Assembly: GCA_947628495.1 (NCBI GenBank)
Contig: CANRAC010000001.1
Location: 1-57,515, forward strand
DNA from: an uncultured Bacilli bacterium
GTDB lineage: Bacteria > Bacillota_I > Bacilli_A > RF39 > UBA660
Length of the DNA: 57,515 nucleotides
Reading direction: 5' to 3'
Shown here: in pieces, positions 1 through 57,515 of the stretch
How the letters are laid out: every line of letters begins with the position of its first letter
Position numbering within the stretch: the stretch's first letter is position 1
The notes under the pieces: generated by a model
What the model was told of the DNA's origin: nothing
Databases searched by the model: none
Seen by the model: only the letters and a program-made list of their open reading frames with translations
Made by a program: the position numbers and the translations under genes

Positions 1-77
1 ATTGGTATAGTTGCTAAAAAGATTTGTGCTAAACTCAAAGAAACTCGCCTTTATGATTTTATCAAAGAAGCCGTTAA
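1..77. repeat. 77-bp terminal direct repeat (copy 1); circular-assembly overlap identical to 57439..57515
   Basis: Read directly: nt 1-77 (attggtatagttgctaaaaag...caaagaagccgttaa) recur exactly as the last 77 nt of the window. An ORF reads through the junction in frame. Confidence 0.95.
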
Positions 78-243
78 AGCAGCTGAACAATTATTTCCTA
101 ATGTTGATGGAGTACAAACCGGTACTGAAAAGTACAAATATGTTGTTCAACAAGTGCTAGCTCACTTCTCAGGACTAACAGACAACGAGTACCTACAAGC
201 TTTAATTGAAGGTGCAGTTTATAGTTTAAATAATGAACTGTAA
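1..243 (+). CDS. holin, LL-H-like (C-terminal part of the junction-spanning gene)
   Basis: Nt 1 is in frame with the ORF that starts at 57364. Stop TAA at 241-243. Confidence 0.6.
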   Translation: MGIVAKKICAKLKETRLYDFIKEAVKAAEQLFPNVDGVQTGTEKYKYVVQQVLAHFSGLTDNEYLQALIEGAVYSLNNEL

Positions 244-252
244 GGAGGAACT

Positions 253-1020
253 ATGAAAGCGGTTATTAAAACCTATAAAGATGACGAATTAGTTGTTACA
301 CTTGAGCATGCTGATGGTCATAGGACCGCTGAATATCTATTAGTAAGAATAGGGCTTGACGATCCAGCCAAGCCCTGTAGCTTGCTGATACTTGGTAACG
401 GCAAATGTTATTTAAGTCAAAAGAATTATTCTATTGTTTACGAAGATGAAGAACTTAACATATCAGGTCTTTACCAAGAAGTACTTAACTATAGATATTT
501 AGCACACAATGTCGGTGCAGTGTCAGAGTTAACAACTAATGACAAAACAATTGTTGGTGCTATTAACGAGATAGCTTCAGCACAATTATCTACTCGAGAG
601 TTGCGTGGTTATGCTAAATGGCTAGTATTTGACGAAACTGCAGTTGACAGAGTAGAATTTGACGACTTAGATATAGCGTATGTTGTACCTAAGAAGGAAT
701 GGATGTATTACTCAGAAGCATTACACAACTTTACTCCATTACCTGTTGATTGGCAGAACTTAGACAAAATTGTTCGTACTCGTCAAGAGTTGAATGATTT
801 TATTGCTGTTGGCACTAAAAGAGATGTACTTGTTGGAGTGCTAGAGGACAGTTCAGTCATTAGAGTATGGAAGACAGGTAGTAGTAGAACTGTGTGTCCA
901 ATCAGTCGAATTGGAGATGAGTTTATCATCCAATATATTGCCACTAAAGATGGTGTGCAAACAGACGCTAAAATTATATGTACCCCTAAAGGTTGGGTGT
1001 ATATACTATCAAAAGTATAG
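253..1020 (+). CDS. hypothetical protein, possibly fibre/tail-associated
   Basis: 255-aa ORF with SD TAAGGAGGAACT-ATG. The segment LTTNDKTIVGAINEI resembles a motif common in phage fibre/receptor-binding proteins. No lysin motif seen. Confidence 0.3.
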   Translation: MKAVIKTYKDDELVVTLEHADGHRTAEYLLVRIGLDDPAKPCSLLILGNGKCYLSQKNYSIVYEDEELNISGLYQEVLNYRYLAHNVGAVSELTTNDKTIVGAINEIASAQLSTRELRGYAKWLVFDETAVDRVEFDDLDIAYVVPKKEWMYYSEALHNFTPLPVDWQNLDKIVRTRQELNDFIAVGTKRDVLVGVLEDSSVIRVWKTGSSRTVCPISRIGDEFIIQYIATKDGVQTDAKIICTPKGWVYILSKV

Positions 1021-1029
1021 GAGGCAATT

Positions 1030-1197
1030 ATGAAACCTATGACTGAAGAACAAGTCATTAGACTTATTACAGAACAGTTGAATCGTATGGTCAAATCTTT
1101 GACTGACAAGTTGGAAGCAGAGATTAAAGACCTTAAGCGAACAATTGAATTGCAAGCAACTGAAATTAAAATTTTAAAAGAAGGAGCGAACTTATAA
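1030..1197 (+). CDS. small coiled-coil protein (55 aa), not in the ORF track
   Basis: ATG at 1030 after TAGGAGGCAATT. Product MKPMTEEQVIRLITEQLNRMVKSLTDKLEAEIKDLKRTIELQATEIKILKEGANL. Its stop overlaps the next ATG (TAATG). Confidence 0.6.
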   Translation: MKPMTEEQVIRLITEQLNRMVKSLTDKLEAEIKDLKRTIELQATEIKILKEGANL

Positions 1198-1715
1198 TGT
1201 TAGATTTCTTAATAACTTATGGACCTACAATCTTATCAGGTCTAGGCGCATTTGGCGCTGGTTTAGGTGGCATTTATTCAATTTTGAAAGTTTTCAAAAT
1301 TGGTAAGAAAGTTGATGCGAACATTGCTCGCACCGATGAAGAAATTAAGATTACTCGAGAAGGCATAGTAGAGGCCTTTAAGACAGCACACATTCCTACT
1401 GAATGGAAAATATCTGTTGCAGGTCAAGTCAATCAAATTTTGACTGACTGGAGAAATGAGTTCTTAGGTATCTTAAATGAACAAGAAGCTTTAAGAACCA
1501 AAATGATGGCTGCTATTTTGAAGATATTAAATTATACAGCTGCTTCAAATAAATTAACTGAAGCTGAGAAGAAGGACATTGAAGAATTACTTCGCTTGAT
1601 TACTGAGCGTGATGGTATAATTGACATATCTGACATAGCCACTGCAACTAAGACAACTACTGCAACAAATAGTAATGTTAATACCTTAACGACAAATATT
1701 AAAATTACAAAATAG
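1197..1715 (+). CDS. membrane protein (N-terminal TM, coiled-coil C-terminus)
   Basis: 172-aa ORF. N-terminus LITYGPTILSGLGAFGAGLGGIYSIL is hydrophobic and Gly-rich. Start is coupled to the upstream stop. Confidence 0.6.
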   Translation: MLDFLITYGPTILSGLGAFGAGLGGIYSILKVFKIGKKVDANIARTDEEIKITREGIVEAFKTAHIPTEWKISVAGQVNQILTDWRNEFLGILNEQEALRTKMMAAILKILNYTAASNKLTEAEKKDIEELLRLITERDGIIDISDIATATKTTTATNSNVNTLTTNIKITK

Positions 1716-1723
1716 GAGGGCGT

Positions 1724-2248
1724 ATGAAAAAGCCAAACATTAAAAAATTAAAATACCCACTCTGGTTTCATATTGTATTTTATTGTTTGACAGTTATTGT
1801 ACCTTTAGTTGCTATTCTAATACAAGGCTTTAAGAGTGATAGCACATTATTCAAGTTTACATTTGTTATGATTTGTGCTGCAGTGATTCTATGGATTTTT
1901 GCTAGAAAATTCTTAATAGCAAATTTGGAAGAGAAAATGCAAGCTCGTAAAGCAGCATTAGAACATGACTATGAAATTGAAGTCGGCAATCCAGAAAAAG
2001 CAAAATGGTTATGGTTTAATAATGAAATGTGGCTAAGTATTATAAATGCTATTCACGTTGCATTGATTGGACTTTTAATATTTGTTTGTGCTTGGGGCGT
2101 TGAGTCGGCAGCAATTCAGATTAAAGGTGTTGGTATACTGATAACTTTACTTTACATTATGGCTTATGTACTTAAGTTCATATTGATAGTTAAACTAAGA
2201 GGTCAGGAGCAAGACGAGGAGGTAAAAGATGAAACGCCAAAACAATGA
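1724..2248 (+). CDS. multi-pass membrane protein
   Basis: 174-aa ORF with SD AGGAGGGCGT-ATG and about four hydrophobic segments. Confidence 0.6.
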   Translation: MKKPNIKKLKYPLWFHIVFYCLTVIVPLVAILIQGFKSDSTLFKFTFVMICAAVILWIFARKFLIANLEEKMQARKAALEHDYEIEVGNPEKAKWLWFNNEMWLSIINAIHVALIGLLIFVCAWGVESAAIQIKGVGILITLLYIMAYVLKFILIVKLRGQEQDEEVKDETPKQ

Positions 2249-3284
2249 TAATCTTGAACCTAAAGATTTTAAAAGGTTGTTTAGTGTTAATAGTATTTTA
2301 AGTAAGATAATTACTTATAGTGCTTATATCATCCTCAGCTTCTCAATCTTAATTCTAGTTTACTTATCATTTATTGAGACTTTAGGTATTGAGCCTGATT
2401 GGAGAATATTAACTTTATTCACAATTGCCACGGTTTTATTAGCTTGGAACTGTTGGTCAATGTTTTACAAAAAGCATTATGAAGAAATAATGCAAGAAGA
2501 CGTAGACAAGCAAGAAACAAAACAGTATTCTATACATAGCCGATACTATGTAGCAGTCAAGGACTGGAATGATACTGATTTACAATTAGCCATTGATAAG
2601 TTCAACGAAGAGTATACAGCTCGTTGGTTACGTTGGGTTGAGAAAACCACTGGTGTACCAATCGAAAGTTGTGACAAAGTTGAAGTTGACGAAAATGGTA
2701 ACCCTAAACTAGACGATAATGGACAACCCATTATCGTCCATGTAAAGGGTATTAAAGATTTACGCTATAAAGGTTTTTATCACAAGATAATTATGTGGCG
2801 CATTAAGCACCACGTATACCCTAAGTCAGGTTATACTACAGCAATGGAGCTTATGTCATTGTTGTCATATCAAGAGTCAAATTTCAACAAAAGAAATTTA
2901 AAAGCTGATAAACAATTCTTTACTTCACATGCAATTACAAAATTTATTAGTTTGTTGTTAAGTGTGACGATTGTTGCTACAATCATACCTACAATGATAC
3001 AGGGTGAATATTGGACTGCAATCTTAAGGTTGATATTTGCAATATTTACTGTCGTCTCGTCGGTACTGACTGGAGCAATAAATGGTGTCAAAGGCGCTCG
3101 ATTAAAATTATCTGTAGTCGAAGATGCTGCATCTGACCTTGAGCGTTGGGCCGGCAAGAAACCACTACTTGAGCCATATAAAGAAGTTAAACCTGAAGAA
3201 GAGAAACCCGCTGAACCTGTAAAAGAGCCTGAAACTCCAGCTGAAAAGGTTGAAGAAATTTTCAAACAAAAAATACCTAAATAG
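2229..3284 (+). CDS. multi-pass membrane protein with Pro/Glu-rich C-terminus
   Basis: 351-aa ORF with SD GAGGAGGTAAAAG-ATG. Hydrophobic segments at both ends and a PEEEKPAEPVKEPETPAEK tail. Confidence 0.6.
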   Translation: MKRQNNDNLEPKDFKRLFSVNSILSKIITYSAYIILSFSILILVYLSFIETLGIEPDWRILTLFTIATVLLAWNCWSMFYKKHYEEIMQEDVDKQETKQYSIHSRYYVAVKDWNDTDLQLAIDKFNEEYTARWLRWVEKTTGVPIESCDKVEVDENGNPKLDDNGQPIIVHVKGIKDLRYKGFYHKIIMWRIKHHVYPKSGYTTAMELMSLLSYQESNFNKRNLKADKQFFTSHAITKFISLLLSVTIVATIIPTMIQGEYWTAILRLIFAIFTVVSSVLTGAINGVKGARLKLSVVEDAASDLERWAGKKPLLEPYKEVKPEEEKPAEPVKEPETPAEKVEEIFKQKIPK

Positions 3285-3304
3285 TGTATATTTTTCTAAA
3301 TTCA

Positions 3305-3324
3305 TGCATATTATATAATATAAG
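3305..3324 (+). promoter_or_regulatory. promoter-like TGCATATTATATAATATAAG upstream of the scaffold/capsid genes
   Basis: AT-rich element with overlapping TATAAT/TATATT hexamers in the 129-nt gap before the 3414 ATG. Belongs to a recurring ATAT(T/A)ATAT family (see findings). Confidence 0.35.
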
Positions 3325-3413
3325 TTATTGATTGATTATCGGACAATTGATGGCTTAACTGGTGCTAAATCAGACCGAGTTCACCATCGGTCTTAAAATA
3401 AGGAGACATAGTA

Positions 3414-4145
3414 ATGGAAATTCAAGATAATGAAGAAACTTTGAACATAAACATAGATGACTTGTTCAAAGACCCGGTTGCTGAAGAGCCAGAAGTATTA
3501 GAAACTGTCGAAAATCATAATACTCCTGAAACTAAAGCGAATGAACCAACCGAACAAACTAAAGCAGTTAGTGAACGTATCAATGAAGTTCGTCGCAAAA
3601 CTGAGAGCGAAACTCAAGAGAAAATAGCGAGAGAGTTAGGTTATGAAAATTACGCTGATATGCGTAAAGCCAAAGAAAAGAAACTTCTAGAAGATGCTGG
3701 TTTAGATGAAGACGATATTAAGGAAGTTGTAGAGAAACTTGTTGCACAAAGATTAGCGGATGACCCACGTATGAAAAAACTAGAAGAGATTGAAGCCAAA
3801 GATAAAGCAACATTTGTTAATAGTCAACTTAAAGAGATTAACACATTAACTGGCACAAATTTTACAAGTATCGAGCAATTACCGAAAGATACTTTAGATT
3901 TGTGGGCAAAAACGGGAAATCTAAAACAAGCATACTTAGCTACGCAAGGTGAAGCAATTATTCTTAAAAATAATGCTGCCGCAAAAAATACTTCGTCACT
4001 AGCTCATTTAGCAAGTGCTGGAAGCAACAGTAATACTCACACAAAGAGTAGATTACTAAATGAAGAAGAAAAGGCAATTTGGAGGTCGGTAATGCCGGAC
4101 ATTACTGATGACGAATTATCGAAAAAGACGGTGGACATTGAATAA
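3414..4145 (+). CDS. scaffolding-like protein
   Basis: 243-aa acidic, coiled-coil-rich ORF located just upstream of the capsid gene. SD AAGGAGACATAGTA-ATG. Confidence 0.45.
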   Translation: MEIQDNEETLNINIDDLFKDPVAEEPEVLETVENHNTPETKANEPTEQTKAVSERINEVRRKTESETQEKIARELGYENYADMRKAKEKKLLEDAGLDEDDIKEVVEKLVAQRLADDPRMKKLEEIEAKDKATFVNSQLKEINTLTGTNFTSIEQLPKDTLDLWAKTGNLKQAYLATQGEAIILKNNAAAKNTSSLAHLASAGSNSNTHTKSRLLNEEEKAIWRSVMPDITDDELSKKTVDIE

Positions 4146-4212
4146 GTGTCTAGGAGAACCCTACCTTAGTGGGAAACTGTAAAAATCAAAAATAGTTGTT
4201 ATAGGAGGACAC

Positions 4213-4650
4213 ATGAACGCAGCTAAAGCAGGCTATATAGCCGAATTTAAAACTGGGTACCTTCAAAGAGAAATTCGTATCAATGCCAACGTAACTGGTG
4301 GTAAAGATAAAGGTCTTAGAGATGGTGCCGAAGGTATTGCAGTAGGTCGTTTAGTTAAAGTCACCGCTGACTCTGCTAATGGTGATTACACCGTTACAGC
4401 TGTCACAGGTTCTGATGAAGCTACTCAAGTTGCTGCTGCAACTCACATCATTGCTCAAAGCGATGATACTATCAGGGATGTACCAAGTGATTACAATTAC
4501 CCTGAACAATATACTACTCTACCAAATCTTGTTGTTAAAAACACCACTGATGCAACTGACAAGAAAACAGTAGCAGTATATGCAATTATAAACAAAGATG
4601 ACTTAAAAGTTATCAATCTAGGCGGGACTGACCCGTACACAGGCGAGTAG
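4213..4650 (+). CDS. small head protein (decoration-like?)
   Basis: 145-aa ORF between the scaffold and capsid genes with SD TAGGAGGACAC-ATG. The call rests on position only. Confidence 0.3.
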   Translation: MNAAKAGYIAEFKTGYLQREIRINANVTGGKDKGLRDGAEGIAVGRLVKVTADSANGDYTVTAVTGSDEATQVAAATHIIAQSDDTIRDVPSDYNYPEQYTTLPNLVVKNTTDATDKKTVAVYAIINKDDLKVINLGGTDPYTGE

Positions 4651-4663
4651 GAGGTAATAAGCC

Positions 4664-5920
4664 ATGAAATTTTTCAATATTGACGAGGCTTTGAAATTGC
4701 CTCAAACATTTAATGTGTTAATGAACGCCTTGGACGAATTATATGCTAAACGTCAAGAAGAATTTCAAAAATCTAACCCATTAACACAAATCTATCAAAC
4801 TGTTTCATTGAATCAGTTTCAAAAATCTTTTGGCTCTAGCACGGGCTTCAAACAAGCATTTGAAAGAACAGTTGATTATGCCGCATATCCGGGCTTTTCT
4901 AGTGGGGATGGTTTCAGGACGACAATTTCGTATAAGCCATTCAATGGTAAAGTTGTATTTACTTGGCAAACTTTACTAGAAGCTGACTATAGCGGTATTA
5001 AAGACACTTTGTCTAACTATCAAATCGCTTGGCAACGTCAAATCGTTGAATTTGGTATGTTTGCACTTACCGCGTTCTTCGGTAATAAGGTATACGATAA
5101 AGTTTCTAAAACTTACTTAAAAATCGACTCTGCCGATACTACTGATGGCGACCCAATGACCCCAACCAAGAATCCAGTTTTCACAAACAAACACAATGTT
5201 GTTAAAACTGAAGGCATGACTGATGCTGAATTCAAATCTTTACAACAATCTAACAAATACTTTATTGATATTAAACTTGATGGTAGTGATCCACTTGCTT
5301 ATGCTAAATTAGCGGATGGCCTATATCAAATTAAAACCAATATGGCTAAATTGTTAGACGACAATGGTAAACGTGCTGGTGTAACTGGTCGTAAGAAAAT
5401 TGTTGCTACTGAAGATGCACACTTGAATGCTGCTCTTAATTCTGTAATTAACAGTGATGTATTCTGTTGCGAACCAAATCTTCATGCTAACTCTCAAAAT
5501 TCTGTATTGAATCCAGTTAAATCTGCATTTAATACCTATTTCACTCCATACCTTGATGGTAATATTGACCAACCTATTCCTCAGTTTGCTACTGATGCAA
5601 CTGCTGGTTATGCAAAAGGTTTCTTAATATTGGATGATGAATACAATAAAGCAAATAAAGGTCCTATGATGGTTGAACGTGTTGGTTTCAGCATGAAAGC
5701 CGTTAAGACTGACGAGCCAGAAGGTATCAAATATCTTGCTAAACAAGCATTCGATTTCTTCTGTCCTACCTGGAGAGGTGTTGCTTATGTTTACATTGGC
5801 AAACCTACCGGTTCTGGTAATGCTTGGGACGACCCAGCTACATTTACAGAAATCAAACCAGTTGTATTCCCAAAAGCTGTTACAGTTGTTGGTGAAGTTA
5901 CAACTAAAACTACTGAATAA
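4664..5920 (+). CDS. major capsid protein (putative)
   Basis: 418-aa ORF after the scaffold gene, with a strong SD and followed by a hairpin. Size and position are typical of an HK97-fold capsid protein. No diagnostic motif was read. Confidence 0.55.
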   Translation: MKFFNIDEALKLPQTFNVLMNALDELYAKRQEEFQKSNPLTQIYQTVSLNQFQKSFGSSTGFKQAFERTVDYAAYPGFSSGDGFRTTISYKPFNGKVVFTWQTLLEADYSGIKDTLSNYQIAWQRQIVEFGMFALTAFFGNKVYDKVSKTYLKIDSADTTDGDPMTPTKNPVFTNKHNVVKTEGMTDAEFKSLQQSNKYFIDIKLDGSDPLAYAKLADGLYQIKTNMAKLLDDNGKRAGVTGRKKIVATEDAHLNAALNSVINSDVFCCEPNLHANSQNSVLNPVKSAFNTYFTPYLDGNIDQPIPQFATDATAGYAKGFLILDDEYNKANKGPMMVERVGFSMKAVKTDEPEGIKYLAKQAFDFFCPTWRGVAYVYIGKPTGSGNAWDDPATFTEIKPVVFPKAVTVVGEVTTKTTE

Positions 5921-5941
5921 GCAGTATTAAATTACGAGCGC

Positions 5942-5966
5942 TTTAAGGTCACCTCCAGACCTTAAA
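5942..5966 (+). terminator. hairpin after the capsid gene (attenuator/terminator)
   Basis: TTTAAGGTC-acctcca-GACCTTAAA: 9-bp stem with a 7-nt loop and a weak T-tract. Confidence 0.4.
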
Positions 5967-5989
5967 TGCTTGCTCAATAGGAGGTTGTT

Positions 5990-6772
5990 ATGTTTACTTA
6001 TGGTTATATTCGAGAAGCCACTATGGCTCATCTCGATATAGACGAAACTGAAGCACAAGCTATGGGTTTATTGTCTAGATTTCATATCTATGCCAATGAG
6101 GCCATGCAAGCTATATGTGCTAGTAAGCCTATGTACCAATATCTCGACATAACAGTTGTGGAAAAATTTGCACCGCTGATTGTAGTCGACGGTGCAAATT
6201 TTTTACCCGCAACTAAAGAGCAGATAGAATGGGACGTAGACGAAAAAGGTCCAGCACCTTTTAAATTTGCTACTAGAGAGCAAACTGAAGATTACTATCA
6301 TAAAAAGAACATTTATGAAATGTTCGAAAAGGTAGTAATGACCGACACATTTATCGCTTTTGCAGATAAACAATGTTATAAACTCACTTGGCGTAAACCA
6401 ACTGTTGAAGAGCAATTGGAGGCTGAAGCATTTGGTTATAAAATTACTCAAGGTGTTATAAGAGAAGGAGCTGTTGTTGACTTAGATTTCTCATATCTAA
6501 GCAAGAACACTTTAAAATTCTATAAACCTGGAAGGTATCTAATACCTGCTAAGTTTATGTGGCACCGATTTGACTCAGGTGTTGCAGACGAAGAAGAACT
6601 TGATATGCCTAGTGATATTTTGTTAACAATACCACTATATATTGCGGCTATTTGTTTACAAATTGATAATACGCAAAAAGCACAACTTATGCGTCAAGAA
6701 TTTGAAATTGCATTGTCTAGGTGTACTGCAACTGACTTCTTGACTCTAAATGAGATTAAAGCTGATTGGTAG
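5990..6772 (+). CDS. hypothetical virion protein (head-tail adaptor position)
   Basis: 260-aa ORF with SD TAGGAGGTTGTT-ATG. Position only. Confidence 0.3.
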   Translation: MFTYGYIREATMAHLDIDETEAQAMGLLSRFHIYANEAMQAICASKPMYQYLDITVVEKFAPLIVVDGANFLPATKEQIEWDVDEKGPAPFKFATREQTEDYYHKKNIYEMFEKVVMTDTFIAFADKQCYKLTWRKPTVEEQLEAEAFGYKITQGVIREGAVVDLDFSYLSKNTLKFYKPGRYLIPAKFMWHRFDSGVADEEELDMPSDILLTIPLYIAAICLQIDNTQKAQLMRQEFEIALSRCTATDFLTLNEIKADW

Positions 6773-6781
6773 GAGGTTATT

Positions 6782-9700
6782 ATGAAAACAGTGAAAAGAA
6801 CTACTACTGATATTCAAACCGATGATATAACAAATACTAATAAGTATTTTAATCAAATGGAGTTTAAAGGTATTCAAGAAGACGAGAATATTTACACAAC
6901 TGACCAAGAAGCACTTAGAGACGCAAATAATGTTTATGTAGATGACGACGAACGGTTAGTTAGTCGTCCGACACTACAGCGCAATAATGACTTTCCAGAG
7001 GGTGTAGTGCCTGAAGGTTTTCATATTGTTGATATGAAAAAAGTAGGAGACGGTACACTATATGTTAGTGAACAATTTATTGAGCATTATGATACAAGAT
7101 ATAGTCAGCCTACTCCGAGTCATTTTAAGTTTAAAATTGTTAATTTAACATATTACAAAAATGGTCAAATGTATTCTAAAAAGCTTTACACTACTTATCA
7201 CCAAAGAATTTCGACTTATAACAATTATTATGAAGATGGTAGTAATAATTTATATGGAGCTGATATTAATTCTGAAGATTTTGCAAATTTAAACTTAGTA
7301 CCGGTGAATTACATTGAATTTGAGTTTAGAGCTGATGGTAATCATGAAGATTATACTTATAAAGCAACTGATTGGGAAGAATTTAATGGTTATTTTGCAG
7401 CTGATCAACACAAGTGTTGGAAAACAGTTAGTGATGATGACGATTTTGTGTGCGGCTTTAAATTAAAAACACAAGGTTGGCAAACTACTAAAGCGGTTAC
7501 CTCTCCATTATGTCCTGATGTCAGTGTTACTGGTAATACCGGAAATGCATACAGAACTAATTCAGTGCGACAATTAAATTTTTGGGGTAAATGTGAAAAC
7601 CCTAATGCAAAAGTTGCTATAGTAAATGTGAATTTAATTTCTGGATTTATGACTATTGCAATAGCTGATGAGATTTACTGGAAGACTGATATACCACTCG
7701 AGGTTATTAAATATAAAACTTATGTATATCAAAATTATATAATTGTTTTTAGTAATATGGGAGCAGTTATACTTGATATAAATGATACTAAAGGTTGGTG
7801 TCCATTAAGCGATTATGCAGATACCCCTATAGTTAAACGGGTGATTGGTTCTACTGTTACAACTTACGAGAAAAATCAATTAACTAACTCATATAAAGAA
7901 CAATATATTTATTCTAAAGATAGCCAAATAGCTACTCCATACCGTAACAAAGTAGTTGGTGTTGAGATAACAAGTCCTAATGGTAACTTAAGTTATACTT
8001 ACGACAAAGTTGGTTATCACGAAGAAGATAAAGCCAAGAGAAATGGTGAGATTGGTATAAATGATTTAGCGACTCAAGTTGTAAAAGTACTTCCTGGACC
8101 TACCGATAACCAATCATATAGGTATTCTATTAAAAAAGGAGTTATTGTTAGAGTGGCGTCAGGTGGTTATGAGTACTTTGAAATTTCAGTTGATGGAGGA
8201 AATCATTACGATAGAGTATATTATCCATTTGGACCAGAAGAACAATATATATTTATTGGTGGGCAATTAAGTGAAGATGGTAATTATGTATTTGTTGTGA
8301 CTAGTGCAGGCGTATATCACTGTAATGTTGGAGATTATACTTGGAGCGAAAAAGAAGCCCTTGAAGGAATGCCGTGGGGTGCTGATTTAATACAATTTAC
8401 AGCATTAACTAGTGATAAATTTGCTTTATTTGTTGGACGTATAGTTACAACACCTGGAAGTTTTACATTTAGTCGTCGTTTATATTTTAAAGGTCCAGGA
8501 CTATTTGGTACAGGACAAAAATATACCGATGCTGGTAAGAAAATTGGTTATATTGATGGAGCTAATTATAGAATGGAAGACACTGATCCAACTTATGCAT
8601 CATTTGATAGTTTATGTTTAGGAATTCGAGACTTAGCTAAAGATGGAGCAGAACGCATAAAAATGTGTATGACTAAAGGTTGGCAAGGTGAAGAAGCATG
8701 TGCAATTGTCATATTGGCTGATAGTAATCGTGATACTAATTTAGCTACTGAAAAATACTCAACAGTAATCGTAGTCTTAGGCGGTAATAACCCATTACAA
8801 AGTGATAGAATATTGTCGTTGTATGATAACTCAAACCTAAATATTGGTGGTATTCATGAACTTAAATATGTTACAGAATTAGACTCGGCTATTACAACTA
8901 AGCTACCTAATTTTAAATCTGTAGACTATGTTTTAAATATGTCAATTATAACTGGGTCTCAAAGTGATATAGATGTTAATACTGATGCTTTGAATTTACC
9001 TTGGAATTCAAAAGACAATGGCAGATATTGGTCTTGGTTTGCTGAGGTGCGTCAAGTAGGTATATATACTACTTCAGTTAATGATGGTAAACGATCTATA
9101 CCTTTATCATATAATGGTATGAGTCGTCAAAGTTTACCAATAGCAAGATTTGATTTCGCTAGTAAAGCGATAGGTACTTATGACTCATATATACCGGTAC
9201 GTACATCAAATGCATATATTCAAGTTAGAGCAGGATCATATAATAGTTTAAGTTCGAATATCGCCGCATCACGATTGGCAATTCTACCTCGCAATCATAG
9301 TTCGGGCGATTGGTACTGGGTACCTGAAATATATAATGAGTCTTTAAATACAACCATTGGCACTTATCATCACCAAATTATTGCGGATGGTGATTATTAC
9401 TATTTTATTACGGACGACTATAGTATTATCACTAATAATTTAGGTAATAATGATTTAGCTACATTAACTTACACGTTTAAAGATGAGACACCTTATACTC
9501 AATTGCCAGATGTGACATATAGTGATACTGAGTTTTATTTAGCATTTGGTAATCAGCTTAATATTACCCAGAATTCTACTGTCGATGGCAAAACATATCT
9601 TAATGTGCCTGAAATAAATAATCAAACTTTTACAGATAGAATTACTGGTATGATAAATATATCAACTACTGAGTTAGCAATATTCTTTGAAAATAAAATT

Positions 9701-10531
9701 GTTATTTGTCAAAAAGTAACTGATGAAAATATGCCCGGTGGGTATAGGTATGATTATTATACTACTAAATTAAGTACAGGTGTGCGTACAGGTGATAGTA
9801 TTATAAATACCTTAGAAGGTGCCAATACTATTTTCCCTACACGAAGAGGACTCGCTGCAATGAACTATCAAGCCTTTATGGCAACAAGTGATCAAGTGTT
9901 AAGTTATCTCAGCGACAAGATTAAAAATTTATGGACCGAATTCTATGATAATAGTGAAGTTATTAAAATTATTCAGCATAGAACTAAACTTATTTTAGTC
10001 AATGGCACTGGCACAATGCTTATTTATGATTTGTCTAAAGGCACTTGGTGGAGATGGACTCTACCAACTAAAACATTAGATATATTTACTGACCAAGTAC
10101 AATTGAGTATGATCGATCAAGACAAACTAACATTTAAAGACACTGAAGCTCGTTATATGGACTTTAGTGAAAGTGGTGAAAACTTACCAATAAATTGGTT
10201 TGTTATGTCGGAGCCATTACACATGAAGGCATCTAATTATTATAAGAACTTAAAGCAATTAGTATTTCAATTCTATGATGCTACTGAAACAAATAAAGAG
10301 AAAACTATTCAAGCACAGATTAAACTATATCGTAAGAAAATAACTTTACGTGACCCTGAGACAATTGCATTTACCATAGACAATTTACGAACCTTCGTGA
10401 AACGCTTTAATTACTGGAAGATAAATGAAGTACAATGGGCATTAGCTAATGATACAGAAACTGCTATACCAACTAAGCTCGAGCTCAATGGTATAAGTGT
10501 TAAATATGAGCTCGGAGAGGAGGTGAGATAA
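6782..10531 (+). CDS. large virion/tail protein, function unknown
   Basis: 1249-aa uninterrupted ORF with SD TAGGAGGTTATT-ATG. No motif recognised. Confidence 0.4.
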   Translation: MKTVKRTTTDIQTDDITNTNKYFNQMEFKGIQEDENIYTTDQEALRDANNVYVDDDERLVSRPTLQRNNDFPEGVVPEGFHIVDMKKVGDGTLYVSEQFIEHYDTRYSQPTPSHFKFKIVNLTYYKNGQMYSKKLYTTYHQRISTYNNYYEDGSNNLYGADINSEDFANLNLVPVNYIEFEFRADGNHEDYTYKATDWEEFNGYFAADQHKCWKTVSDDDDFVCGFKLKTQGWQTTKAVTSPLCPDVSVTGNTGNAYRTNSVRQLNFWGKCENPNAKVAIVNVNLISGFMTIAIADEIYWKTDIPLEVIKYKTYVYQNYIIVFSNMGAVILDINDTKGWCPLSDYADTPIVKRVIGSTVTTYEKNQLTNSYKEQYIYSKDSQIATPYRNKVVGVEITSPNGNLSYTYDKVGYHEEDKAKRNGEIGINDLATQVVKVLPGPTDNQSYRYSIKKGVIVRVASGGYEYFEISVDGGNHYDRVYYPFGPEEQYIFIGGQLSEDGNYVFVVTSAGVYHCNVGDYTWSEKEALEGMPWGADLIQFTALTSDKFALFVGRIVTTPGSFTFSRRLYFKGPGLFGTGQKYTDAGKKIGYIDGANYRMEDTDPTYASFDSLCLGIRDLAKDGAERIKMCMTKGWQGEEACAIVILADSNRDTNLATEKYSTVIVVLGGNNPLQSDRILSLYDNSNLNIGGIHELKYVTELDSAITTKLPNFKSVDYVLNMSIITGSQSDIDVNTDALNLPWNSKDNGRYWSWFAEVRQVGIYTTSVNDGKRSIPLSYNGMSRQSLPIARFDFASKAIGTYDSYIPVRTSNAYIQVRAGSYNSLSSNIAASRLAILPRNHSSGDWYWVPEIYNESLNTTIGTYHHQIIADGDYYYFITDDYSIITNNLGNNDLATLTYTFKDETPYTQLPDVTYSDTEFYLAFGNQLNITQNSTVDGKTYLNVPEINNQTFTDRITGMINISTTELAIFFENKIVICQKVTDENMPGGYRYDYYTTKLSTGVRTGDSIINTLEGANTIFPTRRGLAAMNYQAFMATSDQVLSYLSDKIKNLWTEFYDNSEVIKIIQHRTKLILVNGTGTMLIYDLSKGTWWRWTLPTKTLDIFTDQVQLSMIDQDKLTFKDTEARYMDFSESGENLPINWFVMSEPLHMKASNYYKNLKQLVFQFYDATETNKEKTIQAQIKLYRKKITLRDPETIAFTIDNLRTFVKRFNYWKINEVQWALANDTETAIPTKLELNGISVKYELGEEVR

Positions 10532-11727
10532 TGGAAGGGTTTTATGTACCTGGCTCATATAGCAGTTCGTATGTAAGCAATAAAGCTGATGAACAAGGAG
10601 CAAGATACTATGAAAATCAATCGATTGAAATTGGCAAGCAAACTCAAGCCGCTTTAACACAATTAAGTAGCAATTATGAACAGACTATCAATGATGCTTA
10701 CGCAAGTTATCTTGCCAGTCAACAATCAATTGGCAATTCAGCAATGGGCCAAGGTTATAAAGAAGCGTATTTAGAAATGGCTAAAAACCAGTTTCAAAAT
10801 AATATAATTAGTTCTAATCAATCATTAGAACAAGCTCAATTACAAATTCAACAACAGGGACAACAAGCGCAAGCAGCTCTTCAACAACAATTTGCTACAG
10901 ATACTGCTAATCTTGATAGATTTGTTACAAGCTTTGGTGCATACAAAGATTATTTAGCAAAACTCACCCCAAACCCTAATAACCAAAATGCAGTAATATC
11001 TGAAGGTCAATCTTATTTGTCTGAAGACCAAAAGAAAATGACAGTAGATGATTTATATAACTTCTTAATGGAAGCACAACCTGAAGGTTACGTAGATGAG
11101 AATGAGAATAGAGGTTTGACATTTACTGAATGGTTGAATTCACAATATGGTCCAGGCTCTAAAGGTAGTCAAGCTGACCAAGATTGGTTTAATTGGGCTA
11201 TGTTCCAAGGTGGGTATGATGACTTTAAAAACGCCCTCGCTAAAAAGGCAAATCAAACTGAAGCTAATCAGTATCAAGCAATAAAAGAGGAAGAAGCTCG
11301 TCAAGAAGCTGAAAGACAACGACAACTTGAAGAAGCGCGTTTAGCTGAAGAAAGACGTCAACAAGAACTTCGAGATAGGGTAGCTTCATCTAGTTATAAT
11401 GGACAAATAACTTCTACTAGTAATTGGAAGAAAATTAGAACAAATGGTAGTGGTTATGAAGGTAGTGGTAATGATGCAAATTATAGCATACAAACTGATA
11501 GTGGCACTTATCAAATCAAACGTAAAGTTGCTTTTGACTCTGACTTAAGTTATGATTTAGGTTCTGCTTTAAATGCTGAAAAGAAATTAGACAGTGGAGA
11601 ATGGCACGTTGGTGATATAATAAAATATAAAGGTAAGTATTACATCATTACCGATAAACGAAGCAAAGGAGCACGATTAGCTAAACACGGCCATGTTGAA
11701 TATTATGAAATTGATTATAAAATTTAA
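10531..11727 (+). CDS. Gln-rich coiled-coil virion protein
   Basis: 398-aa ORF. ATG overlaps the upstream stop (TAATG). Contains QQQGQQAQAALQQQ and EARQEAERQRQLEEARLAEERRQQE tracts. Confidence 0.4.
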   Translation: MEGFYVPGSYSSSYVSNKADEQGARYYENQSIEIGKQTQAALTQLSSNYEQTINDAYASYLASQQSIGNSAMGQGYKEAYLEMAKNQFQNNIISSNQSLEQAQLQIQQQGQQAQAALQQQFATDTANLDRFVTSFGAYKDYLAKLTPNPNNQNAVISEGQSYLSEDQKKMTVDDLYNFLMEAQPEGYVDENENRGLTFTEWLNSQYGPGSKGSQADQDWFNWAMFQGGYDDFKNALAKKANQTEANQYQAIKEEEARQEAERQRQLEEARLAEERRQQELRDRVASSSYNGQITSTSNWKKIRTNGSGYEGSGNDANYSIQTDSGTYQIKRKVAFDSDLSYDLGSALNAEKKLDSGEWHVGDIIKYKGKYYIITDKRSKGARLAKHGHVEYYEIDYKI

Positions 11728-11756
11728 GTGATGTGTAGAACACACTAGGAGGTAAA

Positions 11757-14700
11757 ATGGAAGTAAGAAATAAAGTCGGAAGTGATAGGTCCGATTTGTA
11801 TAGGGGTTCGGGTCAATTAGGTAGTACTTTAGACTACCTAATGTATAACGACCCATCAACCTACTATTATCAAAAATTAAGAAGCACCAATAATCAATAT
11901 CTTAGAGATGACTATTGGTCCGAGGCTGCTAGACGAGGTGAGACTGACCAGCTTTTAGCATCTTTATTAAGCTGGGAGAACTTAGACAGTAATTTACAAG
12001 CAGCTAAAAAAGAGTTAGAAAGTTTCACACAAACTGGTGATGAAGAAAAAGATAACAAAAAGAAAAAAGAGCTTGAAGATAAAGTAAATCATTTGTCAAA
12101 TTTAAATAGCAATTATCTTGACAAAGTTAAAGATTATGCTGATAAAGGTTATGAAGACTATAATACCTATATGCTTGCTATGACTTTACCATTGTTTGAT
12201 GACCCCGAAAAGAAAGAGCGAGTCGATGAAGCATCTGGTTATAACTTCGGCTCGTATACTGATAAAGAATGGGCTGAAAAGGTTCTTGACTCAATTTTTG
12301 AGAGGTATGACGTTCAAATCGCTGAAGCTGAAAAAGAAAATATGAACTGGTTCCAAAAAGTTGGTGCGACAATAGGTTCTGGACTTCTAAGCTTTGTTGG
12401 TGGCGTCGTTAACTTTTTTGGCGATGTTGTTAATTTAGGCGAAGGTATTTTAAATTGTTTCTTCAACTTTAGTGATGATGCTACCTGGAATGACAGGTTC
12501 TTATGGGCATTTAGTGATGAGTCGACTGGGTTCTTTGAACAAGCAGGTGATTTGTTTAATGATATGGCTTATAAAGTAGCGTATGAATCTACTGATATGG
12601 TTAATATGGTTGATGCATATGATGCTGGTTATCGTCCAGCAAGTTGGGAAGGCATGATTTTTGGTACCGACAGAAGTCAAGGCGTTGGAGCAAGTTATAG
12701 AACTTGGGGCAAATGGTGGTCTGGAGCATTCTCTTCAATTGGCTATATGTTGCCATCAATGGTAATTAGTGCTGGAGTCAGTGCAATACCAGGTGGTGCA
12801 GCAATTGCTGGTAAAGTAGGTACTTCAGTATTTTATAGTGGTATCTTTTCAGGTAATATTAGTGATACTGTGAGTGCTGCGGCAAATGAAGGTATAAGTT
12901 ATAAAGACCTTAATGCTGGTGAAGTAGTTTCAAACGGCTTAATTAAGGCCGGCTTACAATGGGCGGTTGAAGTTGCTTTAGGTAAAATCTTAGGTTTTAG
13001 TGGACTAGACCAAGCAATAGGTATCGGTCGTGGCGCTGGTAAATTTGGCAATCTTGTTGGAGGTATGGGTGGTAAACTAGGCGCTATTGGCGTTACTGCA
13101 TTACGAGCCGGCCGTAGTATGGCTAAAGAAGGTCTTGAAGAAGTTTTACAAGATATGTCTGACTCTTTTGTTGATGCTATCTATGGCACAACAAATAGCA
13201 AAATAGCTGACCTATATTCTAGTAGAGCTCTTGAGACTATCAACCCTATGAACTTATTAGAGTCATTTGTTGTTGGTGCCTTAACTGAGGGCGTCATTAG
13301 TAGTTTACAAGGTGTTAAATATATTCTACCTAAAAACCGCGCAGTTCAAACAGATATAGACGGCAATGTTCAAGCTATGGGTTTCTTCCAGACATTAAAC
13401 TTTAATGCTGCTCTAGAAACTATGAATGACTGGAACAACATATTAAATGATAGTAAAGCAACTACAGAGGCTAAAGCTGATGTGGCTATGAAAATGAGTG
13501 CTGCTATCAATACTATTGGTTCCGTTTTAAAAAGCTTTGGACAATCTGATGCACTTAAAGTAAATCAAATACTTGATATCTATGCTGCTGGAGAAAAGAA
13601 AACTGAGTTGCTTGAAAAAGCAAATTTAAGTAACGAACAATATGCTACAAAATTATATGACTCATTCTTAACACATTATGCTGAAGTTGAGCGTAAATAT
13701 GTGCCTAAACCATTAAAAACCAAGATTAAAGAAACATTTGCCAAACTGGCAGATAAGTTTAAAAAGAAAGGTGTGACTGAAGTCAACAATATAATCACTA
13801 ATAAGATTGACGGCAATGACCCAGACGTGCCATTAAAATCAAACAATGTTGAAAACTTTAAAGCAGCACTTGAGAAATTAGGTGCTGAGGCAATTATTGG
13901 TACTAATGGTAATATTATTACTAAATCTGAAGACATTGTTGTTGTACCTAATAAATTGTTAGAGACAGGTGACCTTGCAACCATTATTCAAGGTGTTGCA
14001 TTCGACCAAGTTCAACAGGCCGTCATTAGTGCTTTAAGTCCTGCTCAACGTAAAATGATTGTTAGACAATATGAAAAAGCTACTGGTACTACATGCACTA
14101 CAGAGCAAGCCGTTCAAGCATTATTGTTTGATAAGGCATTCTATACTAGAATATTATTAGCAAGTGAAGAAGGACATAAATATAACGTCGAGGCCTTACA
14201 AGTATTAGCAACAATAAATAAAGTTGTTCAAGCTAAAGCATCTCCGTTATTAAAAAACGGCAAGTTAGCAAATGACGCTTATAATGTTTTAATGCAGAAA
14301 ATTCAAAAGACAATGCAAACCGGTTTAGTTACTTATTGTACTAAATATGCTCGTATTGACTTAGGTGAAATAACAAATGATATATTGTCACCTGAATTAA
14401 AAGAAGTAATTAAAAACCATCAAAATACAATCTTTAGTGAATTTGTCGATGAAGGTATTAAAGATACGAAGACTCAAGCTCCTGACTCTGAGAGGACGAC
14501 AAGGTTTGATACCTATCTTCAAAAGTTTTCGAGTTCATTAAGTGCTGAAGAGATAACAGAGTTAAAACAAAAAGCAAGAAGTACTAATGTTAATGATAGA
14601 GTTGACGCATATACAATGTTAACAGTTTTAAGTAGAAATAGCACTAGTCCTAATGCAACAAAAGATAAACTTGTTTATTTGCCAACTTCTCCAGACGGTA

Positions 14701-17700
14701 TTATTGAGCGTGAACATTTACAAAATGTCGAGAAGTTCTTTGGTCTAACTTGGGCTGAACTTATTTCAGGTAATTATGATGCTTCTAAGATTACTCAAGA
14801 AGGACGTAATTTCATTCAAGCTCAATATGATATGAGTGATAGGGCCTCCAGATTGGCTTGCATAAGAGATGCATTGTTTAATATCTCAGGCGGAACATTA
14901 ACTGTTGGTATGGATGGCTCAATTCTCGAGATAATGGAAAAAGACAAATTTGTTAAAGATAAGTATCTTGGCAAAGAAGGCACTAAAGCCTTTAGAGACG
15001 ATTTACGTAAAGGTGTAATTAAAACTGTTGCTGACGTAGTTAAAGTCGACTTAAAGAATAGTACTATCAAGAATATGAAACTTGTTAGAAGTGACACACT
15101 TAATGGTGCTAAAGGTGCATTTGTCTATGGTGATGACCATATTAGTTTCAGTGCTGGTGCAGACGTTAATACATTTATGCATGAATTAACTCATGTTACT
15201 CAATATGCATTAGATGTCACTGGTCAATCTGCTACTGGCGGTTATGCTGGTATGTTTAAATATATGACACCTGAGGCAGCTAAGTCATTAGACAACTATA
15301 TTGCTGAGAAGTTCCCGCTCACATATAATTATATGGTAAATCATAAAATATCTACTTATAATACTATATACTTTATGTTGGCAGGTGAACTACAAGCAAA
15401 TAGTACACTTGGCACTCATATGTTTGACGTCGGTTTCACATTCGATAAAGCCGGCACAGTTCTTGTTAGTCCAGATGGTAAAGAGCGTTGGAACTTAAAA
15501 GCTAATCAGTCTGATGCTCAAAAACAATTTAGACGAAATGTAGCTAAGGCTCGTCGAGAACTGAGTAAAGAGATTAAAAATCAGCAACAAGCAAATACTA
15601 CTGAAAATACTCAAACTACAAAAGCTACTACTGAAGCTAAAACTGAAACTAAGGCTGCTAGTCAATTAGACGAGAGAACCACTAAAGCATTAGATGAAGT
15701 AGTTAATAAAAATGTAAAGAAGGCAACTCGTGCTACTATCAATCAAGTGAACAATGCTACATTATATAAGGGTATGAATGTAAGTAAAGTCACTGAATTT
15801 GATAATACTAAAGGCAATAAGAAACGTATAGTGTCAAATGCTATATGGCTTACTGACAATAAGAATGTTGCTGAGTCTTATGCTAATAATAAACGAGCTT
15901 CTGCAACTGTTTATGATAGTAAAGTATCTATAAGCAATCCATTAGTCATCGATGCTAAAGGCCAAGCATTCTCTAGTATTATGGGTAACATTACGTCTGA
16001 CCAAATTGCAGTATATGCTCAAGAGCATGGCTATGACTCCCTTGTTATAAAGAATGTTCTTGATATTGGTCCATATTTAGGTAATGTGACTAATAGAGAA
16101 AATAGTATGAAACCAAGTACAGACGTCGTTATATTTGATAAAACTAAAGCAAAGATAACAAATGAAACTAAATACAGTGAGGATGAGACTTTAGACAATT
16201 TAGATAAAGAGTATACTGCTACTAAGCAAGAAGATAGAGGACAATTAGTTGGTGCAAACAAAAAGACTCAAGACGCATTTAATAATTTATCTGAAGATGC
16301 TATTGTTCAAATTATGAATTCAACTTCAGAAGATGTTGATTTAACACCTGAAGAAGAGCAATACGGTCTAGAGTTAGCAAAGGCATTGAAGATTAGACGT
16401 TTAACTCCTAAAGAAGAGTTTGCTCTAATGGGAGTTAAGGCCGAGGACTTTGCTCGAATTGCAGCCAATCAGAGTGATGCAAGTTTGTATCATTTAGCCG
16501 GAGATAGTATTATTGTTGACGTACTTAAAAATATATTCGACAAACTATATACAGATGGCTACTTAACCAAACCTGTTCGTTTAATAGAATTCTTTGCTGG
16601 TTATGGTGCACAAAACTTTGCTCTTGACTATTTAGGTAAAGATTACGAAAGTTGGAAAATTGCTGAATGGGCTGTAAAATCTATTCAAGCTTACAAAGAT
16701 GCTCATCATTCAACTGATACTAAGGACTATGCTGCTAATATGACTAAATCTGAGCTACTAGATTATTTAGTAAATATTGGTGTAAGTCTAAACTACAATA
16801 GTCCGGCAGGTCGTGAGTCTTTAAATACTAAGAGTCTACAAGAGTTAAAAGATATTTACAATAACATTCAGGCCACTCATAACTTAGTCAATATTCAAAA
16901 AGTGACTGGTGAGAGTTTGGAAATCACTGACACAGATAGTCATGATTATGTATTAACCTATTCGTTCCCTTGTCAAGATTTATCTCGGGCTGGTAAACGA
17001 GCGGGTATGCACGGTCAAGATACTTCTACTGGTACTCAGTTATCTTTGTTTGAAACAATTGAAAATGCTAGTCAAATCGAAACTCAAACACGTAGTGGTC
17101 TATTATGGGAAGTCGACAGAATATTAAAAGAGTTGTATGATGCTGACAAACCATTGCCTCAAGTACTTATAATGGAGAATGTGCCTGAAGTGCATAACTC
17201 TGTTAATAGGACTGACTTCAAACAATGGTTATCTAATCTACAAAAATATGGTTATACTAATAGTTATACTGATATAAAAGGTAGTGATTATGGTATACCA
17301 CAAAAACGTGTTAGAACTATTATGGTAAGTACTTTAAATAATAAAGCATTTACTTTCCCAGCTAAACAACAATTAAAGTCGTCTATGATGGACTATCTAG
17401 ACAAGAATGTTGATAACAAATATTACTTAACTGATAAACAAGCTAGAACATTTATGAGCTATCGTGAGTCATTTGATAATAATAAAACTACTCATCCAAT
17501 CAATACAAGTATAGCCTCTACTTTGACTACTAAACAGGAGAAGCGAGCTCAAGGTGGTAACTTCTATAGTCCACTTGTTGATAATGACGTCGACTTATAT
17601 GATTTGTTACACCCAACTAAGAATAGTGTACAAAATACTATTGATGCTTTAAATCAAGTCAAAGCTGGTCAAAAGATAACTGCTAGTCAACAAAAAATGT

Positions 17701-20700
17701 GGAGTGAGGATCGTGATTTAAGTCTAAATAAAAATTCTCGTCGTAGAAATAAAATGACTCAAGAAGAATTAAATAAATATAACCGGGACAGATATATTAC
17801 TAATAAAGAAGCACGCAAGTCTAACTTGAAATACTATATTCAAAAAGGCGTTACTATTAGATTACATCCAGGTGTCGCAGCATTTGTTGAAGCAACTACT
17901 CACGATTTTACAAAATTACCAACTATATTGCAAAATAAAATAGTTTCAGGAAAATTACTTTATAGTGATATTCTTGACTATATTAACACTGCAGCAAATA
18001 TGGATGATTATACATTTAAGGCAATTGCTAAATATGTGTTTAATAATGAACGACTTGCCAAATTGGATGTTAAAACATTACTTAAATTAGAAGACAGCTT
18101 GCATGAATTTGCTATGGCTGCATATTTGACTAAAGAACCTGATAAATATTTAACACCTAAACAAATGGCAGATACTTATAAAGAAGTTATTGCAAATAGT
18201 AGTCCTGAAAAAATCGAATGGGCTCAAAAATTTACGGAAAATATAGTACGAACTGATAGAGGTGGACACAATAAATATATCGAAGCAATACCACAAACAA
18301 ATCAGCTCAATGAGTCATTCTTTAAAAAGTATGATGGCACATTAGCTGGTATGCGTGAAATAAATAATTTGGCTAAAGCTGTTGCTAACATATATGATAC
18401 TCATCAAGTAGCTCGAGAAAATCAAAAAACTGCTACAGTTGAATATGACTATAGCACTACCGTAATTATTAAGAAAAATGACGACATTTCTAAAACGCTA
18501 GATAGTATTGATAAAGTTGAGAAGATGAATACTATTGAAGCTTATTATACAGATGTATTGATTAAACGTTTACAAGAAAAAATGGCAACTGAAGGTATTC
18601 GACCTGATAAAGAAGCAGTAATTGCTTTGAGACGTAAAATCGACGACATGGTTGATGATTTAGATAAATTGTCCGACACTGAACTTAATGCTAAATATCT
18701 AGAAGTATTAAATCAGAATAGTCAACAAAAGAAAAGTCTATCTGCTGTTACTGCTACAGCTACAATGCAAAGAACACCATATGAAGAACAAGAACGTTCA
18801 ATAAAAAATATTAAAGATACGTTTAGAGGCGTTGGTCGTACAATGACTCGTTGGCTTAAAAGTACCGAAGATGCTACTGATACTGAAAGGTTCTATAATA
18901 GATTGCCTGACAATATTAAGAAATGGTTTGACCCAAATAATGGTTATAAGCTAGTTTCAGATTATTATAAACTAAGTAAACAAGAAATTCTCGACTTACA
19001 AAGTAAAATACAAGCCGCTCGTGACCAAGTGAAACATTGGGTGAAAGCTGAAGAAGCTACTAAAGTTGCACTTAAAAAAAGTAAAGAACGTTTGTCAAAA
19101 CTACAAAAAGAATATAAAACATATCGTGAAAAAACTGAGGCTACTTTGAAAGAGAATAAAACCTTACGTCAAAAGGTACAAGTTGAGCACGTAGTTCGTA
19201 TTGAGGGCACTAATGTTACAAGTAGTTCTCCATCAAACCGTGTTGTTGAAGAGATATTAAAGACTAGCTGGAATAAGAAACGTATGGGCGAAGTACAAGA
19301 GCTTGATAATAATATTGAGCATGCAGTGGCTAATGCAAATACGTTCTTTAAAGAAAATGCTAATACTTTATTGTCAGCAAGCACGACAGAACTTGAAGAA
19401 GCTATTGCATTCTTTGCTAATAATACTACTAAGTTGACTGAAGACGAATTTGCTCGATTTAATGCTTTAAGAACTTACTTCTTTGGTTGGGTGCTTGAAG
19501 CAAATAAGAATGGACAAATTACTCTTAATGCAAATCTTAAACAACAAGTAAACAATATTATGCGTAATATGGCATCTAACTATGGTACTGGTTTGGCTGT
19601 GTGGAATAATATTCGACAAAGGTTAAATCCATTAGATAGTATGCGTTCGCAAGATATTGAGGTTGGTGGTATCACCCTTAATGACGACTTAAAAGACAAG
19701 TTGTTTGATGCTATTGAGTCTAATGATGTTGACGTAATGACTAAAACATATGAAGAGATTACTGAGTGGCTTGACGAACAACAATCTAGCAAGAAGGGTG
19801 TATTAAGACGTATAGTCGGCGTGCGCTCAATGGCTATGTTGTCTTCTCCACTTACTTGGTTAAGAAATAAAATGTCTAACTTTATGTTAAAACGTTTAAA
19901 TACATTATCTAGTAAAATAGGTAATGCAATGTTTAAAGGTAAAACTATGGCTGGACAGTTGAAGATGAACCAACAAGTAACTCCTGAAATACAAAAGTTT
20001 ATTACTGACAATATTATTGATAACGGTTTCTTTGACACATTTGTATCTAACTTGTCTAAGTTTAATGTAAGTGATATTGTTGCTAAAAACCAAAATAAGA
20101 TTGCTAAAGGCGAAACTTTGACTAGAGAAGAGATTACTACTCACTTAGTTCTCAAAGCAATTTACAATGAATACTATAACAATAATATGTTTAAGTCTAA
20201 ATTGTTAAATGACTTGCATAAGAATTTAATGAAGGTGATGAGTGATGACTCTTATGTGCGTGAAGCTGCTGTAAGGTATTTTGGTAAGATATTAGCTGAA
20301 AAGAAATATAGTCTCAAAGATGGCAAAATGACTGATGCTATAATGAATGACTTCTCAACTGCTATTGGTCTTGCACTTAATGACTATATGCACTCTGACA
20401 ACTTCTTCAACAATGTTGAACGTTGGTTATCTGATAGAAGTGAGCTTGGTTGGTTTGCTTATAAATTGATAATGCCTTATGCTGCATCATCTTGGAACTG
20501 GTTTAAGGCTGCTATAAGATATAGTCCTATTGGTCTTGGTCGTGCTATTTATAGAATAACTCACCTTGAACAACAGGTGGCTAAAGCCGAAGCAGATTAT
20601 ATCGCAGGTAAATCTAATGTATCTCCTGAACTTACAGAATACTTAATTCGCCGCGACTTAGGCTCTGGTGTAATTGGTACTGTGGCTATGGGACTTGGTG

Positions 20701-21629
20701 CATTACTTGCCGGTCTTGGCTTTATGCGACTTGAGGATGACGACTATGGTAAGCCTAAACTTCACATTGGTAATCTTGTTATTGACGTATCTGACATATT
20801 TGGTAGTTCTAGTGTTCTGGCTGGTGCTGCATTTGTTACCGGTATACAAGAGAAAGGTTGGACTTGGGAAGGTGTGCTAGATGCTTTGAATAGATTAGCA
20901 GATGTGACTATTGACGATTTACCAGTTATGGACATTGTTCAAATGGACATGTACTCTAATGGTTCATTCGATATGGGTCTTAATCAACTTGAGAGTATTG
21001 CATTAAGCTTTATACCTAATATCTTAAGCTGGTTTGCTGGTCTAACTTATACTGGCACTCTGAACAAACAGACATTCTTAGATAGAGCACTAGCTAAAAT
21101 ACCATTTGCCGCTAGATTAGTCGAAAAGAAGGTTGACCCTTATACTGGCAAGACTGACTCTTGGGCTGATTGGGTAGGACGTGCTGTTCCTTACTTCAGC
21201 TGGGATGCTGCATCTCAAAATGAACGTAAGACTACAGCATTAGGTTTAACTAAGACTATGCTTCGTGGACAGTATAAAGTTAATGGTGAAGACTTTAATG
21301 TTACAGGTAAAGACTTGACTGAAATCAATAAGACTTATGGTACTTTAAATGCTGAAGACTTAACTAAGTTCTATGAAAATAAATTAGCTGTTTCTGTTAA
21401 ACAAGAAAATGGCAAATATAAAACAATGACCTATAATCAAATGACCACTAAGCAACGACAGAATGCTGTATCAAGTATTATGCAAAATAATGCTGACCTT
21501 GTTAAGATTATTGCTTGGCTCAAAGCTGGTAATAAATATTACGCATCAAGCACTATTTATAATAAACTTGTTAAGTTAGGTATTACTAAAAATCTATATC
21601 GTGGCTCTAAAGGCTTTGTTAAAGGTTAA
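11757..21629 (+). CDS. giant polyvalent (multidomain, probably virion-packaged/ejected) protein, 3290 aa
   Basis: Single uninterrupted ORF with SD TAGGAGGTAAA-ATG. Has Gly-rich hydrophobic segments near the N-terminus (SGLLSFVGGVVNFFG; SMVISAGVSAIPGGAAIAG) and the C-terminus (VIGTVAMGLGALLAGLGF). Internal HELTH zincin motif, ART-like domain and C5-MTase motifs. Confidence 0.7.
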   Translation: MEVRNKVGSDRSDLYRGSGQLGSTLDYLMYNDPSTYYYQKLRSTNNQYLRDDYWSEAARRGETDQLLASLLSWENLDSNLQAAKKELESFTQTGDEEKDNKKKKELEDKVNHLSNLNSNYLDKVKDYADKGYEDYNTYMLAMTLPLFDDPEKKERVDEASGYNFGSYTDKEWAEKVLDSIFERYDVQIAEAEKENMNWFQKVGATIGSGLLSFVGGVVNFFGDVVNLGEGILNCFFNFSDDATWNDRFLWAFSDESTGFFEQAGDLFNDMAYKVAYESTDMVNMVDAYDAGYRPASWEGMIFGTDRSQGVGASYRTWGKWWSGAFSSIGYMLPSMVISAGVSAIPGGAAIAGKVGTSVFYSGIFSGNISDTVSAAANEGISYKDLNAGEVVSNGLIKAGLQWAVEVALGKILGFSGLDQAIGIGRGAGKFGNLVGGMGGKLGAIGVTALRAGRSMAKEGLEEVLQDMSDSFVDAIYGTTNSKIADLYSSRALETINPMNLLESFVVGALTEGVISSLQGVKYILPKNRAVQTDIDGNVQAMGFFQTLNFNAALETMNDWNNILNDSKATTEAKADVAMKMSAAINTIGSVLKSFGQSDALKVNQILDIYAAGEKKTELLEKANLSNEQYATKLYDSFLTHYAEVERKYVPKPLKTKIKETFAKLADKFKKKGVTEVNNIITNKIDGNDPDVPLKSNNVENFKAALEKLGAEAIIGTNGNIITKSEDIVVVPNKLLETGDLATIIQGVAFDQVQQAVISALSPAQRKMIVRQYEKATGTTCTTEQAVQALLFDKAFYTRILLASEEGHKYNVEALQVLATINKVVQAKASPLLKNGKLANDAYNVLMQKIQKTMQTGLVTYCTKYARIDLGEITNDILSPELKEVIKNHQNTIFSEFVDEGIKDTKTQAPDSERTTRFDTYLQKFSSSLSAEEITELKQKARSTNVNDRVDAYTMLTVLSRNSTSPNATKDKLVYLPTSPDGIIEREHLQNVEKFFGLTWAELISGNYDASKITQEGRNFIQAQYDMSDRASRLACIRDALFNISGGTLTVGMDGSILEIMEKDKFVKDKYLGKEGTKAFRDDLRKGVIKTVADVVKVDLKNSTIKNMKLVRSDTLNGAKGAFVYGDDHISFSAGADVNTFMHELTHVTQYALDVTGQSATGGYAGMFKYMTPEAAKSLDNYIAEKFPLTYNYMVNHKISTYNTIYFMLAGELQANSTLGTHMFDVGFTFDKAGTVLVSPDGKERWNLKANQSDAQKQFRRNVAKARRELSKEIKNQQQANTTENTQTTKATTEAKTETKAASQLDERTTKALDEVVNKNVKKATRATINQVNNATLYKGMNVSKVTEFDNTKGNKKRIVSNAIWLTDNKNVAESYANNKRASATVYDSKVSISNPLVIDAKGQAFSSIMGNITSDQIAVYAQEHGYDSLVIKNVLDIGPYLGNVTNRENSMKPSTDVVIFDKTKAKITNETKYSEDETLDNLDKEYTATKQEDRGQLVGANKKTQDAFNNLSEDAIVQIMNSTSEDVDLTPEEEQYGLELAKALKIRRLTPKEEFALMGVKAEDFARIAANQSDASLYHLAGDSIIVDVLKNIFDKLYTDGYLTKPVRLIEFFAGYGAQNFALDYLGKDYESWKIAEWAVKSIQAYKDAHHSTDTKDYAANMTKSELLDYLVNIGVSLNYNSPAGRESLNTKSLQELKDIYNNIQATHNLVNIQKVTGESLEITDTDSHDYVLTYSFPCQDLSRAGKRAGMHGQDTSTGTQLSLFETIENASQIETQTRSGLLWEVDRILKELYDADKPLPQVLIMENVPEVHNSVNRTDFKQWLSNLQKYGYTNSYTDIKGSDYGIPQKRVRTIMVSTLNNKAFTFPAKQQLKSSMMDYLDKNVDNKYYLTDKQARTFMSYRESFDNNKTTHPINTSIASTLTTKQEKRAQGGNFYSPLVDNDVDLYDLLHPTKNSVQNTIDALNQVKAGQKITASQQKMWSEDRDLSLNKNSRRRNKMTQEELNKYNRDRYITNKEARKSNLKYYIQKGVTIRLHPGVAAFVEATTHDFTKLPTILQNKIVSGKLLYSDILDYINTAANMDDYTFKAIAKYVFNNERLAKLDVKTLLKLEDSLHEFAMAAYLTKEPDKYLTPKQMADTYKEVIANSSPEKIEWAQKFTENIVRTDRGGHNKYIEAIPQTNQLNESFFKKYDGTLAGMREINNLAKAVANIYDTHQVARENQKTATVEYDYSTTVIIKKNDDISKTLDSIDKVEKMNTIEAYYTDVLIKRLQEKMATEGIRPDKEAVIALRRKIDDMVDDLDKLSDTELNAKYLEVLNQNSQQKKSLSAVTATATMQRTPYEEQERSIKNIKDTFRGVGRTMTRWLKSTEDATDTERFYNRLPDNIKKWFDPNNGYKLVSDYYKLSKQEILDLQSKIQAARDQVKHWVKAEEATKVALKKSKERLSKLQKEYKTYREKTEATLKENKTLRQKVQVEHVVRIEGTNVTSSSPSNRVVEEILKTSWNKKRMGEVQELDNNIEHAVANANTFFKENANTLLSASTTELEEAIAFFANNTTKLTEDEFARFNALRTYFFGWVLEANKNGQITLNANLKQQVNNIMRNMASNYGTGLAVWNNIRQRLNPLDSMRSQDIEVGGITLNDDLKDKLFDAIESNDVDVMTKTYEEITEWLDEQQSSKKGVLRRIVGVRSMAMLSSPLTWLRNKMSNFMLKRLNTLSSKIGNAMFKGKTMAGQLKMNQQVTPEIQKFITDNIIDNGFFDTFVSNLSKFNVSDIVAKNQNKIAKGETLTREEITTHLVLKAIYNEYYNNNMFKSKLLNDLHKNLMKVMSDDSYVREAAVRYFGKILAEKKYSLKDGKMTDAIMNDFSTAIGLALNDYMHSDNFFNNVERWLSDRSELGWFAYKLIMPYAASSWNWFKAAIRYSPIGLGRAIYRITHLEQQVAKAEADYIAGKSNVSPELTEYLIRRDLGSGVIGTVAMGLGALLAGLGFMRLEDDDYGKPKLHIGNLVIDVSDIFGSSSVLAGAAFVTGIQEKGWTWEGVLDALNRLADVTIDDLPVMDIVQMDMYSNGSFDMGLNQLESIALSFIPNILSWFAGLTYTGTLNKQTFLDRALAKIPFAARLVEKKVDPYTGKTDSWADWVGRAVPYFSWDAASQNERKTTALGLTKTMLRGQYKVNGEDFNVTGKDLTEINKTYGTLNAEDLTKFYENKLAVSVKQENGKYKTMTYNQMTTKQRQNAVSSIMQNNADLVKIIAWLKAGNKYYASSTIYNKLVKLGITKNLYRGSKGFVKG
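15180..15194 (+). other. HExxH zincin metalloprotease motif (HELTH, aa 1142-1146 of the giant protein)
   Basis: FMHELTHVTQY read directly. The frame was checked against the 11757 start. Confidence 0.5.
15753..16145 (+). other. ART-like (ADP-ribosyltransferase-like, polyvalent-protein type) domain, aa ~1333-1463
   Basis: NATLYKGM...IWLTDNKNVAESYA...SNPLVIDAKG...HGYDSLVIKNV...DVVIFD follows the strand/motif pattern I associate with ART domains of polyvalent proteins. Assigned by eye only. Confidence 0.35.
16395..17575 (+). other. C5-cytosine DNA methyltransferase domain with permuted motif order (IX-X-I-IV-VI-VIII-TRD), aa ~1547-1940
   Basis: Motifs in order: RRLTPKEEFALMGV (IX), LAGDSIIVDVLKNIF (X-like), IEFFAGYGAQ (I), YSFPCQDLSRAGKRAG (IV, catalytic Cys at 16971-16973), IMENVPEV (VI), GIPQKRVRTIMVS (VIII), ASTLTTKQ (TRD-like). 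Confidence 0.75.
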
Positions 21630-21633
21630 AAAT

Positions 21634-21664
21634 AAAGGCACTAGTAAGTCACTAGTGCCTTTTT
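21634..21664 (+). terminator. intrinsic terminator of the + strand structural arm
   Basis: AAAGGCACTAGT-aagtc-ACTAGTGCCTTT: 12-bp stem followed by TTTTCATTC, placed 5 nt after the stop of the 3290-aa gene. Confidence 0.85.
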
Positions 21665-21822
21665 CATTCTTTAAAAATTTTCAAATTTATTTTATATCAG
21701 ACTCTATCCTAATTTTAATTTAAAGATATATCTGGTGCTCCAAAATAATCTTCTTGAATAAATATTCGAGAGATATAAATGGCCCTCAGAAATATCCTAA
21801 AATCAATAAAAGTGATAAATAA

Positions 21823-21849
21823 AAATAGTCCTCAGCACAAGGACTATTT
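21823..21849 (-). terminator. intrinsic terminator of the - strand arm
   Basis: On the - strand AAATAGTCCT-tgtgctg-AGGACTATTT is followed by TTATTTAT. It overlaps the TAG stop of the last - strand gene. Confidence 0.75.
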
Positions 21850-22086
21850 ATAAGTATATGAGTCTGATTTAACTAGCTCTAAATGGAGCCAAGCTATTTC
21901 GTCAGGCTCGCCGTAGATGCTAACAATCTCGTTAGTAATTGGAACTCTTATCATTAAACATTCTCGTTCTTTTGATAAGAGCTTTAGGCTGTGTTTCAAA
22001 CCAAGTTGTTTATTTCTACACCATTGCACACAGCGCTCTTTACTATTGAACTCCTGAGGCAGTAACCTGCCTAAGTCTGCAAACAT
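21844..22086 (-). CDS. hypothetical protein
   Basis: 80-aa ORF with SD AAAGGAGGTTAAGC-ATG. Confidence 0.6.
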   Translation of the reverse strand: MFADLGRLLPQEFNSKERCVQWCRNKQLGLKHSLKLLSKERECLMIRVPITNEIVSIYGEPDEIAWLHLELVKSDSYTYK

Positions 22087-22098
22087 GCTTAACCTCCT

Positions 22099-24093
22099 TT
22101 ATAAATTAAATTGTTTAGTTAAACCAAATTGGTCGTTCTTCATTTCATACCAAGGTATGTCTAATGCCTTATCAAGCTCACGTGCATAATAACTATAGTC
22201 AATTTTCCAAGCTTTACCAGTTGGTTTATATATTAAATGTTGATTTTCAATTTTATAGTTTTGTAAGTTATCATTTATAACTAATGGGTGAATTGGACAT
22301 AATGCAACCATGTCTTCTTTTTGAACTCCATGAAGTGTCTTAACCTTTTTAATAAAACTATATTGTTTATCTTCAACTGCGATACAACGAGCAACTTTAC
22401 CTAAAGGCTCTCTAGTCCCATCTTCAAAATATTGAACCATTAATTTATAAGTAGGACCTTTAGTACATGTGACACAAAAATCACTTACATTTGTATTCTC
22501 AAGTAATTCTTTAATTGGATTGGTGCCTTTAGTCAAGAAATTCATTTGAGCCTTAGGAACACAATAATTACCAAGAGGTCTTAATTTATTTGTGCCTTTT
22601 TGATATACGCTTGTAACAAATGCACCGCCTTTATTTTTAATTTCGCCATCTGGATGAACAGCAACATAGTTGTTTACATTCAATTGCCATAACTTATTGT
22701 CTTCTTCAATTTCAAATGCAAATTGACTAATTGCTGAGAACTCGTCAACGATTGCTTTAATAGCATCATAGTCTGAACGTTTAGCATATACTAATACACC
22801 ATCTGTGTTTGTTTGAATGACTTTCAAACCAGGAATAGTTTTATATAAATGATTACTAATTGCAATTAATATCATTTGCCCGACACGACAAACCTTGGTT
22901 CTCATGTAGTCGTCATATAATGGAAGATACTTATTGCCCATAGCACCATAAGTAGTATTCAATATAAGTTTTGCCGCTGGAACAAATACTTTGTCTTCAG
23001 GTGTCCATTGAGATTTCGGAGTTAACTTCAATTGCAAACGTCTTTCGTAAATATATTTAAGTCGTTCAGGTTTACGAATTGCTCTAGACATTGCTTGACA
23101 GAAAATCATAACTGATGGGTAACAAGAAGAGACGTCAACATTATACATTGTCCATTCGTCGGTAGACTCAACATAAAGTCCCGGAGTCACACGACCGATT
23201 TTTGGAACATTGTAAACACTATGAAGTCCACCATCTGCTATATCAACAATATTGTCATACAACTCAAATGTTTTTGCTTCTTGCTTTGTTAACAAATGTT
23301 GATAAATGTCAGCAGGCAACCAAGTCTCAAAGTAATTTTTAAGCTTTTCATCTCTTATTGTTATAGTAGGGTCAATAACCATTGTGCCATGTACTCTTTC
23401 AGCATCTAGAACTTTACCTGACAAATTTGCATTTGTGTTTTTGTATGCTATTTTCTTGTCAATACCAAATGTCTCGCATAATTGAACTTTAGTATCAATA
23501 TATGCTTTTGATGTAGTCACATATAATACATGAAGTGCGTAAACGTCGTGTCTACAATAAAATAGTATATCTTCTTTTTCAGTTGGAGTTAAATCTGTTT
23601 TGCCGAATGGAACAGTAGTTTCTCGAATGTCCATACCAAGTGAACATTCTTTGTCCTTCAAACTTTTATCTGAGTCATCTAGCAAATCTTGCCAAGACTC
23701 ACCTTCACTCCAACCAAATCGAATAAAGCTTGCTATTCTCATATGCTCAGCATCATAGTCAGCTAATTCTGGATTGACTAATATTTGAGAAGCAATATAT
23801 AACTTGCGAGGAGTGAAACCTGCAAATATACATTTTGCTATTATTAAGTCATAACGTTTAATATTATAACCACATAATACACCTTTAGACAAATCAGCTT
23901 TAAGTGTTTTTGCACTATCTGGGTCGTCGCTAGTATATACTCTCATTTTACTTTTAATTGTTTCTTCTGTTGCTGCATCAAATTGATTGTTATAAATACC
24001 ACCTGGATAGGTTTCTTCTTCATCACTTACAATTGCGCACCACCATTCTGGGTAAACTTCAAAGTCGAAAAATTTTAAATTATTTGCACTCAT
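22099..24093 (-). CDS. family B DNA polymerase with 3'-5' exonuclease
   Basis: Exo I FDFEV, Exo II GYNIKRYDL, Exo III YCRHDVYAL. Pol A DVSSCYPS, Pol B KLILNTTYG, Pol C QTNTDGV. Start moved to the ATG at 24093 (MSANNLKFFDFE), which follows AAAGGAGTAAGT. Confidence 0.9.
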   Translation of the reverse strand: MSANNLKFFDFEVYPEWWCAIVSDEEETYPGGIYNNQFDAATEETIKSKMRVYTSDDPDSAKTLKADLSKGVLCGYNIKRYDLIIAKCIFAGFTPRKLYIASQILVNPELADYDAEHMRIASFIRFGWSEGESWQDLLDDSDKSLKDKECSLGMDIRETTVPFGKTDLTPTEKEDILFYCRHDVYALHVLYVTTSKAYIDTKVQLCETFGIDKKIAYKNTNANLSGKVLDAERVHGTMVIDPTITIRDEKLKNYFETWLPADIYQHLLTKQEAKTFELYDNIVDIADGGLHSVYNVPKIGRVTPGLYVESTDEWTMYNVDVSSCYPSVMIFCQAMSRAIRKPERLKYIYERRLQLKLTPKSQWTPEDKVFVPAAKLILNTTYGAMGNKYLPLYDDYMRTKVCRVGQMILIAISNHLYKTIPGLKVIQTNTDGVLVYAKRSDYDAIKAIVDEFSAISQFAFEIEEDNKLWQLNVNNYVAVHPDGEIKNKGGAFVTSVYQKGTNKLRPLGNYCVPKAQMNFLTKGTNPIKELLENTNVSDFCVTCTKGPTYKLMVQYFEDGTREPLGKVARCIAVEDKQYSFIKKVKTLHGVQKEDMVALCPIHPLVINDNLQNYKIENQHLIYKPTGKAWKIDYSYYARELDKALDIPWYEMKNDQFGLTKQFNL

Positions 24094-24095
24094 AC

Positions 24096-24314
24096 TTACT
24101 CCTTTGGTTTTATTACTATGTCCCAACGAGCAAGTAAGTCATTATAACCAACATGCACCGGAACAAATAGATTATCTACATTATCAGTTGCATGCAAAGA
24201 CAAGAATTTATCAACACTCATAAAACTGTCTTCACCTTCAACTCTAATAGCACATTGCTCTTGCACTCCACTGTGAAATATCTCAGTGAGCACTTCAGTT
24301 AAAATCTTTTTCAT
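24096..24314 (-). CDS. hypothetical protein
   Basis: 72-aa ORF with SD AAGGAGGTTAT-ATG. Ends 2 nt before the polymerase start. Confidence 0.6.
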   Translation of the reverse strand: MKKILTEVLTEIFHSGVQEQCAIRVEGEDSFMSVDKFLSLHATDNVDNLFVPVHVGYNDLLARWDIVIKPKE

Positions 24315-24326
24315 ATAACCTCCTTA

Positions 24327-26405
24327 TTAACCCCATTTAGCATTCTTTCTGCTCATGACTTCTGCTGGCACGAAAATATAATCGTCAGGTCGAGGGTCAT
24401 TATCATAACGCTCAAGATAATATTCTCGTTCGCCTTTATCAAAGTCTAATAATAAATCTGTTTCGACTAACAGGTCATCAATAAAGTTTGATTTTGTTGA
24501 ACTATTACAATTGTTCTCAATACAAAATGTTTTATAGTCCTGGAACAATTGTGTTGTTTGTTTATGCACTAAGTCCTTAATAGTATATTGATAGGACTGC
24601 AACCATTTCTTAATATTGCTTTGACCGATTTGAAACTTTAATTTCAAGTTTTCTTCCGAAGTATTTATTGTAAAACCGCCACGTTGTAAAGTCATATGAA
24701 TACCTTGAACAGCTTTATAAAAGAAATACTCCATATCACTATCTGTTATTTTGTCCAAAAACTTAGGGTCAGGGTTCTTAATCTTATGGTCAATCTCAAC
24801 TAATATCATACGTCGATATAAACCATCTGATTTATCAGCAATTTTAGGCATATGGTTTGCATTTATAATAATTGTTGCACAAGATACCATTTCAACAACT
24901 GCTGCATAAATTTGTCTAACTGATACTGGCTCTGAACAAGTTATACTTTTAAATCTACCTGAGTCTTCTAGTGTTTTCTTGTCACTTGCGTCAAAGTCAA
25001 TATTAACAAGTTTGTCAATCATAGTTGCTAAATAGTAGTCTTGGTCAAATTGATTTAGTTTAACCGTTGATACATATTTCTTACCAACCATTCTCATAAT
25101 TAAATTACAGAATGTTGATTTACCAGTACCGCCAGTGCCTTTAAAGATAAAGAATTTCTCAAATATACTTTTCTTAAGTAGACAATAACCGGCAACTTCA
25201 TACAAGAATTGCATTTTCTTTGCGTCACCATTAGATATTTGTTTCATAAAGTCGTCAATTAACTCTGAATATTCAACGTCTTCTTTATACTCCCAGTCAA
25301 GATAAATAGTATTATAATTGTCTGGTGAGTGTGGAGTTAAAGTACCAGAGTTCAAATCTAACATACCATTCTTAACTGCAATAATTGCATAATCTTTGTT
25401 TATTTCTCTATAGTCCTTTTGAGCAAGTGCCGTAATAAACTCAATTGTTTCTTTTCTGTTTGCCGCAGTTGCATCAATATAACCTTTTTCAAGAATAAAT
25501 GTCTGAAGTTCATGTGGACTAAATGGTCTATAGTGACCATTAACATACATATGTATGGTGTCACCAAGAGCTATTAAGTTATAATCTTTAATTAACTTCT
25601 GAGCTAATAGTCGCCATTGATTTTGTTTACTTGGACCAGTGCCATCTGCTTGTTGCACATTGTCATAAGGCATTTCTCTAGCAACAGTTGCTTCAAACAT
25701 TGCCGGAGGCATTGGGTTAGTCCAAATAATTTCGTTAATAATTTTTAAGCATTCAACAGATTGGTCGTTTGTAATCATATTTGATTTACAAGCAATACCA
25801 CGAATTTTGACAAGAGCATCTGACCCGCCACCTTGAGGCATATCTATGAATATTGGGTCGTCATCCTTTGCCGGACGTAAAGGTCTAATGAAGAAAGGTA
25901 AATCGTCGATATCTTCACTAGCCCAATCTTTCCATTGTCTATGTTGCTCATCATTAGCAGGTAAGATAATATAACCTTTACCACTACCACGACCATCTGC
26001 TCTAATACCTAATGGAGTTAAGGCACCTGCAAAAGTGCCTTTATTCTTCATTACTTCAGAGTCATTTTTAAATATGAAGTGTATACCTTGTTTTGATGAG
26101 TTAGACCAAAACTTAACACCTTTCAGATACAATACTTTTTCTAGAACTGAAGCACTTTTTGGATGGTCTTTGTTATCTATGTCTATAACAATATATTTGT
26201 TAGGCACAATCCAACCAACACGACCGCCATCAGTTACCCAGTTCTGTGCTTCACCTAAACTTAATGGATGGTTTAAACCACGTCCATCAATAGGTGTTTT
26301 ATTTTGTTTACGAGTTCCTTCATCATGCAGCTCTTCTTCATTGAAAGGAGCTAGCTTGACGAACTTAGCATTTGGAAATAATTTACCGAACTTTTCAAAG
26401 TCCAT
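24327..26405 (-). CDS. primase-helicase (prim-pol/AEP N-terminus plus D5-like SF3 helicase)
   Basis: YIVIDIDNKDH (DxD) and SKQGIHFIF in the N-terminal half. Walker A FKGTGGTGKST in the C-terminal half. Confidence 0.8.
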   Translation of the reverse strand: MDFEKFGKLFPNAKFVKLAPFNEEELHDEGTRKQNKTPIDGRGLNHPLSLGEAQNWVTDGGRVGWIVPNKYIVIDIDNKDHPKSASVLEKVLYLKGVKFWSNSSKQGIHFIFKNDSEVMKNKGTFAGALTPLGIRADGRGSGKGYIILPANDEQHRQWKDWASEDIDDLPFFIRPLRPAKDDDPIFIDMPQGGGSDALVKIRGIACKSNMITNDQSVECLKIINEIIWTNPMPPAMFEATVAREMPYDNVQQADGTGPSKQNQWRLLAQKLIKDYNLIALGDTIHMYVNGHYRPFSPHELQTFILEKGYIDATAANRKETIEFITALAQKDYREINKDYAIIAVKNGMLDLNSGTLTPHSPDNYNTIYLDWEYKEDVEYSELIDDFMKQISNGDAKKMQFLYEVAGYCLLKKSIFEKFFIFKGTGGTGKSTFCNLIMRMVGKKYVSTVKLNQFDQDYYLATMIDKLVNIDFDASDKKTLEDSGRFKSITCSEPVSVRQIYAAVVEMVSCATIIINANHMPKIADKSDGLYRRMILVEIDHKIKNPDPKFLDKITDSDMEYFFYKAVQGIHMTLQRGGFTINTSEENLKLKFQIGQSNIKKWLQSYQYTIKDLVHKQTTQLFQDYKTFCIENNCNSSTKSNFIDDLLVETDLLLDFDKGEREYYLERYDNDPRPDDYIFVPAEVMSRKNAKWG

Positions 26406-26408
26406 ACA

Positions 26409-27743
26409 CTAACCTCCTTTTATTGACATTAACGTTTCGTGTATTGACTGCTTCTTACGAAGTGATTCCCATATTTTGTATTCAACTTTATATTTGTCGC
26501 CAGGGTCATTGACTAAGAAAGTCACTTTACAAGGTTGTGATTGTCCTCTTCGCCAACACCTATGAATAAATTGTTTATATGCTATAAAGCTGAAGTCTGC
26601 TGTATAATAAATAATCTCTTGACATTCTTGTAAGTTCGCTGATTTACCTTTAGAACATTGAAGAACTAAAACACAATGATGTCCTCTTGACAATTGGTCT
26701 TTAAATGTTCCTATACTATCACAATGTGAAATACCTGCTCTGTCTAATGCTTTGCTGATAAAATACGCATCTTCTTGAAATCTATAGGCAATTATTCGAT
26801 TACCCTTTTTGCATTCATCAACAACAAATTGTATTTTAGGGTTTACAAAATCTGGTAGTTCAAATGTATGTCTCATAGAGTCCTCATCATAATATAAGAA
26901 ACCATTTAATGCTTGTTGTGCTTTTTGTAATGCAATTGCTTTTAATACCGTGCTCTCATGCTCATCACATTTTAATATACCTTCAAGTGCATCTTTATAA
27001 TGTTCAGTAACAGGTATTTTAAATGTTTCAATCTTAACTTCCATTGGAGGCATTTCGTCATTGTCGTCATACTCCCAAAATGAACAACCTTCTTGATATG
27101 CTTTTGCCATAAGTTCTTCACCGCGTTGATTTAATCTTACTGGTTTCTCAAACGCACCAAATGGACCGTATTGAAGTTCTGACTCACAATATGCTGCTTT
27201 AAATATATTACATTTTATTTGTCCCATACCTGCAACATTAAGATTGTGTAATACACAGAATGGTTCTATATTGTTATTACCTGCAATCGTGCCAGTCATA
27301 CCAATTACATATTCTGTTCTTTTTGTTAATGCATACACTAACTTAGCATATTTACTTTTTGCTCTAGTGACGCCAGACCTTAAGGATTGACATTCGTCGC
27401 AGATTATCAAGTCCCACTTTGTATTAACAAGTGCTTCTTTAACTGTGCCGATTGCAGTCCTGTCGGTCACCATATATGTCTCTTTAGGCAATATACCTTG
27501 AGGCATAATCTCTGCTCGCCACATTTCACGAATACAAGTTGCATCAGACATTATTAGTACTTTTGCATTACCATGTTTTAATTTGTTAATTTCTATCATA
27601 CAATGAATTGCTGGATAGCTTTTACCTTTACCTGGTTCATAACATAAGACATGATGTTTATGTTGCATTATCAGCTGTTCATCTCGAGCTTGCTCCGGTA
27701 GGCGATATTTTTCATTGTATTCTTTATAAGTGATACCTGCCAT
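26409..27743 (-). CDS. SNF2/DEAD-like helicase
   Basis: EPGKGKSYPA (motif I), LIICDECQSL (DExQ), HRCWRRGQ (motif VI). Confidence 0.75.
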   Translation of the reverse strand: MAGITYKEYNEKYRLPEQARDEQLIMQHKHHVLCYEPGKGKSYPAIHCMIEINKLKHGNAKVLIMSDATCIREMWRAEIMPQGILPKETYMVTDRTAIGTVKEALVNTKWDLIICDECQSLRSGVTRAKSKYAKLVYALTKRTEYVIGMTGTIAGNNNIEPFCVLHNLNVAGMGQIKCNIFKAAYCESELQYGPFGAFEKPVRLNQRGEELMAKAYQEGCSFWEYDDNDEMPPMEVKIETFKIPVTEHYKDALEGILKCDEHESTVLKAIALQKAQQALNGFLYYDEDSMRHTFELPDFVNPKIQFVVDECKKGNRIIAYRFQEDAYFISKALDRAGISHCDSIGTFKDQLSRGHHCVLVLQCSKGKSANLQECQEIIYYTADFSFIAYKQFIHRCWRRGQSQPCKVTFLVNDPGDKYKVEYKIWESLRKKQSIHETLMSIKGG

Positions 27744-28115
27744 TTAATACTCCTCACCTGTGTCAATACCAAACTCTCTAATTGCGTCTAGTATATAATC
27801 AGGGTAAGGACCAAATTGTTTTAATGCTATATCGATTAGTTGTAGTACACAAACTACTGTGCTAGTGTCTTTAACAATTGCACTAATACCATGTGCTTTT
27901 TGTATCATTCGACAATGAATACCTTGTTGTGGACTAGGTTTATTATCGTCCACTTTAACTTCGAATGCTACAAATAAACCTTTATAACAACAAATCAAAT
28001 CTGGCCTGCCAGGCTCAGTGGTCATATTACCCCAGGTTTTAATAACATAACCACCTTTACTTCTTATAAGTTTTTGAATTCTTTCTTGTAAAGAAGTTTC
28101 AGCTTTTACGCCCAT
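27744..28115 (-). CDS. VRR-NUC nuclease
   Basis: GRPDLICCYKGLFVAFEVKV shows the PD...(D/E)xK signature. Start placed at the ATG at 28115 (MGVKAE) after AAGGTGG. The track start is a GTG lying inside that SD. Confidence 0.7.
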   Translation of the reverse strand: MGVKAETSLQERIQKLIRSKGGYVIKTWGNMTTEPGRPDLICCYKGLFVAFEVKVDDNKPSPQQGIHCRMIQKAHGISAIVKDTSTVVCVLQLIDIALKQFGPYPDYILDAIREFGIDTGEEY

Positions 28116-28130
28116 AATTACCACCTTTTA

Positions 28131-29417
28131 TTAGATTTTTCTTAATTTTGTTCTTGCTAATTTTTTTACTTTTTCTTTATAGTCTTTAATGCCATCATTT
28201 AATATTAGGTAATTATATGTCTGTAAGTATAACCAAATAATATCTGCAATTTCAACTGCAACGTTTGGGGTACAACCTCTAGTAGTTAATGCTGCAAAAC
28301 CAATTCGTAAACCAGAAGTATTTGCCGGACTTTCATCGTCTTCAGGTAACAAATTTTTATTGGTTGTTATACCAATATCTTCTAGCCTCAACTGAGCTGT
28401 AATACCTAACAAATTAAATGTATCTTTTGTGTTTAATAGTACTAAGTGATTATCAGTATCGGACACATTGCCACCAAGTTCTCTAATACGTTTTGAGAAT
28501 GCTTGCATATTTGCTTTTAACATTTTAATATACTTTTTGAACTCGTCAGTATATGCTTCTTCAAAACAAATTGCTTTTGCTGCAATTGTATTTTCTAATG
28601 GACCACCTTGATAATAAGGGAATACGGCTTGATTAACATATTTAATTAAACGCTCATCATTAGTTAAAATCAAACCACCCCGAGGTCCTCTTAGAGTTTT
28701 GTGAGTTGTAGTGGTCACAATATCTGCATAAGGTATTGGACTCATACATTCACCTGCTGCAACTAGACCTGCAATATGTGCCATATCAACCATCAATTTA
28801 CAGTCATATTTAATTGCTAACTCTTTGAATTTACTAAAGTCAATTTCATAAGGGTATGAAGAGTAGCCAGCCAATATAACGTCAGGTCTATTTGCTTTAA
28901 TTGCTTCTTCTACTAAGTCAAAATGAATATGTCGATCTTCACCTAATTTATAATAACTAAAGTCATACAAATTAGAACTAAAACTTACAGAAGAGCCGTG
29001 AGATAGGTGTCCACCGTGTCCTAACTCCATAGCCAAAATTTTCATTTGTCTATGTACTTTTACTTTGCCTGTGCCACGAACATATAATTTGTGGTCTTCT
29101 TCTAGCATTTTCTCTAAAGCTCGATATGCTTCAGCATTTGCTTGGCTGCCACTATGCGGTTGAACATTTGCAAATTTACAATTAAACAAACGACATGCTC
29201 TATCAATTGCTAATTGCTCAAGTTGGTCTACATTCTCGCAACCACCATAGTATCTATGACCAGGATAGCCTTCAGCATACTTATTTGTTAAACAGCTCGA
29301 CAATGCTTGTCTAACAGATTTACTAGCAAAATTTTCACTAGCGATAAGTTCGAGACATTCATTTTGTCTCTTGTTTTCTGCTTTAATCAATGCAAAAACT
29401 TTCTTATCTTTTTTCAT
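28131..29417 (-). CDS. glyA: serine hydroxymethyltransferase
   Basis: Hallmark PLP-lysine motif VTTTTHKTLRGPRGG, plus ELIASENF and YPGHRYYGGCE. Start placed at the ATG at 29417 (MKKDKKVFALI) after CAGGAGGACTAT. Confidence 0.9.
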   Translation of the reverse strand: MKKDKKVFALIKAENKRQNECLELIASENFASKSVRQALSSCLTNKYAEGYPGHRYYGGCENVDQLEQLAIDRACRLFNCKFANVQPHSGSQANAEAYRALEKMLEEDHKLYVRGTGKVKVHRQMKILAMELGHGGHLSHGSSVSFSSNLYDFSYYKLGEDRHIHFDLVEEAIKANRPDVILAGYSSYPYEIDFSKFKELAIKYDCKLMVDMAHIAGLVAAGECMSPIPYADIVTTTTHKTLRGPRGGLILTNDERLIKYVNQAVFPYYQGGPLENTIAAKAICFEEAYTDEFKKYIKMLKANMQAFSKRIRELGGNVSDTDNHLVLLNTKDTFNLLGITAQLRLEDIGITTNKNLLPEDDESPANTSGLRIGFAALTTRGCTPNVAVEIADIIWLYLQTYNYLILNDGIKDYKEKVKKLARTKLRKI

Positions 29418-29444
29418 ATAGTCCTCCTGTGCACTTAGTAGTGC

Positions 29445-29490
29445 TGGTGAGCCAGGTGAGAATTGCACTCACTATTCACTTGTCTGACTC
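29445..29490 (-). ncRNA. tRNA-like acceptor/T-arm minihelix with encoded ACCA in the glyA 5' leader
   Basis: The - strand reads GAGUCAG-ACAAGUGAAUA-GUGAG-UGCAAUU-CUCAC-CUGGCUC-ACCA. This gives a 7-bp acceptor-like helix (one U.G), a 5-bp stem with a 7-nt T-like loop, then A+CCA. Confidence 0.4.
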
Positions 29491-29493
29491 ATA

Positions 29494-29522
29494 AAAAGTT
29501 TCTAGAAGGTCTAGAAACTTTT
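29494..29522 (-). terminator. perfect 13-bp hairpin, intrinsic terminator (usable on both strands)
   Basis: AAAAGTTTCTAGA-cct-TCTAGAAACTTTT followed by TAT on the - strand. Its core GUUUCUAGA/UCUAGAAAC is followed by UUUUUAU. The + strand also has a T/A-rich tail. Confidence 0.7.
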
Positions 29523-29539
29523 AATATAATATACAGAAG

Positions 29540-29637
29540 AAGACCATCAGACTTCTGTGCATATTTAAAGTATCAAAGGAGGTATACCTTAGATAGTAGA
29601 TTTGTTAAATGGGGTATATTTAACAATGATGGTCTTT
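29540..29637 (-). ncRNA. 98-nt helix-closed RNA module
   Basis: AAGACCAUCA (29637-29628) pairs with UGAUGGUCUU (29549-29540). Inside are a 9-bp hairpin UUGUUAAAU-auacccc-AUUUAACAA and a competing ACAGAAG/CUUCUGU helix. Confidence 0.3.
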
Positions 29638-29659
29638 ACTGACGCGTCAGCTCGTCAGT

Positions 29660-29733
29660 CAGGAAGGTGAGATTTGCACTCACATCTGAGGCGCCTGGTC
29701 GGCCTTATGTTACTACCGTTACACCACTTCCTG
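29660..29733 (-). ncRNA. 74-nt tRNA-like cloverleaf (anticodon position CCA; non-canonical anticodon loop and T-loop)
   Basis: CAGGAAG-UG-GUGU-AACGGUAGUA-ACAU-A-AGGCC-GACCAGG-CGCCU-CAGAU-GUGAG-UGCAAAU-CUCAC-CUUCCUG. Perfect 7-bp acceptor, 4-bp D stem, 4 bp plus C.C in the anticodon stem, 5-nt variable loop, 5-bp T stem. U8, A14, GG and G53-C61 are present. U33 and U55 are absent. Confidence 0.5.
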
Positions 29734-29740
29734 GCAAAAG

Positions 29741-29821
29741 ATAGGTTTGGTGCGTCGGGCCGAATATCACTTTCGATACACACCAATTCGTGAGCCGGCC
29801 ATCTCCTTATCTATAACCTAT
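29741..29821 (-). ncRNA. 81-nt helix-closed module with pseudoknot potential
   Basis: Closing helix AUAGGUU/AACCUAU. Inside, GGCC..GAAU (29800-29786) pairs with AUUCGGCC (29765-29758). This is interleaved with UGGUGUG (29785-29779) / CGCACCA (29754-29748). Confidence 0.3.
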
Positions 29822-29831
29822 CTCTTGAAGT

Positions 29832-29894
29832 GCCTGATAACAGAGTTGCACTGTTAGTGGCCGCTATGGTTGGCCGCCACGCTCTTGCTCAGAC
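29832..29894 (-). ncRNA. 63-nt tRNA-like module lacking a D-arm
   Basis: GUCUGAG...AUCAGGC (6 of 7 bp, one U.G) encloses the long hairpin GUGGCGGC-caaccaua-GCGGCCAC and the T-arm-like AACAG-UGCAACU-CUGUU. Confidence 0.3.
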
Positions 29895-29897
29895 ATG

Positions 29898-29919
29898 TAG
29901 GTGCTTTAAGGTGCACCTA
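29898..29919 (-). other. hairpin just after the SSB-like gene stop
   Basis: UAGGUGC-accuuaaa-GCACCUA, 7 bp, with no U-tract. Possibly a processing or stability element rather than a terminator. Confidence 0.3.
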
Positions 29920-29932
29920 AACCTGTGGTAAA

Positions 29933-30469
29933 TTATTCTCCAAATTCGTCGCCAGACAAATGAGAAGTCAATGGTTCGCCATCACGTGTTTTTAATACAT
30001 TGTTCAACACTGCACTAACACCGCGACGTCCATCTCCACTGTAAGCGAAGAATGTCATAGAAACTCTACCATACATACCGCTGTATACTTCAGTTGGGTC
30101 AATAATTTCTTGCCTGTCGGCATTCAAAACTTTTGGTTTGAACTTAGTAGACAAACGAATATAATAATTACCTTTATATTCAGGGTATTTATTATTTATT
30201 AGTTCTCCTAAGTCGTCAACTGCTGTATCACCATCTTTAAATGTGTGATTAACGTTTGTAGGTACTCTACCACCAAAGTGTTTTTGTGCCCCTGCTTCAG
30301 CTGCTGCTTGAATTGCAGCTTTAATAGCATTTACAGTTTTGGTATCAGTTTTTGGGATGATAGCCGTAACTGAGTATTTTGGCGTATCGCCTTCTTTCAT
30401 AGCTTTTGGTTCAAATACGTTTACGAATGACAATCTGCATTCACCTGTAACAACTTGATTATTGTTCAT
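29933..30469 (-). CDS. ssDNA-binding protein, DUF2815 type
   Basis: N-terminal GECRLSFVNVFEPKA...KYSVTAIIPKTD and C-terminal YSGMYGRVSMTFFAY...GVSAVLNNV match the DUF2815 pattern. Paired with the adjacent DUF2800 nuclease, as is usual. Confidence 0.7.
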   Translation of the reverse strand: MNNNQVVTGECRLSFVNVFEPKAMKEGDTPKYSVTAIIPKTDTKTVNAIKAAIQAAAEAGAQKHFGGRVPTNVNHTFKDGDTAVDDLGELINNKYPEYKGNYYIRLSTKFKPKVLNADRQEIIDPTEVYSGMYGRVSMTFFAYSGDGRRGVSAVLNNVLKTRDGEPLTSHLSGDEFGE

Positions 30470-30491
30470 AATAACTCCTTTAACTTAAAAT

Positions 30492-31718
30492 TTATTGGTC
30501 GTCAGTTTCAACAACTTCATAGAACTCATCTCCATCTAATATTTTGGCTTTAACATCAATTGCCTCTCGTTTATCGCTCTCAGGCACCAATGTTAACTTG
30601 CCCGCTGGTTTAACAATATATTGTTCACATAAGTTGTTAAATAATTTCTTACCAATGTTCTTTTCCAATGTAGTAATACCTAATAGCTCTGTTGGTTTTA
30701 AGTAGTCACTCTCTGGAAAACCTGCCGTACGTAATGTCTCTGCAACCGCATTGACATCTGTAATTATTCGAGTAGAACGCCCTTCAACTATTTTATAGTG
30801 AGGGATTTGAACACCATGATTTATTGCTGCGTTTGTTGCATAGCTTTGAACGTCTTTAAACCAGTCAATAAATTTAGGTGCTATGTCTAATATTCTCGCA
30901 ATGACCTCGGGTGACATTTGTGCTGGCTCTATCATATGATTCTCAACAACTACGTCGTCAAATTCTGCTTGTGCGACTGATAACTGTTTGTCCGCTAATG
31001 CTTTACATATACCACGCATCTTACAAAATTTACAATGGTCTCCTGCCACTAACTCACCCTTGCCCGCTATTGCAAGTTCTGCTCGTGGCTTGACATAATT
31101 GATTGCCCAGTCATTGAGTGCATCAATTTGAACGAAGTCAGTACTAATATCATGAAGCCTTGGTTGAATAATAGTCATCTTAGCTTCAGTGCATGCACAC
31201 TCTCTTACGTGAGTTTTAATAGCTCCGAGAGCATACAACCTGAGTTGAGGGTTACCAATTGCACTTACTGGTACACCTTTGCCAAATTTAAGGTCAATGA
31301 TATGAATAAAATCTTTACCGACAATAACCACATCACTGGTTCCTGCACCATTAGGCACAATGTCCTCAAATTTAACATACTCTTCTAAGTACACGTTAAC
31401 ATTAAGACCTTTATAGTCCTCTTTAACTATTGTCATTACTTCATTGACATAGTCATTAACAAAATCATTAAACTCGAGATTGTAGAATTTACTTGTTAAT
31501 CTAAATTGCTCAAATCGAGTTTCGTATTCTTTGACACTAATCTTTTCTAACATATAAGATAACTTGAGCTCCGCTAGTGCATGTGCCTCAGTGCCTTCTT
31601 CTGCATATGGTGAATATGTTGATGGTTGAGAACTTTCAAGCATAGCAGATGGTGTACAAATTAACCATCTATGCGAACTACTTGGTGACAATAATACGTG
31701 TCCTGTTGGTGTTGGCAT
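30492..31718 (-). CDS. PD-(D/E)XK nuclease, DUF2800/Cas4-like with a Cys cluster
   Basis: LLSPSSSHRWLICTPS at the N-terminus, HIIDLKFGKG core, C-terminal CKFCKMRGIC. Confidence 0.75.
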   Translation of the reverse strand: MPTPTGHVLLSPSSSHRWLICTPSAMLESSQPSTYSPYAEEGTEAHALAELKLSYMLEKISVKEYETRFEQFRLTSKFYNLEFNDFVNDYVNEVMTIVKEDYKGLNVNVYLEEYVKFEDIVPNGAGTSDVVIVGKDFIHIIDLKFGKGVPVSAIGNPQLRLYALGAIKTHVRECACTEAKMTIIQPRLHDISTDFVQIDALNDWAINYVKPRAELAIAGKGELVAGDHCKFCKMRGICKALADKQLSVAQAEFDDVVVENHMIEPAQMSPEVIARILDIAPKFIDWFKDVQSYATNAAINHGVQIPHYKIVEGRSTRIITDVNAVAETLRTAGFPESDYLKPTELLGITTLEKNIGKKLFNNLCEQYIVKPAGKLTLVPESDKREAIDVKAKILDGDEFYEVVETDDQ

Positions 31719-31730
31719 AATTTACTCCTT

Positions 31731-31955
31731 TTACTTTTTAGTTACTTTGCTTTCGACGTCAGCCTTTTTAGCTTTTTCTTCTTGAGCCTTTTTCAATTGC
31801 TCTTCAGTTTTACGACGTTCAGCTTCTTGATTTTCAGTAATCTTTTGATTAGCAAGATTAACTGTGTCATTCAAGTCAACAATTAACTCATTTGCTAATG
31901 CTGGAGCGCCAAACTTGATACAATTGATAATCTCTTCATAGTGACTTTGTCTCAT
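31731..31955 (-). CDS. hypothetical protein with Lys/Glu-rich tail
   Basis: 74-aa ORF with SD AAAGGAGTAGAAT-ATG. Confidence 0.55.
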   Translation of the reverse strand: MRQSHYEEIINCIKFGAPALANELIVDLNDTVNLANQKITENQEAERRKTEEQLKKAQEEKAKKADVESKVTKK

Positions 31956-32029
31956 ATTCTACTCCTTTTAATTAGATTTGCCTTACGGCTGGTGGCAGGT
32001 AGTATTTATTGTGTCCCTGCCAACGCACA

Positions 32030-32443
32030 TTACTTGTCTTCAGTTAACTTATGATAATACTCATTTATTAACTGAACAAAATAACTTCCGCTTTTTTCTC
32101 CGAAGCCATTAGGCTCAAGCTCTGCCGCCATTTTAGCAATTCCATCTGCAATCTCAGGAAGTGCACCATTGACATCAAACTCGTAGCCATCATTAAGCTC
32201 CATACCATCATCCGCTTCACTAACTGTGAGTTTTGGTCTTGTTCTAATAGTCAAGATAGTTTTTGCTTTTAGACTATCTTCTTTGAACAAATCTTGTAAC
32301 GAAGTTTTATCTTGTTGGTCCATACTTAATCTCCTTTCCATATCTACTCGACGTTCTAAGTCATTGATTTTATTTACTAGTACAGGTGTGACGATAAAGA
32401 ATATAACACCAAACAATATTAAGATATATTGTAGTGCACTCAT
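32030..32443 (-). CDS. membrane-anchored hypothetical protein
   Basis: 137-aa ORF with N-terminal TM ALQYILILFGVIFFIVTPVLV. ATGA overlap with the dUTPase stop. Confidence 0.55.
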   Translation of the reverse strand: MSALQYILILFGVIFFIVTPVLVNKINDLERRVDMERRLSMDQQDKTSLQDLFKEDSLKAKTILTIRTRPKLTVSEADDGMELNDGYEFDVNGALPEIADGIAKMAAELEPNGFGEKSGSYFVQLINEYYHKLTEDK

Positions 32444-32850
32444 TTACCTGTGCTCCCAAACGCTCCAGAGCCGCGCTCTTCACCCATATCTTCAGTATAA
32501 TCTGCATAAATACAAGGTGTAATAACTAAATAGCCTATTCTGTCACCTTCGTGATAAACAAACTGATTATCAGTAGGATTATTGACAATCATATGAATTT
32601 CACCTTTATAACCTGCATCAATCGCACAATGGTGAACATGAATACCTTGTTTTGCTATTGAAGTTCTCTCTTGTATATATGCATTTAGTCCATCAGGCAA
32701 ATCAATGCCAAAACCTAACGGACATACTTGTACTGAATGTGGTGGCACTATACCATTATATGGCATATAAATATCAGCACCTGTATCATTAAAATGTTTT
32801 CTCTCTGGTAAAACTGCTTTGTCACTAAACCGTATGAAGTGTATCTTCAT
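32440..32850 (-). CDS. dut: dUTPase
   Basis: DTGADIYMP (motif I), CAIDAGYKGEI (motif III), RGSGAFGSTGK (motif V). Confidence 0.9.
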   Translation of the reverse strand: MKIHFIRFSDKAVLPERKHFNDTGADIYMPYNGIVPPHSVQVCPLGFGIDLPDGLNAYIQERTSIAKQGIHVHHCAIDAGYKGEIHMIVNNPTDNQFVYHEGDRIGYLVITPCIYADYTEDMGEERGSGAFGSTGK

Positions 32851-33547
32851 TTTTAACCTCCTGTGGTTCTACATACTTATGACCACAACTAAATTTGCCT
32901 TCTTTACAATAAGAATTAACACAGTTTGGTAGACATAAATCTGCCCAAGCATTACCGCATTGTGTTCTAATCTCATGTAAAATCAATTCACAAATGTGTT
33001 GTACTTCACGAGTATTACGATTACATAACCTAATAGACAACATATACTGCCAAGCTGGGAAATTGCCATGAATCACTAAGCACTTCTTTAAACTCTGTGG
33101 TAGTAAATAACCTGCTCTATCTCGGTCGACTCCGTTGTCATACATGGTTATGTAGGCATTATGAATATCTTGACATGCTTGTTTATAAATTTCTTCTTGC
33201 TCAGGTGTTAAACCTTCTGGAACAACATATGGACTTTGTACTTTTGTAAACTCACTATATTGTGTCGAAGTAGAAACAAATGTTAACCTTGTTGCATGTG
33301 TTCTTAATTGTGAAACAGCTTTTGTTGACAAACCATAAATAGCAACTGTTAATTCACACATTCTAAAGATTGTTGAATGTGGCAAACTCAATAATTGTTT
33401 CGATGGTTGTTTGTAGACATTGTCATTATATAATTTCAACAAGTCATCCAAACTACTTATCTCTGAGCCACGCTGAGTTAACTTTGCTAAGAATAGTGGA
33501 GTGCCATCAAGGTTGTGTTTCAAGATAGCAACTTTAATATCTTGCAT
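32825..33547 (-). CDS. thyX: FAD-dependent thymidylate synthase ThyX-like, with degenerate ThyX motif
   Basis: PHSTIFRMCELTVAIYGLSTKAVSQL and ARYLLPQSL...NFPAWQYMLSIRLCNRNTREVQ follow the ThyX fold pattern. The signature RHRxxSxxxxSxRY is replaced by RTHATRLTFVSTSTQY. Confidence 0.65.
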   Translation of the reverse strand: MQDIKVAILKHNLDGTPLFLAKLTQRGSEISSLDDLLKLYNDNVYKQPSKQLLSLPHSTIFRMCELTVAIYGLSTKAVSQLRTHATRLTFVSTSTQYSEFTKVQSPYVVPEGLTPEQEEIYKQACQDIHNAYITMYDNGVDRDRAGYLLPQSLKKCLVIHGNFPAWQYMLSIRLCNRNTREVQHICELILHEIRTQCGNAWADLCLPNCVNSYCKEGKFSCGHKYVEPQEVKNEDTLHTV

Positions 33548-33570
33548 ATTGACTCCTTTTATTTTATTTT

Positions 33571-33588
33571 GATATTATATTATATGCG
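33571..33588 (-). promoter_or_regulatory. promoter-like CGCATATAATATAATATC (double TATAAT), 23 nt upstream of the thyX ATG
   Basis: Shares the 14-mer ATATAATATAATAT with the elements at 39801-39818 (-) and 44991-45008 (+). Confidence 0.45.
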
Positions 33589-33713
33589 AAAAGATAATAA
33601 TAATTTCACTTTATTTTTATCTTTTTATAATTATTTTTTACTTTTATATAAAATTGAAATAAATTACTTAAAAATTTAATTTTTAGAGATTTTTCAAATT
33701 TATTTTTAAATAA

Positions 33714-33835
33714 AAATATCACTATTTTTAATTTTAGGATAGATTTGATATTCTTTAAATATCTTGATTGATATATTTTTTAAAGAATATTTTAATCAAT
33801 AAGAAATGTCCTAAATTAAATCAATAGTGATATTT
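33714..33835. promoter_or_regulatory. nested imperfect inverted repeats in a 296-bp extremely AT-rich intergenic region
   Basis: AAATATCACTAT (33714-33725) / ATAGTGATATTT (33824-33835). ATATTCTTTAAA (33748-33759) / TTTAAAGAATAT (33779-33790). TTTTAGGAT (33732-33740) faces GTCCTAAAT (33808-33816). Confidence 0.5.
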
Positions 33836-33843
33836 GATTTTAG

Positions 33844-34377
33844 CTATTTGCTATTATTTTTATACTCAATATAGCGAAGCTTGATACGATTTATTAGTCG
33901 TTGCAATTCGCTGCGACCTACATGCATTTCATTGATAATATACAACTTAGTTTTATCACTAAGAAATGCCTGTGCAACTGCATATTCAGCTGGTGACAGA
34001 GTAGACAAGAAACACTCAAAGTCCAAGTCATGCTCTAAGTCACCAATTTCTTCAATGTAAGTCTCAGTATCATAATTAGGTGAATCAACAATATATCGAT
34101 TATCACTTCGCAAAAACATGAGTATCTCATTTTGTATACATTTGCTTGCATAAGTAGCAAAGGTAAAGTTCATTTCAGGCTTATAAGTCCTGATTGCCTT
34201 TAATAGTCCAATAGCACCTTGTTGCTCACAATCATCACTAAAGATATTTAATTTAAAGAGGACATGCTTAATTAAGCCATAATTCTCAGTCAGAAGTTCT
34301 TCTTCGTTTTCGACTCTTTTCCAAGCGCCTAGCTTTTTGCTTCTCAGCTCTTTCGAGCTTCTTCTGCTGCTTGTCAT
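33844..34377 (-). CDS. sigma-70 family RNA polymerase sigma factor (sporulation-sigma-like)
   Basis: Region 2: GAIGLLKAIRTYKPEMNFTFATYASKCIQNEILMFLR. Region 4 HTH: LSPAEYAVAQAFLSDKTKLYIINEMHVGRSELQRLINRIK. Confidence 0.8.
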   Translation of the reverse strand: MTSSRRSSKELRSKKLGAWKRVENEEELLTENYGLIKHVLFKLNIFSDDCEQQGAIGLLKAIRTYKPEMNFTFATYASKCIQNEILMFLRSDNRYIVDSPNYDTETYIEEIGDLEHDLDFECFLSTLSPAEYAVAQAFLSDKTKLYIINEMHVGRSELQRLINRIKLRYIEYKNNSK

Positions 34378-34588
34378 GCGCCTTCCATTCCTTATTAAAT
34401 TCTCGTATTTCTTTACGAGTTGGAATAGTATCTTCTAAGTTATACATACATTGTGTATCGAAGCAAGCACCTTCATACAACACATCCTCTTTGGTCGTGC
34501 CCTCTGGGTAGATAACAAGACCATATTTACACATTTGACAATATTTCATTACCGGGTCAATGCAACGAGTAGGACGTTCTTCCGTCAT
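34286..34588 (-). CDS. Cys-rich small protein with a basic C-terminus
   Basis: Start at the ATG at 34588 after TAGGAGGTGCTT. Cys residues in CIDPVMKYCQMC...CFDTQC. The Lys/Arg tail overlaps the sigma gene start by 92 nt in another frame. Confidence 0.55.
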   Translation of the reverse strand: MTEERPTRCIDPVMKYCQMCKYGLVIYPEGTTKEDVLYEGACFDTQCMYNLEDTIPTRKEIREFNKEWKAHDKQQKKLERAEKQKARRLEKSRKRRRTSD

Positions 34589-34597
34589 AAGCACCTC

Positions 34598-34849
34598 CTA
34601 GTCCCAACCATAGCAACCACAATAATAACTATCATAGTCACTTAACGGTTTGTATTCAAAGAATGCTAAATTAAGATTACTATCTTCTATTCTGCCACAC
34701 TCAAAACAACGTGCTTTACGACGAATTAACAACTCTTTCATTGCTGAGTTAGTTCTAGCAATCTCACAACAATTACAAATAACACATACTGGGTTATTGT
34801 CTTGGTCTACAGCATTTGCTGTGTGTCCACATTTCATTAAAGGAACCAT
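34598..34849 (-). CDS. zinc-ribbon-like small protein
   Basis: 83 aa with KCGH...PVCVICNCC...CFECG...YYCGCYGWD. SD AGGAGGTTAAT-ATG. Confidence 0.55.
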   Translation of the reverse strand: MVPLMKCGHTANAVDQDNNPVCVICNCCEIARTNSAMKELLIRRKARCFECGRIEDSNLNLAFFEYKPLSDYDSYYCGCYGWD

Positions 34850-34858
34850 ATTAACCTC

Positions 34859-36118
34859 CTAATAAATTGATGTCGTCTCTTTGTCTGGACGAAACTTTTT
34901 AAGGCGAGGAAATCGAAGTGATTTTTTATCACCGCCTTTTGATTGACTTATATCGAAGTATGCAACTTCTATTATTTTGCCAATAAATGCTTCTGGATTG
35001 TCTGCTCCTCTTATCTCGTCAGACATACCAGCAACATTAACTCTTATTGTATGGTTATCGTCTTCACAGATAAATGAACCAATCATACCTTCATATTTAC
35101 CTTTACCCTCATTCCAGCCAACTATTCTCAAGTCCATTGTCTGAGTCTTCTTGTACTTTAAAAGTGCATCAGTTCTTTTACCACTTTGATAACCTGCATC
35201 TGGGTCGCGAAGAATAAGTCCTTCTCCACCTTGATTAACAATAAAATCTAATAACTCATCTAATTGCCAATTGTACTCTACGTTAGGGTATAACCACAAT
35301 TTGTCAAGTGTCTTTAATATTGTGCAATCTTTGCCAATATCTTCGTCAATATACTCATAAAGTATTCTACGGCGGTCTTCATAACTCAACTTAGGCTCAA
35401 TGATGTCATAGATATAATAGTGAAGTTGTGTTTTATCTGTAAACTTCCCATTTATTGCTCCAGAAGTTTTATTAAAGTCTCTAGAACCCGCATGGCCTAA
35501 AGTCATTACTTCACCATCAAAGATTAAATCAATAGGTGCCCAGTCCATATCAAAGTTAACCTTTAAAGGTTTGCCGGACCTAGCAAAGAATTCCCATTTA
35601 AGTTCGTCATTATTAAAGCGAGCAATGCATCTGTTGCCGTCTAGTTTCTCTTGAACATAATAATATTGTTCGTGAAACGAGTCAGGATACCTTTTAGCCA
35701 ACATTGGAGATATATTGGTTATCATATTATTCTTATTTGAATAACCTAATCTCCACTCTCGATTAACTAGTTGTCTTATAAAGTCTCGAGCCTCTACTGG
35801 AGTATACACGCATGCTAAGAATATGTCGTCATATGTGTTTGACAATGTTTTTAAGAAATACTCAATGAACCCTTTTATCGAGTAATTGTCATAAGTCCCA
35901 CGATAGATATTAGTATCATAATCTATATATGTGAAACCTACTTTATGCCTACCAGCGAGGACCTCAAAACAATAATCAAGGTCCTCTAGCAGGCCGGGAC
36001 ACGAAGAGAACCTACAAGTGAAGTTTTTCACCAAGTCCTCTTTTGCTAATTTGCCGGAAGTTCTCTCTAGGTCAATAAATAGTTCTTCTATGAAATTACA
36101 ACGTTCTACTAAGTCCAT
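34859..36118 (-). CDS. ATP-dependent DNA ligase
   Basis: Motif I VQEKLDGNRC, motif III LIFDGEVM, motif IV GGEGLILRD, motif V ALLKYKK. Confidence 0.9.
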   Translation of the reverse strand: MDLVERCNFIEELFIDLERTSGKLAKEDLVKNFTCRFSSCPGLLEDLDYCFEVLAGRHKVGFTYIDYDTNIYRGTYDNYSIKGFIEYFLKTLSNTYDDIFLACVYTPVEARDFIRQLVNREWRLGYSNKNNMITNISPMLAKRYPDSFHEQYYYVQEKLDGNRCIARFNNDELKWEFFARSGKPLKVNFDMDWAPIDLIFDGEVMTLGHAGSRDFNKTSGAINGKFTDKTQLHYYIYDIIEPKLSYEDRRRILYEYIDEDIGKDCTILKTLDKLWLYPNVEYNWQLDELLDFIVNQGGEGLILRDPDAGYQSGKRTDALLKYKKTQTMDLRIVGWNEGKGKYEGMIGSFICEDDNHTIRVNVAGMSDEIRGADNPEAFIGKIIEVAYFDISQSKGGDKKSLRFPRLKKFRPDKETTSIY

Positions 36119-36130
36119 TTTTACCTCCTA

Positions 36131-36709
36131 CTACTTAGTGTTTAAATATGCGAAATACAACAATTCGCCAGTTATCTCGTTAATAGACAACCTATTAGAC
36201 CAATCATAAATTGCAAAGTTATATTTATTTGTATTTGCCTGAACAACAGACATAGCAAAATCATATACTTTAGACAATTCTTTATGTCGTTCTAATGCAA
36301 CAGGATTGTCGTCACCACGAGCATTCATTGCCTCTTCAGCATTCTTTGTTCTACAATAAACAATAAATATTCTTTTATTATACTTTTTAATAAAGTCAAT
36401 AAGTTTATTTATTGTTGTAACTGACTTGAAATTATCAAAGATACGATAAACTATATCACTGATAGGTCCTCGGTCCATAATGTGTATGTCACCATCAGTT
36501 GCCATCATTTTCAATCTGTGATATAATTCTTTTTCTGTTACCCTATCTCGCTTTGCCGGATGAGTGGACACCCTGGTCTCAGCAACCGGGTCTATTATTG
36601 TTTGCCTGCTTATATTTAATGCAGCTCTTTTCTCTTCTAGTGCTTTATATAAGTGATTTGCTAAAGTTGTTTTACCTGAACCATCTGGTCCTTCTAAATA
36701 AATAATCAT
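36131..36709 (-). CDS. tmk: thymidylate (dNMP) kinase
   Basis: P-loop MIIYLEGPDGSGKTTL and the DR motif MDRGPISDIVY. Confidence 0.75.
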   Translation of the reverse strand: MIIYLEGPDGSGKTTLANHLYKALEEKRAALNISRQTIIDPVAETRVSTHPAKRDRVTEKELYHRLKMMATDGDIHIMDRGPISDIVYRIFDNFKSVTTINKLIDFIKKYNKRIFIVYCRTKNAEEAMNARGDDNPVALERHKELSKVYDFAMSVVQANTNKYNFAIYDWSNRLSINEITGELLYFAYLNTK

Positions 36710-36883
36710 TTAGTCGCCTCCATTCATAAACATAGTGATTTCTGTAATTAACCTCATAGCCTTAATGACAATCATAACTACACACATAACAGTTAGAATG
36801 ATTGCTAACCATAAAGGCAAGAAGATTGCCTGAGACGCAAATAGCGTCCAGATAAAGAAAATAAGAATACCATATGCTATCAT
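36710..36883 (-). CDS. small two-TM peptide (57 aa), not in the ORF track
   Basis: Product MIAYGILIFFIWTLFASQAIFLPLWLAIILTVMCVVMIVIKAMRLITEITMFMNGGD. SD AAGGAGGATGAAGC-ATG. Its stop abuts the tmk ATG (TAAATG). Confidence 0.6.
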   Translation of the reverse strand: MIAYGILIFFIWTLFASQAIFLPLWLAIILTVMCVVMIVIKAMRLITEITMFMNGGD

Positions 36884-37035
36884 GCTTCATCCTCCTTCGA
36901 CAAAAATAATCTTATACCAAATATCACTGCATTAACTATCACTAGCAAACCAGCGACAAGAGATATAACAACTTTTAACCAGATTGGGGCACTGGTAAAC
37001 CAAGTTAAGATTAAAATCAAAATGTATGCTATCAT
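36880..37035 (-). CDS. small two-TM peptide (51 aa), paralogue of the next gene, not in the ORF track
   Basis: Product MIAYILILILTWFTSAPIWLKVVISLVAGLLVIVNAVIFGIRLFLSKEDEA. SD GGAGGCAAA-ATG. ATGA overlaps on both sides. Confidence 0.6.
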   Translation of the reverse strand: MIAYILILILTWFTSAPIWLKVVISLVAGLLVIVNAVIFGIRLFLSKEDEA

Positions 37036-37814
37036 TTTGCCTCCTTACTATAAAATTTTGTTACTAGACTATTCTCGAGTCTATCATACTTGACTGGGTA
37101 CAAGAGACCCAGCTGATTAGCCCATATATCATTAGTCAACTGAATATAATCTTCAGTGTTCCATTTGTCTTTGTGCAACTGACTGAAGTATATTCGAGTA
37201 GCTCCTTGCTCGATTAGTTTATGCAAACAATCAAAACAAGGCTCTAACAAAGAGAGAACTGTATATGGACCATATTTGTTATCTATCTCGTCTTTGTATT
37301 CTAAGTATCTAATATATCTCATTAGCACTTCTTCGGCATGTAGCATCTCACCATCAATCTCTTGATTAAACGAATATGCAACTACTTTATAACCTGAACA
37401 TATAAGACAAGAGGTTTTAATATCGGGGTCAGTAGAGTATTTAGCAACTTCGATAAGGTCTTTATAGTTATCTGACAGTATGTCATAAGTTTTATCGAGT
37501 ACACCAAACCCTATGTCTATCTCTGGAACAAATATAACCGGTAGGCCATGTTCTCGTGCCGACCGAATTAGCTGCAGCTTATGTGACTTCCAGGTCGGTT
37601 GTGATTTGTAGTTTTTCATTGTTAAAACTAAGAACTGTGAATATGAATCAAGAGCATCGTCCCAAAACTCAACAATTTTACCCATTGCTGTGTTTTGGTC
37701 ACTAATGACATTATCTTCTGTCAAGCGAAGTTTGTCATTTTTATTAAAGTTATAATAATTACCATAATAGAATGCATCAATAACTTTTGTTGCGTTGTTA
37801 ATTCTCAAGCCCAT
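37032..37814 (-). CDS. dCMP/cytidine deaminase-fold protein with an ~140-aa N-terminal extension
   Basis: Zn-binding and catalytic motifs LHAEE...LEPCFDCLHKL (HAE + PCxxC). Start placed at the ATG at 37814 (MGLRIN) after GTGGAGGAGCTAT. Confidence 0.75.
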   Translation of the reverse strand: MGLRINNATKVIDAFYYGNYYNFNKNDKLRLTEDNVISDQNTAMGKIVEFWDDALDSYSQFLVLTMKNYKSQPTWKSHKLQLIRSAREHGLPVIFVPEIDIGFGVLDKTYDILSDNYKDLIEVAKYSTDPDIKTSCLICSGYKVVAYSFNQEIDGEMLHAEEVLMRYIRYLEYKDEIDNKYGPYTVLSLLEPCFDCLHKLIEQGATRIYFSQLHKDKWNTEDYIQLTNDIWANQLGLLYPVKYDRLENSLVTKFYSKEAK

Positions 37815-38622
37815 ATAGCTCCTCCACTTTATGCTCACTTCTCCATTTCAACAATCTACGATATAACGACAATGGTAGATAGTTTGGTGTATAGTTTATT
37901 ATTTGGTCAATCTCACGCTCGCTAAACGTTTTACGTAATAACGCTTTGGCACAGGACAATAGATTACGATACTCTAAGCTCTCTTCATTTGGTGCTTCTT
38001 CAGCAGGTATTATATCTGACATAAATAAAGCTTTACCATCAGCATCTACTGCCAATATTGTGTCTAGTGACTGAACATTGTCATTTGACATATTTAATCT
38101 TTTACGATTAAACCTTAAGTCACACAAAACAGAATTGTATATTGACTTTTTCAAATAGGACAAATTACCCATATAAATAGTGCCCTTCTTGTAGAGAGAC
38201 AATAAGGTTATGTAAACCTCACTCAATGCATCGCTGAAGGTCCAGTCGAATGAGTGAGAAATATCTGATGCAACTTTCTTGCACCAATTGTCCTTAGTAT
38301 CTAACCATTGTTCAAATGGTGGATTGACAAACACGTTTGTGTATTTATACGATTTTGCAGTATCACACTTAAATAAAAATAGTTCCCAGGCCTTGCCGAG
38401 CTCTTCTGCCGATACCTCAATTCCGCTATATGAGTTACGTTTAATCAAATAAAGATTAAGAACCTGCATTCTTGGCCCATTCTTTATTGACTCTTTTAGT
38501 GAGAACAAATAACCAATTATTGCATCATTGCTCACTATATCAGCATAATTATCACGCTCCCAGTCCTGGAAACTATTTACATTATTAAGTATGAATTGTT
38601 TAATATAAAACTTATTTTTCAT
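37798..38622 (-). CDS. hypothetical protein, possibly a divergent sigma-like factor
   Basis: 274 aa. ALSEVYITLLSLYKKG...NLSYLKKSIYNSVLCDLRFNRKRL resembles sigma region 2. This is a weak, by-eye call. Confidence 0.25.
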   Translation of the reverse strand: MKNKFYIKQFILNNVNSFQDWERDNYADIVSNDAIIGYLFSLKESIKNGPRMQVLNLYLIKRNSYSGIEVSAEELGKAWELFLFKCDTAKSYKYTNVFVNPPFEQWLDTKDNWCKKVASDISHSFDWTFSDALSEVYITLLSLYKKGTIYMGNLSYLKKSIYNSVLCDLRFNRKRLNMSNDNVQSLDTILAVDADGKALFMSDIIPAEEAPNEESLEYRNLLSCAKALLRKTFSEREIDQIINYTPNYLPLSLYRRLLKWRSEHKVEELYGLEN

Positions 38623-38643
38623 TTACCCCTCCTATTCGGTTTA

Positions 38644-38886
38644 TTACAATTTACTTATTTGACCATTCTCTTTATAAACAAGAAAATTGTCTACAATTGC
38701 ATTGACTTTGTTTCTGACGACATCATCATTTGCATAAAGATACATAAATGCCCTGACGGCAGCGCTCTGACACTTTGACTTACCGCTCTTTGTTAAAGCA
38801 ATCAAGAAGTTCGCTTTCTCCAGCTCATTTACATACATATTCCACTTCTTTGAGTGTTCTGTCATTGAATTTACTTTTCTAGGCAT
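38644..38886 (-). CDS. hypothetical small protein
   Basis: 80-aa ORF with SD TAGGAGGTTGA-ATG. Confidence 0.55.
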   Translation of the reverse strand: MPRKVNSMTEHSKKWNMYVNELEKANFLIALTKSGKSKCQSAAVRAFMYLYANDDVVRNKVNAIVDNFLVYKENGQISKL

Positions 38887-38990
38887 TCAACCTCCTATAG
38901 TTGTTGTTTTTAATTTTTAAGACATCCTAAAAATTAGCATTTGTATTAGGGTCCTAAGTGGACCCTAATACTCTTGACTAATTTAATTAT

Positions 38991-39680
38991 TTACATATCT
39001 TCGTCTTCAGCTTGGCTAGCACGCAATGCAGCAAGAAGTTTTTCAGCTTTGGTTAATTCATTAGCTTTTCTCTTCTCAGCCCTGATTGCTTTTTCTTCGT
39101 CAGTTAATGGACCACGTTTAGCACGAGGAGCATTAGCTTTGTTCTCTTGAGCAATAGCAATCAATTCATTGTAACGATTGTATTCTTGTTCAGAGAACAT
39201 GTCCATAAAGCTCTTAGGACCTGCAACACTTGCAGCAACTGGAGCACCAGTTTTAAGTGCATTGATGTATGCTTCCAATTCTTCAACTGTCATGTCTTCT
39301 GGTTTCTTTTTCTTACCAGCAGCTTTAGTTGCTTTGAAAGCTTCTACTGCACCATTAACAAGAGTTTCATACTCTTCAGCTTGGTCAGCATCTAGGTATT
39401 TAACAATTGCTTGTTTAACACCACTAGTGCCTAAAATACGAGGAGCAGTAGTTTTTACTTCAACTGTTACTTCACCATCTGCTTGAGTAGCTTCAAACAA
39501 TTCTTCACTGAAGTATTGTCTGTTAGTTACATTACCCTTAGGTAATTTAATCCAGTGTTTGCCATCTGGATGCTTGTCATTTTTCTTAGAAGTTTCAACC
39601 CATACAGGTACTTCAACTGGTACAGTACCGTCACAAGCGTCAAAGTAGTACTTGTCACCGTTTTTAATAATTTTTGCCAT
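38991..39680 (-). CDS. hypothetical protein (Ala/Lys/Glu-rich C-terminal half)
   Basis: Start placed at the ATG at 39680 (MAKIIKNG) after AAAGGAGAAAAATT. The track start is a TTG with no SD. Followed by an 11-bp hairpin at about 38947-38971. Confidence 0.6.
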   Translation of the reverse strand: MAKIIKNGDKYYFDACDGTVPVEVPVWVETSKKNDKHPDGKHWIKLPKGNVTNRQYFSEELFEATQADGEVTVEVKTTAPRILGTSGVKQAIVKYLDADQAEEYETLVNGAVEAFKATKAAGKKKKPEDMTVEELEAYINALKTGAPVAASVAGPKSFMDMFSEQEYNRYNELIAIAQENKANAPRAKRGPLTDEEKAIRAEKRKANELTKAEKLLAALRASQAEDEDM

Positions 39681-39800
39681 AATTTTTCTCCTTTTACTTT
39701 TTGACAAATTTTATTTGACAAATAACTAATTAGTCAGAGCTGGATGATAGCGGAACATCCATTTTTAAACTCTTTAGCGGATGACCAATATTTTTATTTA

Positions 39801-39818
39801 TCATATTATATTATATTC
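39801..39818 (-). promoter_or_regulatory. promoter-like GAATATAATATAATATGA (double TATAAT)
   Basis: 18-mer identical to 44991-45008 on the other strand. Centred between the 9-bp inverted repeats 39746-39754 and 39864-39872. Confidence 0.5.
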
Positions 39819-39879
39819 ATTTTAGAATAAAATTATTCACTATTTTATGAACATATTTTACTCTCCGCTATCTTTTTAT

Positions 39880-40356
39880 CTAGTCGCGAGATGGTAAGTC
39901 GTTTTGTGCGAGTATCTTGCGCATTGTTCTACGAACATAATTATAAATCTCATAGAACCTGTCCTCGTTCATAACGTCAGTTAGCATCTGCGACCCAACA
40001 AAGAGTATACCTGGTGTGAGCGTAGCAGTAAAGTGATATGTGTCTGTGGTTAAATACACGTCCAACATTACTTTTATATCGCCACCAGGTCCTTCATACT
40101 GGTTAGTATAAGTCTGAATAGCACCGTCAGCAACCGACTTCAACAAAACAAATCGACGAGATTTCATGGTCGCTATAACGTCATCCGGCTTCAGCTTTAG
40201 AACCGGCGGATGTTTCGACATGAAATCTGAAAAAGATAATCGAGCTCCATCGCTTGCCGGACGGTCAGGACTGGTAGAACTAGCAGAAGTTGTGTCTTTT
40301 TCTTTGTCAACTACTCCATCAGATATATTTAAAGAACTAATTTCTTTGCTTTTCAT
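39880..40356 (-). CDS. hypothetical protein
   Basis: 158-aa ORF with SD AAAGGAGGTGATTAA-ATG. Confidence 0.6.
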   Translation of the reverse strand: MKSKEISSLNISDGVVDKEKDTTSASSTSPDRPASDGARLSFSDFMSKHPPVLKLKPDDVIATMKSRRFVLLKSVADGAIQTYTNQYEGPGGDIKVMLDVYLTTDTYHFTATLTPGILFVGSQMLTDVMNEDRFYEIYNYVRRTMRKILAQNDLPSRD

Positions 40357-40701
40357 TTAATCACCTCCTTTTAAACCTTTTTCTCTTGCGAGCTGCTTGT
40401 GCCTGTAATAAGTCCGCAAGCTTATCCCAGCAGCATCCGCAGCCTCTTGGTCCTTTTTAGTCTGAGTGATATTACACTCTTCTAAATACTTCAAGAATAA
40501 CTCATCTTCTTCAGCAAAGATATCGTCATGCTTCTCGAACACATCAATCAAAACAAAGTTTGGTCTTTTATGAGAGATACTAGAGTGAGCTGAGTTATTC
40601 GTATAACGACGCAGTTCCCGCACGCTACAGCCCACATCTATCAGCATCTCATCTCTGTCATACACAGCAATCAAATACCTATCTTTGTATAACCCCTTCA
40701 T
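40357..40701 (-). CDS. small protein with a C-terminal helix-turn-helix
   Basis: 114 aa. AADAAGISLRTYYRHKQLAREKG looks like an HTH. Confidence 0.4.
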   Translation of the reverse strand: MKGLYKDRYLIAVYDRDEMLIDVGCSVRELRRYTNNSAHSSISHKRPNFVLIDVFEKHDDIFAEEDELFLKYLEECNITQTKKDQEAADAAGISLRTYYRHKQLAREKGLKGGD

Positions 40702-40727
40702 AATGCTTCTCCTCTTTTGTCTATGTA

Positions 40728-41270
40728 CTAGTCATCTTGTAGATAGGACAGACAAGTTGGTCCTATCCCGAGCTCGACAGACTCAGGTGTAGTTAGTTTT
40801 CTACCGCAACAAGCACATCTACCAGACATATAAAAGTGACAAGTATCTGGCCACGGTTGCTCTGGGTTCTTGACTATTTGCAAGAATGCACTGAGCATCT
40901 TAAGGTCCATACCTTTATGCGCACTTGCCCACGTTATATTACCTGTATCGTTGTAGATTAAACCAATGTAGCGATAATCGTTCTCATTATCTGGTCCATA
41001 TAGACGATAGATAAGATACCTCGAACAAATATTTTCATTCTTACGTTGATATATCTTATAAGTATATCTTTGATTTACCTTAGTTGACTCTATTGTAAAC
41101 GTGGCATTGCCGGCGAACAAATAACGCCAGATGTCGGCTTTCTTTTTCTTCAATGGTAAGTTTAACTCTTTTAGAGCAAGACTTATATGCACAAGTCCTG
41201 TCTCCTGTGCCAACTGCACATACCTTGCTGTTGTTTCCTCGGGTGTTTCTTTGTGTTCTGTGTTACTCAT
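40728..41270 (-). CDS. protein with a C-terminal CxxCGRxLT...GIGPxC zinc motif (DUF6011-like)
   Basis: SGRCACCGRKLTTPESVELGIGPTCLSY. Start placed at the ATG at 41270 (MSNTEHK) after GAGGAGGAGAAA. Confidence 0.5.
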   Translation of the reverse strand: MSNTEHKETPEETTARYVQLAQETGLVHISLALKELNLPLKKKKADIWRYLFAGNATFTIESTKVNQRYTYKIYQRKNENICSRYLIYRLYGPDNENDYRYIGLIYNDTGNITWASAHKGMDLKMLSAFLQIVKNPEQPWPDTCHFYMSGRCACCGRKLTTPESVELGIGPTCLSYLQDD

Positions 41271-41649
41271 TTTCTCCTCCTCTGTTTTCTTCGTCATATT
41301 CAAGAGTTATATCTTGACTTATAGAACTGCGGAGCTGTGCCAATAGCAACTCAGCTTGTTCTATCTCGCTCTCTCGCTCCTCTTTTGCTCTTTGTGGGTC
41401 AAACGATGTAGGCTGAGCAATTATTCTGTTCTTCTGAGATAGTTCTCTATTTATTCTATCTATCTCGTCTTGTGGCGTTGCAACCCAATTATCTGTATTC
41501 TTGTCACGGGTCCATTTACTTCGCAACGTCCCATTCTGATTGTACTTAATATATGTTCTAGCATTGTCAAACAAGTTAGTAGTTAATTCTTTTGGCAGCT
41601 CTGAGCTGGCTACCTCTTCTCTGAACTCTGTGTTATTAGATAAGGTCAT
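41263..41649 (-). CDS. hypothetical protein
   Basis: ORF continues to 41658. The ATG at 41649 has better spacing to AAGGAG, so either start is possible. Confidence 0.5.
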   Translation of the reverse strand: MTLSNNTEFREEVASSELPKELTTNLFDNARTYIKYNQNGTLRSKWTRDKNTDNWVATPQDEIDRINRELSQKNRIIAQPTSFDPQRAKEERESEIEQAELLLAQLRSSISQDITLEYDEENRGGENE

Positions 41650-41938
41650 CTTCTTCATCTCCTTCTATAATATTATATGCAACAAGTGCATCATATATGT
41701 CACTATAATGTGAACTTAGCAACGCCTCATGTGACTCATAGACACTAGCAGCAGGGAAGTATTCTATAGGTTTCGGAGCATTCATAATACTTGTTGCATT
41801 CACATACATGACAACAATAATATCATACGACTGTGGTATTTCTTCACCATCGCGTAGGAACTGATAGATTTCACCAAATAGCAAGTGTTGATTTTTATAG
41901 AGATTCTCAACTAACTCTTTCTTCTGTTGATTAGTCAT
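41636..41938 (-). CDS. hypothetical protein
   Basis: 100-aa ORF with SD AAAGGAGGGTTAAT-ATG. Confidence 0.6.
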   Translation of the reverse strand: MTNQQKKELVENLYKNQHLLFGEIYQFLRDGEEIPQSYDIIVVMYVNATSIMNAPKPIEYFPAASVYESHEALLSSHYSDIYDALVAYNIIEGDEEDDLI

Positions 41939-41955
41939 ATTAACCCTCCTTTTAA

Positions 41956-42906
41956 CTAATCCCTGTCATTATCGAAAATCGCCTTGTCGCGCAACCAAAG
42001 AGTCATGAACTCTTCTACGGCTTGGTCGACCTGACCCATGTCAACCTTTTCTCTAGCCTCTCTGTTAATGGCAGCTAGAGACTTGTGTGCATTGAGTGGG
42101 TCCTCTAAGAGTTTGCTCTTGATTGCCTCCTGTACTTTACTTATCTCTAAGTCCCGCACTCTAGCTCTCATGTTCGTAAACTCCTTAGAAGATATCACCT
42201 GCATATACTTCTCTTGCTGCAACTCGATAACCTTCGAAGCATACTCAGGCATAAACTCACTGGAGCCAGGATGATGTTCTAAATTGAATGTAAACTCATT
42301 GTCTAGTAATTCGTCACAAACAATTAAATAATCTTCCTTCCAGTGCTTATAGGTCCAACGAAGGTAATCTTCTTCGCGGACATGATACAACCGACAAAAT
42401 AAATCTAAGTAAGTAGTTGCCCTTGTCAGAAATATCTCTTGCTTAAAGAGTTGCCCATCTTCTTCTGTAAATTGAGTGGGAGCGGCAAGGTCCTGCAATG
42501 CCTCAAACCTATAACGCTCTAAGTCCACACTATAACCTTTTATATGCTTGATGGTCCGCTCCTTCTTAACCCCATGTATAACAACAGAATAATAACCCTC
42601 ACGCACCTGGTCCTCTTTTATAGCAGGCATAAAAATCGAGTTTATATCTTGCTCTATAACAAGAGAATTATATGTTATCTCTCGGTTTAAAAGACGGGCT
42701 CGCAATGCAGCGTAGATAGCACGTGGTGATTTTTGCACTCCGTATGTGGCAATACGGTGTGTGCCCTTATCAGACCGTACTTTGGAGTTGGGTCCTCGAG
42801 TTTTGCCCTTATCGGACCTTGATTTTCTACCATTCGATAGAACTCCTAAGCCCTCTAGCTCCTTAAGCAATTCTTGTTTTGATTTGTCGTTAGGATTTGT
42901 GTCCAT
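41956..42906 (-). CDS. hypothetical protein with a basic N-terminal RSDKG repeat (possible DNA binding)
   Basis: 316 aa. GRKSRSDKGKTRGPNSKVRSDKGTHR. SD AAAGGAGACTGA-ATG. First gene after a 400-bp intergenic region. Confidence 0.5.
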   Translation of the reverse strand: MDTNPNDKSKQELLKELEGLGVLSNGRKSRSDKGKTRGPNSKVRSDKGTHRIATYGVQKSPRAIYAALRARLLNREITYNSLVIEQDINSIFMPAIKEDQVREGYYSVVIHGVKKERTIKHIKGYSVDLERYRFEALQDLAAPTQFTEEDGQLFKQEIFLTRATTYLDLFCRLYHVREEDYLRWTYKHWKEDYLIVCDELLDNEFTFNLEHHPGSSEFMPEYASKVIELQQEKYMQVISSKEFTNMRARVRDLEISKVQEAIKSKLLEDPLNAHKSLAAINREAREKVDMGQVDQAVEEFMTLWLRDKAIFDNDRD

Positions 42907-42987
42907 TCAGTCTCCTTTTAATCAAAAGTTGATTTAAATAATTATTATGATAAATGGGTTCCAAAATTTTATATTCTATTTTCATTT

Positions 42988-43012
42988 TTCATATAATACT
43001 ATATAATATTTA
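42988..43012 (-). promoter_or_regulatory. promoter-like AT element (AAATATTATATAGTATTATATG on the - strand)
   Basis: Contains ATATTATAT and TATTATAT. Lies between the inverted repeats 42956-42966 and 43052-43063. Confidence 0.35.
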
Positions 43013-43307
43013 ATTATTTTTAAAAAACATTACTTAGAGAAAATGATATATTTTTGGGAACCCGGAAATCAAAATAATTATTTCTAATTACTATTTTTGC
43101 AATTTTGTGCTATTTCTTGTTTCAAAATCGCCTCGAATTTCATGAGAATTTAGCAGCCAACAGGCCCTCTTCTTGCCTCGCAGGACCCTCAGGACCTCAT
43201 AATTTTGTCTAAAATTGTTCAAAATGTCCTAAAACTATACAACTAACATTCAAACGATACTAATAAATCGTTAAAAACCCAGAAACCTGAGAGCCCACAA
43301 GCCTAAT

Positions 43308-43604
43308 TTACAGCACAATGGCAAATGGTTGCTTCAAGGCTGACAGGCAGTATGCATTTATTATGCCATTTTCTGTTAAAATTGGCAGTGGGTCTATATA
43401 AACCCAATGATGCTTATTGTTTAAATAGACAAATCTACCATCATTTGGGTCATAACCCCACGACCATTTAGTCTCATTGATGACCCTCGTGAACATATCA
43501 TTGTCTAAAAAGACAGTATCATGACTCTTATAGCCAGATACCGCTTTGACCATACCGCGCACTTTAACCTTTACAATCGGCAAAACTTTGTCAAGTTTCT
43601 TCAT
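43308..43604 (-). CDS. hypothetical early protein
   Basis: 98-aa ORF. Its start overlaps the upstream stop. Confidence 0.55.
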   Translation of the reverse strand: MKKLDKVLPIVKVKVRGMVKAVSGYKSHDTVFLDNDMFTRVINETKWSWGYDPNDGRFVYLNNKHHWVYIDPLPILTENGIINAYCLSALKQPFAIVL

Positions 43605-43813
43605 TACAACAACTCCTCAAAGATTTCATTGACTAAATGCTCATAAAGGTCTGAACTGATTGGTGGCAAGAACACAATTAAACCGTGGGTAGTCCCTTCT
43701 GCTCCTTCGTATTCATCAGTTTCAGCACCGATTTCTTCAAATTTTGTTTTGTCTCTTAGCATTTCAACTTCATCGCTATATTCGATAGAAAAATGTGGCA
43801 TAACTATTTTCAT
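43604..43813 (-). CDS. small acidic early protein
   Basis: 69 aa, rich in Asp/Glu. SD AAAGGAGGTAAAT-ATG. Confidence 0.55.
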   Translation of the reverse strand: MKIVMPHFSIEYSDEVEMLRDKTKFEEIGAETDEYEGAEGTTHGLIVFLPPISSDLYEHLVNEIFEELL

Positions 43814-43887
43814 ATTTACCTCCTTTTATAGTTTATGCGATAATCAAAAGTTCACGACCGATCGGTCCAACTTTAAAAAGGTGGGCA

Positions 43888-44151
43888 TTAGCCCAGCCTC
43901 TTAACCATTTCGACAAACCTGTCAAGGTCAATCGGGTCAACTTCACCATATTTTGCATATTGAAACTCCAAACTTGCTTTAAGGTGCTCCAACTCTTTTT
44001 TCTGCTTTAAAGCCTCTTGCTCGCGCAAAAACCTCATATATGAACTTGTTGGCATAAAAACCTCTTTAGCAATTTTTTCGCCATATATGCTATAGGTTAT
44101 TTTAATTTCTCCAGTTGGACGAAACTTTTTACCCGTGAACTTTTCAACCAT
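43888..44151 (-). CDS. hypothetical early protein
   Basis: 87-aa ORF with SD AGAGGAGGCCTAA-ATG. Confidence 0.55.
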   Translation of the reverse strand: MVEKFTGKKFRPTGEIKITYSIYGEKIAKEVFMPTSSYMRFLREQEALKQKKELEHLKASLEFQYAKYGEVDPIDLDRFVEMVKRLG

Positions 44152-44562
44152 TTAGGCCTCCTCTTTTGCATTGAGTAATTGCTCTAAATAACTTTGCAAT
44201 TGTGCTTTTTGTTCATTATTTAATTTGCTAACATCAATTTTGCTTAAATCCATTTTAGGGATATAGCGCTTTTTAGCATTTTCAATAATGGCATCAATTG
44301 CGTCTTGATGAGCCTTAATTTCCGCCTTTTCCTCCGCGGTTAAGTTATATCTTTGATAACTTGCAATTTCGCGCCCTTGAGTTTTCACCTCATTCATGCC
44401 TTCTTTTAGGGTTGATAGGCTAACCCATTTTTGGCCATTTGAGCCTTCTAGGCCTTCGATATTTACGACTTCCTTCCCAGGCCCCTTGCTTGCTTGAGGG
44501 TTGATTTTTAGTTGGCGGCCCTCAAAAAATACCTCTCCGCCCTTACGTTCTAAAACTAACAT
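44152..44562 (-). CDS. hypothetical early protein (first gene of the leftward arm)
   Basis: 136-aa ORF with SD GAAGGAGGTTAAT-ATG. Confidence 0.6.
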   Translation of the reverse strand: MLVLERKGGEVFFEGRQLKINPQASKGPGKEVVNIEGLEGSNGQKWVSLSTLKEGMNEVKTQGREIASYQRYNLTAEEKAEIKAHQDAIDAIIENAKKRYIPKMDLSKIDVSKLNNEQKAQLQSYLEQLLNAKEEA

Positions 44563-44990
44563 ATTAACCTCCTTCTAGTTTTAGTATATTTTGCAATTAA
44601 ACAATTAAATTATATTTTTGATTTAACTTTTTTATAATTTAATTTTTAATTACATAATAAATAAATTAGTATATATTAAAAATTGCCCGAAAGCCCGCCT
44701 TCCCGAGATGGCGGTTATATTTATGTTAGTGCTAGTGGGCCAATATTTTTACGACCTACTAACGTCACCTGTAAGGACTAATAGGTTGCTATTATAAAGT
44801 TATAATTGAGTAATAAAATTGTTGCAGATTACAGTCCTCGCATGCGTGCACGCGTAATATATAATGATACGCGCGTGAGGTAAATATTAAAAAGACCATA
44901 ACTTGAAAACCTAAATTGCAAGCTCGTTTATAATTTTTATAAAATTTTTACTAAACTATATAGTTTAAGTGCATAATCTTCAATTTTCTG

Positions 44991-45008
44991 GAATATAATA
45001 TAATATGA
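44991..45008 (+). promoter_or_regulatory. promoter-like GAATATAATATAATATGA for the packaging/structural arm
   Basis: Identical 18-mer to 39801-39818 (-). Immediately followed by the hairpin GAGAGCG-gagcggtaata-CGCTCTC (45007-45031) and then the SD and ATG at 45057. Confidence 0.5.
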
Positions 45009-45056
45009 GAGCGGAGCGGTAATACGCTCTCAAAATTGGTAAAAAGGAGGGTAAAG

Positions 45057-45503
45057 ATGACTAAAGAAGAGAGAGAAACTCGAGAGTACAAATCTTTGTA
45101 CAGTGACGAACGATATGCTAAGAAAGCTTGGAAAGAGCTAATGAATGTTGCTTTACAAGGTGACGCTAAGCCACTACCCGCAACCTACGATCCAAAGACA
45201 GGCGAGCAGACGTTCCAGAGTCAACTAGACCAAATGGCGTATGATAATGTCAAGAGACGTTTGAAAGAACAAGGTCTTGACCGTGAGCCACAGCAAGCTG
45301 AAGTGATTGTCGAGAGCAACATTCTCCGGGCCAGATTTAATGATACAACCTTCAACATTATGCTAGACCGAACAGCTGGTAAAGTCCGCGACGAATTATC
45401 TGTTCAAACTAATCCGTTCGAGGACTTGTCCGATGACGAGCTAGAGGCACTAGCAGCTTACCGCGCATCTAAAGAGAAATCTGAGGAGTCGAATAACAAA
45501 TAA
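45057..45503 (+). CDS. terminase small subunit (putative, by position)
   Basis: 148 aa from the ATG at 45057 after AAAGGAGGGTAAAG (the track start is a TTG). Charged and helical, directly upstream of the large terminase. Confidence 0.4.
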   Translation: MTKEERETREYKSLYSDERYAKKAWKELMNVALQGDAKPLPATYDPKTGEQTFQSQLDQMAYDNVKRRLKEQGLDREPQQAEVIVESNILRARFNDTTFNIMLDRTAGKVRDELSVQTNPFEDLSDDELEALAAYRASKEKSEESNNK

Positions 45504-45520
45504 CAATAAAGGAGTAGACT

Positions 45521-47299
45521 ATGGCGAAAACGCTAACTCAATTTCAGAAGGAATTTGGTTATCCATTGTTAACAAATGCGGAAGTACGAGCGGTACGAGA
45601 GTCAAAAGTGAACTGGAATGGACTTGATGGAGAAATAATACGACGTAAATGTATGAAAAGCTACCCTGCGTATTGCCAAACCGTAAATTTCGGTTATCAG
45701 ATGACGCCTTATCATTACTCTTTGACTGCGAACTTGCAGAGGGACTATGAGAAAGGACCCAATCCGGGCATGCCTTATGGACTTATCTTGTTGTCCGCGA
45801 GCCCACAAACTGGTAAATCTTTGTCAGTGACTGAGACGTTTCAGAGTTGGGTTTTGACTAAGAACCCGCGACTATCAGTTTTGACACTGGGCTATGAGTC
45901 AACGTTCGCTTCTAGGTTTGGTCGTAGAAATCGTGAGAAATTTGGTGAGTATGCTCCGATACTTACTCACGGAAAAGTTAAACTTCACGATAAGATACAG
46001 AGCACAGAAGCTTGGGAGACGATGGTTCTTGATCAGAATAATGGTTTATTTGTTTCAACCGGCGGTGGTATGAGTACAGCAGGTATGGGTGGTCCTATTA
46101 CTGGTAAAACAGGTAATGTTGTTGTAGTAGACGACCCGATAAAGAACATGCAGGATGCAGATAGTGAAGTTAAGATAGTGACAAATATCGAGTACTATCA
46201 GTCAGCTATCGAAACACGTCTATTAGGTAATCCAGGTTCGTTGTGTATCGTAATGTGTACTAGATGGGTGCCAAGTGACCTGATCGGATGGCTAAGAAGG
46301 AACCGAAAGAAATACATTGTAGGTGACTACAATTATGCAGCACTTTGTACTGAGACAAATAAGGCTTTAGACCCGTTGGGTCGAGAAGTTGGCGAAGGTA
46401 TTTGTCCTGAGATGGGCAAAGACTCAAACTGGGCACAGATTATTAAAGAGAGCTATACAGCATCACAAGGTGCTCACGTGTATAATGCACTGTTCCAGGG
46501 TGAACCGACGGATGAGCAAGGAAACTTATTTAGGACCGAGGATTGGCAAGAGTATGAAATCGACAAAGTCTGGAAGCCTGACAAATTTGATAGAATTTAT
46601 TTGTCAATAGATGCTACTTTTAAAGACAACAAAGAGAATGACTTTGTTGCTATGAAGGTAGGTGGTATTATGGCTGGCTCTGACTATGCCCGATACTTAG
46701 TCAGAAAACGTATGGATTTGCCTGATACGCTTGACAAAATTCTTAAAGTTTGTCGAATGTTTCCGGAGATTGACGTTATTTATATTGAAGATAAAGCTAA
46801 TGGTCCTGGTATAGTTTCTGTTCTTAGAAAATGGCGCAAGAAGTTGAATATTCAAGAAGAAAACTTCCCGAGTGTCTACCCGTTGGAGCCTGAAGGTGGT
46901 AAATACTCACGAGCACAGACAGCGTCGCCTTTCCAGCGTGAAGGACGTTGCTATATACCTTGTGAAAAAGATGCTCACTTGTTCTCGAGTCCGGATGACT
47001 TTGAGTGGGAAGAAGAGGGCATATCGTATACTCAGGCATTTAAGCATGAACTTGGCACATTCCCATTTGGAGCTAATGATGACTTAGTCGATGCTCATAC
47101 GCAAGCAATAAATAAGAACATACCTTTGTTAACAGGAGAAGAAAAGCCTGAGAAGCGCATAGAGCGCTTTACGTACTATTCTAATTGGTGGCCTGAGATG
47201 TGGGATGATTATAATAAGCTAGAGACCCGAGAGGAGCGTGATGCTTTTATAAAAATGCACGGTGCACCAATGGAATGGAAAACTAGAGTAGGAGGTTAA
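45521..47299 (+). CDS. terL: terminase large subunit
   Basis: Walker A LLSASPQTGKS and Walker B NVVVVDDP. C-terminal RNase-H-like acidic residues (LSIDATFK, YIEDKANG, GANDDLVDA). Confidence 0.85.
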   Translation: MAKTLTQFQKEFGYPLLTNAEVRAVRESKVNWNGLDGEIIRRKCMKSYPAYCQTVNFGYQMTPYHYSLTANLQRDYEKGPNPGMPYGLILLSASPQTGKSLSVTETFQSWVLTKNPRLSVLTLGYESTFASRFGRRNREKFGEYAPILTHGKVKLHDKIQSTEAWETMVLDQNNGLFVSTGGGMSTAGMGGPITGKTGNVVVVDDPIKNMQDADSEVKIVTNIEYYQSAIETRLLGNPGSLCIVMCTRWVPSDLIGWLRRNRKKYIVGDYNYAALCTETNKALDPLGREVGEGICPEMGKDSNWAQIIKESYTASQGAHVYNALFQGEPTDEQGNLFRTEDWQEYEIDKVWKPDKFDRIYLSIDATFKDNKENDFVAMKVGGIMAGSDYARYLVRKRMDLPDTLDKILKVCRMFPEIDVIYIEDKANGPGIVSVLRKWRKKLNIQEENFPSVYPLEPEGGKYSRAQTASPFQREGRCYIPCEKDAHLFSSPDDFEWEEEGISYTQAFKHELGTFPFGANDDLVDAHTQAINKNIPLLTGEEKPEKRIERFTYYSNWWPEMWDDYNKLETREERDAFIKMHGAPMEWKTRVGG

Positions 47300-49468
47300 A
47301 TGGAAGTAAATAATGACTCTAAAGTAATTCATCCTAATGTTAAAGATAGTAGAGTTTTAACCTACCTAAACATTAGAAATAAACCGACGTATGTAAATAC
47401 TGAGGAAGAAAACATATTGTTAAACTTGTGGCGAGAAAAGTACTATCAAGCTAAGAGCGAATATGAGAGAAGTAGGTGCAATAGCACACAGGTTAAATTG
47501 TGGAGAAATGCATTTTCTGGCACATTCTACAAGCTAGATGAGAATAATAAACCAACACAGAATATAATGAAGCCAATTCGTAAGTTGGCATTTGAGTTGG
47601 TTGAAGGTAAAGTGAATAGCAGTATTCCTGCACCTAAAATGTCACCTAGGTATCATGCGGATTTGACTCCAGTAAATGCTACAGAGCACTTAATTCAGCA
47701 CGAAATTGATAAAATGTTGTCTGAGCAGGTCAACGATGAGTCGGAACATAACTGTTTGATTGATGGAGCAAGCTGGTTTAAAGTCACTTGGGACCCATTT
47801 GATAACACACATGAACGTTCTGGCAACCCAAAAGTGTATGCTTGTCCAGTTGATACAGTTTACCCTCAGCCTGGAGTGAAAAACTATAAGGAATTGGAGT
47901 ACATTTTTGAGGTTTCAACGCTAACTGTTGCTCAGTGTTTAGACCTGTATAATCGAGAGATTAAAAGTCCAGATGAAAATGATATTATACCTGTTATAAA
48001 TTGCTACTTTTTGAATGAAGACAGGTATGTTGGCAAATTTACTTGGTGCGAAGAGACCTCTCAGGTCATTTGCAATGACTTAGAGTGGGGTATTCGTAAA
48101 CGCAGAGAGTGCACAGAGTGCCATAATCCGGCACCAATTCAGACAGTTTGTCCTGTTTGTGGCTCAAAGCACTTTAAATATGTGCCTGTTGCAACAGAGA
48201 CGCTTGAGGATGACTTAGTTTATGTTACTAACCCATATCGTGTTGGTAAAACTGAGGATGAGACTCAAGATAATAACCAAGAAGACGAGCAAAAAGCTAT
48301 ACCGGCCGGCACAGAACTGCCACACTACTTAATTCGCCAGTTGCCATTTGTACCTTATCGTAGGGTAAGCGTACCTGGCAGCATTTATGGTATGAGCGAA
48401 GTTGAATTAGTACTAGAAACACAAGATATAATCAATAAATTGTTAAATAAAGCAGAGCGAAAAAGTGCTCGTAGTAAAACACTTGTTACAAAACTTAAAG
48501 ATACTCGCGTGAGCGACAAGAGCGATGAGCTTTCTTATGTTGAAGTAGAGAGCCCACAGGAAGGACAATCTATACAAGTTAAACAAGTTATGTCTGATAT
48601 TAGTGAAGAGATAACTCAGGCTCAGGTATTGTATGAGATTGCTAAATCTACTGTTGGTACGACCGATACGGACCAAGGTAAAAATGACCCTTCTGCTCGT
48701 TCAGGTAAAGCAAAACAATTGCAAATGCAAGCTTCTGCACAGCGTAAAGTAGCACCAGATACGCTTCGTAACTTAGCATTTTCAGGAGTTTATGAGTTAA
48801 TCTTTAAAAATTTGTTAGCATACTCAGATGAGAGCAGGTCCTTTGTGACTTTATTGCCAGACGGCACTAAACGTGAGGAAGTTTGGTCAAAATATATGTT
48901 CTTGTCAGAGGACTCGCATGGTGAGTATTACTATAGAGATGACTTTGCTTGGTCAGTTGACACTGCTACTGAGATTACTCAAGACAGAGCAGCAATGTGG
49001 CAATTGATTGATAATGACTTTATTAACGGCACAATGGGAACTCAGATCGACCCACAACGTGCATTAAAAATGTATTGGCAAATGAAAGAGCAATTTGGCT
49101 ATCCAACCGCAAAATATGCATTGGAGTTCTTAGATGAAGGTCAGAAGCACTTGCCTACACAAGTAGAACAAGCATTAGTAAATGACCCAGAAGCATTGCA
49201 AGTTGCTTTACAATTTATGCAAAACAAACAGCAAATGATGGGCTTAGGCGGAAATAGTTCAACTCTTGGTGGCAACCAAGGTGGACGTTCAGCAAATGGT
49301 CAATCACACGCTGCAAATGTCGAAAAGACAAATAATAAAAATCGTGCTCAGTCTGGTGCAGGAGAAACGACTACTGTAGCTACTGCTCAAGGTGGTATGC
49401 AAGGTGGAACAGCGACTCCTGAAACGAGTCGACAGACAAATAGCACAAGTACACAGGAGGCAAAATGA
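47300..49468 (+). CDS. portal protein (putative) with an internal 4-Cys zinc-ribbon insertion
   Basis: 722-aa ORF immediately after terL. CTEC...CPVC at 48110-48160. Gln/Gly/Thr-rich C-terminal tail. Confidence 0.65.
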   Translation: MEVNNDSKVIHPNVKDSRVLTYLNIRNKPTYVNTEEENILLNLWREKYYQAKSEYERSRCNSTQVKLWRNAFSGTFYKLDENNKPTQNIMKPIRKLAFELVEGKVNSSIPAPKMSPRYHADLTPVNATEHLIQHEIDKMLSEQVNDESEHNCLIDGASWFKVTWDPFDNTHERSGNPKVYACPVDTVYPQPGVKNYKELEYIFEVSTLTVAQCLDLYNREIKSPDENDIIPVINCYFLNEDRYVGKFTWCEETSQVICNDLEWGIRKRRECTECHNPAPIQTVCPVCGSKHFKYVPVATETLEDDLVYVTNPYRVGKTEDETQDNNQEDEQKAIPAGTELPHYLIRQLPFVPYRRVSVPGSIYGMSEVELVLETQDIINKLLNKAERKSARSKTLVTKLKDTRVSDKSDELSYVEVESPQEGQSIQVKQVMSDISEEITQAQVLYEIAKSTVGTTDTDQGKNDPSARSGKAKQLQMQASAQRKVAPDTLRNLAFSGVYELIFKNLLAYSDESRSFVTLLPDGTKREEVWSKYMFLSEDSHGEYYYRDDFAWSVDTATEITQDRAAMWQLIDNDFINGTMGTQIDPQRALKMYWQMKEQFGYPTAKYALEFLDEGQKHLPTQVEQALVNDPEALQVALQFMQNKQQMMGLGGNSSTLGGNQGGRSANGQSHAANVEKTNNKNRAQSGAGETTTVATAQGGMQGGTATPETSRQTNSTSTQEAK

Positions 49469-50382
49469 TAAGAGATGATGAACGTATTTATGCAGAAGTT
49501 AATGACCCTAATACTGTTTTGGCATCGGGGACATTAGAGGCAGGCGTACCAGTTATTGGTGATGGCAATAAAGGTGTTAAAACTTTACCTTGGCCTACAA
49601 GTAAAAGTTTATTATACCTAGACTCAAATAAAACCTTAAAAGAATTACCTTATAATACAGCTGGAGCATTTGTTGGCACTGACCAAGATGGTAATCTTTG
49701 TATGTTACATGCAGATGGCACATTAGCTGATCCAGAGAAGTCGGTGAGTCGTACGTATGCTTGGTTTACTCTTAGTATTGTTGGCAAACCTGCCGAATGG
49801 GTTGATAATGATGGATTTACTCGAGATACTGGTGGGGCTTATTTTATTTGTGGTGATGAATATTCTTCTACTCACTCTCCCGACGATATACCATATTGTA
49901 CTCAAGGTATAGATAACAACTGGACATTTGACCACATGTATTTAGATTTGCCAAAAAATGCGGTTTATTTAATTAATTTAAATCAAGTATTTAAATTTGG
50001 TAAAAAGGTTGGTACAAGTTCTATAACTGAAGATATGACTGATGCTGACTGGAATGAAGGTTTTGGACTAGGTTTACAGTATCAATTAGCAGACATTAGC
50101 GATCCTAACCCTAAATGGTATAATGTTCAAAGATTATATTGTTCGAGTAGACAAGATGAAGAAGCTGCACCTGGCGCTCGTTTAGCATGTATATGGAAAG
50201 ACCGACCATATTATAGATTACAAACCTCATTTTTGATTAAAGGTAAAGGTCGACTTAGGTTTCGTATAGTTAATTATAGAACAGAGAGTGAACGTACATT
50301 TATACCGTATATTAGTGATATAGATTGGTTTAGTCCACGTGATTATCTAATGAGTACTATTGTCGAGATAGCAGAAGTTTAG
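49465..50382 (+). CDS. hypothetical virion protein
   Basis: 305-aa ORF. ATGA overlap with the portal stop. Confidence 0.5.
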   Translation: MIRDDERIYAEVNDPNTVLASGTLEAGVPVIGDGNKGVKTLPWPTSKSLLYLDSNKTLKELPYNTAGAFVGTDQDGNLCMLHADGTLADPEKSVSRTYAWFTLSIVGKPAEWVDNDGFTRDTGGAYFICGDEYSSTHSPDDIPYCTQGIDNNWTFDHMYLDLPKNAVYLINLNQVFKFGKKVGTSSITEDMTDADWNEGFGLGLQYQLADISDPNPKWYNVQRLYCSSRQDEEAAPGARLACIWKDRPYYRLQTSFLIKGKGRLRFRIVNYRTESERTFIPYISDIDWFSPRDYLMSTIVEIAEV

Positions 50383-50390
50383 GAGGTACT

Positions 50391-51188
50391 ATGGAAAGTT
50401 TCGGACATGAAAGAAAAGTGCAGCAAGGTGAAGACTGGAACTTAGATATTTTGCTATCTGCTAGTGACGTAGAGTATATACCTTTTATTGTTAGTAGTGA
50501 GCGAAAGAATCCATTCTTTGTTATAACAATTGCTAGTACTAAGTACGAGAAAAACCATCGATACGTGCAATCTTGGTGGTGCTCAGTCGATGACGACTTA
50601 AAATGGCCTAGATTTTATAGTACTGTGCCGGTCGATAAAGGCGAAGTAAGTTATAGAGGAGATATTACTCCAACAGATGGTGAGACCTATGCAACTCGTT
50701 GTTTATATCAATATACTCTTGAGGAAGATGAAGTTGATACAATTCTTGGACATAAACCTTATTATTATTTATGGGCGGCTTATGACAACGATCCAGGATT
50801 TCATAGTTTTAATCATACTGAGTATGAATATGAGCCTAGACTAAGATTTAATTTCTTGTCGCCACAGACAGCTGAATGGGGCAGTCAAAATTATATGTAT
50901 CAGATTACATTAGTTAGTGGTCAGTTGATGCATGAGCGTTTGCACGAAATTTATTTAGCACACGATGCACCTGACACTTGGCCAGTGTTGCCAGAGGACT
51001 TAAATGATTGGTCTACTTTATCGGATGTTGAGAAAGGTTTATGTTATGACTATGTTAAATTACATTGGCCTAACGACTTTCAGCCTGATATTGACAGAGA
51101 CTCTCCACTTGGCACAATCGAGCATCCTGAGCCAGTGCTACCACCAACAAAACTTGAGGTCTTCAATAATTTGAGGACTATAATTTAG
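50391..51188 (+). CDS. hypothetical virion protein
   Basis: 265-aa ORF with SD TAGGAGGTACT-ATG. Confidence 0.5.
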   Translation: MESFGHERKVQQGEDWNLDILLSASDVEYIPFIVSSERKNPFFVITIASTKYEKNHRYVQSWWCSVDDDLKWPRFYSTVPVDKGEVSYRGDITPTDGETYATRCLYQYTLEEDEVDTILGHKPYYYLWAAYDNDPGFHSFNHTEYEYEPRLRFNFLSPQTAEWGSQNYMYQITLVSGQLMHERLHEIYLAHDAPDTWPVLPEDLNDWSTLSDVEKGLCYDYVKLHWPNDFQPDIDRDSPLGTIEHPEPVLPPTKLEVFNNLRTII

Positions 51189-51197
51189 GAGGAATAA

Positions 51198-53912
51198 ATG
51201 GCAAATAACAATATATTTCAACGACAAATAACTCCAGTTAAACCTAAAGTGCTTGAGCAAGAGCGTATTTATGTTTACACACCAATAGCAGATACGTCTA
51301 CTCAAGGTATCGCAAGTTATAACGATACAGACTTTAAAGTTAACAGAGGTGTAGTGTCATTGATTTGGCCGGAGCAAATGTTAGTTGAACAATTAGCCGA
51401 CCCTCTCGCAAATGTAAGTAATATAAAATTATTGTCAGATGAGTTTGAGCATACAAATACTCCTGCCACAGTGACTAATCCTACTACAAAGACAACTTAT
51501 ACAAGCAATACTGCTGAAGTAAAATTAAACAGAAAAGACAGAAATGCTTTTGAGAAACCTGATTTAGTTATGTTAGACCAAAATGACTTTGAGGCCACTA
51601 CTCAAGACAACACAGATTATGTTAAATATACACTTAAAAAGAATGACCCGCTGGCTACTCCATCTTTGGTGCAGCTAGATAATCAAGATTTTAAACGTGA
51701 TGTGCAAGGTATTGTGTCAATTAACTGGCCTTATGCTCATGATGGTAGTGGTACTACTAAAACTAATGGTTATGGTTTAGTTAAAATATCAACTAATAAT
51801 GGTTTAAAATTTGATACTGCTGGCAATTTACAATTAGATCCATTAGGTATTAAAGTTCATCCAACATATGGAGGTAATGCTTCTAATGGCTTTACGAATT
51901 ATTCTAGTTATGTTGACTCAAATGGTTTAGCAACAAGAGACGAGAATGGTTATCCTAAGTTAGCAATTACTAAGGAAGCAGTTGGTTTAAGTAAAGTAGA
52001 AAATAAAGCCATCACTGAATATAAATATACTGATATGGACTATTTTGGTTTTCAATACCCAATAGAACGTAAATTTGAGAATGTGTATAATACTTTTAGA
52101 CAAGAGGACAAAGCTTTAGAGAAAAAATGGTTTGGTGACTGGAACCCTCCAGCTGAGAGCAAAAATACCCCTCAAAAGTGGTTAGCAGCTTTAGACGAAA
52201 ATGACGACTCAATCTGGGAAAGTATTATGTCATTAAAAACTTTCTTAGGTTACTATGAAAACTTAGAAGCTTTAAAATCAGTTCATCCGGCTAATAGAGA
52301 TGTGTATGGAGCAACGGCGTATTTACTTGATAGTCAAAGTTATTGGGCGGTACGTGTTTCTGGAGTAGATTATTTTGTTGCTCACGACGAAGAATTTGAT
52401 GCATTTATAATTGAGAATAAAGATAAGTTCAAACCAGGAGATAGAATTGGTATAATTGATACAAATCAAGTATATCAATGGAATGGTGAACAAGCAAAAT
52501 TATTAAGTGAACCTTTAAGCTATGAATGGTATAATTCTTACGTTGTTACTGCAGAATTTACTGACTATATGGAAACTGATGCTAAAAAGTTTAAACCAAA
52601 TGGAACGGCAGCGGCTGGTACTAGTGGTTTATGGGCGCAGTCTGATCACGTGCATCCTACTGATGAGACGAGATTAGCAGCAGATGTGTATAATTCTACT
52701 GTTATAAATATTGCTAGCGAACTTGAAAGTGAACATGATAACTTCAAAATAATATTTGATGCACAAACTCCAGAACAAATTGTAAATATACCATATGTGC
52801 GTAAAGGACAATATCTACACAACTGGAATGGACAGGATACCTTCTTAGATAGTGAGACCTCTACCGAAAGATATTGGCGTGGTACAGCTCAGGAGTTTAA
52901 TGACTCATTAGAGAGTATACCAAATAACACTATTATAATGGTTGACGATGGCGAGAATGGCGACTTAAGTGAAAATATTGTCAGTGCTGGTGTGTTATCA
53001 AATCAAGGTATTACTATTGACACAGCTAATATCAATGAACAATTTGTTATTGTTAAACGCAATAGTGTTGATGAGCTATTAAATAAACCTTTAACTTTAA
53101 CTAAAACTAAAGACATTAATGGTGAAGATGACCGATATGTGCTTAAAGCACTTGATTTAGGTACTCCAGGTAGACAATTAACTGTCGGAGATGATGGCGC
53201 ATTTAGTACAAAAACTTATACTGATAATCTGCTAGTTTCTGCAATTAATGGCGACTTAACATCTATAGATATTGCGCCTAACTCATTATTAGTGACTAAT
53301 AGAAATGGTCAAGAAGTGACTTTAGAGTCAAATAAACTATTAGTTAGTGGTTCTAATAACACTATTGCGGTTAAGGACTTTGGCACTACTGCTAATAGAT
53401 TAGTAGTGACTGATGGTTTGGGCAACATTCGTCCACGCAGAAATAACGCAACTAATGTATTGTTAAAAACTGGTGAGAATAATATTGTTGAAGAAACAAA
53501 CATTAGTCCTGATAAATTATTATTTGTTCCTGAAAAAGTTGCTGATGGTGCTCTATTGTTGTCTAATACAACTAATACTCCTACACAATTTGTTACCACT
53601 GATGCTAATAAATTATTAGTAGCTAATGGGACTGGCGGTATTATGGAAAGCAGATTAGCTGCTAACAAATTGACTTATACAACCGCTGAAGGCATACTTG
53701 GAGCATTCCCTATGTCTGCTAGTGATGCAGGTAAAGTCATCGGTGTAAGTTCTAATGGCACTCCTACTCTATTTAATCAAGTATCAGTACCTACTACTCT
53801 ACCAGTTACAACTTATACAACTAACCCTGGTGCTAATGCAAATGGCTTAGTTATTTGCAAATTGACTGTCGACCCAGGTTTCTATCGTAAAGGCGTACTT
53901 TATATGTGGTAA
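51198..53912 (+). CDS. tail fibre/spike protein
   Basis: 904 aa. GTAAAGTSGLWAQSDHVHPTDE resembles the G-S-x-ARxDHxH motif of phage fibres. Has a repetitive beta-rich C-terminal half. Confidence 0.55.
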   Translation: MANNNIFQRQITPVKPKVLEQERIYVYTPIADTSTQGIASYNDTDFKVNRGVVSLIWPEQMLVEQLADPLANVSNIKLLSDEFEHTNTPATVTNPTTKTTYTSNTAEVKLNRKDRNAFEKPDLVMLDQNDFEATTQDNTDYVKYTLKKNDPLATPSLVQLDNQDFKRDVQGIVSINWPYAHDGSGTTKTNGYGLVKISTNNGLKFDTAGNLQLDPLGIKVHPTYGGNASNGFTNYSSYVDSNGLATRDENGYPKLAITKEAVGLSKVENKAITEYKYTDMDYFGFQYPIERKFENVYNTFRQEDKALEKKWFGDWNPPAESKNTPQKWLAALDENDDSIWESIMSLKTFLGYYENLEALKSVHPANRDVYGATAYLLDSQSYWAVRVSGVDYFVAHDEEFDAFIIENKDKFKPGDRIGIIDTNQVYQWNGEQAKLLSEPLSYEWYNSYVVTAEFTDYMETDAKKFKPNGTAAAGTSGLWAQSDHVHPTDETRLAADVYNSTVINIASELESEHDNFKIIFDAQTPEQIVNIPYVRKGQYLHNWNGQDTFLDSETSTERYWRGTAQEFNDSLESIPNNTIIMVDDGENGDLSENIVSAGVLSNQGITIDTANINEQFVIVKRNSVDELLNKPLTLTKTKDINGEDDRYVLKALDLGTPGRQLTVGDDGAFSTKTYTDNLLVSAINGDLTSIDIAPNSLLVTNRNGQEVTLESNKLLVSGSNNTIAVKDFGTTANRLVVTDGLGNIRPRRNNATNVLLKTGENNIVEETNISPDKLLFVPEKVADGALLLSNTTNTPTQFVTTDANKLLVANGTGGIMESRLAANKLTYTTAEGILGAFPMSASDAGKVIGVSSNGTPTLFNQVSVPTTLPVTTYTTNPGANANGLVICKLTVDPGFYRKGVLYMW

Positions 53913-53961
53913 AGTGTGTTAATATGATTAAAAATGAATATAATATATTAAGGAGACAAAC

Positions 53962-55416
53962 ATGAGTGTTTACTTAAAAGATGGTGCTGGTAATACTAAA
54001 AAGTTGGCTGGCTACATTACTCAAAGATTTAACACTAGATGGTTCTTATGTAAACGAAGTTTAGAAGACGGAGTTGAGTATTACGACATACCTGAAGAAG
54101 CCTCAACTTACTTTCAAGGTATAGAAGCTTATACTTTATATGCTTTTGGTTTTAATGAACCAAACACAACTACTAACCCTAAACTTAGACTTAAGGACAA
54201 AGTATTTGACATTTATGATTTTAATGCTGTTGGTGATACTCCGGTTTTAAGCAACCAGTTGCAAGGCGTATTTGAAATGTTTACTCAAGACTTAATAACT
54301 GACCCTAAAATGTATTTTACTAGTAGTGTTAATAATCGTGATAGTAGCACTTACGATAAATTGTTAAATCTACCAGTATTAAAAACTGGTAATACTGAGA
54401 GCTTAGAGCCAACTGAAGAAGTATTTAAAGACACTATAAATTTGCATCAAATCTCTAAAACTGGCAAATTGGCTGATGCTATTGAGGATGAAGAACATGT
54501 AACTATTAACCAAGAGCTTAAAGACAATCTTGCTAATGCTGTTAAAGCATATGTAGATGTGGATGGCTATTTGCATATTGATAGTTTGAATGCTCCACCA
54601 CCTCCACCTAGTCTTGAAAATATGTCTTGGGCTGATATTAAAGCAGCTTGGGATGAAAATCAAGGTGAGACTTTAGAGCTTGGCGACACTAAGACATTCA
54701 AAATGACCGATGAAGCTCAAACTGAAATATCTACTCGTTTAGTTAATAAGAGTAGTCCACGCGGTTTAGTATTTGAAATGACAGTAGCTTTTGACAAACA
54801 ATATTTATATAGTGAAGGTAATTCTACTGAATCTGGCCAGAGAGTATATCCGTCTGGTTCGAATTTCAGTCAGGTTTTAGAGCCATTATTTAAGCAGTTC
54901 CCAGAAGATTTAGTAGCAGTAGTTAATTCAATAACTTATAATAGCTATTCTACTGGAGAGTCATTATCTAATTGGTATTTTGTATCAGCTAAAGGTTTAT
55001 TTGCGCCAGCTATTACAGATTATATACCACATGAGATAATTGAGAGTTCGTTTGATACTACTACTGACTTGAGAAATGAAACTAAATGGAAATCAAATAG
55101 TGGTCTTGTTTTAGGTCAATTTGACTATTACAAACAGTTAGATATGGCTAATGTTGGTAGGAACGTTGAAAGTGAATATTTATTTAAATTACCTATTGAT
55201 GGTGAGTTTGAAAATAGTACACGTAACATATTTACTCGTACAGTTATCTATCAAGAAAGTATTGGAGCATTCTCACATGTACATTATCGTAATGTTTATA
55301 TCAAAATAAATACTGATAATAAAACTGGCGCTCCAGCTATGAGTCCTGAATATGATCCAAGTTTAAATGACAAGTATTACTTAACAGCATGTTTTAGAAT
55401 AGGAGGTGAAGCATAA
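53962..55416 (+). CDS. tail/receptor-binding-associated protein
   Basis: 484-aa ORF between two fibre-like genes with SD AAGGAGACAAAC-ATG. Confidence 0.4.
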   Translation: MSVYLKDGAGNTKKLAGYITQRFNTRWFLCKRSLEDGVEYYDIPEEASTYFQGIEAYTLYAFGFNEPNTTTNPKLRLKDKVFDIYDFNAVGDTPVLSNQLQGVFEMFTQDLITDPKMYFTSSVNNRDSSTYDKLLNLPVLKTGNTESLEPTEEVFKDTINLHQISKTGKLADAIEDEEHVTINQELKDNLANAVKAYVDVDGYLHIDSLNAPPPPPSLENMSWADIKAAWDENQGETLELGDTKTFKMTDEAQTEISTRLVNKSSPRGLVFEMTVAFDKQYLYSEGNSTESGQRVYPSGSNFSQVLEPLFKQFPEDLVAVVNSITYNSYSTGESLSNWYFVSAKGLFAPAITDYIPHEIIESSFDTTTDLRNETKWKSNSGLVLGQFDYYKQLDMANVGRNVESEYLFKLPIDGEFENSTRNIFTRTVIYQESIGAFSHVHYRNVYIKINTDNKTGAPAMSPEYDPSLNDKYYLTACFRIGGEA

Positions 55417-57323
55417 TGGCTAATCTAAAAGGTATTTATTTTGGCAAAGATATTTATGAAGTAAAAGCTGGTGATGGTTTAGAGAGATTAGAAGACAATA
55501 CTTTTAATGTTGATAAAACTGTTGCTCGTATAGAAATTGCTCCTACTGCTGATACAATACTTGCTTATGGACAAATTGGTTATGATGGTCTAGCAACTAA
55601 GATTGGTGATGGTAGTACTAAATGGTCTGAGTTACCTGCAATGGGTGTTGACGTTTCAGACTTAGTGACTAATGAACAATTGGTTACTACTTTAGCAGAA
55701 TATGCTAAAAGTGAAACTGTTAGCACATTAGAGCAAGAAGTAACTACTATTAAGAGCTATATACCTGCTACTGCTTCTGCTACAGACCAATTTGCAACTC
55801 AAGGCTTTGTGAATAGTTCAATTAACAATAGTGCTGCCTATTATTGTTCTAAGAATGCTGCTGGCGACCCATTCGCTACAAAAGCTGAATTAGATGCTGC
55901 TAAAACATTTTATAATAATGGTGAAGTTCGCATACCTACTCGAAATGACTATTGCACTGTTGTTAGTGATGAGAGTCAAGATCCTGACGAACTTGGACAT
56001 TACCCTACTACTCGTTATTACTATCAAGGGACTCAATGGGAACTTGGCTTTAAAGTAAATAACACTAGCTTCACCGATGTACAACTTGCAGCATTAAACT
56101 CTGGAGCAACCCAAGAGATTATTAGCAAGTTAGCCGATTTCGACGATAGTAATTATGTTAGAACTATAAATGAATGGATAGGAGTAAACGGTAAGCTTCA
56201 AGCAGTAATTAATAAATACCTTGATAATTCTCAATTTGGAATTACTCCAAGCGCATATTGTGATATGTATCTTAGTAATGAGAGTGGTCGTAGAGCAGGG
56301 TTATTCTTATCTAGCTATGTTACTGGTAGAAGCGATCCAGAATTTGCATTAACTACTCCACGAGTTTACTTTACTAGTAGTTTTGATACGAGTAGCTGGT
56401 CCGTTACTAATTTTTCTGATAACGAGCCTGGTAAGATAGGTATTAAGTTAGCTCATAGTAATTCTAGTAACAGCGCAACAATATATACTAAAGACAGCAC
56501 TGTAAAATTGGATGACGCTGAATTTACTTACACTAATGGTGATATTGTCAAACATCTTGAAAAAGCTATTACTGATGACGATATAACTCAAGAGTACTTA
56601 CGTAAAAAGTTAATGCCAAACACATCTGTTGTTATTGGTGGTAGTGCAGATCAAGCTTTAGATACTAATGATGTTGCAATTGGTTACGAGGCGTTAGTTA
56701 CAGGTGGTGGAGCAGCAGTTGGTTCTGAAACTAAAGCTAATGCTGGTGGTGCTATTGGCGCTTCAGCACAAACTACAAATGGTGGCGCTATTGGTCAAAA
56801 TGCTAGATCAACCACTGGTTTTGCTGGAGGCTTTAATGCTAGTGCAAGTGCTGATGGTGCAGTTCAATTAGGTCAAGGTGAAAATAAAGTTGCTAATACC
56901 CTTCAATTTAGAGATTGGACATTACTTGATTCTTCAGGCAAAATACCATCTGACAGATTGACTACAACTCCATTATACTTATGGACTTATACTACTCAAT
57001 TCATTGTTGCAAGTAGTGAAACAAGTGATGTAACTGCAAAAGGTACTTGGCAAATTTTATTGCATTTTGTAAATAGTGCAGCTACCGAGTCATTGATAAA
57101 AATTAATGCTTCATCATTATTAAGAGGTAACACAGTTGGTTATCCAGTTATTGCAAGTTGTGGTGGGGCTGGTCAAGCTAGTTGGATGATATATCAAAGT
57201 GGCACTTGGATGTTTATGAATAGCAATTTTGAGTTAGTCGCAAGTTTATCATCTTCTTCCTTAGAAACAAGTCACCAATTCTTGAGTTCAGGTACTTGGT
57301 TAAATCAGCGTTTAACTTGGTAG
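55416..57323 (+). CDS. tail fibre protein
   Basis: 635 aa. KIGDGSTKWSELP motif (seen in prophage hyaluronidase-type fibres) and Gly/Ala repeats (GGGAAVGSETKANAGGAIGASAQTTNGGAIGQNA) resembling adhesin head repeats. Confidence 0.6.
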   Translation: MANLKGIYFGKDIYEVKAGDGLERLEDNTFNVDKTVARIEIAPTADTILAYGQIGYDGLATKIGDGSTKWSELPAMGVDVSDLVTNEQLVTTLAEYAKSETVSTLEQEVTTIKSYIPATASATDQFATQGFVNSSINNSAAYYCSKNAAGDPFATKAELDAAKTFYNNGEVRIPTRNDYCTVVSDESQDPDELGHYPTTRYYYQGTQWELGFKVNNTSFTDVQLAALNSGATQEIISKLADFDDSNYVRTINEWIGVNGKLQAVINKYLDNSQFGITPSAYCDMYLSNESGRRAGLFLSSYVTGRSDPEFALTTPRVYFTSSFDTSSWSVTNFSDNEPGKIGIKLAHSNSSNSATIYTKDSTVKLDDAEFTYTNGDIVKHLEKAITDDDITQEYLRKKLMPNTSVVIGGSADQALDTNDVAIGYEALVTGGGAAVGSETKANAGGAIGASAQTTNGGAIGQNARSTTGFAGGFNASASADGAVQLGQGENKVANTLQFRDWTLLDSSGKIPSDRLTTTPLYLWTYTTQFIVASSETSDVTAKGTWQILLHFVNSAATESLIKINASSLLRGNTVGYPVIASCGGAGQASWMIYQSGTWMFMNSNFELVASLSSSSLETSHQFLSSGTWLNQRLTW

Positions 57324-57363
57324 CATATTCCTATATAAAATTGTCAGTTAAAAGGAGGTTAAA

Positions 57364-57515
57364 ATGGACTGGTCAATAATTATAAGTGATGTTCTAAAAG
57401 CCGTTTGTGCTATTGGCGGTAGCTTGATAGTAATCATTATTGGTATAGTTGCTAAAAAGATTTGTGCTAAACTCAAAGAAACTCGCCTTTATGATTTTAT
57501 CAAAGAAGCCGTTAA
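57364..57515 (+). CDS. holin, LL-H-like (N-terminal part; continues at nt 78..243 once the duplicated 77 nt are collapsed)
   Basis: ATG at 57364 preceded by AAAAGGAGG. The joined ORF (152 + 166 nt) encodes 105 aa: MDWSIIISDVLKAVCAIGGSLIVIIIGIVAKKICAKL...YLQALIEGAVYSLNNEL. It has a single N-terminal TM segment, and the C-terminal pattern resembles the LL-H holin family. Confidence 0.6.
   Translation, partial: MDWSIIISDVLKAVCAIGGSLIVIIIGIVAKKICAKLKETRLYDFIKEAV
57439..57515. repeat. 77-bp terminal direct repeat (copy 2)
   Basis: Exact copy of nt 1-77. Implies a circular or circularly permuted genome with 57,438 bp of unique sequence. Confidence 0.95.

Follow-up and report, generated by a model that had tools for sequence, protein, structure and literature searches.

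The window analysed here, a stretch of 57,515 nucleotides, raises the question of what kind of protein is encoded by the giant last gene of a phage structural arm, in which a few recognisable enzyme domains are embedded in much longer unannotated sequence. The contig ends share a 77-nt overlap, which indicates a complete and circular genome of about 57.4 kb, and the genes for terminase, portal, polymerase and primase are present in the same phage genome. The gene and the signal behind it are located as follows:

11757–21629, + strand: whole gene, 3290 aa plus stop codon; last gene of the structural arm
21637–21664, + strand: terminator-like hairpin read from the sequence, GGCACTAGT ... ACTAGTGCC followed by TTTTT; GC-rich, directly 3' of the stop codon

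The first-pass annotation had described a single uninterrupted reading frame that takes up 17% of the genome and closes the structural arm after proteins of 1249 and 398 aa. All of this was borne out: the stretch is one open frame of 3290 aa, the 17% share follows from the circular genome, and the 1249-aa and 398-aa ORFs precede the gene, with a convergent DNA polymerase gene coming next. The whole frame is served by one strong ribosome-binding site (AGGAGG at 11747–11752, 5 nt upstream of the ATG) and one terminator. No point was found in support of a misassembled, chimeric ORF or of a read-through across several genes, and such an origin is extremely improbable: 119 colinear full-length relatives are situated on independent contigs of 54–61 kb, the relatives P0005 and P0007 align end to end with the giant protein, including its ART and methylase modules, and the single ribosome-binding site and single terminator speak against it as well. 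In comparison with a 94%-identical phage (L024), the dN/dS ratio is 0.03–0.15 across the parts of the gene, far below 1 in every part, which is also contrary to a chimera; the giant gene is under purifying selection.

Comparison of the 119 relatives revealed a layout of two scaffolds (N scaffold, aa 1 to about 1250; C scaffold, about aa 2012 to 3290) separated by a variable slot:

11757–15506, + strand: N scaffold (aa 1–1250), conserved in all relatives and almost entirely alpha-helical
15507–15758, + strand: Thr/Lys/Glu-rich linker at the start of the slot (aa 1251–1334), where BLAST coverage falls from 116 to 49 of 119 relatives
15759–16070, + strand: ART-PolyVal module (aa 1335–1438), Y-K-G ... 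Y ... N-x-x-D-x-G
16185–17711, + strand: C5 cytosine methyltransferase, circularly permuted (aa 1477–1985); PF00145, E 7e-30
17712–21626, + strand: C scaffold (aa 1986–3290), alpha-helical; conservation across all relatives begins at about aa 2012

Both scaffolds were found in 119/119 relatives, and the stretch between them ranges from about 50 to 1144 aa; the variation in length lies in the cassette and does not affect the helical parts. Many members of the family have no enzyme in the slot at all. The slot content differs even where the scaffolds of the phages are 98–99% identical, e.g., in the pair P0071/P0094, where the C-terminal tails are 99.4% identical and the cassettes are unrelated. 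Single-linkage clustering distributed 120 cassettes among 17 groups, one of which comprises 100 cassettes. Pfam searches with 15 diverse family members yielded Dcm, ART-PolyVal and one marginal DUF, and nothing else; most of the cassette sequence of the family has no Pfam match. The recognisable enzymes are exchangeable cargo, and the conserved part of the protein is the two scaffolds. The more than 2000 aa in which the first-pass annotation recognised no motif are not filler: they are the scaffolds shared by every relative. The family contains at least 1443 sequence clusters. The scaffolds have no DNA or protein match among 50,697 GenBank phage records and no match among the PHROGs, even when members only 24–29% identical were used; the carrier family is large, still unannotated and absent from cultured phages and PHROGs.

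The nature of the carrier is indicated by the C scaffold, which contains a core resembling internal virion protein D:

19686–21116, + strand: internal-virion-protein-D-like core (aa 2644–3120); hhalign E 4.6e-5, four colinear high-confidence blocks
19836–19880, + strand: motif MLSSPLTWLRNKMSN of the core, with PYAASSWNWF as a further motif on the same strand
20670–20723, + strand: glycine-zipper hydrophobic helix of the core
21006–21020, + strand: motif SFIPN of the core

AlphaFold 2 modelling of aa 2091–3290 (pLDDT 70.6) was followed by a Foldseek search of BFVD, which gave 37 matches at E ≤ 1e-3, internal virion proteins among them, including those of Pelagibacter phage Eyrgjafa (E 1.7e-9) and Synechococcus phage S-CBP2 (E 2e-9), with low TM-scores of 0.25–0.28 for the internal virion proteins; the Eyrgjafa protein, gp22, occupies the position of T7 gp16. 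Other top BFVD matches were terminal fragments of giant proteins from gut viromes annotated with PolyVal ART, LPD or MuF-C. The core has no nonsynonymous change relative to the 94%-identical phage. T7 gp16 has no detectable similarity to the C scaffold family (E 0.3) and no significant similarity to the marine gp16-position family either, and comparisons of the C scaffold with the C-terminus of coliphage N4 gp50 (E 0.51) and with Pseudomonas phage H66 gp60 (E 0.14) were likewise negative. Foldseek searches of the PDB with both scaffold models gave only non-significant matches to solenoids and membrane transporters (best E 0.02–0.09). The C scaffold is distantly related to the internal virion protein D that marine T7-like podoviruses encode at the gp16 position. 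It shares the fold and the four colinear motifs with this protein of marine Autographiviridae (Eyrgjafa gp22, HTVC011P gp34, Syn5 gp45), as well as the helical character, a Gly/Ala-rich hydrophobic helix and a late place in the structural arm. Unlike the giant protein, the marine proteins are 1200–1600 aa in length and contain neither an enzyme cassette nor a zincin, and the phages that encode them have no further relationship to this one, in whose genome no RNA polymerase, tail tube or capsid protein of the T7 type is detectable.

The N scaffold is covered by BLAST alignments of 116–119 of the 119 relatives over aa 51–1250 and of 93/119 over aa 1–50, and it ends in a putative peptidase:

12360–12812, + strand: two Gly-rich hydrophobic helices of the N scaffold (aa 202–227 and 332–352), found by a Kyte–Doolittle scan
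15054–15416, + strand: zincin-like metallopeptidase module, with HExxH at 15180–15194 (aa 1142–1146) and Glu1211 in GELQAN at 15384–15401

Together with the glycine-zipper helix of the C scaffold, which corresponds to a Gly-rich Kyte–Doolittle segment at aa 2972–2990, these helices agree with the hydrophobic segments reported at both ends of the protein by the first-pass annotation, and the HExxH motif noted there was found to be accompanied by an invariant downstream Glu. Residues H1142, E1143, H1146 and E1211 are retained without exception, even by members at only 20% identity, and in the AlphaFold 2 model of aa 51–1250 (pLDDT 72.8), the zincin region comprises three strands, the HExxH helix and a later helix bearing the Glu. 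The module has no nonsynonymous change relative to the 94%-identical phage. No Pfam peptidase model, the PolyVal metallopeptidase included, matched it at E ≤ 1, and its motif aligns weakly with N4 gp50 (E 0.018). The zincin is retained in members without cargo, so that cargo release cannot be its only role. The N scaffold as a whole gave a colinear alignment with marine internal virion protein D (E 0.045), and aa 323–522, which hold the second hydrophobic helix, gave one with the N-terminus of H66 gp60 (E 0.0058); both are suggestive, but not significant.

The slot of this phage holds two enzyme modules. The ART-like domain proposed earlier is matched by PF18760 at aa 1335–1436 with 32.8 bits in the context of the whole protein, above the curated cut-off of 31.2 bits, and with 40 bits (E 8.5e-10) when scanned alone; the same model matches 13 of 13 diverse ART modules of the family. 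An hhalign comparison with the prototype in Roseovarius Plymouth podovirus 1 (E 5.6e-5) aligned LYKG with LYHG: the position of the catalytic His is occupied by Lys here and by Arg in some relatives, with the Tyr and an Asp invariant. The module thus reads K-Y-D instead of the H-Y-D of the PF18760 clade, and this substitution makes ADP-ribosyltransferase activity uncertain. Its dN/dS ratio relative to the 94%-identical phage is 0.026, and a profile search of the PDB gave no match. The C5 cytosine methyltransferase is indeed complete, as had been claimed: besides the PF00145 match, it contains motifs I, IV, VI, VIII, IX and X (FFAGYG 1612, FPCQ 1737, ENVP 1807, QKRVR 1849, RRLTPKE 1547 and GDSI 1582). 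The order of the motifs departs from the canonical I-to-X arrangement, with IX and X (aa 1547–1585) located N-terminally to I, IV, VI and VIII (aa 1612–1853). The methylase was the only part of the giant protein to match anything in a PDB sequence search, the best solved relative being M.MpeI (4dkj/8c56; E 2e-22), in relation to which the two halves are swapped: aa 1605–1887 align with MpeI 9–268 and aa 1480–1597 with MpeI 274–388. The base composition of the module is the same as that of its flanks, and gives no sign of a recent foreign origin.

The gene order around the giant gene resembles that of T7 and N4. The succession of a 418-aa, a 260-aa, a 1249-aa and a variable ORF before the giant gene persists in loci with as little as about 25% identity, and the convergent polymerase gene follows in the relatives whose locus extends that far. 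PHROGs contained no model for any of the 16 unassigned ORFs of the structural arm, and Pfam searches with the ten largest of them gave sub-threshold matches only. For the 260-aa, 1249-aa and 418-aa proteins, PDB profile searches and hhalign comparisons with T7-type tail tube A, tail tube B and capsid proteins found nothing. As the neighbours are not recognisable as these T7-type proteins, the podovirus morphology is a putative one.

Several known systems resemble the giant protein in part. Iyer, Burroughs, Anand, de Souza and Aravind (2017; PMC5512222) described polyvalent proteins and predicted their delivery with the DNA. The assignment to the phage-type members of this class, made by the first-pass annotation, is supported by the co-occurrence of ART-PolyVal, C5 methylase and HExxH...E in one phage polypeptide; shared features are several conflict-type domains in one giant polypeptide beside virion genes, and the domains themselves (a putative zincin with HExxH and a downstream Glu, PolyVal ART, a DNA methylase). 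The differences are the absence of a Pfam match for the zincin, Lys or Arg at the His position of the ART module and a conserved carrier, absent from that description, that makes up most of the protein and has the enzymes in one defined slot. According to Hardies et al. (2016; PMC4819975), both H66 gp60 and N4 gp50 belong to the internal virion protein D family and carry domains bound for the cytoplasm. H66 gp60 (F116 group), whose presence in virions was confirmed by mass spectrometry, is 3787 aa long, includes a SAM-methylase domain and is, similarly, the giant last gene product of a structural arm, but its methylase is of another type, and the similarity is weak at the N-terminus and absent in the C scaffold. 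The virion RNA polymerase gp50 of N4 belongs to the same size class (3500 aa) and comes last after the capsid and tail-tube-like genes; it is packaged and injected, and has an enzyme active in the cytoplasm embedded between terminal domains, plus a zincin motif. In N4, the zincin follows the enzyme, whereas here it precedes it, and the RNA polymerase domain is missing; an N4-type virion RNA polymerase was rejected as an identification, given the absent polymerase domain and the weak alignment of the zincin motif alone. In the Dar system of phage P1, a myovirus, DarB is a large methyltransferase-containing protein that is packed in the head, injected, and shields incoming DNA from restriction. 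DarB, an N6-adenine methylase/helicase protein with no known ejection-protein scaffold, can serve as a functional model for the methylase cargo, while the phage type, the kind of methylase and the scaffold differ.

Taken with the position of the gene, the relationship of the C scaffold suggests, with a probability of roughly 0.68, that the giant gene product is an ejection protein, or internal virion protein, with which a podovirus-like phage also carries exchangeable enzymes. Packaging into the particle and injection with the DNA of this uncultured gut phage are the most likely fate of the protein. The protein would be a late product that is stored in the capsid core and leaves it before or together with the DNA; by analogy with T7, the hydrophobic helical scaffolds may help to form a channel through the cell envelope. 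The zincin might then cleave the polypeptide and so free the cargo, the ART-like module might modify a host target, and the methyltransferase could methylate the phage DNA against restriction, either before the DNA is packaged, in the cell that produces the phage, or once the genome enters a new cell.

A late-expressed methylase could act without any injection, a point against the ejection protein reading. The protein might be a late cytoplasmic multi-enzyme, its methylase acting on progeny DNA and its ART-like module on host proteins in the producing cell, with the scaffolds serving assembly or another role; SAM and double-stranded DNA, both needed by the methylase, are plentiful there, and the gene sits in the late operon. 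Such a protein is improbable, as the conserved portion is not the enzymes but some 2500 aa of helical scaffold with kinship to internal virion proteins, many members are enzyme-free, and there would be no reason for an in-frame, exchangeable fusion into such a carrier. Another candidate is a virion protein that is retained by the particle, forming part of its inner core, a plug or a central needle, with cargo that acts in or on the particle instead of the cell; where the gene sits in the structural arm and how the fold of its product relates to core proteins agree with this as well as with ejection. Retention, too, seems unlikely: NAD+ and SAM, the cofactors on which ART and DNA methyltransferase domains depend, are cytoplasmic, and the known relatives of the class, the T7 core proteins and N4 gp50, are ejected, as is well established and in line with PMC4819975.

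The first-pass annotation had left the choice between a tape-measure-like and an ejection-protein-like protein. The match of the C scaffold to internal virion proteins favours ejection, and the tape measure half of the proposal found no match. If the phage were long-tailed and the protein a tape measure into which enzyme domains had been inserted, this would account for the great length, the helical character, the Gly-rich hydrophobic segments and the late place in the structural module. The tape measure reading was nevertheless rejected as very improbable: no tape measure model of Pfam, PHROGs or NCBIfam matches, the best such fold match in the Foldseek BFVD search stands at rank 43 and is not significant (E 0.057), and it is the cassette, and not the helical parts, that varies in length. 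The neighbouring ORFs match no PHROGs or Pfam model of any kind, so that no tail tube, sheath or chaperone was found among them.

Beyond the ejection protein reading, it is possible, if still tentative, that the family represents a dedicated cargo-slot injection system, in which a built-in zincin, with a recombination-prone slot directly after it, splits an ejection protein resembling internal virion protein D; any enzyme inserted in frame would thereby enter the cell with the carrier and be released there by cleavage. If so, the family's clusters would amount to a large collection of unknown effectors for host takeover or anti-defence, with their module boundaries already given. Exchangeable effectors on an ejection protein are a design already described (Hardies et al., 2016; Iyer et al., 2017), and it is the carrier family itself that is still unannotated; the link to the gp16-position proteins broadens a view put forward by Hardies et al., namely that such ejection proteins repeatedly host cytoplasm-bound domains. 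Some phages overcome host defences in the first seconds of infection by means of injected enzymes, and few carriers are known from cultured phages; the present family has very many members in metagenomes, from the gut and elsewhere, and its sharp module boundaries mark out many candidate effectors. At the nucleotide level, the 94%-identical phage lacks exactly the methylase module, owing to a clean 1527-nt in-frame indel bordered by the 8-nt repeat AGTGAGGA, and this near-identical pair, with and without the methylase, provides a natural comparison for the role of the methylase cargo.

The architecture and conservation of the giant protein, the identity and exchange of its cargo, the relation of its C-terminal scaffold to proteins at the T7 gp16 position and the purifying selection acting on it are demonstrated here, and the best-supported reading is that of an ejection protein carrying exchangeable effectors. 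The contig ends share an exact 77-nt overlap (window 1-77 and 57439-57515), so the phage genome, circular or circularly permuted and about 57.4 kb long (~57,438 bp), is complete. The main features of the genome and the giant protein are as follows.

45.5-49.5 kb: terminase and portal
Across the contig ends up to 21.6 kb, plus strand: structural arm
Minus strand, converging on the structural arm: DNA polymerase and primase
11757..21629, plus strand: giant ORF, 3290 open codons
aa 202-227, 332-352 and 2972-2990 of the giant protein: Gly-rich hydrophobic helices
aa 1142-1146: HExxH motif
aa 1335-1436: ART-PolyVal domain (Pfam)
aa 1690-2019: C5 DNA methylase (Pfam, E 7e-30)

AGGAGG is located 5 nt upstream of the ATG of the giant gene, and its stop codon is directly followed by a GC-rich hairpin and a run of T. 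The length, methylase, ART domain, HExxH motif and Gly-rich helices described in the first-pass annotation are all present according to ORF, Pfam and motif evidence; NCBIfam and PHROGs searches with the giant protein revealed the methylase only.

In a word-indexed search, over 146 relatives of full length (2550-3790 aa) were found, almost all of them from contigs up to 54-61 kb long. Mapping of the 119 relatives listed onto the query indicated that aa 1 to ~1250 (N scaffold) and aa ~2012-3290 (C scaffold) are found in essentially 119/119, and that the stretch between them varies from about 50 to 1144 residues. In the smallest proteins (about 2550 aa), the two scaffolds are joined almost directly; the enzymes are thus cargo of one defined slot, and the residues in which the first-pass annotation had recognised no motif are actually the conserved core of the family. 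When the C-terminal 800 aa were used in a full HMMER scan against 1.84 billion representatives, 1443 family clusters were recovered at E<=1e-3, of which 421 also passed E<=1e-30; the best 150 of the 1443 are almost all proteins of 2400-4669 aa. The family has no member in 50,697 GenBank phage records and no match in PHROGs. The family protein P0170 comprises 4669 aa; the slot, or else a second one, can therefore accommodate far more than the ~1144-aa maximum of the first 119 relatives.

The methyltransferase module contains all six diagnostic motifs, and its nearest solved relative is M.MpeI, to which it aligns as two segments in exchanged order (aa 1605-1887 on MpeI 9-268, aa 1480-1597 on MpeI 274-388), confirming a circular permutation that places motifs IX and X before motif I. 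The family protein P0002, encoded on contig L024, lacks the methylase and is 96% identical to the giant protein over aa 1-1479 and 88.5% over aa 1917-3290; the DNA of the two phages is 94% identical on both sides of the missing module. The module comprises exactly 1527 nt (509 codons; window 16184-17710), is bounded by the 8-nt repeat AGTGAGGA and has a GC content equal to that of its flanks. Family pairs with C-terminal 700 aa that are 98-99% identical, e.g., P0071 and P0094, carry cassettes without detectable similarity. Pfam searches with 15 diverse members revealed only Dcm (4/15), ART-PolyVal (2/15) and one marginal DUF, and most family cargo is of no recognised kind. The dS between window 11757-21629 and L024 2495-10831 is very uneven: it amounts to 0.23 for the N scaffold as a whole and 0.30 for the C scaffold, but to 0.02-0.07 for the region of the zincin and the ART. 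This pattern suggests a recent recombination exchanging the central part between lineages.

The ART module scanned alone matches PF18760 with 40 bits and aligns to the prototype from Roseovarius Plymouth podovirus 1 (E 5.6e-5); PF18760 also matches 13 of 13 diverse family ART modules. The family pattern is Y-[K/R]-G ... Y ... N-x-x-D-x-G. The catalytic triad of the ART-PolyVal clade is H-Y-D (Iyer et al. 2017, PMC5512222); since LYKG of the module aligns on LYHG of the prototype, the position of the catalytic His is occupied by Lys here and by Arg in some relatives. A dN/dS of 0.026 indicates strong purifying selection; the module is not decaying, but its chemistry may differ.

The residues H1142, E1143, H1146 and E1211 are invariant, down to members at 20% identity. 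The AlphaFold model contains three short strands followed by the HExxH helix, with the Glu on a later helix, the same arrangement as in the zincin-like peptidase of Iyer et al.; no Pfam peptidase model matches this region. The zincin is retained in members without cargo and therefore must have a role beyond cargo release, perhaps the separation of the two scaffold halves.

Both scaffolds were modelled as almost all helix (pLDDT 70.6 and 72.8), and neither matches a solved structure. A comparison of the C scaffold with predicted viral structures revealed 37 matches at E<=1e-3, headed by end fragments of further giant proteins from gut viromes, several of which are annotated with PolyVal ART, LPD, MuF-C or nuclease domains. 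After these ranked two proteins from cultured phages, the internal virion proteins of Pelagibacter phage Eyrgjafa (E 1.7e-9) and Synechococcus phage S-CBP2 (E 2e-9). The Eyrgjafa gp22 gene occupies the T7 gp16 position: the genes for the capsid, tail tubes A and B and three small proteins come before it, and the tail fibre gene comes after it. [quoted passage not shown]

Family MLSSPxTWxRNxxSN; marine IVP-D LLSxPxTHxVNxxSN
Family lPFxxxSWNWF...SPiGL; marine IVP-D iPFxxTPxNL...rxPLl
Family RRDLGSGVIGT..LG.LLAGLG; marine IVP-D RGRxAxGxAL..A..LA..G
Family SFIPN; marine IVP-D SFIP

The agreement of fold and sequence indicates a distant relationship of aa ~2644-3120 to IVP-D. The Gly-rich hydrophobic segments at both ends of the giant protein had been described as tape-measure or ejection-protein-like; no tape-measure model or fold matches the protein, and the C scaffold favours the ejection-type assignment. 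Colinear but only suggestive similarities link the N scaffold to the marine proteins, in their N-terminal part (E 0.045), and to residues 128-308 of the 3787-aa Pseudomonas phage protein H66 gp60 (E 0.0058). The nearly invariant N-scaffold motif KEGLEExLQDxSD (aa 457-466, window 13125-13154) aligns with SEGFLEELPQSASE near the H66 gp60 N terminus, and the hydrophobic LPSM segment before it also aligns to this protein (E 0.0058). T7 gp16 has detectable similarity neither to the giant family nor to the marine IVP-D family. In the non-significant T7 gp16 alignment, the invariant motif SSPLTWLRNKMSNFML (aa 2694-2708, window 19836-19880) faces RSPWTKLLNGTTNYLL (T7 gp16 aa ~975-992), with the common pattern SPxTxLxNxx[ST]N[FY]xL; this likeness may go back to a common ancestor.

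By analogy with T7 core proteins, N4 gp50, T4 Alt, the P1 Dar system and the proteins of Hardies 2016 and Iyer 2017, the giant protein would be packaged in the capsid and ejected from it, the hydrophobic helical scaffolds would form a channel, the zincin would cleave the polypeptide and the cargo would act in the cell. The methylase could act at a late stage, within the cell that produces the phage. An ejection protein of carrier and cargo design is already known: IVP-D homologues host domains destined for the cytoplasm, such as the N4 polymerase and the methylase in H66 gp60 (Hardies 2016, PMC4819975), the latter protein being verified in virions by mass spectrometry according to its GenBank record, and Iyer 2017 (PMC5512222) defined polyvalent proteins, in which ART, methylase and zincin domains occur. 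The new elements are the very large, uncultured and unannotated carrier family itself and its one slot, which has sharp boundaries and immediately follows the invariant zincin. Also new are a methylase module cleanly gained or lost in nature between phages that are nearly identical, a permuted C5 methylase carried as cargo and the ART variant with K/R in place of H. Purely as an analogy, the layout of the giant protein recalls large multifunctional bacterial toxins, in which conserved translocation regions at the termini are combined with a central set of interchangeable effectors and an integral protease.

The gene order is the same in all loci retrieved, even at only about 25% identity: genes for the 418-aa, 260-aa and 1249-aa proteins, a variable ORF of 234-475 aa and the giant gene, followed by the convergent polymerase in loci extending that far. 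This order resembles that of T7-like phages and N4. The 418-aa protein, the most conserved, is presumably the capsid protein. Profile methods recognised none of the neighbours, and podovirus morphology is therefore inferred. For the 1249-aa protein (window 6782-10531), tblastn alignments to the more distant relatives cover only the C-terminal ~400 aa, and its gene spans 936-1628 aa across relatives, a pattern expected of a tail or receptor-binding component, with no family matched. The ORF directly upstream of the giant gene (window 10531-11727) is the least conserved of the block; tblastn did not detect it in the distant loci L006-L009, where an ORF of similar size occupies the same place. 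The only hints of the host come from binning: a related 55.8-kb contig (JAZSES010000224.1) was binned in a Candidatus Limenecus MAG (Gastranaerophilales, Melainabacteria), and the bin of the window itself is a 1.06-Mb MAG of 145 contigs.

Follow-up and report, generated by a model that had tools for sequence, protein, structure and literature searches.

To our knowledge, the permuted C5-cytosine methyltransferases described until now are few; they belong to restriction-modification systems, and in every one the cut lies on the same side of the TRD. The named, characterised members of the M.BssHII group (M.BssHII, M.Alw26I, M2.Eco31I, M.Esp3I, and M2.BsaI) are restriction-modification methylases. 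The S5 dataset of PMC5944983 aligns 27 permuted enzymes of natural origin. In 26 of them the TRD element PSxT[IV]T is N-terminal of motif IX, the exception being M.EsaSS471P, which begins at motif IX; about 50-90 aa follow motif VIII in all 27 (PMC5944983). The same work describes an engineered permutant, cp332M.MpeI, which starts at residue 332 and is active in vivo ("++"; PMC5944983). A second body of work concerns polyvalent phage proteins such as P1 DarB, whose DNA methylase module has been suggested to shield incoming DNA (PMC5512222). Polyvalent proteins carry many host-directed enzymes; C5 methylases are not treated in the main text of that study, and permutation is never mentioned there (PMC5512222).

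The DNA analysed here is a phage contig of 57,515 nucleotides (the window, by which we mean the whole stretch), whose + strand late arm has the terminase and portal genes at its start and a giant ORF at its end. The ORF, these two genes, and two features in the ORF's N-terminal half are as follows:

11757..21629, + strand: giant polyvalent-type ORF of 3,290 aa (ORF list and translation), the last gene of the + strand late arm
45521-47299, same strand block as the giant ORF: terminase large subunit (PHROGs)
47300-49468, same strand block as the giant ORF: portal (PHROGs)
15174..15197, + strand: HExxH motif FMHELTHV, aa 1140-1147, on motif-level evidence perhaps part of a zincin peptidase
15759..16064, + strand: ART-PolyVal ADP-ribosyltransferase-like domain, aa 1335-1436 (Pfam PF18760, 32.8 bits; cut-off 31.2)

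An earlier note on this DNA had placed a methyltransferase inside a giant phage protein, and this is borne out. The ORF contains both PF00145 (cytosine methyltransferase) and PF18760 matches as well as the HExxH motif, and is a polyvalent protein in that it combines several unrelated enzyme or effector domains in a terminase/portal phage. The HExxH region has no Pfam match, and its H, E, and H are near-invariant in the alignment of giants. We found 19 homologues of the giant ORF, 3,093-3,789 aa in length and 38-64% identical. A Megablast search with the region found no match among phage records, and the hit in the giant ORF is the sole PF00145, PF01555, or PF02086 match on the contig.

The motifs of the methyltransferase domain follow one another in the order IX-X-I-IV-V-VI-VIII-TRD. 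Its parts, all on the + strand, are:

16326..16346, +: SEDVDLT peptide, aa 1524-1530, N-terminal edge of the methyltransferase cassette (pattern match)
16332..17693, +: whole folded methyltransferase domain, aa 1526-1979, as predicted (AlphaFold2 model; Foldseek)
16350..16388, +: extra N-terminal helix ahead of motif IX, aa 1532-1544 (model helix 7-19, block pLDDT 81-94; identity 0.26)
16395..16436, +: motif IX, RRLTPKEEFALMGV, aa 1547-1560 (aligned to M.MpeI 336-349; in the stretch that PF00145 matches with its profile positions 271-322)
16488..16547, +: motif X helix, YHLAGDSIIVDVLKNIFDKL, aa 1578-1597 (aligned to M.MpeI IAGNSIPVKILEAIFNTL)
16548..16574, +: X-to-I junction, YTDGYLTKP (alignment with canonical relatives; junction comparison)
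16575..16613, +: motif I, VRLIEFFAGYGAQ, aa 1607-1619, AdoMet-binding loop (identity 0.83 among giants; F, G, Y, and G invariant)
16956..16994, +: motif IV, TYSFPCQDLSRAG, aa 1734-1746, with catalytic Cys1739 (identity 0.89)
17010..17087, +: insertion in the catalytic loop between IV and V, aa 1752-1777 (alignments; pLDDT; identity 0.21)
17088..17126, +: motif V, TRSGLLWEVDRIL (TRSGLLWEV from aa 1778; TRS invariant; identity 0.73)
17160..17192, +: motif VI, QVLIMENVPEV, with Glu1807 (E and N invariant)
17286..17330, +: motif VIII, DYGIPQKRVRTIMVS (PQKRVRT), with Arg1851 and Arg1853 (P, Q, R, and R invariant; identity 0.69)
17331..17591, +: TRD, aa 1859-1945 (alignments; confidently modelled; the most variable folded part, identity 0.32)
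17592..17693, +: C-terminal domain extension, DLYDLLHPTK followed by a helix, aa 1957-1971 (helices 424-427 and 431-445 of the model, with a block pLDDT of about 90)
17703..17723, +: SEDRDLS peptide, aa 1983-1989, just past the folded domain (the flanking motif a second time)

We consider it likely that this is a real, and probably active, permuted C5-cytosine methyltransferase domain, present as a single cassette in a giant polyvalent phage protein; that it is active we infer. The chain begins with motif IX and the X helix, passes through a junction of 7-8 residues into motif I, continues with IV to VIII, and finishes with a complete TRD, so that, relative to ordinary enzymes, the break falls between the TRD and motif IX. 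Motif IX would lie in the small domain, with X packed next to motif I at the AdoMet pocket, and the chemistry would be standard, Cys1739 attacking C6 and AdoMet donating the methyl group.

The motifs quoted in the earlier note are all found where it put them, and IX and X do immediately precede motif I. It had drawn the domain at 16395-17575; the motifs do lie there, but the predicted folded domain is longer (about aa 1526-1979, 16332-17693), with about 105 folded residues after motif VIII. The TRD contains a conserved N....A.TLTT element (aa 1916-1925, of which aa 1921-1925 are STLTT). Residue Asp1583 of motif X occupies the position that is Asn in most families, and the resulting GDS, at first taken for a deviation from GNS, proves to be the norm of the subfamily (194/239 canonical relatives). 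An insertion between motifs IV and V does exist, its size being 21 aa (26 residues from GM to TRS vs. 5 in the nearest canonical relatives) rather than the roughly 28 aa first proposed. It is lineage-specific, being absent or shorter in most homologues, and its predicted disorder within the catalytic loop counts somewhat against an active domain. As for the cassette's edges, the pattern SED.[DPV]L[TS], which was set post hoc after the flanking peptides had been seen, matches the giant protein twice, on either side of the cassette (0.002 matches expected per shuffle), and P0003 has SEDVPLT and SEDRVLT at the two equivalent positions.

Several searches bear on the permutation itself. PF00145 matches the whole giant protein with 105 bits and the excised region with 132 bits (cut-off 22); aa 1525-1600 alone match the end of the profile (positions 271-322 of 324, 23.3 bits). 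Against the PDB, phmmer aligned aa 1605-1906 to M.MpeI 9-288, while the IX/X stretch fell within a weaker second alignment, to M.MpeI 335-388 (i-Evalue 0.19). A profile of IX-X made from 239 canonical relatives has a single match in the giant protein (aa 1542-1597, E 1e-28), with no second one at E <= 100, and no second IX/X was detected with it in the six-frame translation of the window, where the best other match had an E of 1.6. The earlier note's assertion that IX and X are missing downstream of the TRD therefore stands: aa 1946-2148 yielded no PF00145 match at E <= 10 and no IX-X profile match. The domain has every one of the PF00145 family motifs I (FxGxG), IV (the PCQ Cys), VI (ENV), VIII (QxRxR), and X, and across 15 aligned giants these vary little or not at all; what departs from the canonical pattern is the linear order from I to X, in a family known to include permuted members.

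Two candidate relics were considered and rejected. M.HhaI RKLHPRE is the comparison sequence for DLYDLLHPTK as a possible relic of motif IX; the segment in question (aa 1946-1971, DLYDLLHPTK plus helix) was left unaligned with canonical IX by MAFFT and went undetected by both Pfam and the IX-X profile. DLTPEEE, upstream of IX, might have been a degenerate IX copy or a TL relic, HMMER pairing it with M.MpeI TLT, but the i-Evalue of that stretch is only 0.19.

The location of the gene at the end of the late arm, and the company of the ART-PolyVal domain and HExxH motif, point to late synthesis and probable packaging of the giant protein. The enzyme would thus be made late and probably enter the virion; by acting before packaging or at entry, it would guard phage DNA against host restriction. 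Apart from terminase and portal, Pfam and PHROGs assigned no virion protein among the late genes near the giant ORF. Methylation at or soon after DNA entry, as put forward in the earlier note, is an inference. In a competing account, which deserves serious weight even though we lean away from it, the domain is an ordinary late methylase that modifies progeny DNA in the cell before packaging, its embedding in a giant protein being incidental and without any role at entry. A late-arm gene would indeed have its product present during DNA packaging, and the closest relatives of the domain are stand-alone methylases on phage-sized contigs. One such enzyme, P0045 (592 aa, stand-alone and permuted, on a 56-kb phage contig), is encoded by a separate gene amid replication-type genes, beside an N6/N4 methylase and a SAM-synthetase-like gene, at the one locus inspected. 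However, late methylation is compatible with entry-time action too, and ART-PolyVal and HExxH are typical companions in proteins proposed to be delivered with DNA (PMC5512222). Site avoidance gave observed/expected ratios of 0.23 for GATC, 0.49 for CATG, and 0.19 for ATTAAT, with CpG odds of 0.70, and indicated no protected C-containing target site.

The permuted domain has most likely arisen, to judge from sequence comparisons, when tandem methyltransferase genes fused head to tail and their outer parts were then lost, or when a segment of such a pair was captured out of register. Canonical order is seen in 124/145 relatives with a readable order in the representative set and in all of the 120 best stand-alone relatives. 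At 44-56% identity, the canonical relatives have their C-terminus at the point where X ends in the giant domain and their N-terminus at the point where I starts: the X-to-I junction connects their C-terminal end (...IF..ML) to their N-terminal start (M, 10-20 aa, then KPIRLIELFAGYG). It is this joining of one enzyme's end to another's beginning that suggests the tandem-gene route. In Bacillus phage Deep Blue, two methyltransferase genes lie in frame with one stop codon between them, exactly at an X|I junction, and a tblastn match spans such a junction. A single origin of the giants' domain was not rejected by the AU test (p = 0.86).

The existence of such tandem in-frame genes, and of a match crossing their junction, also lends itself to the idea that the giants hold a decayed pair, in which IX-X is a remnant of a lost upstream copy and the downstream domain, having no IX/X of its own, an inactive DNA-binding or structural module; the activity of the giants' domain is, after all, so far a prediction. 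We think this improbable in view of how the relocated segment is conserved and modelled. All 19 giant homologues are collinear across IX-X-I...TRD, and among 14 non-redundant giants the mean pairwise identity is 0.66 for IX and 0.67 for X; motifs I, IV, V, VI, and VIII have values of 0.64-0.89, and the flanks 0.22-0.26. In the 15-row alignment all catalytic residues are invariant, as are Y, S, F, P, C, Q, D, and S of motif IV. This pattern is what would be expected of purifying selection on IX-X, under which the segment appears to be. AlphaFold2, run on the domain with a 15-sequence alignment, returned a mean pLDDT of 84.4 and a pTM of 0.83, and the model is ordered save for a loop at aa 1741-1780 (pLDDT < 50) and the tail past about aa 1979. 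From motif IX to X the block pLDDT is 94-97 over model residues 11-50 and 61-80, and 89 in the block of the loop between the two motifs, all within one predicted body, and by these confidence scores IX and X should occupy their canonical positions. The best Foldseek match is M.MpeI (4dkj, E 9e-15), with M.HhaI at E 1e-8; the TM-scores are modest (0.46-0.55), the alignment being sequential and unable to include the permuted part. The predicted fold is the two-domain one of M.HhaI and M.MpeI. By analogy, the activity of the same topology when engineered in M.MpeI also argues against decay. That the domain instead acts on host DNA, or on RNA like Dnmt2, whose structures are among the Foldseek matches, is very improbable for all the host-directed enzymes of polyvalent proteins, given that by far its nearest relatives are M.MpeI-type phage DNA cytosine methylases and that it has a full TRD with a TL element.

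The preferred reading, a permuted and probably active C5 domain, can be set beside the known systems. M.BssHII, cited in the earlier note as its precedent, is one only in part. Its group shares with the giants' domain the position of IX and X before motif I and a break in the variable region, and differs in having about 100 aa of variable region and the TRD element before IX; in the giants the whole TRD follows VIII, and the stretch ahead of IX is a poorly conserved linker with one helix. As an M.BssHII-type (Type H) enzyme, the domain thus has the expected order of IX/X and I, and a different TRD placement. Nor are permuted enzymes as rare as had been supposed, at least in phage metagenomes, where 87 clusters among the best 115 relatives of P0045 (itself included) are permuted and stand-alone. 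P0045-type enzymes belong to the subfamily of the giants' domain, with an HLAGDSIVV motif X and a long I-IV region, and likewise have IX-X fused to I, but they carry TRD modules both ahead of IX and past VIII, and a longer X-to-I linker of different sequence. A single clade of the giants' domain and P0045-like enzymes was not rejected (AU p = 0.90), the quick free trees being poorly optimised. P0021 (368 aa) is also permuted and could be a fragment. The giants' domain, the tandem genes of Deep Blue, and the P0045 family are candidate stages of a route of duplication, fusion, and truncation.

Like the giant ORF, the polyvalent proteins of PMC5512222 are multi-enzyme giants of terminase/portal phages with ART-PolyVal and HExxH; their methylase modules, as described in that study, are of the N6-adenine type and coupled to SF2 helicases, whereas that of the giant ORF is C5. 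Provided that it is active and reaches the cell together with the DNA, it would do as a C5 enzyme what has been proposed for P1 DarB, namely protect incoming DNA in cis. The fullest version of this idea is rather doubtful as a whole: that the domain is the first natural member of a second C5 permutation class (with the TRD/IX break otherwise found only in engineered M.MpeI), an excisable SED.DL[ST]-bracketed cassette in a virion-delivered giant, which, released or tethered, methylates the incoming genome before host restriction.

By motif order, the domain is of the cp332M.MpeI class in topology, starting just before IX and ending after the TRD; BFVD A0A8S5PZD8 may be another member that has gone unnoticed. 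Both the domain and cp332M.MpeI have the order IX-X-I...VIII-TRD, the new N-terminus of cp332M.MpeI lying 4 residues ahead of motif IX, and Arg1547-Arg1548 of motif IX align with M.MpeI R336-Y337. M.MpeI, a CpG methylase, is also the nearest solved homologue; the two TRDs can be aligned only over the first ~40 residues of the variable region. Unlike cp332M.MpeI, a laboratory construct with its native ends fused directly, the natural domain possesses additional helices at both termini as well as the 21-aa loop insertion, and sits within a protein of 3,290 aa. Annotation pipelines call such proteins plain cytosine methyltransferases, and domain boundaries may be mis-set as a result. The TRD/IX cut, earlier shown to be viable by protein engineering alone, is shown by this domain to occur in nature; the giants' domain is a rearrangement of an already known kind with a differing cut, rather than a new kind of enzyme.

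The C5-cytosine methyltransferase domain, hereafter the cassette, lies within a giant ORF that closes a plus-strand block headed by the genes for the terminase large subunit and portal; the DNA polymerase and primase genes are on the opposite strand, and the window is an entire 57.5-kb phage-like contig. Translation table 11 keeps the giant ORF open. Two Pfam families were found in its product, PF00145 (C5-cytosine DNA methylase; 105 bits, cut-off 22) and ART-PolyVal. Apart from the cassette, searches with three DNA-methylase families (PF00145, PF01555, and PF02086) gave no match on the contig, and PF00145 gave none elsewhere in the 1.06-Mb genome bin that holds it (145 contigs, 88% complete).

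Features of the giant ORF and its protein (aa, residues of the giant protein; identity, mean pairwise value among 14 non-redundant giant sequences)
11757-21629, plus strand: giant ORF, 9,873 bases, 3,290 residues, from ORF listing and translation; contains the methyltransferase interval
aa 1140-1147: HExxH motif FMHELTHV, seen in the sequence
aa 1335-1436: ART-PolyVal, Pfam, 32.8 bits (cut-off 31.2)
16326-16346, plus strand, aa 1524-1530: SEDVDLT, one cassette edge
aa 1532-1544: helix N-terminal to motif IX, AlphaFold2 model
aa 1547-1560: motif IX, identity 0.66
aa 1578-1597: motif X, identity 0.67
aa 1607-1619: motif I, identity 0.83
aa 1734-1746: motif IV, includes Cys1739, identity 0.89
aa 1778-1790: motif V, identity 0.73
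Glu1807: motif VI
Arg1851 and Arg1853: motif VIII, identity 0.69
aa 1916-1925: N....A.TLTT, conserved element of the variable region
aa 1946-1971: DLYDLLHPTK plus helix, C-terminal to the target-recognition domain (TRD), AlphaFold2 model
17703-17723, plus strand, aa 1983-1989: SEDRDLS, other cassette edge

The cassette is a real, conserved, permuted C5 methyltransferase domain, with the order IX, X, I, IV, V, VI, VIII, and then the variable region. All of the motifs quoted in the earlier note were found in this permuted order, on which three independent tests agree. Among PDB chains, the best phmmer match was the CpG methylase M.MpeI (4dkj), in which residues 9-288 correspond to aa 1605-1906; a second stretch, weak on its own (i-Evalue 0.19), paired the IX-X segment with M.MpeI 335-388. 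When searched alone, aa 1525-1600 matched positions 271-322 of the 324 in PF00145, above the cut-off. The earlier note had allowed that a canonical IX/X might have been overlooked downstream. No such copy was found: aa 1946-2148 gave no match to PF00145 even at E <= 10, and an IX-X profile built from 239 canonical relatives matched the giant protein only once, at aa 1542-1597 (E 1e-28), and no second IX/X when run against all six reading frames of the window.

Nineteen homologues of the giant protein (3,093-3,789 aa), 38-64% identical across the cassette region, all align collinearly from IX through X and I to the TRD. Identity falls from the motifs to the TRD (0.32), the flanking segments (0.22-0.26), and the segment just downstream (0.08). 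Columns without any variation correspond to the classical catalytic and cofactor residues. The giants' alignment also served to model aa 1525-1995 with AlphaFold2, giving a mean pLDDT of 84.4 and a pTM of 0.83; 10-residue blocks from motif IX to X scored 94-97, but 89 at the IX-X loop. Judging from these confidence values, IX and X would occupy their canonical place in the folded cassette. Disorder was limited to aa 1741-1780 (the catalytic loop and an insertion) and the tail past ~aa 1979. In Foldseek, M.MpeI ranked top (E 9e-15), followed by M.HhaI. The cassette is probably an active enzyme.

Some details needed revision. The interval first assigned to the domain does lie within it but is too short, as the modelled fold reaches past both ends. 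An insertion between motifs IV and V is indeed present, but measures 21 aa against the nearest canonical relatives, rather than ~28 aa; it is predicted to be disordered, and occurs in only some giants, being absent from P0014 and P0016-P0020. GDS in motif X, previously read as a deviation, is the subfamily norm (194/239 canonical relatives, versus 17/239 with GNS).

How might the permutation have arisen? We found 7,078 relatives of the cassette among 1.84 billion representatives. When the best 150 of these, plus the giants, were classed by the position of IX-X relative to the core, 124 were canonical, 20 permuted (18 giants, P0021, and P0045), and 21 not assignable. The best 120 stand-alone relatives from a word-indexed search (44-53% identity) were all canonical. 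Canonical relatives end in ...VL..IF..ML and start with M-(10-20 aa)-KPIRLIELFAGYG, and the giants' X-to-I junction reads ...VLKNIFDKL-YTDGYLT-KPVRLIEFFAGYG; by sequence, it appears to be a head-to-tail fusion of a canonical end to a canonical start. Bacillus phage Deep Blue (L001 2519-2830), with three methyltransferase genes side by side, offers what by analogy would be an example of such a starting state: the first two share one frame, interrupted by one stop codon that falls exactly between X of the first and I of the second; were this codon lost, the two genes would be joined X to I, as in the cassette. A single origin of the giants' cassettes is compatible with the data (AU p = 0.86).

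Permuted C5 enzymes are not rare, as had been supposed, but common in phages: IX-X lies upstream of motif I in 87 of the 115 clusters comprising P0045 and its best relatives. The gene for P0045 itself (592 aa) is complete and internal to a 56-kb phage contig (L004 10001-11779), adjoining an N6/N4 methylase gene and a SAM-synthetase-N-like gene. Enzymes of this type (~420-950 aa, on phage contigs of roughly 53-60 kb) carry TRD-like modules on either side, N-terminal to IX and C-terminal to VIII, and intein or LAGLIDADG Pfam matches occur in some of them; their X-to-I linker is longer than, and different from, that of the cassette. Grouping them with the giants' cassette as one clade was not rejected (AU p = 0.90), and the two may stem from a single permutation event or from separate ones. 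In two BFVD entries, a generic or wrong name may conceal a permuted relative or a fragment: one is A0A8S5PZD8 (462 aa, 'Siphoviridae sp. ctMOb8'), with 414 structurally aligned columns, above any canonical enzyme, and the other is A0A8S5V6E6 (1,154 aa), annotated as a DNA polymerase, for which the match to the methylase model spans 402 columns. The close canonical relatives P0022, P0031, and P0046 have long variable regions with at least two TL-type modules in tandem (several in the 803-aa P0022), resembling the multispecific methylases of Bacillus phages.

The cassette edges carry related peptides. SED.[DPV]L[TS], a pattern defined post hoc, matches only twice in the 3,290 residues, on either side of the cassette (0.002 expected), and P0003, a giant homologue, has SEDVPLT and SEDRVLT at the equivalent places. 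The looser SE[DE]xx[LIV] occurs five times (0.35 expected), four of them in linkers around the cassette; besides the two edge peptides, such positions are aa 724, 1474, and 1512. The peptides might mark joints of the cassette or serve the HExxH module as cleavage sites.

As a late-arm giant with ART-PolyVal and HExxH, the protein has the architecture treated by Iyer et al. (PMC5512222), who proposed that polyvalent proteins with such modules are packaged into the virion and enter along with the DNA; the methylases covered in their main text are adenine enzymes, and it mentions neither C5 enzymes nor permutation. The most economical reading is that the cassette would guard phage DNA against restriction, acting before packaging, at entry, or at both stages. 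In the window (35.6% GC), GATC (26 observed, 111 expected), CATG (98 versus 199), and ATTAAT (8 versus 43) are strongly depleted, with CCGG somewhat enriched. Such a pattern suggests that GATC and CATG are under host restriction pressure, answered by site avoidance rather than methylation; the depletion of these two sites gives no pointer to the methylated motif.

Natural permuted C5 methylases include M.BssHII, M.Alw26I, M2.Eco31I, M.Esp3I, and M2.BsaI, plus 22 from REBASE (PMC5944983). In that alignment, the TRD element PSxT[IV]T is N-terminal to IX in all except M.EsaSS471P, whose chain begins at motif IX, and only ~50-90 residues follow VIII in every enzyme. M.BssHII, cited earlier as the precedent, is a permuted C5 methylase, but cut elsewhere: the entire TRD of the cassette follows VIII, the reverse of the natural enzymes, and what precedes its IX is a poorly conserved linker with a single helix. 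What is novel is the break between TRD and IX, together with the embedding in a polyvalent protein; permutation itself was known. The cassette topology matches that of the engineered cp332M.MpeI, which starts four residues before motif IX and is active in vivo ('++'; Slaska-Kiss et al., PMC5944983), so that, by analogy, the viability of a cassette-type arrangement has been proven experimentally in its closest solved homologue, M.MpeI.

What the first reader, a model, noticed from the sequence alone, without database searches (positions are those of the whole stretch)
29445..29932. ORF-free, GC-enriched ~490-nt block made of back-to-back tRNA-like RNA modules
No ORF of 60 aa or more exists in any frame between 29418 and 29932, yet this is the most GC-rich stretch I noticed in an AT-rich genome. 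Read on the - strand (the sense of the flanking genes), it parses into helix-closed modules separated by only 3-22 nt: 63 nt (29894-29832), 81 nt (29821-29741), 74 nt (29733-29660), 98 nt (29637-29540), a terminator (29522-29494) and a 46-nt minihelix (29490-29445). Three modules carry the same 17-nt hairpin, a 5-bp stem with a 7-nt loop UGCAAnU: AACAG-UGCAACU-CUGUU, GUGAG-UGCAAAU-CUCAC and GUGAG-UGCAAUU-CUCAC. Each is followed immediately by the 3' strand of a 6-7-bp acceptor-like helix. That is tRNA acceptor/T-arm geometry, but with G where the universal U55 sits. I cannot assign the block to any named RNA family. Possibilities are a decayed tRNA array, tRNA mimics or decoys against tRNA-targeting defences, or tRNA-like punctuation for RNase P/Z processing.
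Basis: partly seen in the sequence, partly recalled or inferred. Interest (0 to 1): 0.85.

Follow-up and report, generated by a model that had tools for sequence, protein, structure and literature searches.

The report
Phage tRNA-like RNA processing array
Between a phage's DNA-binding-protein gene and the next gene lies a 500-base non-coding stretch with three tRNA look-alikes that keep only the part of a tRNA that the cell's tRNA-trimming enzymes recognise; they most likely act as cutting signals that chop the transcript into stable pieces, and similar elements sit at this spot in many related phages.

Summary
Window 29932-29418 (- strand) is ORF-free, is the most GC-rich 400-nt bin of the window, and folds far better than shuffles (z -7.5).

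It holds exactly three elements with a 12-bp acceptor/T-stem stack and a UGCAAnU T loop. They are M1 (29894-29832), M3 (29733-29660) and M5 (29490-45, which ends in ACCA). There are none elsewhere in the window.

None is a decoding tRNA, and Rfam and ARAGORN find nothing. M3 is a degenerate tRNA-Trp homolog. "G55" is not an anomaly: it recurs in real phage tRNAs and covaries with A18.

M2 and M4 are not tRNA-like. They are helix-closed "cargo" domains, and M4 displays an anti-Shine-Dalgarno loop.

The slot after this Enc34/gp2.5-type SSB gene carries tRNA or tRNA-like elements in all close relatives. In distant relatives they are about 150-fold enriched there, and their sequences vary greatly.

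Best reading (confidence about 0.45, inferred): the top-half tRNA mimics are RNase P/Z handles. They free a hairpin-ended SSB mRNA, release two structured small RNAs and define the SHMT mRNA 5' end. No transcript or cleavage data exist. I rate it a new variant of a known kind.

The parts
29933..30469 (-). Upstream gene: Enc34/gp2.5-type ssDNA-binding protein (SSB), 178 aa
   Evidence: Pfam PF10991 Enc34_ssDNA-bd, E 3e-54. Annotated as a Gp2.5-like SSB in isolate phages.
29898..29919 (-). H0: hairpin UAGGUGC-ACCUUAAA-GCACCUA, 13 nt after the SSB stop codon, with no U tract. Proposed 3'-end protector of the SSB mRNA.
   Evidence: Folds at -10.6 kcal/mol, z -3.35. Conserved in position in the close relatives, with compensatory changes: GGUGU/ACACC, GCAGUUGU/ACAACUGC, GGCGU/ACGCC.
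29832..29894 (-). M1: 63-nt tRNA-like module. Layout: GUCUGA - GC-AAGA-GC - 24-nt arm with an 8-nt loop - UAACAG-UGCAACU-CUGUUA - UCAGGC. It has a 6+6 bp coaxial stack, leader ..CAU|G and tail A-CUU (no CCA).
   Evidence: The MFE is exactly this fold, z -2.62. 7/7 acceptor in the alternative register. Not called by ARAGORN or Rfam.
29737..29826 (-). M2: roughly 90-nt domain closed by an 11-13 bp helix (AAGAGAUAGGUU / AACCUAUCUUUU), with a GC-rich interior and a possible pseudoknot (GGCCG/CGGCC crossing UUGGUGUG/CGCACCAA). It is not tRNA-like and is the first 'cargo' domain.
   Evidence: MFE -27.2 kcal/mol, z -2.84. The alternative 8-bp helix gives -24.8 kcal/mol. Inverted repeat I2. No homolog found.
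29660..29733 (-). M3: 74-nt cloverleaf, a degenerate tRNA-Trp(CCA) homolog. Layout: CAGGAAG-UG-GUGU-AACGGUAGUA-ACAU-A-AGGCC-GACCAGG-CGCCU-CAGAU-GUGAG-UGCAAAU-CUCAC-CUUCCUG, then A73 and CUG (no CCA).
   Evidence: ARAGORN calls it only at -ps80. The D-arm region resembles the genuine tRNA-Trp of L143. The anticodon loop is GACCAGG and position 73 is A, against the invariant CUCCAAA and G73 in 16 phage tRNA-Trp. The cloverleaf is -18.5 kcal/mol against an MFE of -25.0.
29638..29659 (-). H5: hairpin ACUGACG-AGCUGACG-CGUCAGU, starting at the M3 discriminator. It would be the 5'-terminal hairpin of the second cargo RNA.
   Evidence: Present in the global MFE. Inverted repeat I4.
29540..29636 (-). 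M4: domain closed by a 10-bp helix AAGACCAUCA/UGAUGGUCUU. It contains hairpin UUGUUAAAU-AUACCCC-AUUUAACAA and hairpin GUAU-ACCUCCUUUG-AUAC.
   Evidence: MFE -23.3 kcal/mol, z -3.76. Inverted repeat I3, 100% complementary.
29570..29587 (-). Anti-Shine-Dalgarno loop hairpin inside M4. The loop ACCUCCUUUG equals the 3' tail motif of 16S rRNA; CCUCC lies at 29582-29578.
   Evidence: Sense-strand CCTCC occurs 5 times in 3.0 kb of the homologous spacers (5 of 11 lineages, always in loops) against 4 times in 48.9 kb elsewhere, Poisson P 6e-6.
29492..29522 (-). Intrinsic-terminator-like hairpin AAAAGUUUCUAGA-CCU-UCUAGAAACUUUU plus UAU
   Evidence: 13-bp stem in the MFE. Inverted repeat I1. Weak sau-19 terminator-type match. 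The consensus scan missed it because the stem is A/U-rich.
29445..29490 (-). M5: 46-nt tRNA-like minihelix GAGUCAG-ACAAGUGAAUA-GUGAG-UGCAAUU-CUCAC-CUGGCUC-A-CCA. It has a 7+5 bp stack, an 11-nt D-loop-like linker, an encoded CCA and leader UUUUUAU|G.
   Evidence: The MFE is this fold. 7/7 acceptor. Homolog of the 3' part of the L197 element, which has the same T stem but U55. A 26-nt repeat, 85% identical, is shared with M3.
29431..29444 (-). H6: small hairpin GCACU-ACUA-AGUGC between the CCA end and the SD. It would be 5'-proximal on a processed SHMT mRNA.
   Evidence: Present in the MFE. L197 has an analogous hairpin, ACUAC-AAAAA-GUAGU, at the same place.
28131..29428 (-). Downstream gene: SD AGGAGG (29428-29423), ATG at 29417, serine hydroxymethyltransferase, 428 aa
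   Evidence: Pfam PF00464 SHMT, E 5e-123. An identical protein occurs on three other contigs.

Best explanation
The block is the locally expanded version of a conserved 'tRNA-like slot' that follows the Enc34/gp2.5-type SSB gene in this group of phages. It is transcribed on the - strand with the replication genes.

Three modules (M1, M3, M5) keep only the top half of a tRNA. That is a 12-bp acceptor/T-stem stack, a T loop, and a D-loop-like partner that forms the elbow through the A18:G55 variant. Their anticodon domains are lost or degenerate.

These modules are substrates for the host tRNA-end enzymes. RNase P would cut at their 5' sides. RNase Z would cut after the discriminator of the CCA-less M1 and M3.

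Cutting would produce four products:
1. An SSB mRNA that ends in hairpin H0.
2. A small RNA of about 100 nt (M2) whose two ends are locked in its closing helix.
3. A small RNA of about 165 nt (H5-M4-terminator) that displays an anti-Shine-Dalgarno loop.
4. From read-through transcripts, an SHMT mRNA that starts with the M5 minihelix and hairpin H6.

Shown here: the structures, their uniqueness in the window, their synteny, and the retention of the top halves.
Inferred: transcription of the block, every cleavage, and any role of the released RNAs.
For: 1. Only the top half is intact. Acceptor and T stems are fully paired in all three modules. The anticodon domain is absent (M5), non-canonical (M1) or off-consensus at U33, position 37/38 and G73 (M3).

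2. The elbow is retained. G55 T loops pair with AG-type D loops in real phage tRNAs. The linkers of M1, M3 and M5 follow that rule. U55-type relatives (L141, L143, L196, L201) have GG in their linkers.

3. Synteny.
- All 14 close-relative spacers examined carry at least one such element right after H0; I count these as about 10 distinct lineages.
- In 56 distant SSB loci, the strict descriptor hits 0.447/kb in the 500 nt after the SSB gene against 0.003/kb elsewhere.
- ARAGORN called a tRNA in only one of L003-L019.
- Armless tRNA-likes are conserved between L143, L196 and L201.

4. The leader is ..AU| before a +1 G in most elements. I recall U-1/G+1 as favourable for bacterial RNase P (my knowledge).

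5. Every predicted product has helix-protected ends: H0, the M2 closing helix, H5, the terminator and M5/H6.

6. In isolate phages the same slot holds a plain terminator or hairpin. This argues that the slot is a site of RNA 3'-end formation.

7. An analogous terminator-minihelix-RBS layout follows the major head gene in unrelated phages. Its acceptor stem shows compensatory changes: CAAGUU/AACUUG, CAUGUU/AACAUG, CGUGU/ACACG.

8. RNase P is known to cleave phage M3 RNA, the P1/P7 C4 precursor and mRNAs (PMC11143913). Plant mitochondrial t-elements define mRNA ends (PMC1920247).
Against: - There are no transcript, end-mapping or cleavage data.
- M1-M4 have no homologs beyond 99.4%-identical strains, so covariation cannot be tested for them.
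- The three strain SNPs fall in unpaired positions, but SNP density equals that of the flanking genes.
- The M3 cloverleaf is 6.5 kcal/mol above its MFE.
- M3 has C at +1 and a ..UGC| leader.
- One strain variant changes the D-loop GG to AG.
- A terminator lies upstream of M5, so M5 is reached only by read-through or from an unidentified promoter.
- Many relatives have no spacer at all between the SSB and polymerase genes, so the element is dispensable.
- The concerted switch to G55 in this phage is not explained by a pure processing role.
Confidence: 0.45

Rival explanations
1. Decaying tRNA-gene island. The slot is a landing site for phage tRNA genes. In this phage the occupants are pseudogenes and unrelated debris with no present function.
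For: - The slot content is hypervariable between relatives that share 77-89% SSB identity. Genuine tRNAs (Gln, Trp, an interrupted Arg) occur there.
- M3 is a degenerate tRNA-Trp.
- M2 and M4 have no detectable homologs.
- SNP density in the block is the same as in the flanking genes.
Against: - Random decay should hit acceptor and T stems as often as anticodon arms. Yet all 36 top-half pairs are intact.
- The A18:G55 elbow rule is obeyed in all three modules.
- Armless tRNA-likes are conserved across diverged phages.
- tRNA-like elements are about 150-fold enriched after the SSB gene in distant relatives, and ARAGORN called a tRNA in only one of L003-L019.
- Every inter-module domain is closed by a long helix.
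Confidence: 0.15
2. Trans-acting mimics. After processing and CCA addition, the tRNA top halves and the anti-SD RNA act in trans. They could be decoys or sponges for host tRNA- or rRNA-directed defence toxins, for tRNA-binding enzymes, or for Shine-Dalgarno sequences.
For: - All three T loops in this phage carry G55, while every close relative examined has U55. This suggests lineage-specific selection on the T loop.
- M5 encodes ACCA.
- The anti-SD motif is enriched in the slot, P 6e-6.
- Phage tRNAs are known to counter tRNA-targeting defences (preprint 10.1101/2023.03.15.532788, listed).
Against: - No target is identified and no defence or anti-defence gene is adjacent.
- G55 and U55 tRNAs coexist in single phage arrays, so G55 alone does not imply evasion.
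- The fixed position next to the SSB gene fits a cis role better.
- This reading is compatible with the best explanation rather than exclusive of it.
Confidence: 0.15
3. Replication element. The structured transcript, or the DNA itself, in the replication module serves as an origin. RNase P cleavage at a tRNA-like structure would create a 3'-OH RNA primer, as proposed for RNase MRP at mitochondrial origins.
For: - The slot lies inside the replication module (DUF2800 nuclease, SSB, helicases, DNA polymerase) and is syntenic with the SSB gene over large distances.
- An A/T-rich stretch lies next to the terminator.
Against: - No iterons or direct repeats other than the T-arm paralogy.
- GC skew follows gene orientation only.
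- The helices contain G-U pairs and the fold is stronger on the - strand. That points to an RNA-level element, not a DNA-level one.
- Many relatives lack the spacer entirely.
Confidence: 0.07
4. Cis-regulatory leader of the SHMT gene: a riboswitch, a T-box-like element or an attenuator that uses the terminator at 29522-29494.
For: - A terminator and structured domains lie upstream of a folate/one-carbon gene.
- M4 contains mutually exclusive pairings: CAGAAG/CUUCUG against the closing helix (by inspection).
Against: - No THF, ZTP, glycine, T-box or other riboswitch match even at E<=10.
- Relatives that lack SHMT altogether (L141-L145) still carry tRNA-like elements in the slot, and the slot tracks the SSB gene rather than SHMT.
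- No antiterminator complementary to the terminator stem is evident.
Confidence: 0.05

Closest known systems
Plant mitochondrial t-elements and the mitochondrial tRNA-punctuation model
   Same: tRNA-like structures, often incomplete tRNAs, sit between or next to protein-coding genes and are cut by RNase P/Z to create mRNA 5' and 3' ends (PMC1920247). The element retains the acceptor/T-arm half.
   Different: Those act in organelles with PRORP/tRNase Z. Here the setting is a bacteriophage operon, the elements use an A18:G55 elbow, and they alternate with helix-closed non-tRNA domains. Cleavage is not demonstrated here.
tRNA-linked small-RNA precursors (MHV68 vtRNA-pre-miRNA TMERs, MALAT1-mascRNA, plant tRNA-snoRNA genes)
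   Same: A viral or cellular non-decoding tRNA-like module serves as an RNase P/Z handle that releases an adjacent structured RNA (my knowledge).
   Different: All of those are eukaryotic. Here the cargos are unknown bacterial-type RNAs, one with an anti-SD loop and an intrinsic terminator, and the array is embedded in an mRNA.
Non-tRNA RNase P substrates of phages (phi80 M3 RNA, P1/P7 C4 antisense RNA precursor) and the T4 tRNA cluster with its extra stable RNAs
   Same: Phage transcripts with acceptor/T-arm-like folds are matured by host RNase P (PMC11143913).
   Different: No sequence or family relation; no Rfam match. Those are single regulatory RNAs or true tRNA operons. They are not an intercistronic array tied to an SSB gene.
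T7 intercistronic RNase III sites
   Same: A phage uses host endonuclease sites between genes so that upstream mRNAs end in a protective hairpin (my knowledge). The T7 SSB is the gp2.5 type, as the SSB here is.
   Different: The enzyme differs (RNase III against RNase P/Z) and so does the structure (a long duplex against a tRNA mimic).
Bacterial/phage YrlA Y RNAs
   Same: Non-coding RNAs with a tRNA-like T arm, D arm and acceptor-like stem. M. smegmatis YrlA is cut by RNase P and receives CCA (PMC4201824).
   Different: YrlA is defined by a Ro60-binding helix (GNCGAAN0-1G) and adjacency to rsr. I saw neither here: no matching motif by inspection, and no Ro60 among the 20 ORFs scanned.
Canonical phage tRNA gene arrays
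   Same: The same GUGAG-UGCAANU-CUCAC T arm and A18:G55 elbow occur in real phage tRNAs. M3 descends from a tRNA-Trp.
   Different: None of the three modules passes ARAGORN defaults or the Rfam tRNA model, and their anticodon loops are non-functional or missing.

Membership tests
tRNA (Rfam RF00005 / ARAGORN) | Scores above threshold with a tRNA covariance model or detector | tested here: not met
   No tRNA hit at the gathering score in the whole window, nor at E<=10 in 29350-30000. ARAGORN finds 0 genes at default and -ps settings. Only M3 appears, at -ps80.
tRNA (Rfam RF00005 / ARAGORN) | 7-nt anticodon loop with U33 and purine 37 on a 5-bp stem | tested here: not met
   M3 has loop GACCAGG (A33) and a C31xC39 mismatch. 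M1 has an 8-nt loop on an irregular arm. M5 has no anticodon arm.
tRNA (Rfam RF00005 / ARAGORN) | 7-bp acceptor stacked on a 5-bp T stem, a 7-nt T loop with U54/A58/C56 and the G53:C61 pair | tested here: met
   All three modules have 7+5 bp (M1 alternatively 6+6) and loop U-G-C-A-A-N-U. M3 and M5 have G53:C61.
tRNA (Rfam RF00005 / ARAGORN) | D-loop/T-loop elbow pairs 18:55 and 19:56 | tested here: inconclusive
   The modules have AG in the D loop or linker together with G55-C56. This matches the A18:G55 covariation seen in 61/71 G55 phage tRNAs. The tertiary contact itself cannot be tested with these tools.
tmRNA | tRNA-like domain plus a tag reading frame detectable by ARAGORN | tested here: not met
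   ARAGORN tmRNA search finds nothing in the whole window, nor with -m -ps80 on the block. There is no G3:U70 in M5.
T-box / riboswitch leaders | Match to a curated aptamer or leader model upstream of the regulated gene | tested here: not met
   No T-box, THF, ZTP, glycine or other riboswitch hit at E<=10.
YrlA / Y RNA | Ro60 (rsr) gene adjacent, and a Ro-binding helix with GNCGAAN0-1G | tested here: not met
   No TROVE/Ro60 domain among the 20 ORFs scanned around the block. No matching motif by inspection. No Rfam hit. Definition taken from PMC4201824.
tRNA-like processing signals (t-element type, functional class) | Incomplete tRNA mimic that retains the acceptor/T-arm half, located at gene borders | tested here: met
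   M1 lies 4 nt after H0, which follows the SSB stop codon. M5 ends 28 nt before the SHMT start codon. The same layout is found in all close relatives.
tRNA-like processing signals (t-element type, functional class) | Cleaved in vivo or in vitro by RNase P and/or RNase Z so as to create the mature RNA ends | not testable with these tools
   Needs end mapping or enzyme assays. Only indirect features are available..AU|G leaders, the 12-bp stack, CCA on M5, and non-CC at positions 74-75 of M1 and M3.
Viral 3' tRNA-like structures (TLS) | Located at the 3' end of an RNA genome, aminoacylatable, with a pseudoknotted acceptor | tested here: not met
   The elements are internal to a dsDNA phage operon and have ordinary acceptor helices. 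Aminoacylation is not testable.

The most novel reading that the evidence does not exclude
The slot after the SSB gene encodes a conserved set of phage 'translation-apparatus mimics'. These are top-half tRNA look-alikes built on an orthogonal A18:G55 elbow, together with a small RNA that displays the 16S rRNA 3'-tail (anti-Shine-Dalgarno) sequence. They would act in trans. Possible roles are titrating Shine-Dalgarno sites, or soaking up host tRNA- or rRNA-directed defence nucleases and modifying enzymes. On this reading they are more than cutting signals.
Probability: 0.15. Interest if true: 0.85.

Novelty: new variant of a known kind. Interest (0 to 1): 0.6.

Why it matters
If the cleavage model holds, a large group of gut and rumen phages uses tRNA mimicry as mRNA punctuation. 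These are the phages carrying the DUF2800 nuclease / Enc34-type SSB / DNA polymerase module, and they include relatives classed as Ca. Heliusvirales.

That mechanism is textbook for mitochondria but has not, to my knowledge, been described for phage operons. It would also be a natural bacterial counterpart of tRNA-flanked small-RNA arrays.

It gives a simple, testable route to two uncharacterised phage small RNAs, one of which carries an anti-SD loop.

The by-product, systematic A18:G55 elbows in phage tRNAs, touches a nearly universal tRNA tertiary pair (G18:Psi55). It may explain why standard tRNA finders and Rfam miss such elements.

Tried and rejected
- Rfam at gathering score on the whole window, and at E<=10 on the block, gave only terminator-type or chance matches.
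- ARAGORN tRNA, tmRNA and mitochondrial modes found nothing usable except M3 at -ps80.
- blastn 'distant' of the block against 50,697 phage records found no match.
- The search for related loci with SHMT failed once on my frame error. It then found no relatives, because the peptide words chosen were not conserved.
- Pattern scans of viral contigs: the M2 core gave 0 hits. The anti-SD hairpin gave 3 hits, all unrelated coding sequence or opposite-strand ribosome-binding sites.
- blastn-short of each module against all held loci showed that only the T arms match.
- I tried to build a covariance model from the relatives' elements. MAFFT could not put the 5' acceptor strands in register because the inner domains range from 9 to 187 nt, so I abandoned that route.

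Ideas considered and dropped:
- attP fragment of a host tRNA: both acceptor strands are present, the T loop is the G55 type, and no integrase was found among the 20 ORFs scanned.
- Hammerhead ribozyme at CUGACGAG...: the GAAA core is missing and there is no Rfam hit.
- A small ORF in M2 (AAGGAG-AUG, 11 codons): there is no spacing between the SD and the AUG.
- Anti-SD loops as ribosome-binding sites of antisense genes: only L142 has a usable start codon; the other four lineages do not (by inspection).
- A promoter-like site at 29959-29932: it is explained by the conserved ...GAA-TAA end of the SSB gene.
Full report
**1. The observation**

On the - strand, the SSB gene (29933-30469) and the SHMT gene (ATG at 29417) are separated by 515 nt.
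- The region contains no ORF of 60 aa or more.
- It holds the most GC-rich 400-nt bin of the window, 0.463.
- The - strand folds at -169.9 kcal/mol, z -7.46 against dinucleotide shuffles. The + strand gives z -4.09.
- The helices contain G-U pairs in the M1 and M5 acceptors, the M3 D stem and the M2 closing helix. The structure is therefore an RNA-level feature in the sense of the flanking genes.

- Perfect 5-bp hairpins with loop TGCAANT occur three times on the - strand and nowhere else in the window. Shuffles give 0.35 per window.
- Each hairpin is followed at once by the 3' strand of a 7/7 acceptor helix. No comparable T-arm/acceptor combination exists elsewhere in the window.
- A strict version of the same descriptor hits only 2 times in 587 kb of other phage sequence.

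**2. Anatomy**

Reading 5' to 3' on the - strand:
- H0, a hairpin without a U tract (29919-29898).
- M1, 63 nt: 6+6 bp stack, small GC-AAGA-GC hairpin, an irregular arm with an 8-nt loop, T arm.
- M2, about 90 nt, closed by an 11-13 bp helix.
- M3, a 74-nt full cloverleaf.
- H5, a hairpin.
- M4, closed by a perfect 10-bp helix. It contains a hairpin whose loop reads ACCUCCUUUG.
- An A/U-rich intrinsic-terminator hairpin followed by UUUUUAU.
- M5, 46 nt: 7-bp acceptor, 11-nt linker, T arm, then A-CCA.
- H6, a small hairpin.
- The SD AGGAGG and the ATG.

M3 and M5 share a 26-nt repeat, 85% identical, covering the T arm and the 3' acceptor strand. So tRNA-like and non-tRNA domains alternate. The block is not a pure tRNA-like array.

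**3. Known families**
- Rfam 15 gives nothing at gathering score for the whole window. At E<=10 on the block it gives only terminator-type or chance matches.
- ARAGORN finds no tRNA or tmRNA. Only at an 80% threshold does it call M3 as tRNA-Trp(CCA).
- The M3 D-arm region resembles a genuine tRNA-Trp found at the same genomic slot in relative L143.
- Sixteen phage tRNA-Trp genes all have anticodon loop CUCCAAA, and nearly all have G73. M3 has GACCAGG (A33), a C31xC39 mismatch and A73.
- M1 and M5 have no usable anticodon arm.
- None of the three can be a decoding tRNA.

**4. G55 is a recurrent phage variant, not an anomaly**
- A scan of viral contigs for GTGAG-TGCAANT-CTCAC returned more than 120 stretches. 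About a quarter of the 94 unique contexts are T arms of full-size tRNAs called by ARAGORN at default settings.
- Among 372 unique tRNAs in the fetched loci, UUC T loops go with GG in the D loop in 248 of 249 cases.
- UGC T loops go with AG and no GG in 61 of 71 cases. In 7 more, a GG is present next to the AG.
- The G18:U55 tertiary pair is therefore replaced as a pair by A18:G55.
- Some arrays are almost entirely G55 (L080 16/18, L029 12/15). Others are mixed.
- The window's modules obey the rule: M3 D loop AACGGUAGUA, M5 linker ACAAGUGAAUA, M1 AAGA.
- U55-type tRNA-likes in relatives have GG in the corresponding linker.
- The linkers therefore look like D-loop mimics, and the tRNA elbow is probably kept.
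- I found no description of this covariation in the papers searched. That is absence of evidence only.

**5. Relatives**

Same strain level:
- The identical SHMT protein occurs on three other contigs. Their block is 99.4% identical, with three SNPs, all at unpaired positions.
- SNP density equals that of the flanking genes, 0.58% against 0.59%. This carries no information about selection.

Next-closest phages (SSB 77-89% or SHMT 62-69% identical):
- They keep H0, with compensatory changes, but have quite different cargo.
- L141 has a single 42-nt minihelix abutting the next RBS.
- L143, L196 and L201 share a conserved tRNA-like that lacks an anticodon arm.
- Genuine tRNA-Gln and tRNA-Trp occur (L144, L143).
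- L142 has a tRNA-Arg(CCU) interrupted by 146 nt.
- L197, L144 and L202 have elements of 83-120 nt in which acceptor and T arm enclose a long insert.
- Every one of 14 spacers has at least one acceptor+T-arm element directly after H0.
- The leader is ..AU| before +1 in 11 of 14 elements.
- The last element ends 16-71 nt before the next start codon.

Distant relatives:
- In 56 non-redundant loci with SSB 35-49% identical, the strict descriptor hits 12 times in the 500 nt after the SSB gene (0.447/kb). It hits twice in all other sequence (0.003/kb).
- ARAGORN called a tRNA in only one of L003-L019, and the elements' inner lengths (38-84 nt) are mostly unlike a standard tRNA.
- Other relatives have the polymerase gene directly abutting the SSB gene.
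- In isolate genomes the slot holds a plain terminator or hairpin, or there is no spacer.

The slot after this SSB gene thus appears to be a place where RNA ends are made. tRNA-like elements are one frequent, ancient way of filling it.

**6. The anti-SD motif**
- CCUCC on the sense strand occurs in 5 of 11 distinct spacers, always as ..AU(N)(N)CCUCCU.. in a predicted loop.
- That is 5 in 3.0 kb, against 4 in 48.9 kb of the surrounding sense strand, P 6e-6.
- In L143 and L201 the motif lies in a domain between two tRNA-likes. That domain is closed by a helix with compensatory changes.
- In L205 it is the loop of a long hairpin that starts right after the CCA of a tRNA-like.
- Only one of the five could be a ribosome-binding site for an antisense ORF.
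- The motif does not covary with the SD of the next gene, so it is generic.

**7. A parallel elsewhere**
- In unrelated phages (L028, L031, L083 and L124 groups) a terminator is followed within 1-3 nt by a minihelix with the same T arm, and then by an RBS.
- The acceptor-like stem shows compensatory changes.
- The unit lies after the major head protein gene. That, like the SSB gene, is a gene needed in large amounts.

**8. Mechanism**

Established knowledge (my knowledge):
- Bacterial RNase P needs little more than the 12-bp acceptor/T stack, T loop and elbow, and it prefers U-1/G+1 and a 3' RCCA.
- RNase Z cuts CCA-less precursors after the discriminator.

RNase P is documented to cleave phage M3 RNA, the P1/P7 C4 precursor and mRNAs (PMC11143913). 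tRNA-like t-elements define plant mitochondrial mRNA ends (PMC1920247).

Applied here, cleavage at M1, M3 and M5 yields products whose ends are all buried in helices:
- SSB mRNA ending in H0.
- M2, held by its closing helix.
- H5-M4-terminator.
- M5/H6-SHMT mRNA.

This coherence, the selective retention of the tRNA top half, and the synteny are the basis for my best explanation (confidence 0.45). All cleavage steps, and transcription itself, are inferred.

**9. Rivals**
- A non-functional decaying tRNA island (0.15) fits the variability and the degeneration of M3. It does not fit the intact top halves, the elbow rule, the conserved armless forms or the deep synteny.
- Trans-acting mimics or decoys (0.15) would explain the concerted G55 in this phage and the anti-SD loop. 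They lack any identified target, and this reading is compatible with the processing model.
- An origin or primer role (0.07) and an SHMT riboswitch or attenuator (0.05) have little support. There are no iterons and no aptamer match. The slot tracks the SSB gene, not SHMT.

**10. Verdict**

The block is best filed as a new variant of a known kind: tRNA-like processing elements and tRNA-flanked small-RNA arrays. Here it occurs in a phage replication operon, with a non-standard A18:G55 elbow and an associated anti-SD RNA.

The genome context is a probably lytic phage; no integrase was seen among the 20 ORFs scanned. It carries ligase, dCMP deaminase, ThyX, dUTPase, DUF2800 nuclease, SSB, SHMT, helicases and a polymerase. 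A distant relative (SSB about 47% identical) is classed as Ca. Heliusvirales. The paper describing that order does not mention tRNA or non-coding RNA.

Noticed in passing
Loci L020-L139 (for example L080, L029, L020, L053); window 29855-29839, 29683-29667, 29472-29456: In phage tRNAs the near-universal tertiary pair G18:U55 is replaced as a unit by A18:G55. The D loop has AG and no GG in 61/71 tRNAs with a UGC T loop, against GG in 248/249 with UUC. Some phage tRNA arrays are almost entirely G55 (L080 16/18), others are mixed. I found no description of this in the papers searched.
   Followed up: partly
Window 29587-29570; L142 about 1425-1445; L143 about 3140-3165; L201 about 660-675; L205 about 1300-1335: Hairpin loops display the 16S rRNA 3'-tail / anti-Shine-Dalgarno sequence ((AU)CACCUCCU, ACCUCCUUU) on the sense strand of the post-SSB spacer in 5 of 11 lineages. 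This is a 20-fold enrichment, P 6e-6. Function unknown.
   Followed up: partly
L028/L041/L065/L094, L031/L057/L085/L100, L083, L124 (around the GTGAGTGCAANTCTCAC match): A recurrent unit of terminator hairpin plus U tract, tRNA-like minihelix (compensatory acceptor stems CAAGUU/AACUUG, CAUGUU/AACAUG, CGUGU/ACACG), then RBS. It lies downstream of the major head protein gene and upstream of a phrog_13046 gene. No Rfam family matched the analogous M5 element.
   Followed up: partly
L142 1350-1571: tRNA-Arg(CCU) whose two halves are separated by a 146-nt insert after position 38 (ARAGORN -i). This is too short for a typical group I intron. The insert carries the anti-SD hairpin and, on the opposite strand, a good RBS plus ATG.
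   Followed up: no
L163 and L165, about 100-160 nt after the SSB stop codon: A G55-type hairpin, CCGGG-UGCAAGU-CCCGG, follows the SSB gene in a GC-rich distant relative. The next ORF contains a long (CA)n microsatellite of different length in the two contigs.
   Followed up: no
Window 29898-29889 and 29487-29478: There is 10-nt, 90% complementarity between the 5' strand of M1 (ACAUGUCUGA) and the 5' strand/linker of M5 (UCAGACAAGU), 401 nt apart. It could close the whole block in the unprocessed transcript, or it could be chance.
   Followed up: no
Window 33601-34000: A very A/T-rich intergenic stretch (GC 0.21, the lowest bin of the window) lies between the ThyX gene and the sigma-factor-like gene. 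It is a candidate promoter or origin region.
   Followed up: no
Window 11757-21629 (+): A single 3,290-aa ORF, with two locally GC-richer segments (12.4-13.2 kb and 20.4-21.2 kb). Not examined.
   Followed up: no
L001/L002/L140/L203/L204, spacer about 80-150 nt after the SSB stop codon: The closest relatives (SSB 89% identical) carry a tRNA-like with a deviant T loop, UUGGAGC. It is followed by a hairpin that shows compensatory changes between contigs (GGUG/CACC against GGCG/CGCU) and by a long perfect hairpin before the SHMT RBS.
   Followed up: no

Follow-up and report, generated by a model that had tools for sequence, protein, structure and literature searches.

What is the function of an RNA element that has the shape of the top half of a tRNA, ends in an encoded CCA and lies in front of the ribosome-binding site of a phage gene? 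Such an element, here called TL3, is present in the window, i.e. the whole stretch of 57,515 nucleotides that was analysed. It is located in a gap of 515 nt between the genes for a single-stranded DNA-binding protein (SSB) and SHMT, which contains three tRNA-derived elements: TL1, which is tentative, TL2, a degenerate tRNA-Trp-like cloverleaf, and TL3, a minihelix (Table 1). The sequence-only reading, from which this study started, missed the cluster of three elements, the degeneracy of TL2 and the terminator-like hairpin that precedes TL3.

Table 1. Features of the SSB-SHMT region, in the order in which they are read on the minus strand.
Feature	Positions	Strand	Sequence, evidence or remark
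SSB gene (Enc34/gp2.5-type ssDNA-binding protein)	29933..30469	-	PF10991, E 3e-54; synteny with relatives
Post-SSB hairpin	29899..29918	-	AGGUGC-ACCUUAAA-GCACCU; directly after the SSB stop codon
TL1, tentative tRNA-like	29828..29894	-	GUCUGAG-32 nt-AACAG-UGCAACU-CUGUU-AUCAGGC-A-CUU
TL2, degenerate tRNA-Trp-like cloverleaf	29656..29733	-	sequence, top-half scan
Pyrimidine-rich segment	29533..29547	-	AUGGUCUUC..CUGU; predicted pairing with ACAGGAGGACUAU (29430-29418)
Terminator-like hairpin, 12 bp, A/U-rich	29494..29522	-	AAAAGUUUCUAG-ACCUU-CUAGAAACUUUU, then UAU
TL3, acceptor/T-arm minihelix, 46 nt	29445..29490	-	sequence, MFE, strict top-half scan
TL3 5' acceptor strand	29490-29484	-	GAGUCAG; sequence
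TL3 linker, 11 nt	29483-29473	-	ACAAGUGAAUA; sequence
TL3 T arm	29472-29456	-	GUGAG 29472-29468, loop UGCAAUU 29467-29461, CUCAC 29460-29456
TL3 3' acceptor strand	29455-29449	-	CUGGCUC; sequence
TL3 encoded ACCA	29448-29445	-	A73 = 29448, CCA = 29447-29445
Small hairpin	29431..29444	-	GCAC-UACUAA-GUGC; begins immediately 3' of the TL3 CCA
Shine-Dalgarno sequence (SD)	29423..29428	-	AGGAGG; 5 nt ahead of the SHMT ATG (29417)
SHMT (glyA-like) gene	28131..29417	-	PF00464, E 5e-123

The minihelix claimed by the sequence-only reading, with a 7-bp acceptor containing one U.G pair, a T arm, an 11-nt linker and a terminal ACCA, was found in the sequence exactly as described. All pairs of the acceptor (7/7) and of the T stem (5/5) form in register, and the 3' acceptor strand abuts the T stem, which results in a coaxial stack of 12 bp with U4.G69 as the single non-Watson-Crick pair of the acceptor. 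The linker stands in place of the D and anticodon arms. G1 (G29490) pairs with C72 (C29449), U29491 occupies position -1, and A73 is followed directly by the encoded CCA. The T loop possesses U54, C56, A57 and A58. Position 55 is G instead of U, which counts against reading TL3 as an enzyme substrate. In RNAfold, the minihelix was the minimum free energy (MFE) structure as well as the centroid structure, both alone and in context; the folding energy by itself is unremarkable (z ~ -1.3). The description of the following 27 nt was also correct: GCAC-UACUAA-GUGC, AC, AGGAGG and ACUAU lead to the start codon of SHMT, whose N-terminus agrees with those of relatives.

A strict scan for tRNA top halves (T loop T[TG][CG][AG]A.., 5/5 pairs in the T stem, 7/7 in the acceptor with at least six Watson-Crick pairs, 3' strand abutting the T stem) was passed in the window by TL2 and TL3 alone. 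Markov shuffles gave 0.4 strict matches per window (both strands counted), and in 60 shuffles no match carried a CCA. The structure of TL3 is real and lies far above chance.

Neither TL3 nor TL2 was called by ARAGORN or Rfam at default settings, and several known identities could be rejected for TL3. It is not a canonical decoding tRNA, as it has no D arm and no anticodon stem-loop, is not called by ARAGORN and has no match to RF00005 at E<=10. Position 3:70 is G3-C70, and no tmRNA was found in the window by ARAGORN or Rfam. No curated Rfam family (T-box, riboswitch, YrlA or others) reached its gathering score in the whole window, and E<=10 yielded unrelated families at chance level. A "tRNA-Glu with intron" spanning the terminator-like hairpin and TL3, proposed by ARAGORN when introns and lowered thresholds were permitted, is an implausible artefact of the relaxed settings.

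The neighbouring elements are less regular. TL2 folds into a cloverleaf, as had been claimed, with an acceptor (CAGGAAG/CUUCCUG), a D arm, a T arm (GUGAG-UGCAAAU-CUCAC) and the tail A-CUG, but it is a degenerate one that tRNA finders reject. Its anticodon loop GACCAGG retains the anticodon CCA, but contains A33 and a C.C mismatch; ARAGORN called it tRNA-Trp at -ps80 only, and Rfam gave no tRNA match at E<=10. It resembles the genuine tRNA-Trp genes of two related phages (L039 and L051; relatives are denoted by such locus numbers). In TL1, 6/7 acceptor pairs are formed, a relaxed level at which chance hits are common, and it is retained as a candidate because of its position: it starts just past the post-SSB hairpin, at the canonical place for such elements. 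This hairpin is kept in relatives with covarying stems and always lies 3-6 nt ahead of the first tRNA-like element.

The T arms of TL2 and TL3 are paralogous, as the sequence-only reading had seen, although its "19 of 20" was off by one: the shared core is a 19-mer with 18/19 identical bases, and the copies are 211 nt apart. This core (GTGAGTGCAAWTCTCACCT) occurs at exactly two sites of the window (29472-29454 and 29683-29665; chance expectation 0.02), and with just two sites a genome-wide regulatory repeat can be dismissed. A direct repeat of 19 nt brings to mind an attachment site, since insertion at a tRNA gene usually produces direct repeats, of which one is a whole tRNA and the other a part of it (PMC9897764). 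TL3 would then be an attP core or the remnant of an attachment site, and the repeat an att duplication; the mostly temperate lifestyle of the distantly related Ca. Heliusvirales phages (PMC11283538) would fit. This reading is largely refuted and extremely improbable. The repeats lie very close together and within the replication module, TL3 has its own complementary 5' acceptor strand, unlike an att fragment, and Pfam revealed no integrase or recombinase among the window ORFs of at least 100 aa other than the two largest (6782-10531 and 11757-21629). The 3' half of TL3 had no match in one genome each of 185,579 species; its last 18 nt gave 66 matches in the species genomes, about the number expected by chance, and none of them in a T-arm context.

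Close sequence relatives of TL3 are solely identical copies of the same phage, which is present in the samples ERZ27249283 and ERZ27249530. A collection of annotated phages contained no relative of the window at the DNA level, and the best SSB matches (at most 47% identity) belong to gut phages of the Ca. Heliusvirales that have no intergenic region of this kind. When viral contigs were searched with SHMT protein seeds, no match resulted, the seed peptides being too divergent. For comparison, about 60 related gut-phage loci were used. The slot for tRNA-like elements lies downstream of the SSB gene, and it holds canonical tRNAs, tRNA-likes with aberrant anticodon arms, split top halves and minihelices. 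Canonical tRNAs are those for Met (L055 and L058), Trp (L051) and Gln (L053). In the other elements the top half is intact, and the lower half is abnormal, has given way to a linker of 74-230 nt or is missing; in some cases a bare minihelix with a linker of 9-21 nt is left. Three copies are present in the window and two each in L040, L051, L053 and L062.

The gene that follows the slot varies. In some relatives it encodes a VRR-NUC-like nuclease or a DNA polymerase, and the supposed tie of the element to SHMT (glyA) thus did not hold. Such elements do lie upstream of SHMT in related phages (L041, L046 and L052), but equivalents stand before other genes as well, and an SHMT-specific leader is thereby rejected.

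Within 0-700 nt downstream of SSB, 20 strict top-half modules were found in 45 kb of related-phage DNA. Outside the slot, 689 kb contained five strict matches, all of them genuine tRNAs called by ARAGORN. The T arm of TL3 (GUGAG-UGCAAWU-CUCAC) is exactly that of bona fide tRNAs (Tyr, Lys, Cys, Met, Ser, Thr) in 17 IMG/VR contigs. Elements of the TL3 type are of tRNA ancestry, recur in this slot and are conserved in structure through compensatory changes. L046 (linker of 45 nt) and L052 (minihelix with a 10-nt linker) have the acceptor GUUGGAG and an identical post-CCA hairpin ahead of SHMT in common, whereas their T stems are GCAGG/CCUGC and GUAGG/CCUAC, respectively. TL3 and the second element of L062 (L062_2) share the 5' acceptor GAGUCAG, whereas the T stems read GUGAG/CUCAC and GUGGG/CCCAC. 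L041 has the T stem, ACCA, hairpin, SD and SHMT in common with the window, and its acceptor is shifted in register yet fully paired. The surrounding intergenic sequence is otherwise unalignable between relatives. In a table of 34 elements, 96.6% of the top-half cells pair in comparison to 53.5% in shuffles, and 7/7 acceptor pairs covary, figures which partly restate the selection criterion, as the elements were chosen for pairing. In the L018 clade, the tRNA-like element is invariant save for two loop positions, while the nearby intergenic sequence varies. A likeness of GCUCACCA in TL3 to a sequence of L018 proved spurious, since the latter forms the loop and stem of a covarying hairpin that is unrelated.

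A relic would be one explanation for such a slot. The gap would be a hotspot at which phage tRNA genes are gained, duplicated and lost by decay, and TL3 a non-functional derivative of recent internal deletion or a partial duplicate of the TL2 T arm, which folds only on account of its youth. The slot does contain genuine tRNAs in certain relatives and plainly degenerate tRNAs in other relatives, TL2 with its A33, its C.C mismatch and its missing CCA looks like a decaying tRNA-Trp, the near-identity of the two T arms suggests a recent duplication or gene conversion, and the odd G55 is common to all three elements of the window. Decay, however, should affect all arms equally, but the top half is intact in the 20 strict elements and the lower half varies or is lost. 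Internal deletions that leave a perfect minihelix occurred independently in the window phage, in L052, in the group of L039, L040 and L051, in L048 and in L060. Furthermore, L062, whose SSB is ~69% identical, retains the acceptor sequence of TL3, L062 and L041 keep the layout of TL3 with compensatory changes amid unalignable DNA, and the encoded RCCA and U(-1) were retained. We therefore regard a mere relic as unlikely.

What has been retained resembles what tRNA end-processing enzymes read. We propose that TL3 is the top half of a tRNA which was kept as a substrate of RNase P and of 3'-end processing and which punctuates a polycistronic mRNA in the manner of a t-element; in our estimate this has an even chance of being correct. 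TL3 has the features known to be needed in a minimal substrate of bacterial RNase P (7+5 bp coaxial stack, T loop, RCCA, U(-1) and G1:C72). It shows marks of a t-element-type signal, placement between cistrons and structural conservation (20 strict slot modules in 45 kb versus no non-tRNA match in 689 kb). Position -1 is U in nearly all elements. Acceptor sequences vary freely, and the element is therefore probably recognised by its shape and not by its identity, as is the case for RNase P, RNase Z and the CCA-adding enzyme. In known cases, t-elements of tRNA-like form guide RNase P and RNase Z to the sites at which mRNA ends are made (PMC1920247), and bacterial RNase P also cleaves mRNAs and regulatory RNAs of phages (PMC4919922).

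The flanking elements show a recurrent order. A hairpin ending 1-8 nt before the element was found in 19/26 cases versus 38% of random positions; in the window this is the 12-bp hairpin, which ends 3 nt 5' of G1 and has a counterpart ahead of the tRNA-likes of relatives. The arrangement hairpin-tRNA-CCA-hairpin-SD also surrounds ordinary tRNAs elsewhere in these phages. A hairpin so close upstream leaves no room for a promoter, and canonical tRNAs in this layout must therefore arise by read-through and cleavage. The genes flanking TL3 are presumably co-transcribed. It speaks against the proposal that the 12-bp hairpin looks like an intrinsic terminator (12-bp stem, U tract), which may let little transcription from upstream reach TL3, and that no sigma-70-like promoter was found between this hairpin and the SHMT ATG. 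Downstream hairpins are weakly enriched overall (9/26 elements versus 20% of random positions). A small hairpin abutting the CCA is a trait of the SHMT subgroup; L041, L040, L046 and L052 carry one at the same position, with differing sequences.

According to the proposed mechanism, TL3 would have arisen from a tRNA gene by loss of the D and anticodon arms, and selection would have retained the 12-bp stack, the T loop, G1:C72, U(-1) and the 3' ACCA, i.e. what the end-processing enzymes read. TL3 would be transcribed within the mRNA of the replication module, with the polymerase reading through the hairpin that ends 3 nt ahead of it, and host RNase P would cleave the U29491-G29490 bond. A protective hairpin would then form the 3' end of the upstream RNA. 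The SHMT message would have one of two starts: the tightly folded minihelix or, if the RNA is cut again at the CCA or close to it, the GCAC...GUGC hairpin, which is thus a candidate for the 5'-terminal hairpin of the processed SHMT mRNA. A precise cut after the CCA of TL3 is not assured, given that RNase Z is inhibited by an encoded CCA in Bacillus-type systems. Effects on the stability and translation of the message would follow from these cuts. The sequence-only reading had likewise suggested a processing site for RNase P and tRNA-end enzymes that defines or protects the 5' end of the glyA mRNA, and the comparative data lend this indirect support.

Cleavage might also influence translation. 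The MFE fold of 29560-29400 contains a helix of 13 bp, which encloses three hairpins and buries AGGAGG (z = -4.0, with 0/200 shuffles as good), whereas in a fold begun at G29490 the SD is free. The pyrimidine-rich segment 29533..29547 would, according to this prediction, sequester the SD of SHMT by pairing with 29430-29418, and the cut by RNase P would detach this masking tract. TL3 might thus punctuate the mRNA and perhaps also switch its translation, as a phage counterpart of mitochondrial tRNA punctuation and of the t-elements of plant mitochondria.

The same fold permits an explanation without any cleavage. TL3 would then be mainly a cis-acting structural element for SHMT expression. Together with the terminator-like hairpin and the small hairpin, the minihelix would be closed off by the anti-SD:SD helix, and this four-way fold would control read-through or the initiation of translation. 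Besides the energy of this fold, the recurrence of pyrimidine-rich tracts resembling the 16S 3' end in the linkers of relatives points in this direction. The long-range helix, however, contains several G.U pairs and its conservation is not demonstrable, and this explanation accounts neither for a tRNA top half with T loop, RCCA and U(-1) nor for the occurrence of such elements after SSB and before other genes. It is therefore very improbable. Small antisense ORFs behind reverse-complement SD motifs in the linkers were also considered and rejected; an ORF was found in L049 only and is thus not a consistent feature.

Minihelices are substrates of several tRNA-binding enzymes, and a released minihelix with its CCA could act in trans as a mimic of the tRNA top half. 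Host factors or defence toxins that target the 3' CCA end or the acceptor stem of tRNAs might be sponged up by such a decoy, or the phage might use the minihelix as a substrate for aminoacylation or CCA-end chemistry. The exact RCCA end, the 12-bp stack and the T loop, which were kept even where all else was deleted, would suit such a mimic, as would the presence of multiple copies per phage (three in the window). Nevertheless, we consider it distinctly improbable. Many slot elements have no CCA (TL1, TL2, L039, L048, L060-L063 and the L018 clade). Acceptors and discriminators are not conserved among relatives, hence no single synthetase identity emerges, and TL3 lacks the G3.U70 pair. Genes for tRNA-related enzymes or recognisable anti-defence genes were not found in the vicinity, and the data indicate no target.

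If TL3 is processed as we propose, it would represent a natural case of tRNA punctuation by degenerate look-alikes in a bacterial virus. This mechanism is already established for organelles and for some eukaryotic and viral transcripts; literature searches yielded no description of such punctuation for phages. It would explain tRNA-shaped phage sequences that tRNA finders miss, and a tRNA gene would have switched its job from decoding to RNA processing. The unit of hairpin, minihelix-CCA and hairpin would constitute a compact, portable module for programming mRNA ends in Firmicutes. Moreover, the series from full tRNA to minihelix within one slot is a rare natural experiment on the parts of a tRNA that the processing machinery needs. 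A wider hypothesis, which we put forward tentatively, is that a widespread lineage of gut Firmicutes phages repeatedly and independently stripped operon tRNA genes to top-half elements (split, armless or bare CCA-minihelices), which selection might have kept as a dedicated RNA class. They could serve either as bacterial or phage t-elements for punctuation by host RNase P and switch-on of replication-module mRNAs, or as abundant CCA-ended mimics that occupy host enzymes or defence toxins.

Several known systems can be compared. The tRNA-like domain of tmRNA also combines acceptor stem, T arm and CCA without an anticodon arm, and one permuted tmRNA of IMG/VR (L004) has the 19-mer and a similar 3' end; TL3, in contrast, lacks G3.U70 as well as an mRNA-like domain and a tag ORF. 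With ordinary phage tRNA genes TL3 shares the T arm, the slot in relatives and the flanking order of elements, but without D arm, anticodon arm and variable region it cannot decode. In the tRNA-like-miRNA transcripts of the gammaherpesvirus MHV68, a tRNA-like module recruits RNase P and RNase Z. The mascRNA of MALAT1 is likewise a tRNA-like module in a longer transcript, which recruits both enzymes and thereby makes the ends of the neighbouring RNA (PMC4919922). TL3 differs from both, which belong to eukaryotic or viral Pol II/III systems, adopt full cloverleaf-like folds and receive their CCA post-transcriptionally. Host RNase P matures the C4 antisense RNA precursor of the phages P1 and P7 by means of a tRNA-like helix of the acceptor type (PMC4919922, ref. 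206). C4 is, however, a trans-acting antisense repressor, whereas TL3 has no evident antisense target and no sequence relationship to it.

Synthetic minihelices of acceptor and T arm that serve as substrates of bacterial RNase P have a 12-bp stack, a T loop and a 3' RCCA, and the cut is expected at -1/+1. Their architecture is that of TL3 (cf. review PMC4919922); these are laboratory constructs, whereas TL3 is natural and genome-encoded and has G55 and a bulge-like linker of 11 nt. Tags of gene boundaries are also known from plant mitochondria, where the ends of t-elements coincide with mRNA ends through cuts by RNase P and RNase Z (PMC1920247). Here the setting is a bacteriophage of (probably) Firmicutes instead of an organelle, CCA is often encoded, some elements are bare minihelices, and the processing is a proposal. 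Like plant-mitochondrial t-elements and the tRNA punctuation of mitochondria, the slot elements are non-canonical tRNA-likes that keep T arm and acceptor and lie at gene boundaries of polycistronic transcripts; in both systems the elements go back to tRNA genes, and canonical tRNAs serve interchangeably with degenerate look-alikes.

The minihelix TL3, GAGUCAG-ACAAGUGAAUA-GUGAG-UGCAAUU-CUCAC-CUGGCUC-ACCA, consists of an acceptor-type helix (7 bp, one of them U.G) and an adjoining 5-bp T-type stem, which is closed by a T-loop-like loop of 7 nt. The 11-nt linker ACAAGUGAAUA replaces the D and anticodon arms, and the 3' end (A73-CCA) is encoded. With RNAfold, this structure was obtained as MFE and as centroid, both for the element alone and in context. 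Together with a strict scan for such modules, the minus-strand sequence and this fold confirm the acceptor/T-arm minihelix with encoded ACCA that the sequence-only reading had proposed before the SHMT gene. All features known to be relevant for bacterial RNase P are present: the 12-bp stack, the T loop, RCCA, G1:C72 and U(-1). At the TL3 site ARAGORN made no call and Rfam gave no match; TL3 is neither a decoding tRNA nor a tmRNA, and belongs to no Rfam family.

Coordinates of features in the window and in other phage loci compared with it (L numbers; suffix _2, second element of a locus)
Feature	Location	Strand	Remarks
TL3, minihelix	29490-29445	-	
TL2, degenerate tRNA-Trp(CCA)-like cloverleaf	29733-29656	-	CCA anticodon kept
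TL1	29894-29828	-	T arm AACAG-UGCAACU-CUGUU, acceptor 6/7 pairs
T loops UGCAA.. (three)	29467-29461, 29678-29672, 29844-29838	-	G at position 55
Post-SSB hairpin	29918-29899	-	directly after SSB stop codon; same position in L039-L066
A/U-rich hairpin with U tract	29522-29494	-	12 bp; ends 3 nt upstream of G29490
Predicted long-range helix	29547-29533 with 29430-29418	-	13 bp
Anti-SD-like tract	29583-29575	-	
SSB gene	30469-29933	-	Enc34/gp2.5-type
SHMT gene, ATG	29417	-	PF00464, E 5e-123
ThyX, dUTPase, dCMP deaminase, kinase	32825-38622	-	with SHMT, a full dTMP-supply set
Sigma-70 region-2 protein	33844-34377	-	phage-encoded
Single ORF of 3290 aa	11757-21629	+	structural arm
Split top half	L049:1350-1610		
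Split top half	L050:2071-2370		
Split top half	L041:2360-2470		
Split top half	L062:~1000-1110		
Split top half	L053:1258-1400		
tRNA-likes with 8-nt anticodon loop	L046:1399-1480, L040:722-806		4-base anticodons taac, aagt (ARAGORN, lowered threshold)

The scanner for tRNA top halves (acceptor stem plus T arm) required a T loop T[TG][CG][AG]A.., a 5-bp T stem followed directly by the 3' acceptor strand, and, at a distance of 8-130 nt on the upstream side, a 7-mer complementary to that strand. Strict-level matches had 5/5 T-stem pairs and 7/7 acceptor pairs, with at least six of the acceptor pairs Watson-Crick. In the 57.5-kb window only TL3 and TL2 were returned at this level. Markov shuffles yielded 0.4 strict matches per window (both strands), and none with CCA occurred in 60 shuffles. 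Related-phage DNA beyond the slot, which is the region 0-700 nt downstream of the Enc34-type SSB gene, gave five strict matches in 689 kb, all of them ARAGORN-called tRNAs. The window has exactly two copies of the T-arm core GTGAGTGCAAWTCTCACCT (0.02 expected by chance); the second is the T arm of TL2, 211 nt upstream. The near-identical T-arm copy noted earlier in this cloverleaf is thus present, at 18/19 rather than 19/20 identical positions. Genuine tRNAs for Tyr, Lys, Cys, Met, Ser and Thr also have the 19-mer of TL3 as their T arm, in 17 IMG/VR contigs, including one in which it belongs to a permuted tmRNA; it is therefore a real tRNA T arm, though an unusual one (G55).

Position 55 of the tRNA T loop is universally U or pseudouridine, and all three T loops of the window carry G there. 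Seventeen unrelated IMG/VR phage contigs (L001-L017) have bona fide tRNAs with the same G55 T arm, and the sequences suggest a recurrent phage-specific variant.

The 515-nt SSB-SHMT gap contains three tRNA-derived elements. TL1, tentatively the third tRNA-like, starts exactly where the first element of relatives begins, past the post-SSB hairpin. TL2 resembles the true tRNA-Trp genes of the relatives L039 and L051. It is defective at several points (A33, G37/G38, a C.C mismatch in the anticodon stem, G55, and the tail A-CUG without CCA), and was called tRNA-Trp(CCA) by ARAGORN at the 80% threshold only and rejected by default tRNA finders. Tracts identical to the 16S rRNA 3' end (anti-SD; ACCUCCUUU / AUCACCUCCU, RNA strand) lie in the window and in linkers or loops beside tRNA-likes in L045, L049, L051 and L040. 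Read from the opposite strand, these tracts would be strong Shine-Dalgarno sequences (SDs), with an ORF behind one only in L049.

The gap lies within a minus-strand replication and nucleotide-metabolism module (ThyX, dUTPase, DUF2800 exonuclease, SSB, gap, SHMT, a VRR-NUC-like 126-aa protein, SNF2-type helicase, primase, DNA polymerase), with a sigma factor, DNA ligase, kinase and dCMP deaminase farther upstream. With a sigma-70 region-2 protein of its own, the phage probably uses promoters that depart from the host consensus, and those near the element are therefore harder to predict. A generic att-remnant signature at tRNA genes has been described (PMC9897764), but it is extremely improbable that TL3 is an attP or att remnant: a Pfam scan of window ORFs of at least 100 aa, minus the two largest (6782-10531 and 11757-21629), revealed no integrase, TL3 has its own 5' strand, TL2 and TL3 are spaced by 211 nt, and a matching tRNA 3' half occurred in 0 of 185,579 species genomes.

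An identical phage was present in two ENA contigs, with a gap of 100% identity. Searches of IMG/VR, of ENA/Logan contigs and of JGI metagenomes added more distant relatives, which supplied about 60 loci carrying an Enc34-type SSB; their intergenic sequences could not be aligned by BLAST. The closest relatives have the order DUF2800-SSB-gap-SHMT-126 aa-helicase-primase. In the common slot layout, the SSB stop is followed by a covarying hairpin (AGGUGC/GCACCU, AGGCGU/ACGCCU, GAGGAGU/ACUCCUC, GCAGUUGU/ACAACUGC, GAGUCUGG/CCAGACUC), always by 3-6 U-rich nt ending in U (typically UUUAU), and then by a tRNA or tRNA-like. Canonical tRNAs fill this place in L055 and L058 (Met), L053 (Gln) and L051 (Trp). 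Some elements are cloverleaves whose anticodon arm is aberrant: its loop measures 3 nt in the L018 clade and 8 nt in L046 and L040_2, and L061 and L063 have a palindromic stub. In other elements a long linker splits the top half (74 nt for L041, ~85 nt for both L062_2 and L053_2, 187 nt for L049, 227 nt for L050), or a minihelix is present whose linker has 9-21 nt (L052, L048, L060 and the L039/L040/L051 group). In the split forms, an AU-rich stretch of 74-230 nt stands between the 5' acceptor, which is joined by a D arm in some cases, and the T arm, 3' acceptor and CCA; as group I introns these linkers are too short and unstructured. The 8-nt-loop tRNA-likes may be frameshift-suppressor-like or simply non-decoding.

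Strict modules numbered 20 in 45 kb of SSB-downstream regions, compared with 0 non-tRNA modules in 689 kb elsewhere. The gene after the slot can be SHMT, VRR-NUC-like or DNA polymerase, and relatives in which the SSB adjoins the polymerase gene have no element, so the association is with the post-SSB boundary and the proposed link to SHMT does not hold. A purely structural leader for SHMT is very improbable, as it explains neither the tRNA-specific features nor the presence before other genes.

The top half appears to be maintained. L046 and L052 share the acceptor GUUGGAG, GCCA, the post-CCA hairpin GUACUU..AAGUAU and a downstream SHMT; L052 lacks 35 nt of the D and anticodon arm, and the T stems (GCAGG/CCUGC and GUAGG/CCUAC) differ by a compensatory pair. 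Likewise, TL3 and L062_2 (SSB ~69% identical) share the 5' acceptor GAGUCAG and discriminator A, with CUGGCUC and CUGACUC as 3' strands and a compensatory change in the T stem (GUGAG/CUCAC and GUGGG/CCCAC, respectively). TL3 and L041 have the T stem, ACCA, abutting hairpin, SD and SHMT in common, and their acceptors differ by a one-register shift on both strands with full pairing kept. Across 34 elements, each of the seven acceptor pairs varies in both partners, and standard pairs fill 96.6% of top-half cells (shuffles 53.5%, slid controls 41-50%), a descriptive figure because the set was selected for pairing; independent sequence evidence for selection is the slot enrichment and the position-anchored orthologues. 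Within the L018 clade, the tRNA-like varies at two loop positions only, and the nearby intergenic sequence is variable. A decaying tRNA relic, as the degenerate TL2 and the TL2/TL3 paralogy might indicate, is rather unlikely, since loss is confined to the lower half, minihelices formed repeatedly and independently, and orthologues carry compensated changes. Acceptors and discriminators vary freely among relatives, which points to recognition by shape and not by identity.

A separate hairpin, GUGGC-RGCUC-RYCAC, lies ~85-105 nt past the tRNA-like in L018, L019, L042, L043 and L047; it shows compensatory changes among these five close relatives, beside an invariant tRNA-like.

U(-1) is found in nearly all slot elements, and a hairpin ends 1-8 nt upstream of 19/26 (38% of random positions). 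Canonical tRNA-Leu, tRNA-Trp and tRNA-Met genes of relatives have the same layout, which leaves no space for a promoter, so these tRNAs must come from read-through and cleavage; we infer that the upstream RNA then ends in the hairpin. Downstream hairpins are weakly enriched overall (9/26 versus 20%). In the SHMT subgroup (TL3, L041, L040_2, L046, L052) a short hairpin follows 0-1 nt after CCA, then an A-rich spacer and an SD, as also after the L018 tRNA-Leu. In TL3, the 27 nt between CCA and the ATG comprise the hairpin GCAC-UACUAA-GUGC, AC, AGGAGG and ACUAU. The MFE fold of 29560-29400 (z = -4.0) contains a predicted long-range helix that buries the SD AGGAGG; enclosed by it in a four-way junction are the minihelix and its two neighbouring hairpins, terminator-like on the upstream side and small on the downstream side.

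The simplest model for TL3 would be tRNA punctuation. RNase P would cut at U29491|G29490, leaving the upstream RNA with a protective 3' hairpin. The SHMT mRNA would receive a fully paired 5' end, either the minihelix itself or, after a cut near CCA, the small hairpin, and could thereby resist 5'-end-dependent decay in Firmicutes. In Bacillus-type systems, RNase Z is inhibited by an encoded CCA. More speculatively, cleavage might also unmask the SHMT ribosome-binding site, as the SD is open in the fold predicted from G29490. The hairpin upstream of TL3 may terminate most transcripts. A trans-acting CCA-ended mimic, decoy or substrate is quite improbable; nothing points to it, and many slot elements lack CCA. 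The initial suggestion of a processing or tRNA-mimic element is partly supported: such an element is plausible but unproven, and it is not specific to SHMT. A phage t-element-like tRNA top half is a plausible, unproven reading of TL3.

No description of phage minihelix or tRNA-like processing elements was found in the literature, and tRNAs go unmentioned in a paper on Ca. Heliusvirales, which are distant relatives. In its structure, TL3 is the same as the classical minihelix that serves as a model substrate for RNase P. The bacterial enzyme is known to cleave some mRNAs and phage regulatory RNAs, e.g. the P1/P7 C4 precursor (PMC4919922). In mitochondria, non-canonical tRNA-likes whose T arm is conserved guide RNase P and RNase Z to the cuts that become mRNA ends (PMC1920247). 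By analogy, plant-mitochondrial t-elements and mitochondrial tRNA punctuation would be functionally closest to TL3.
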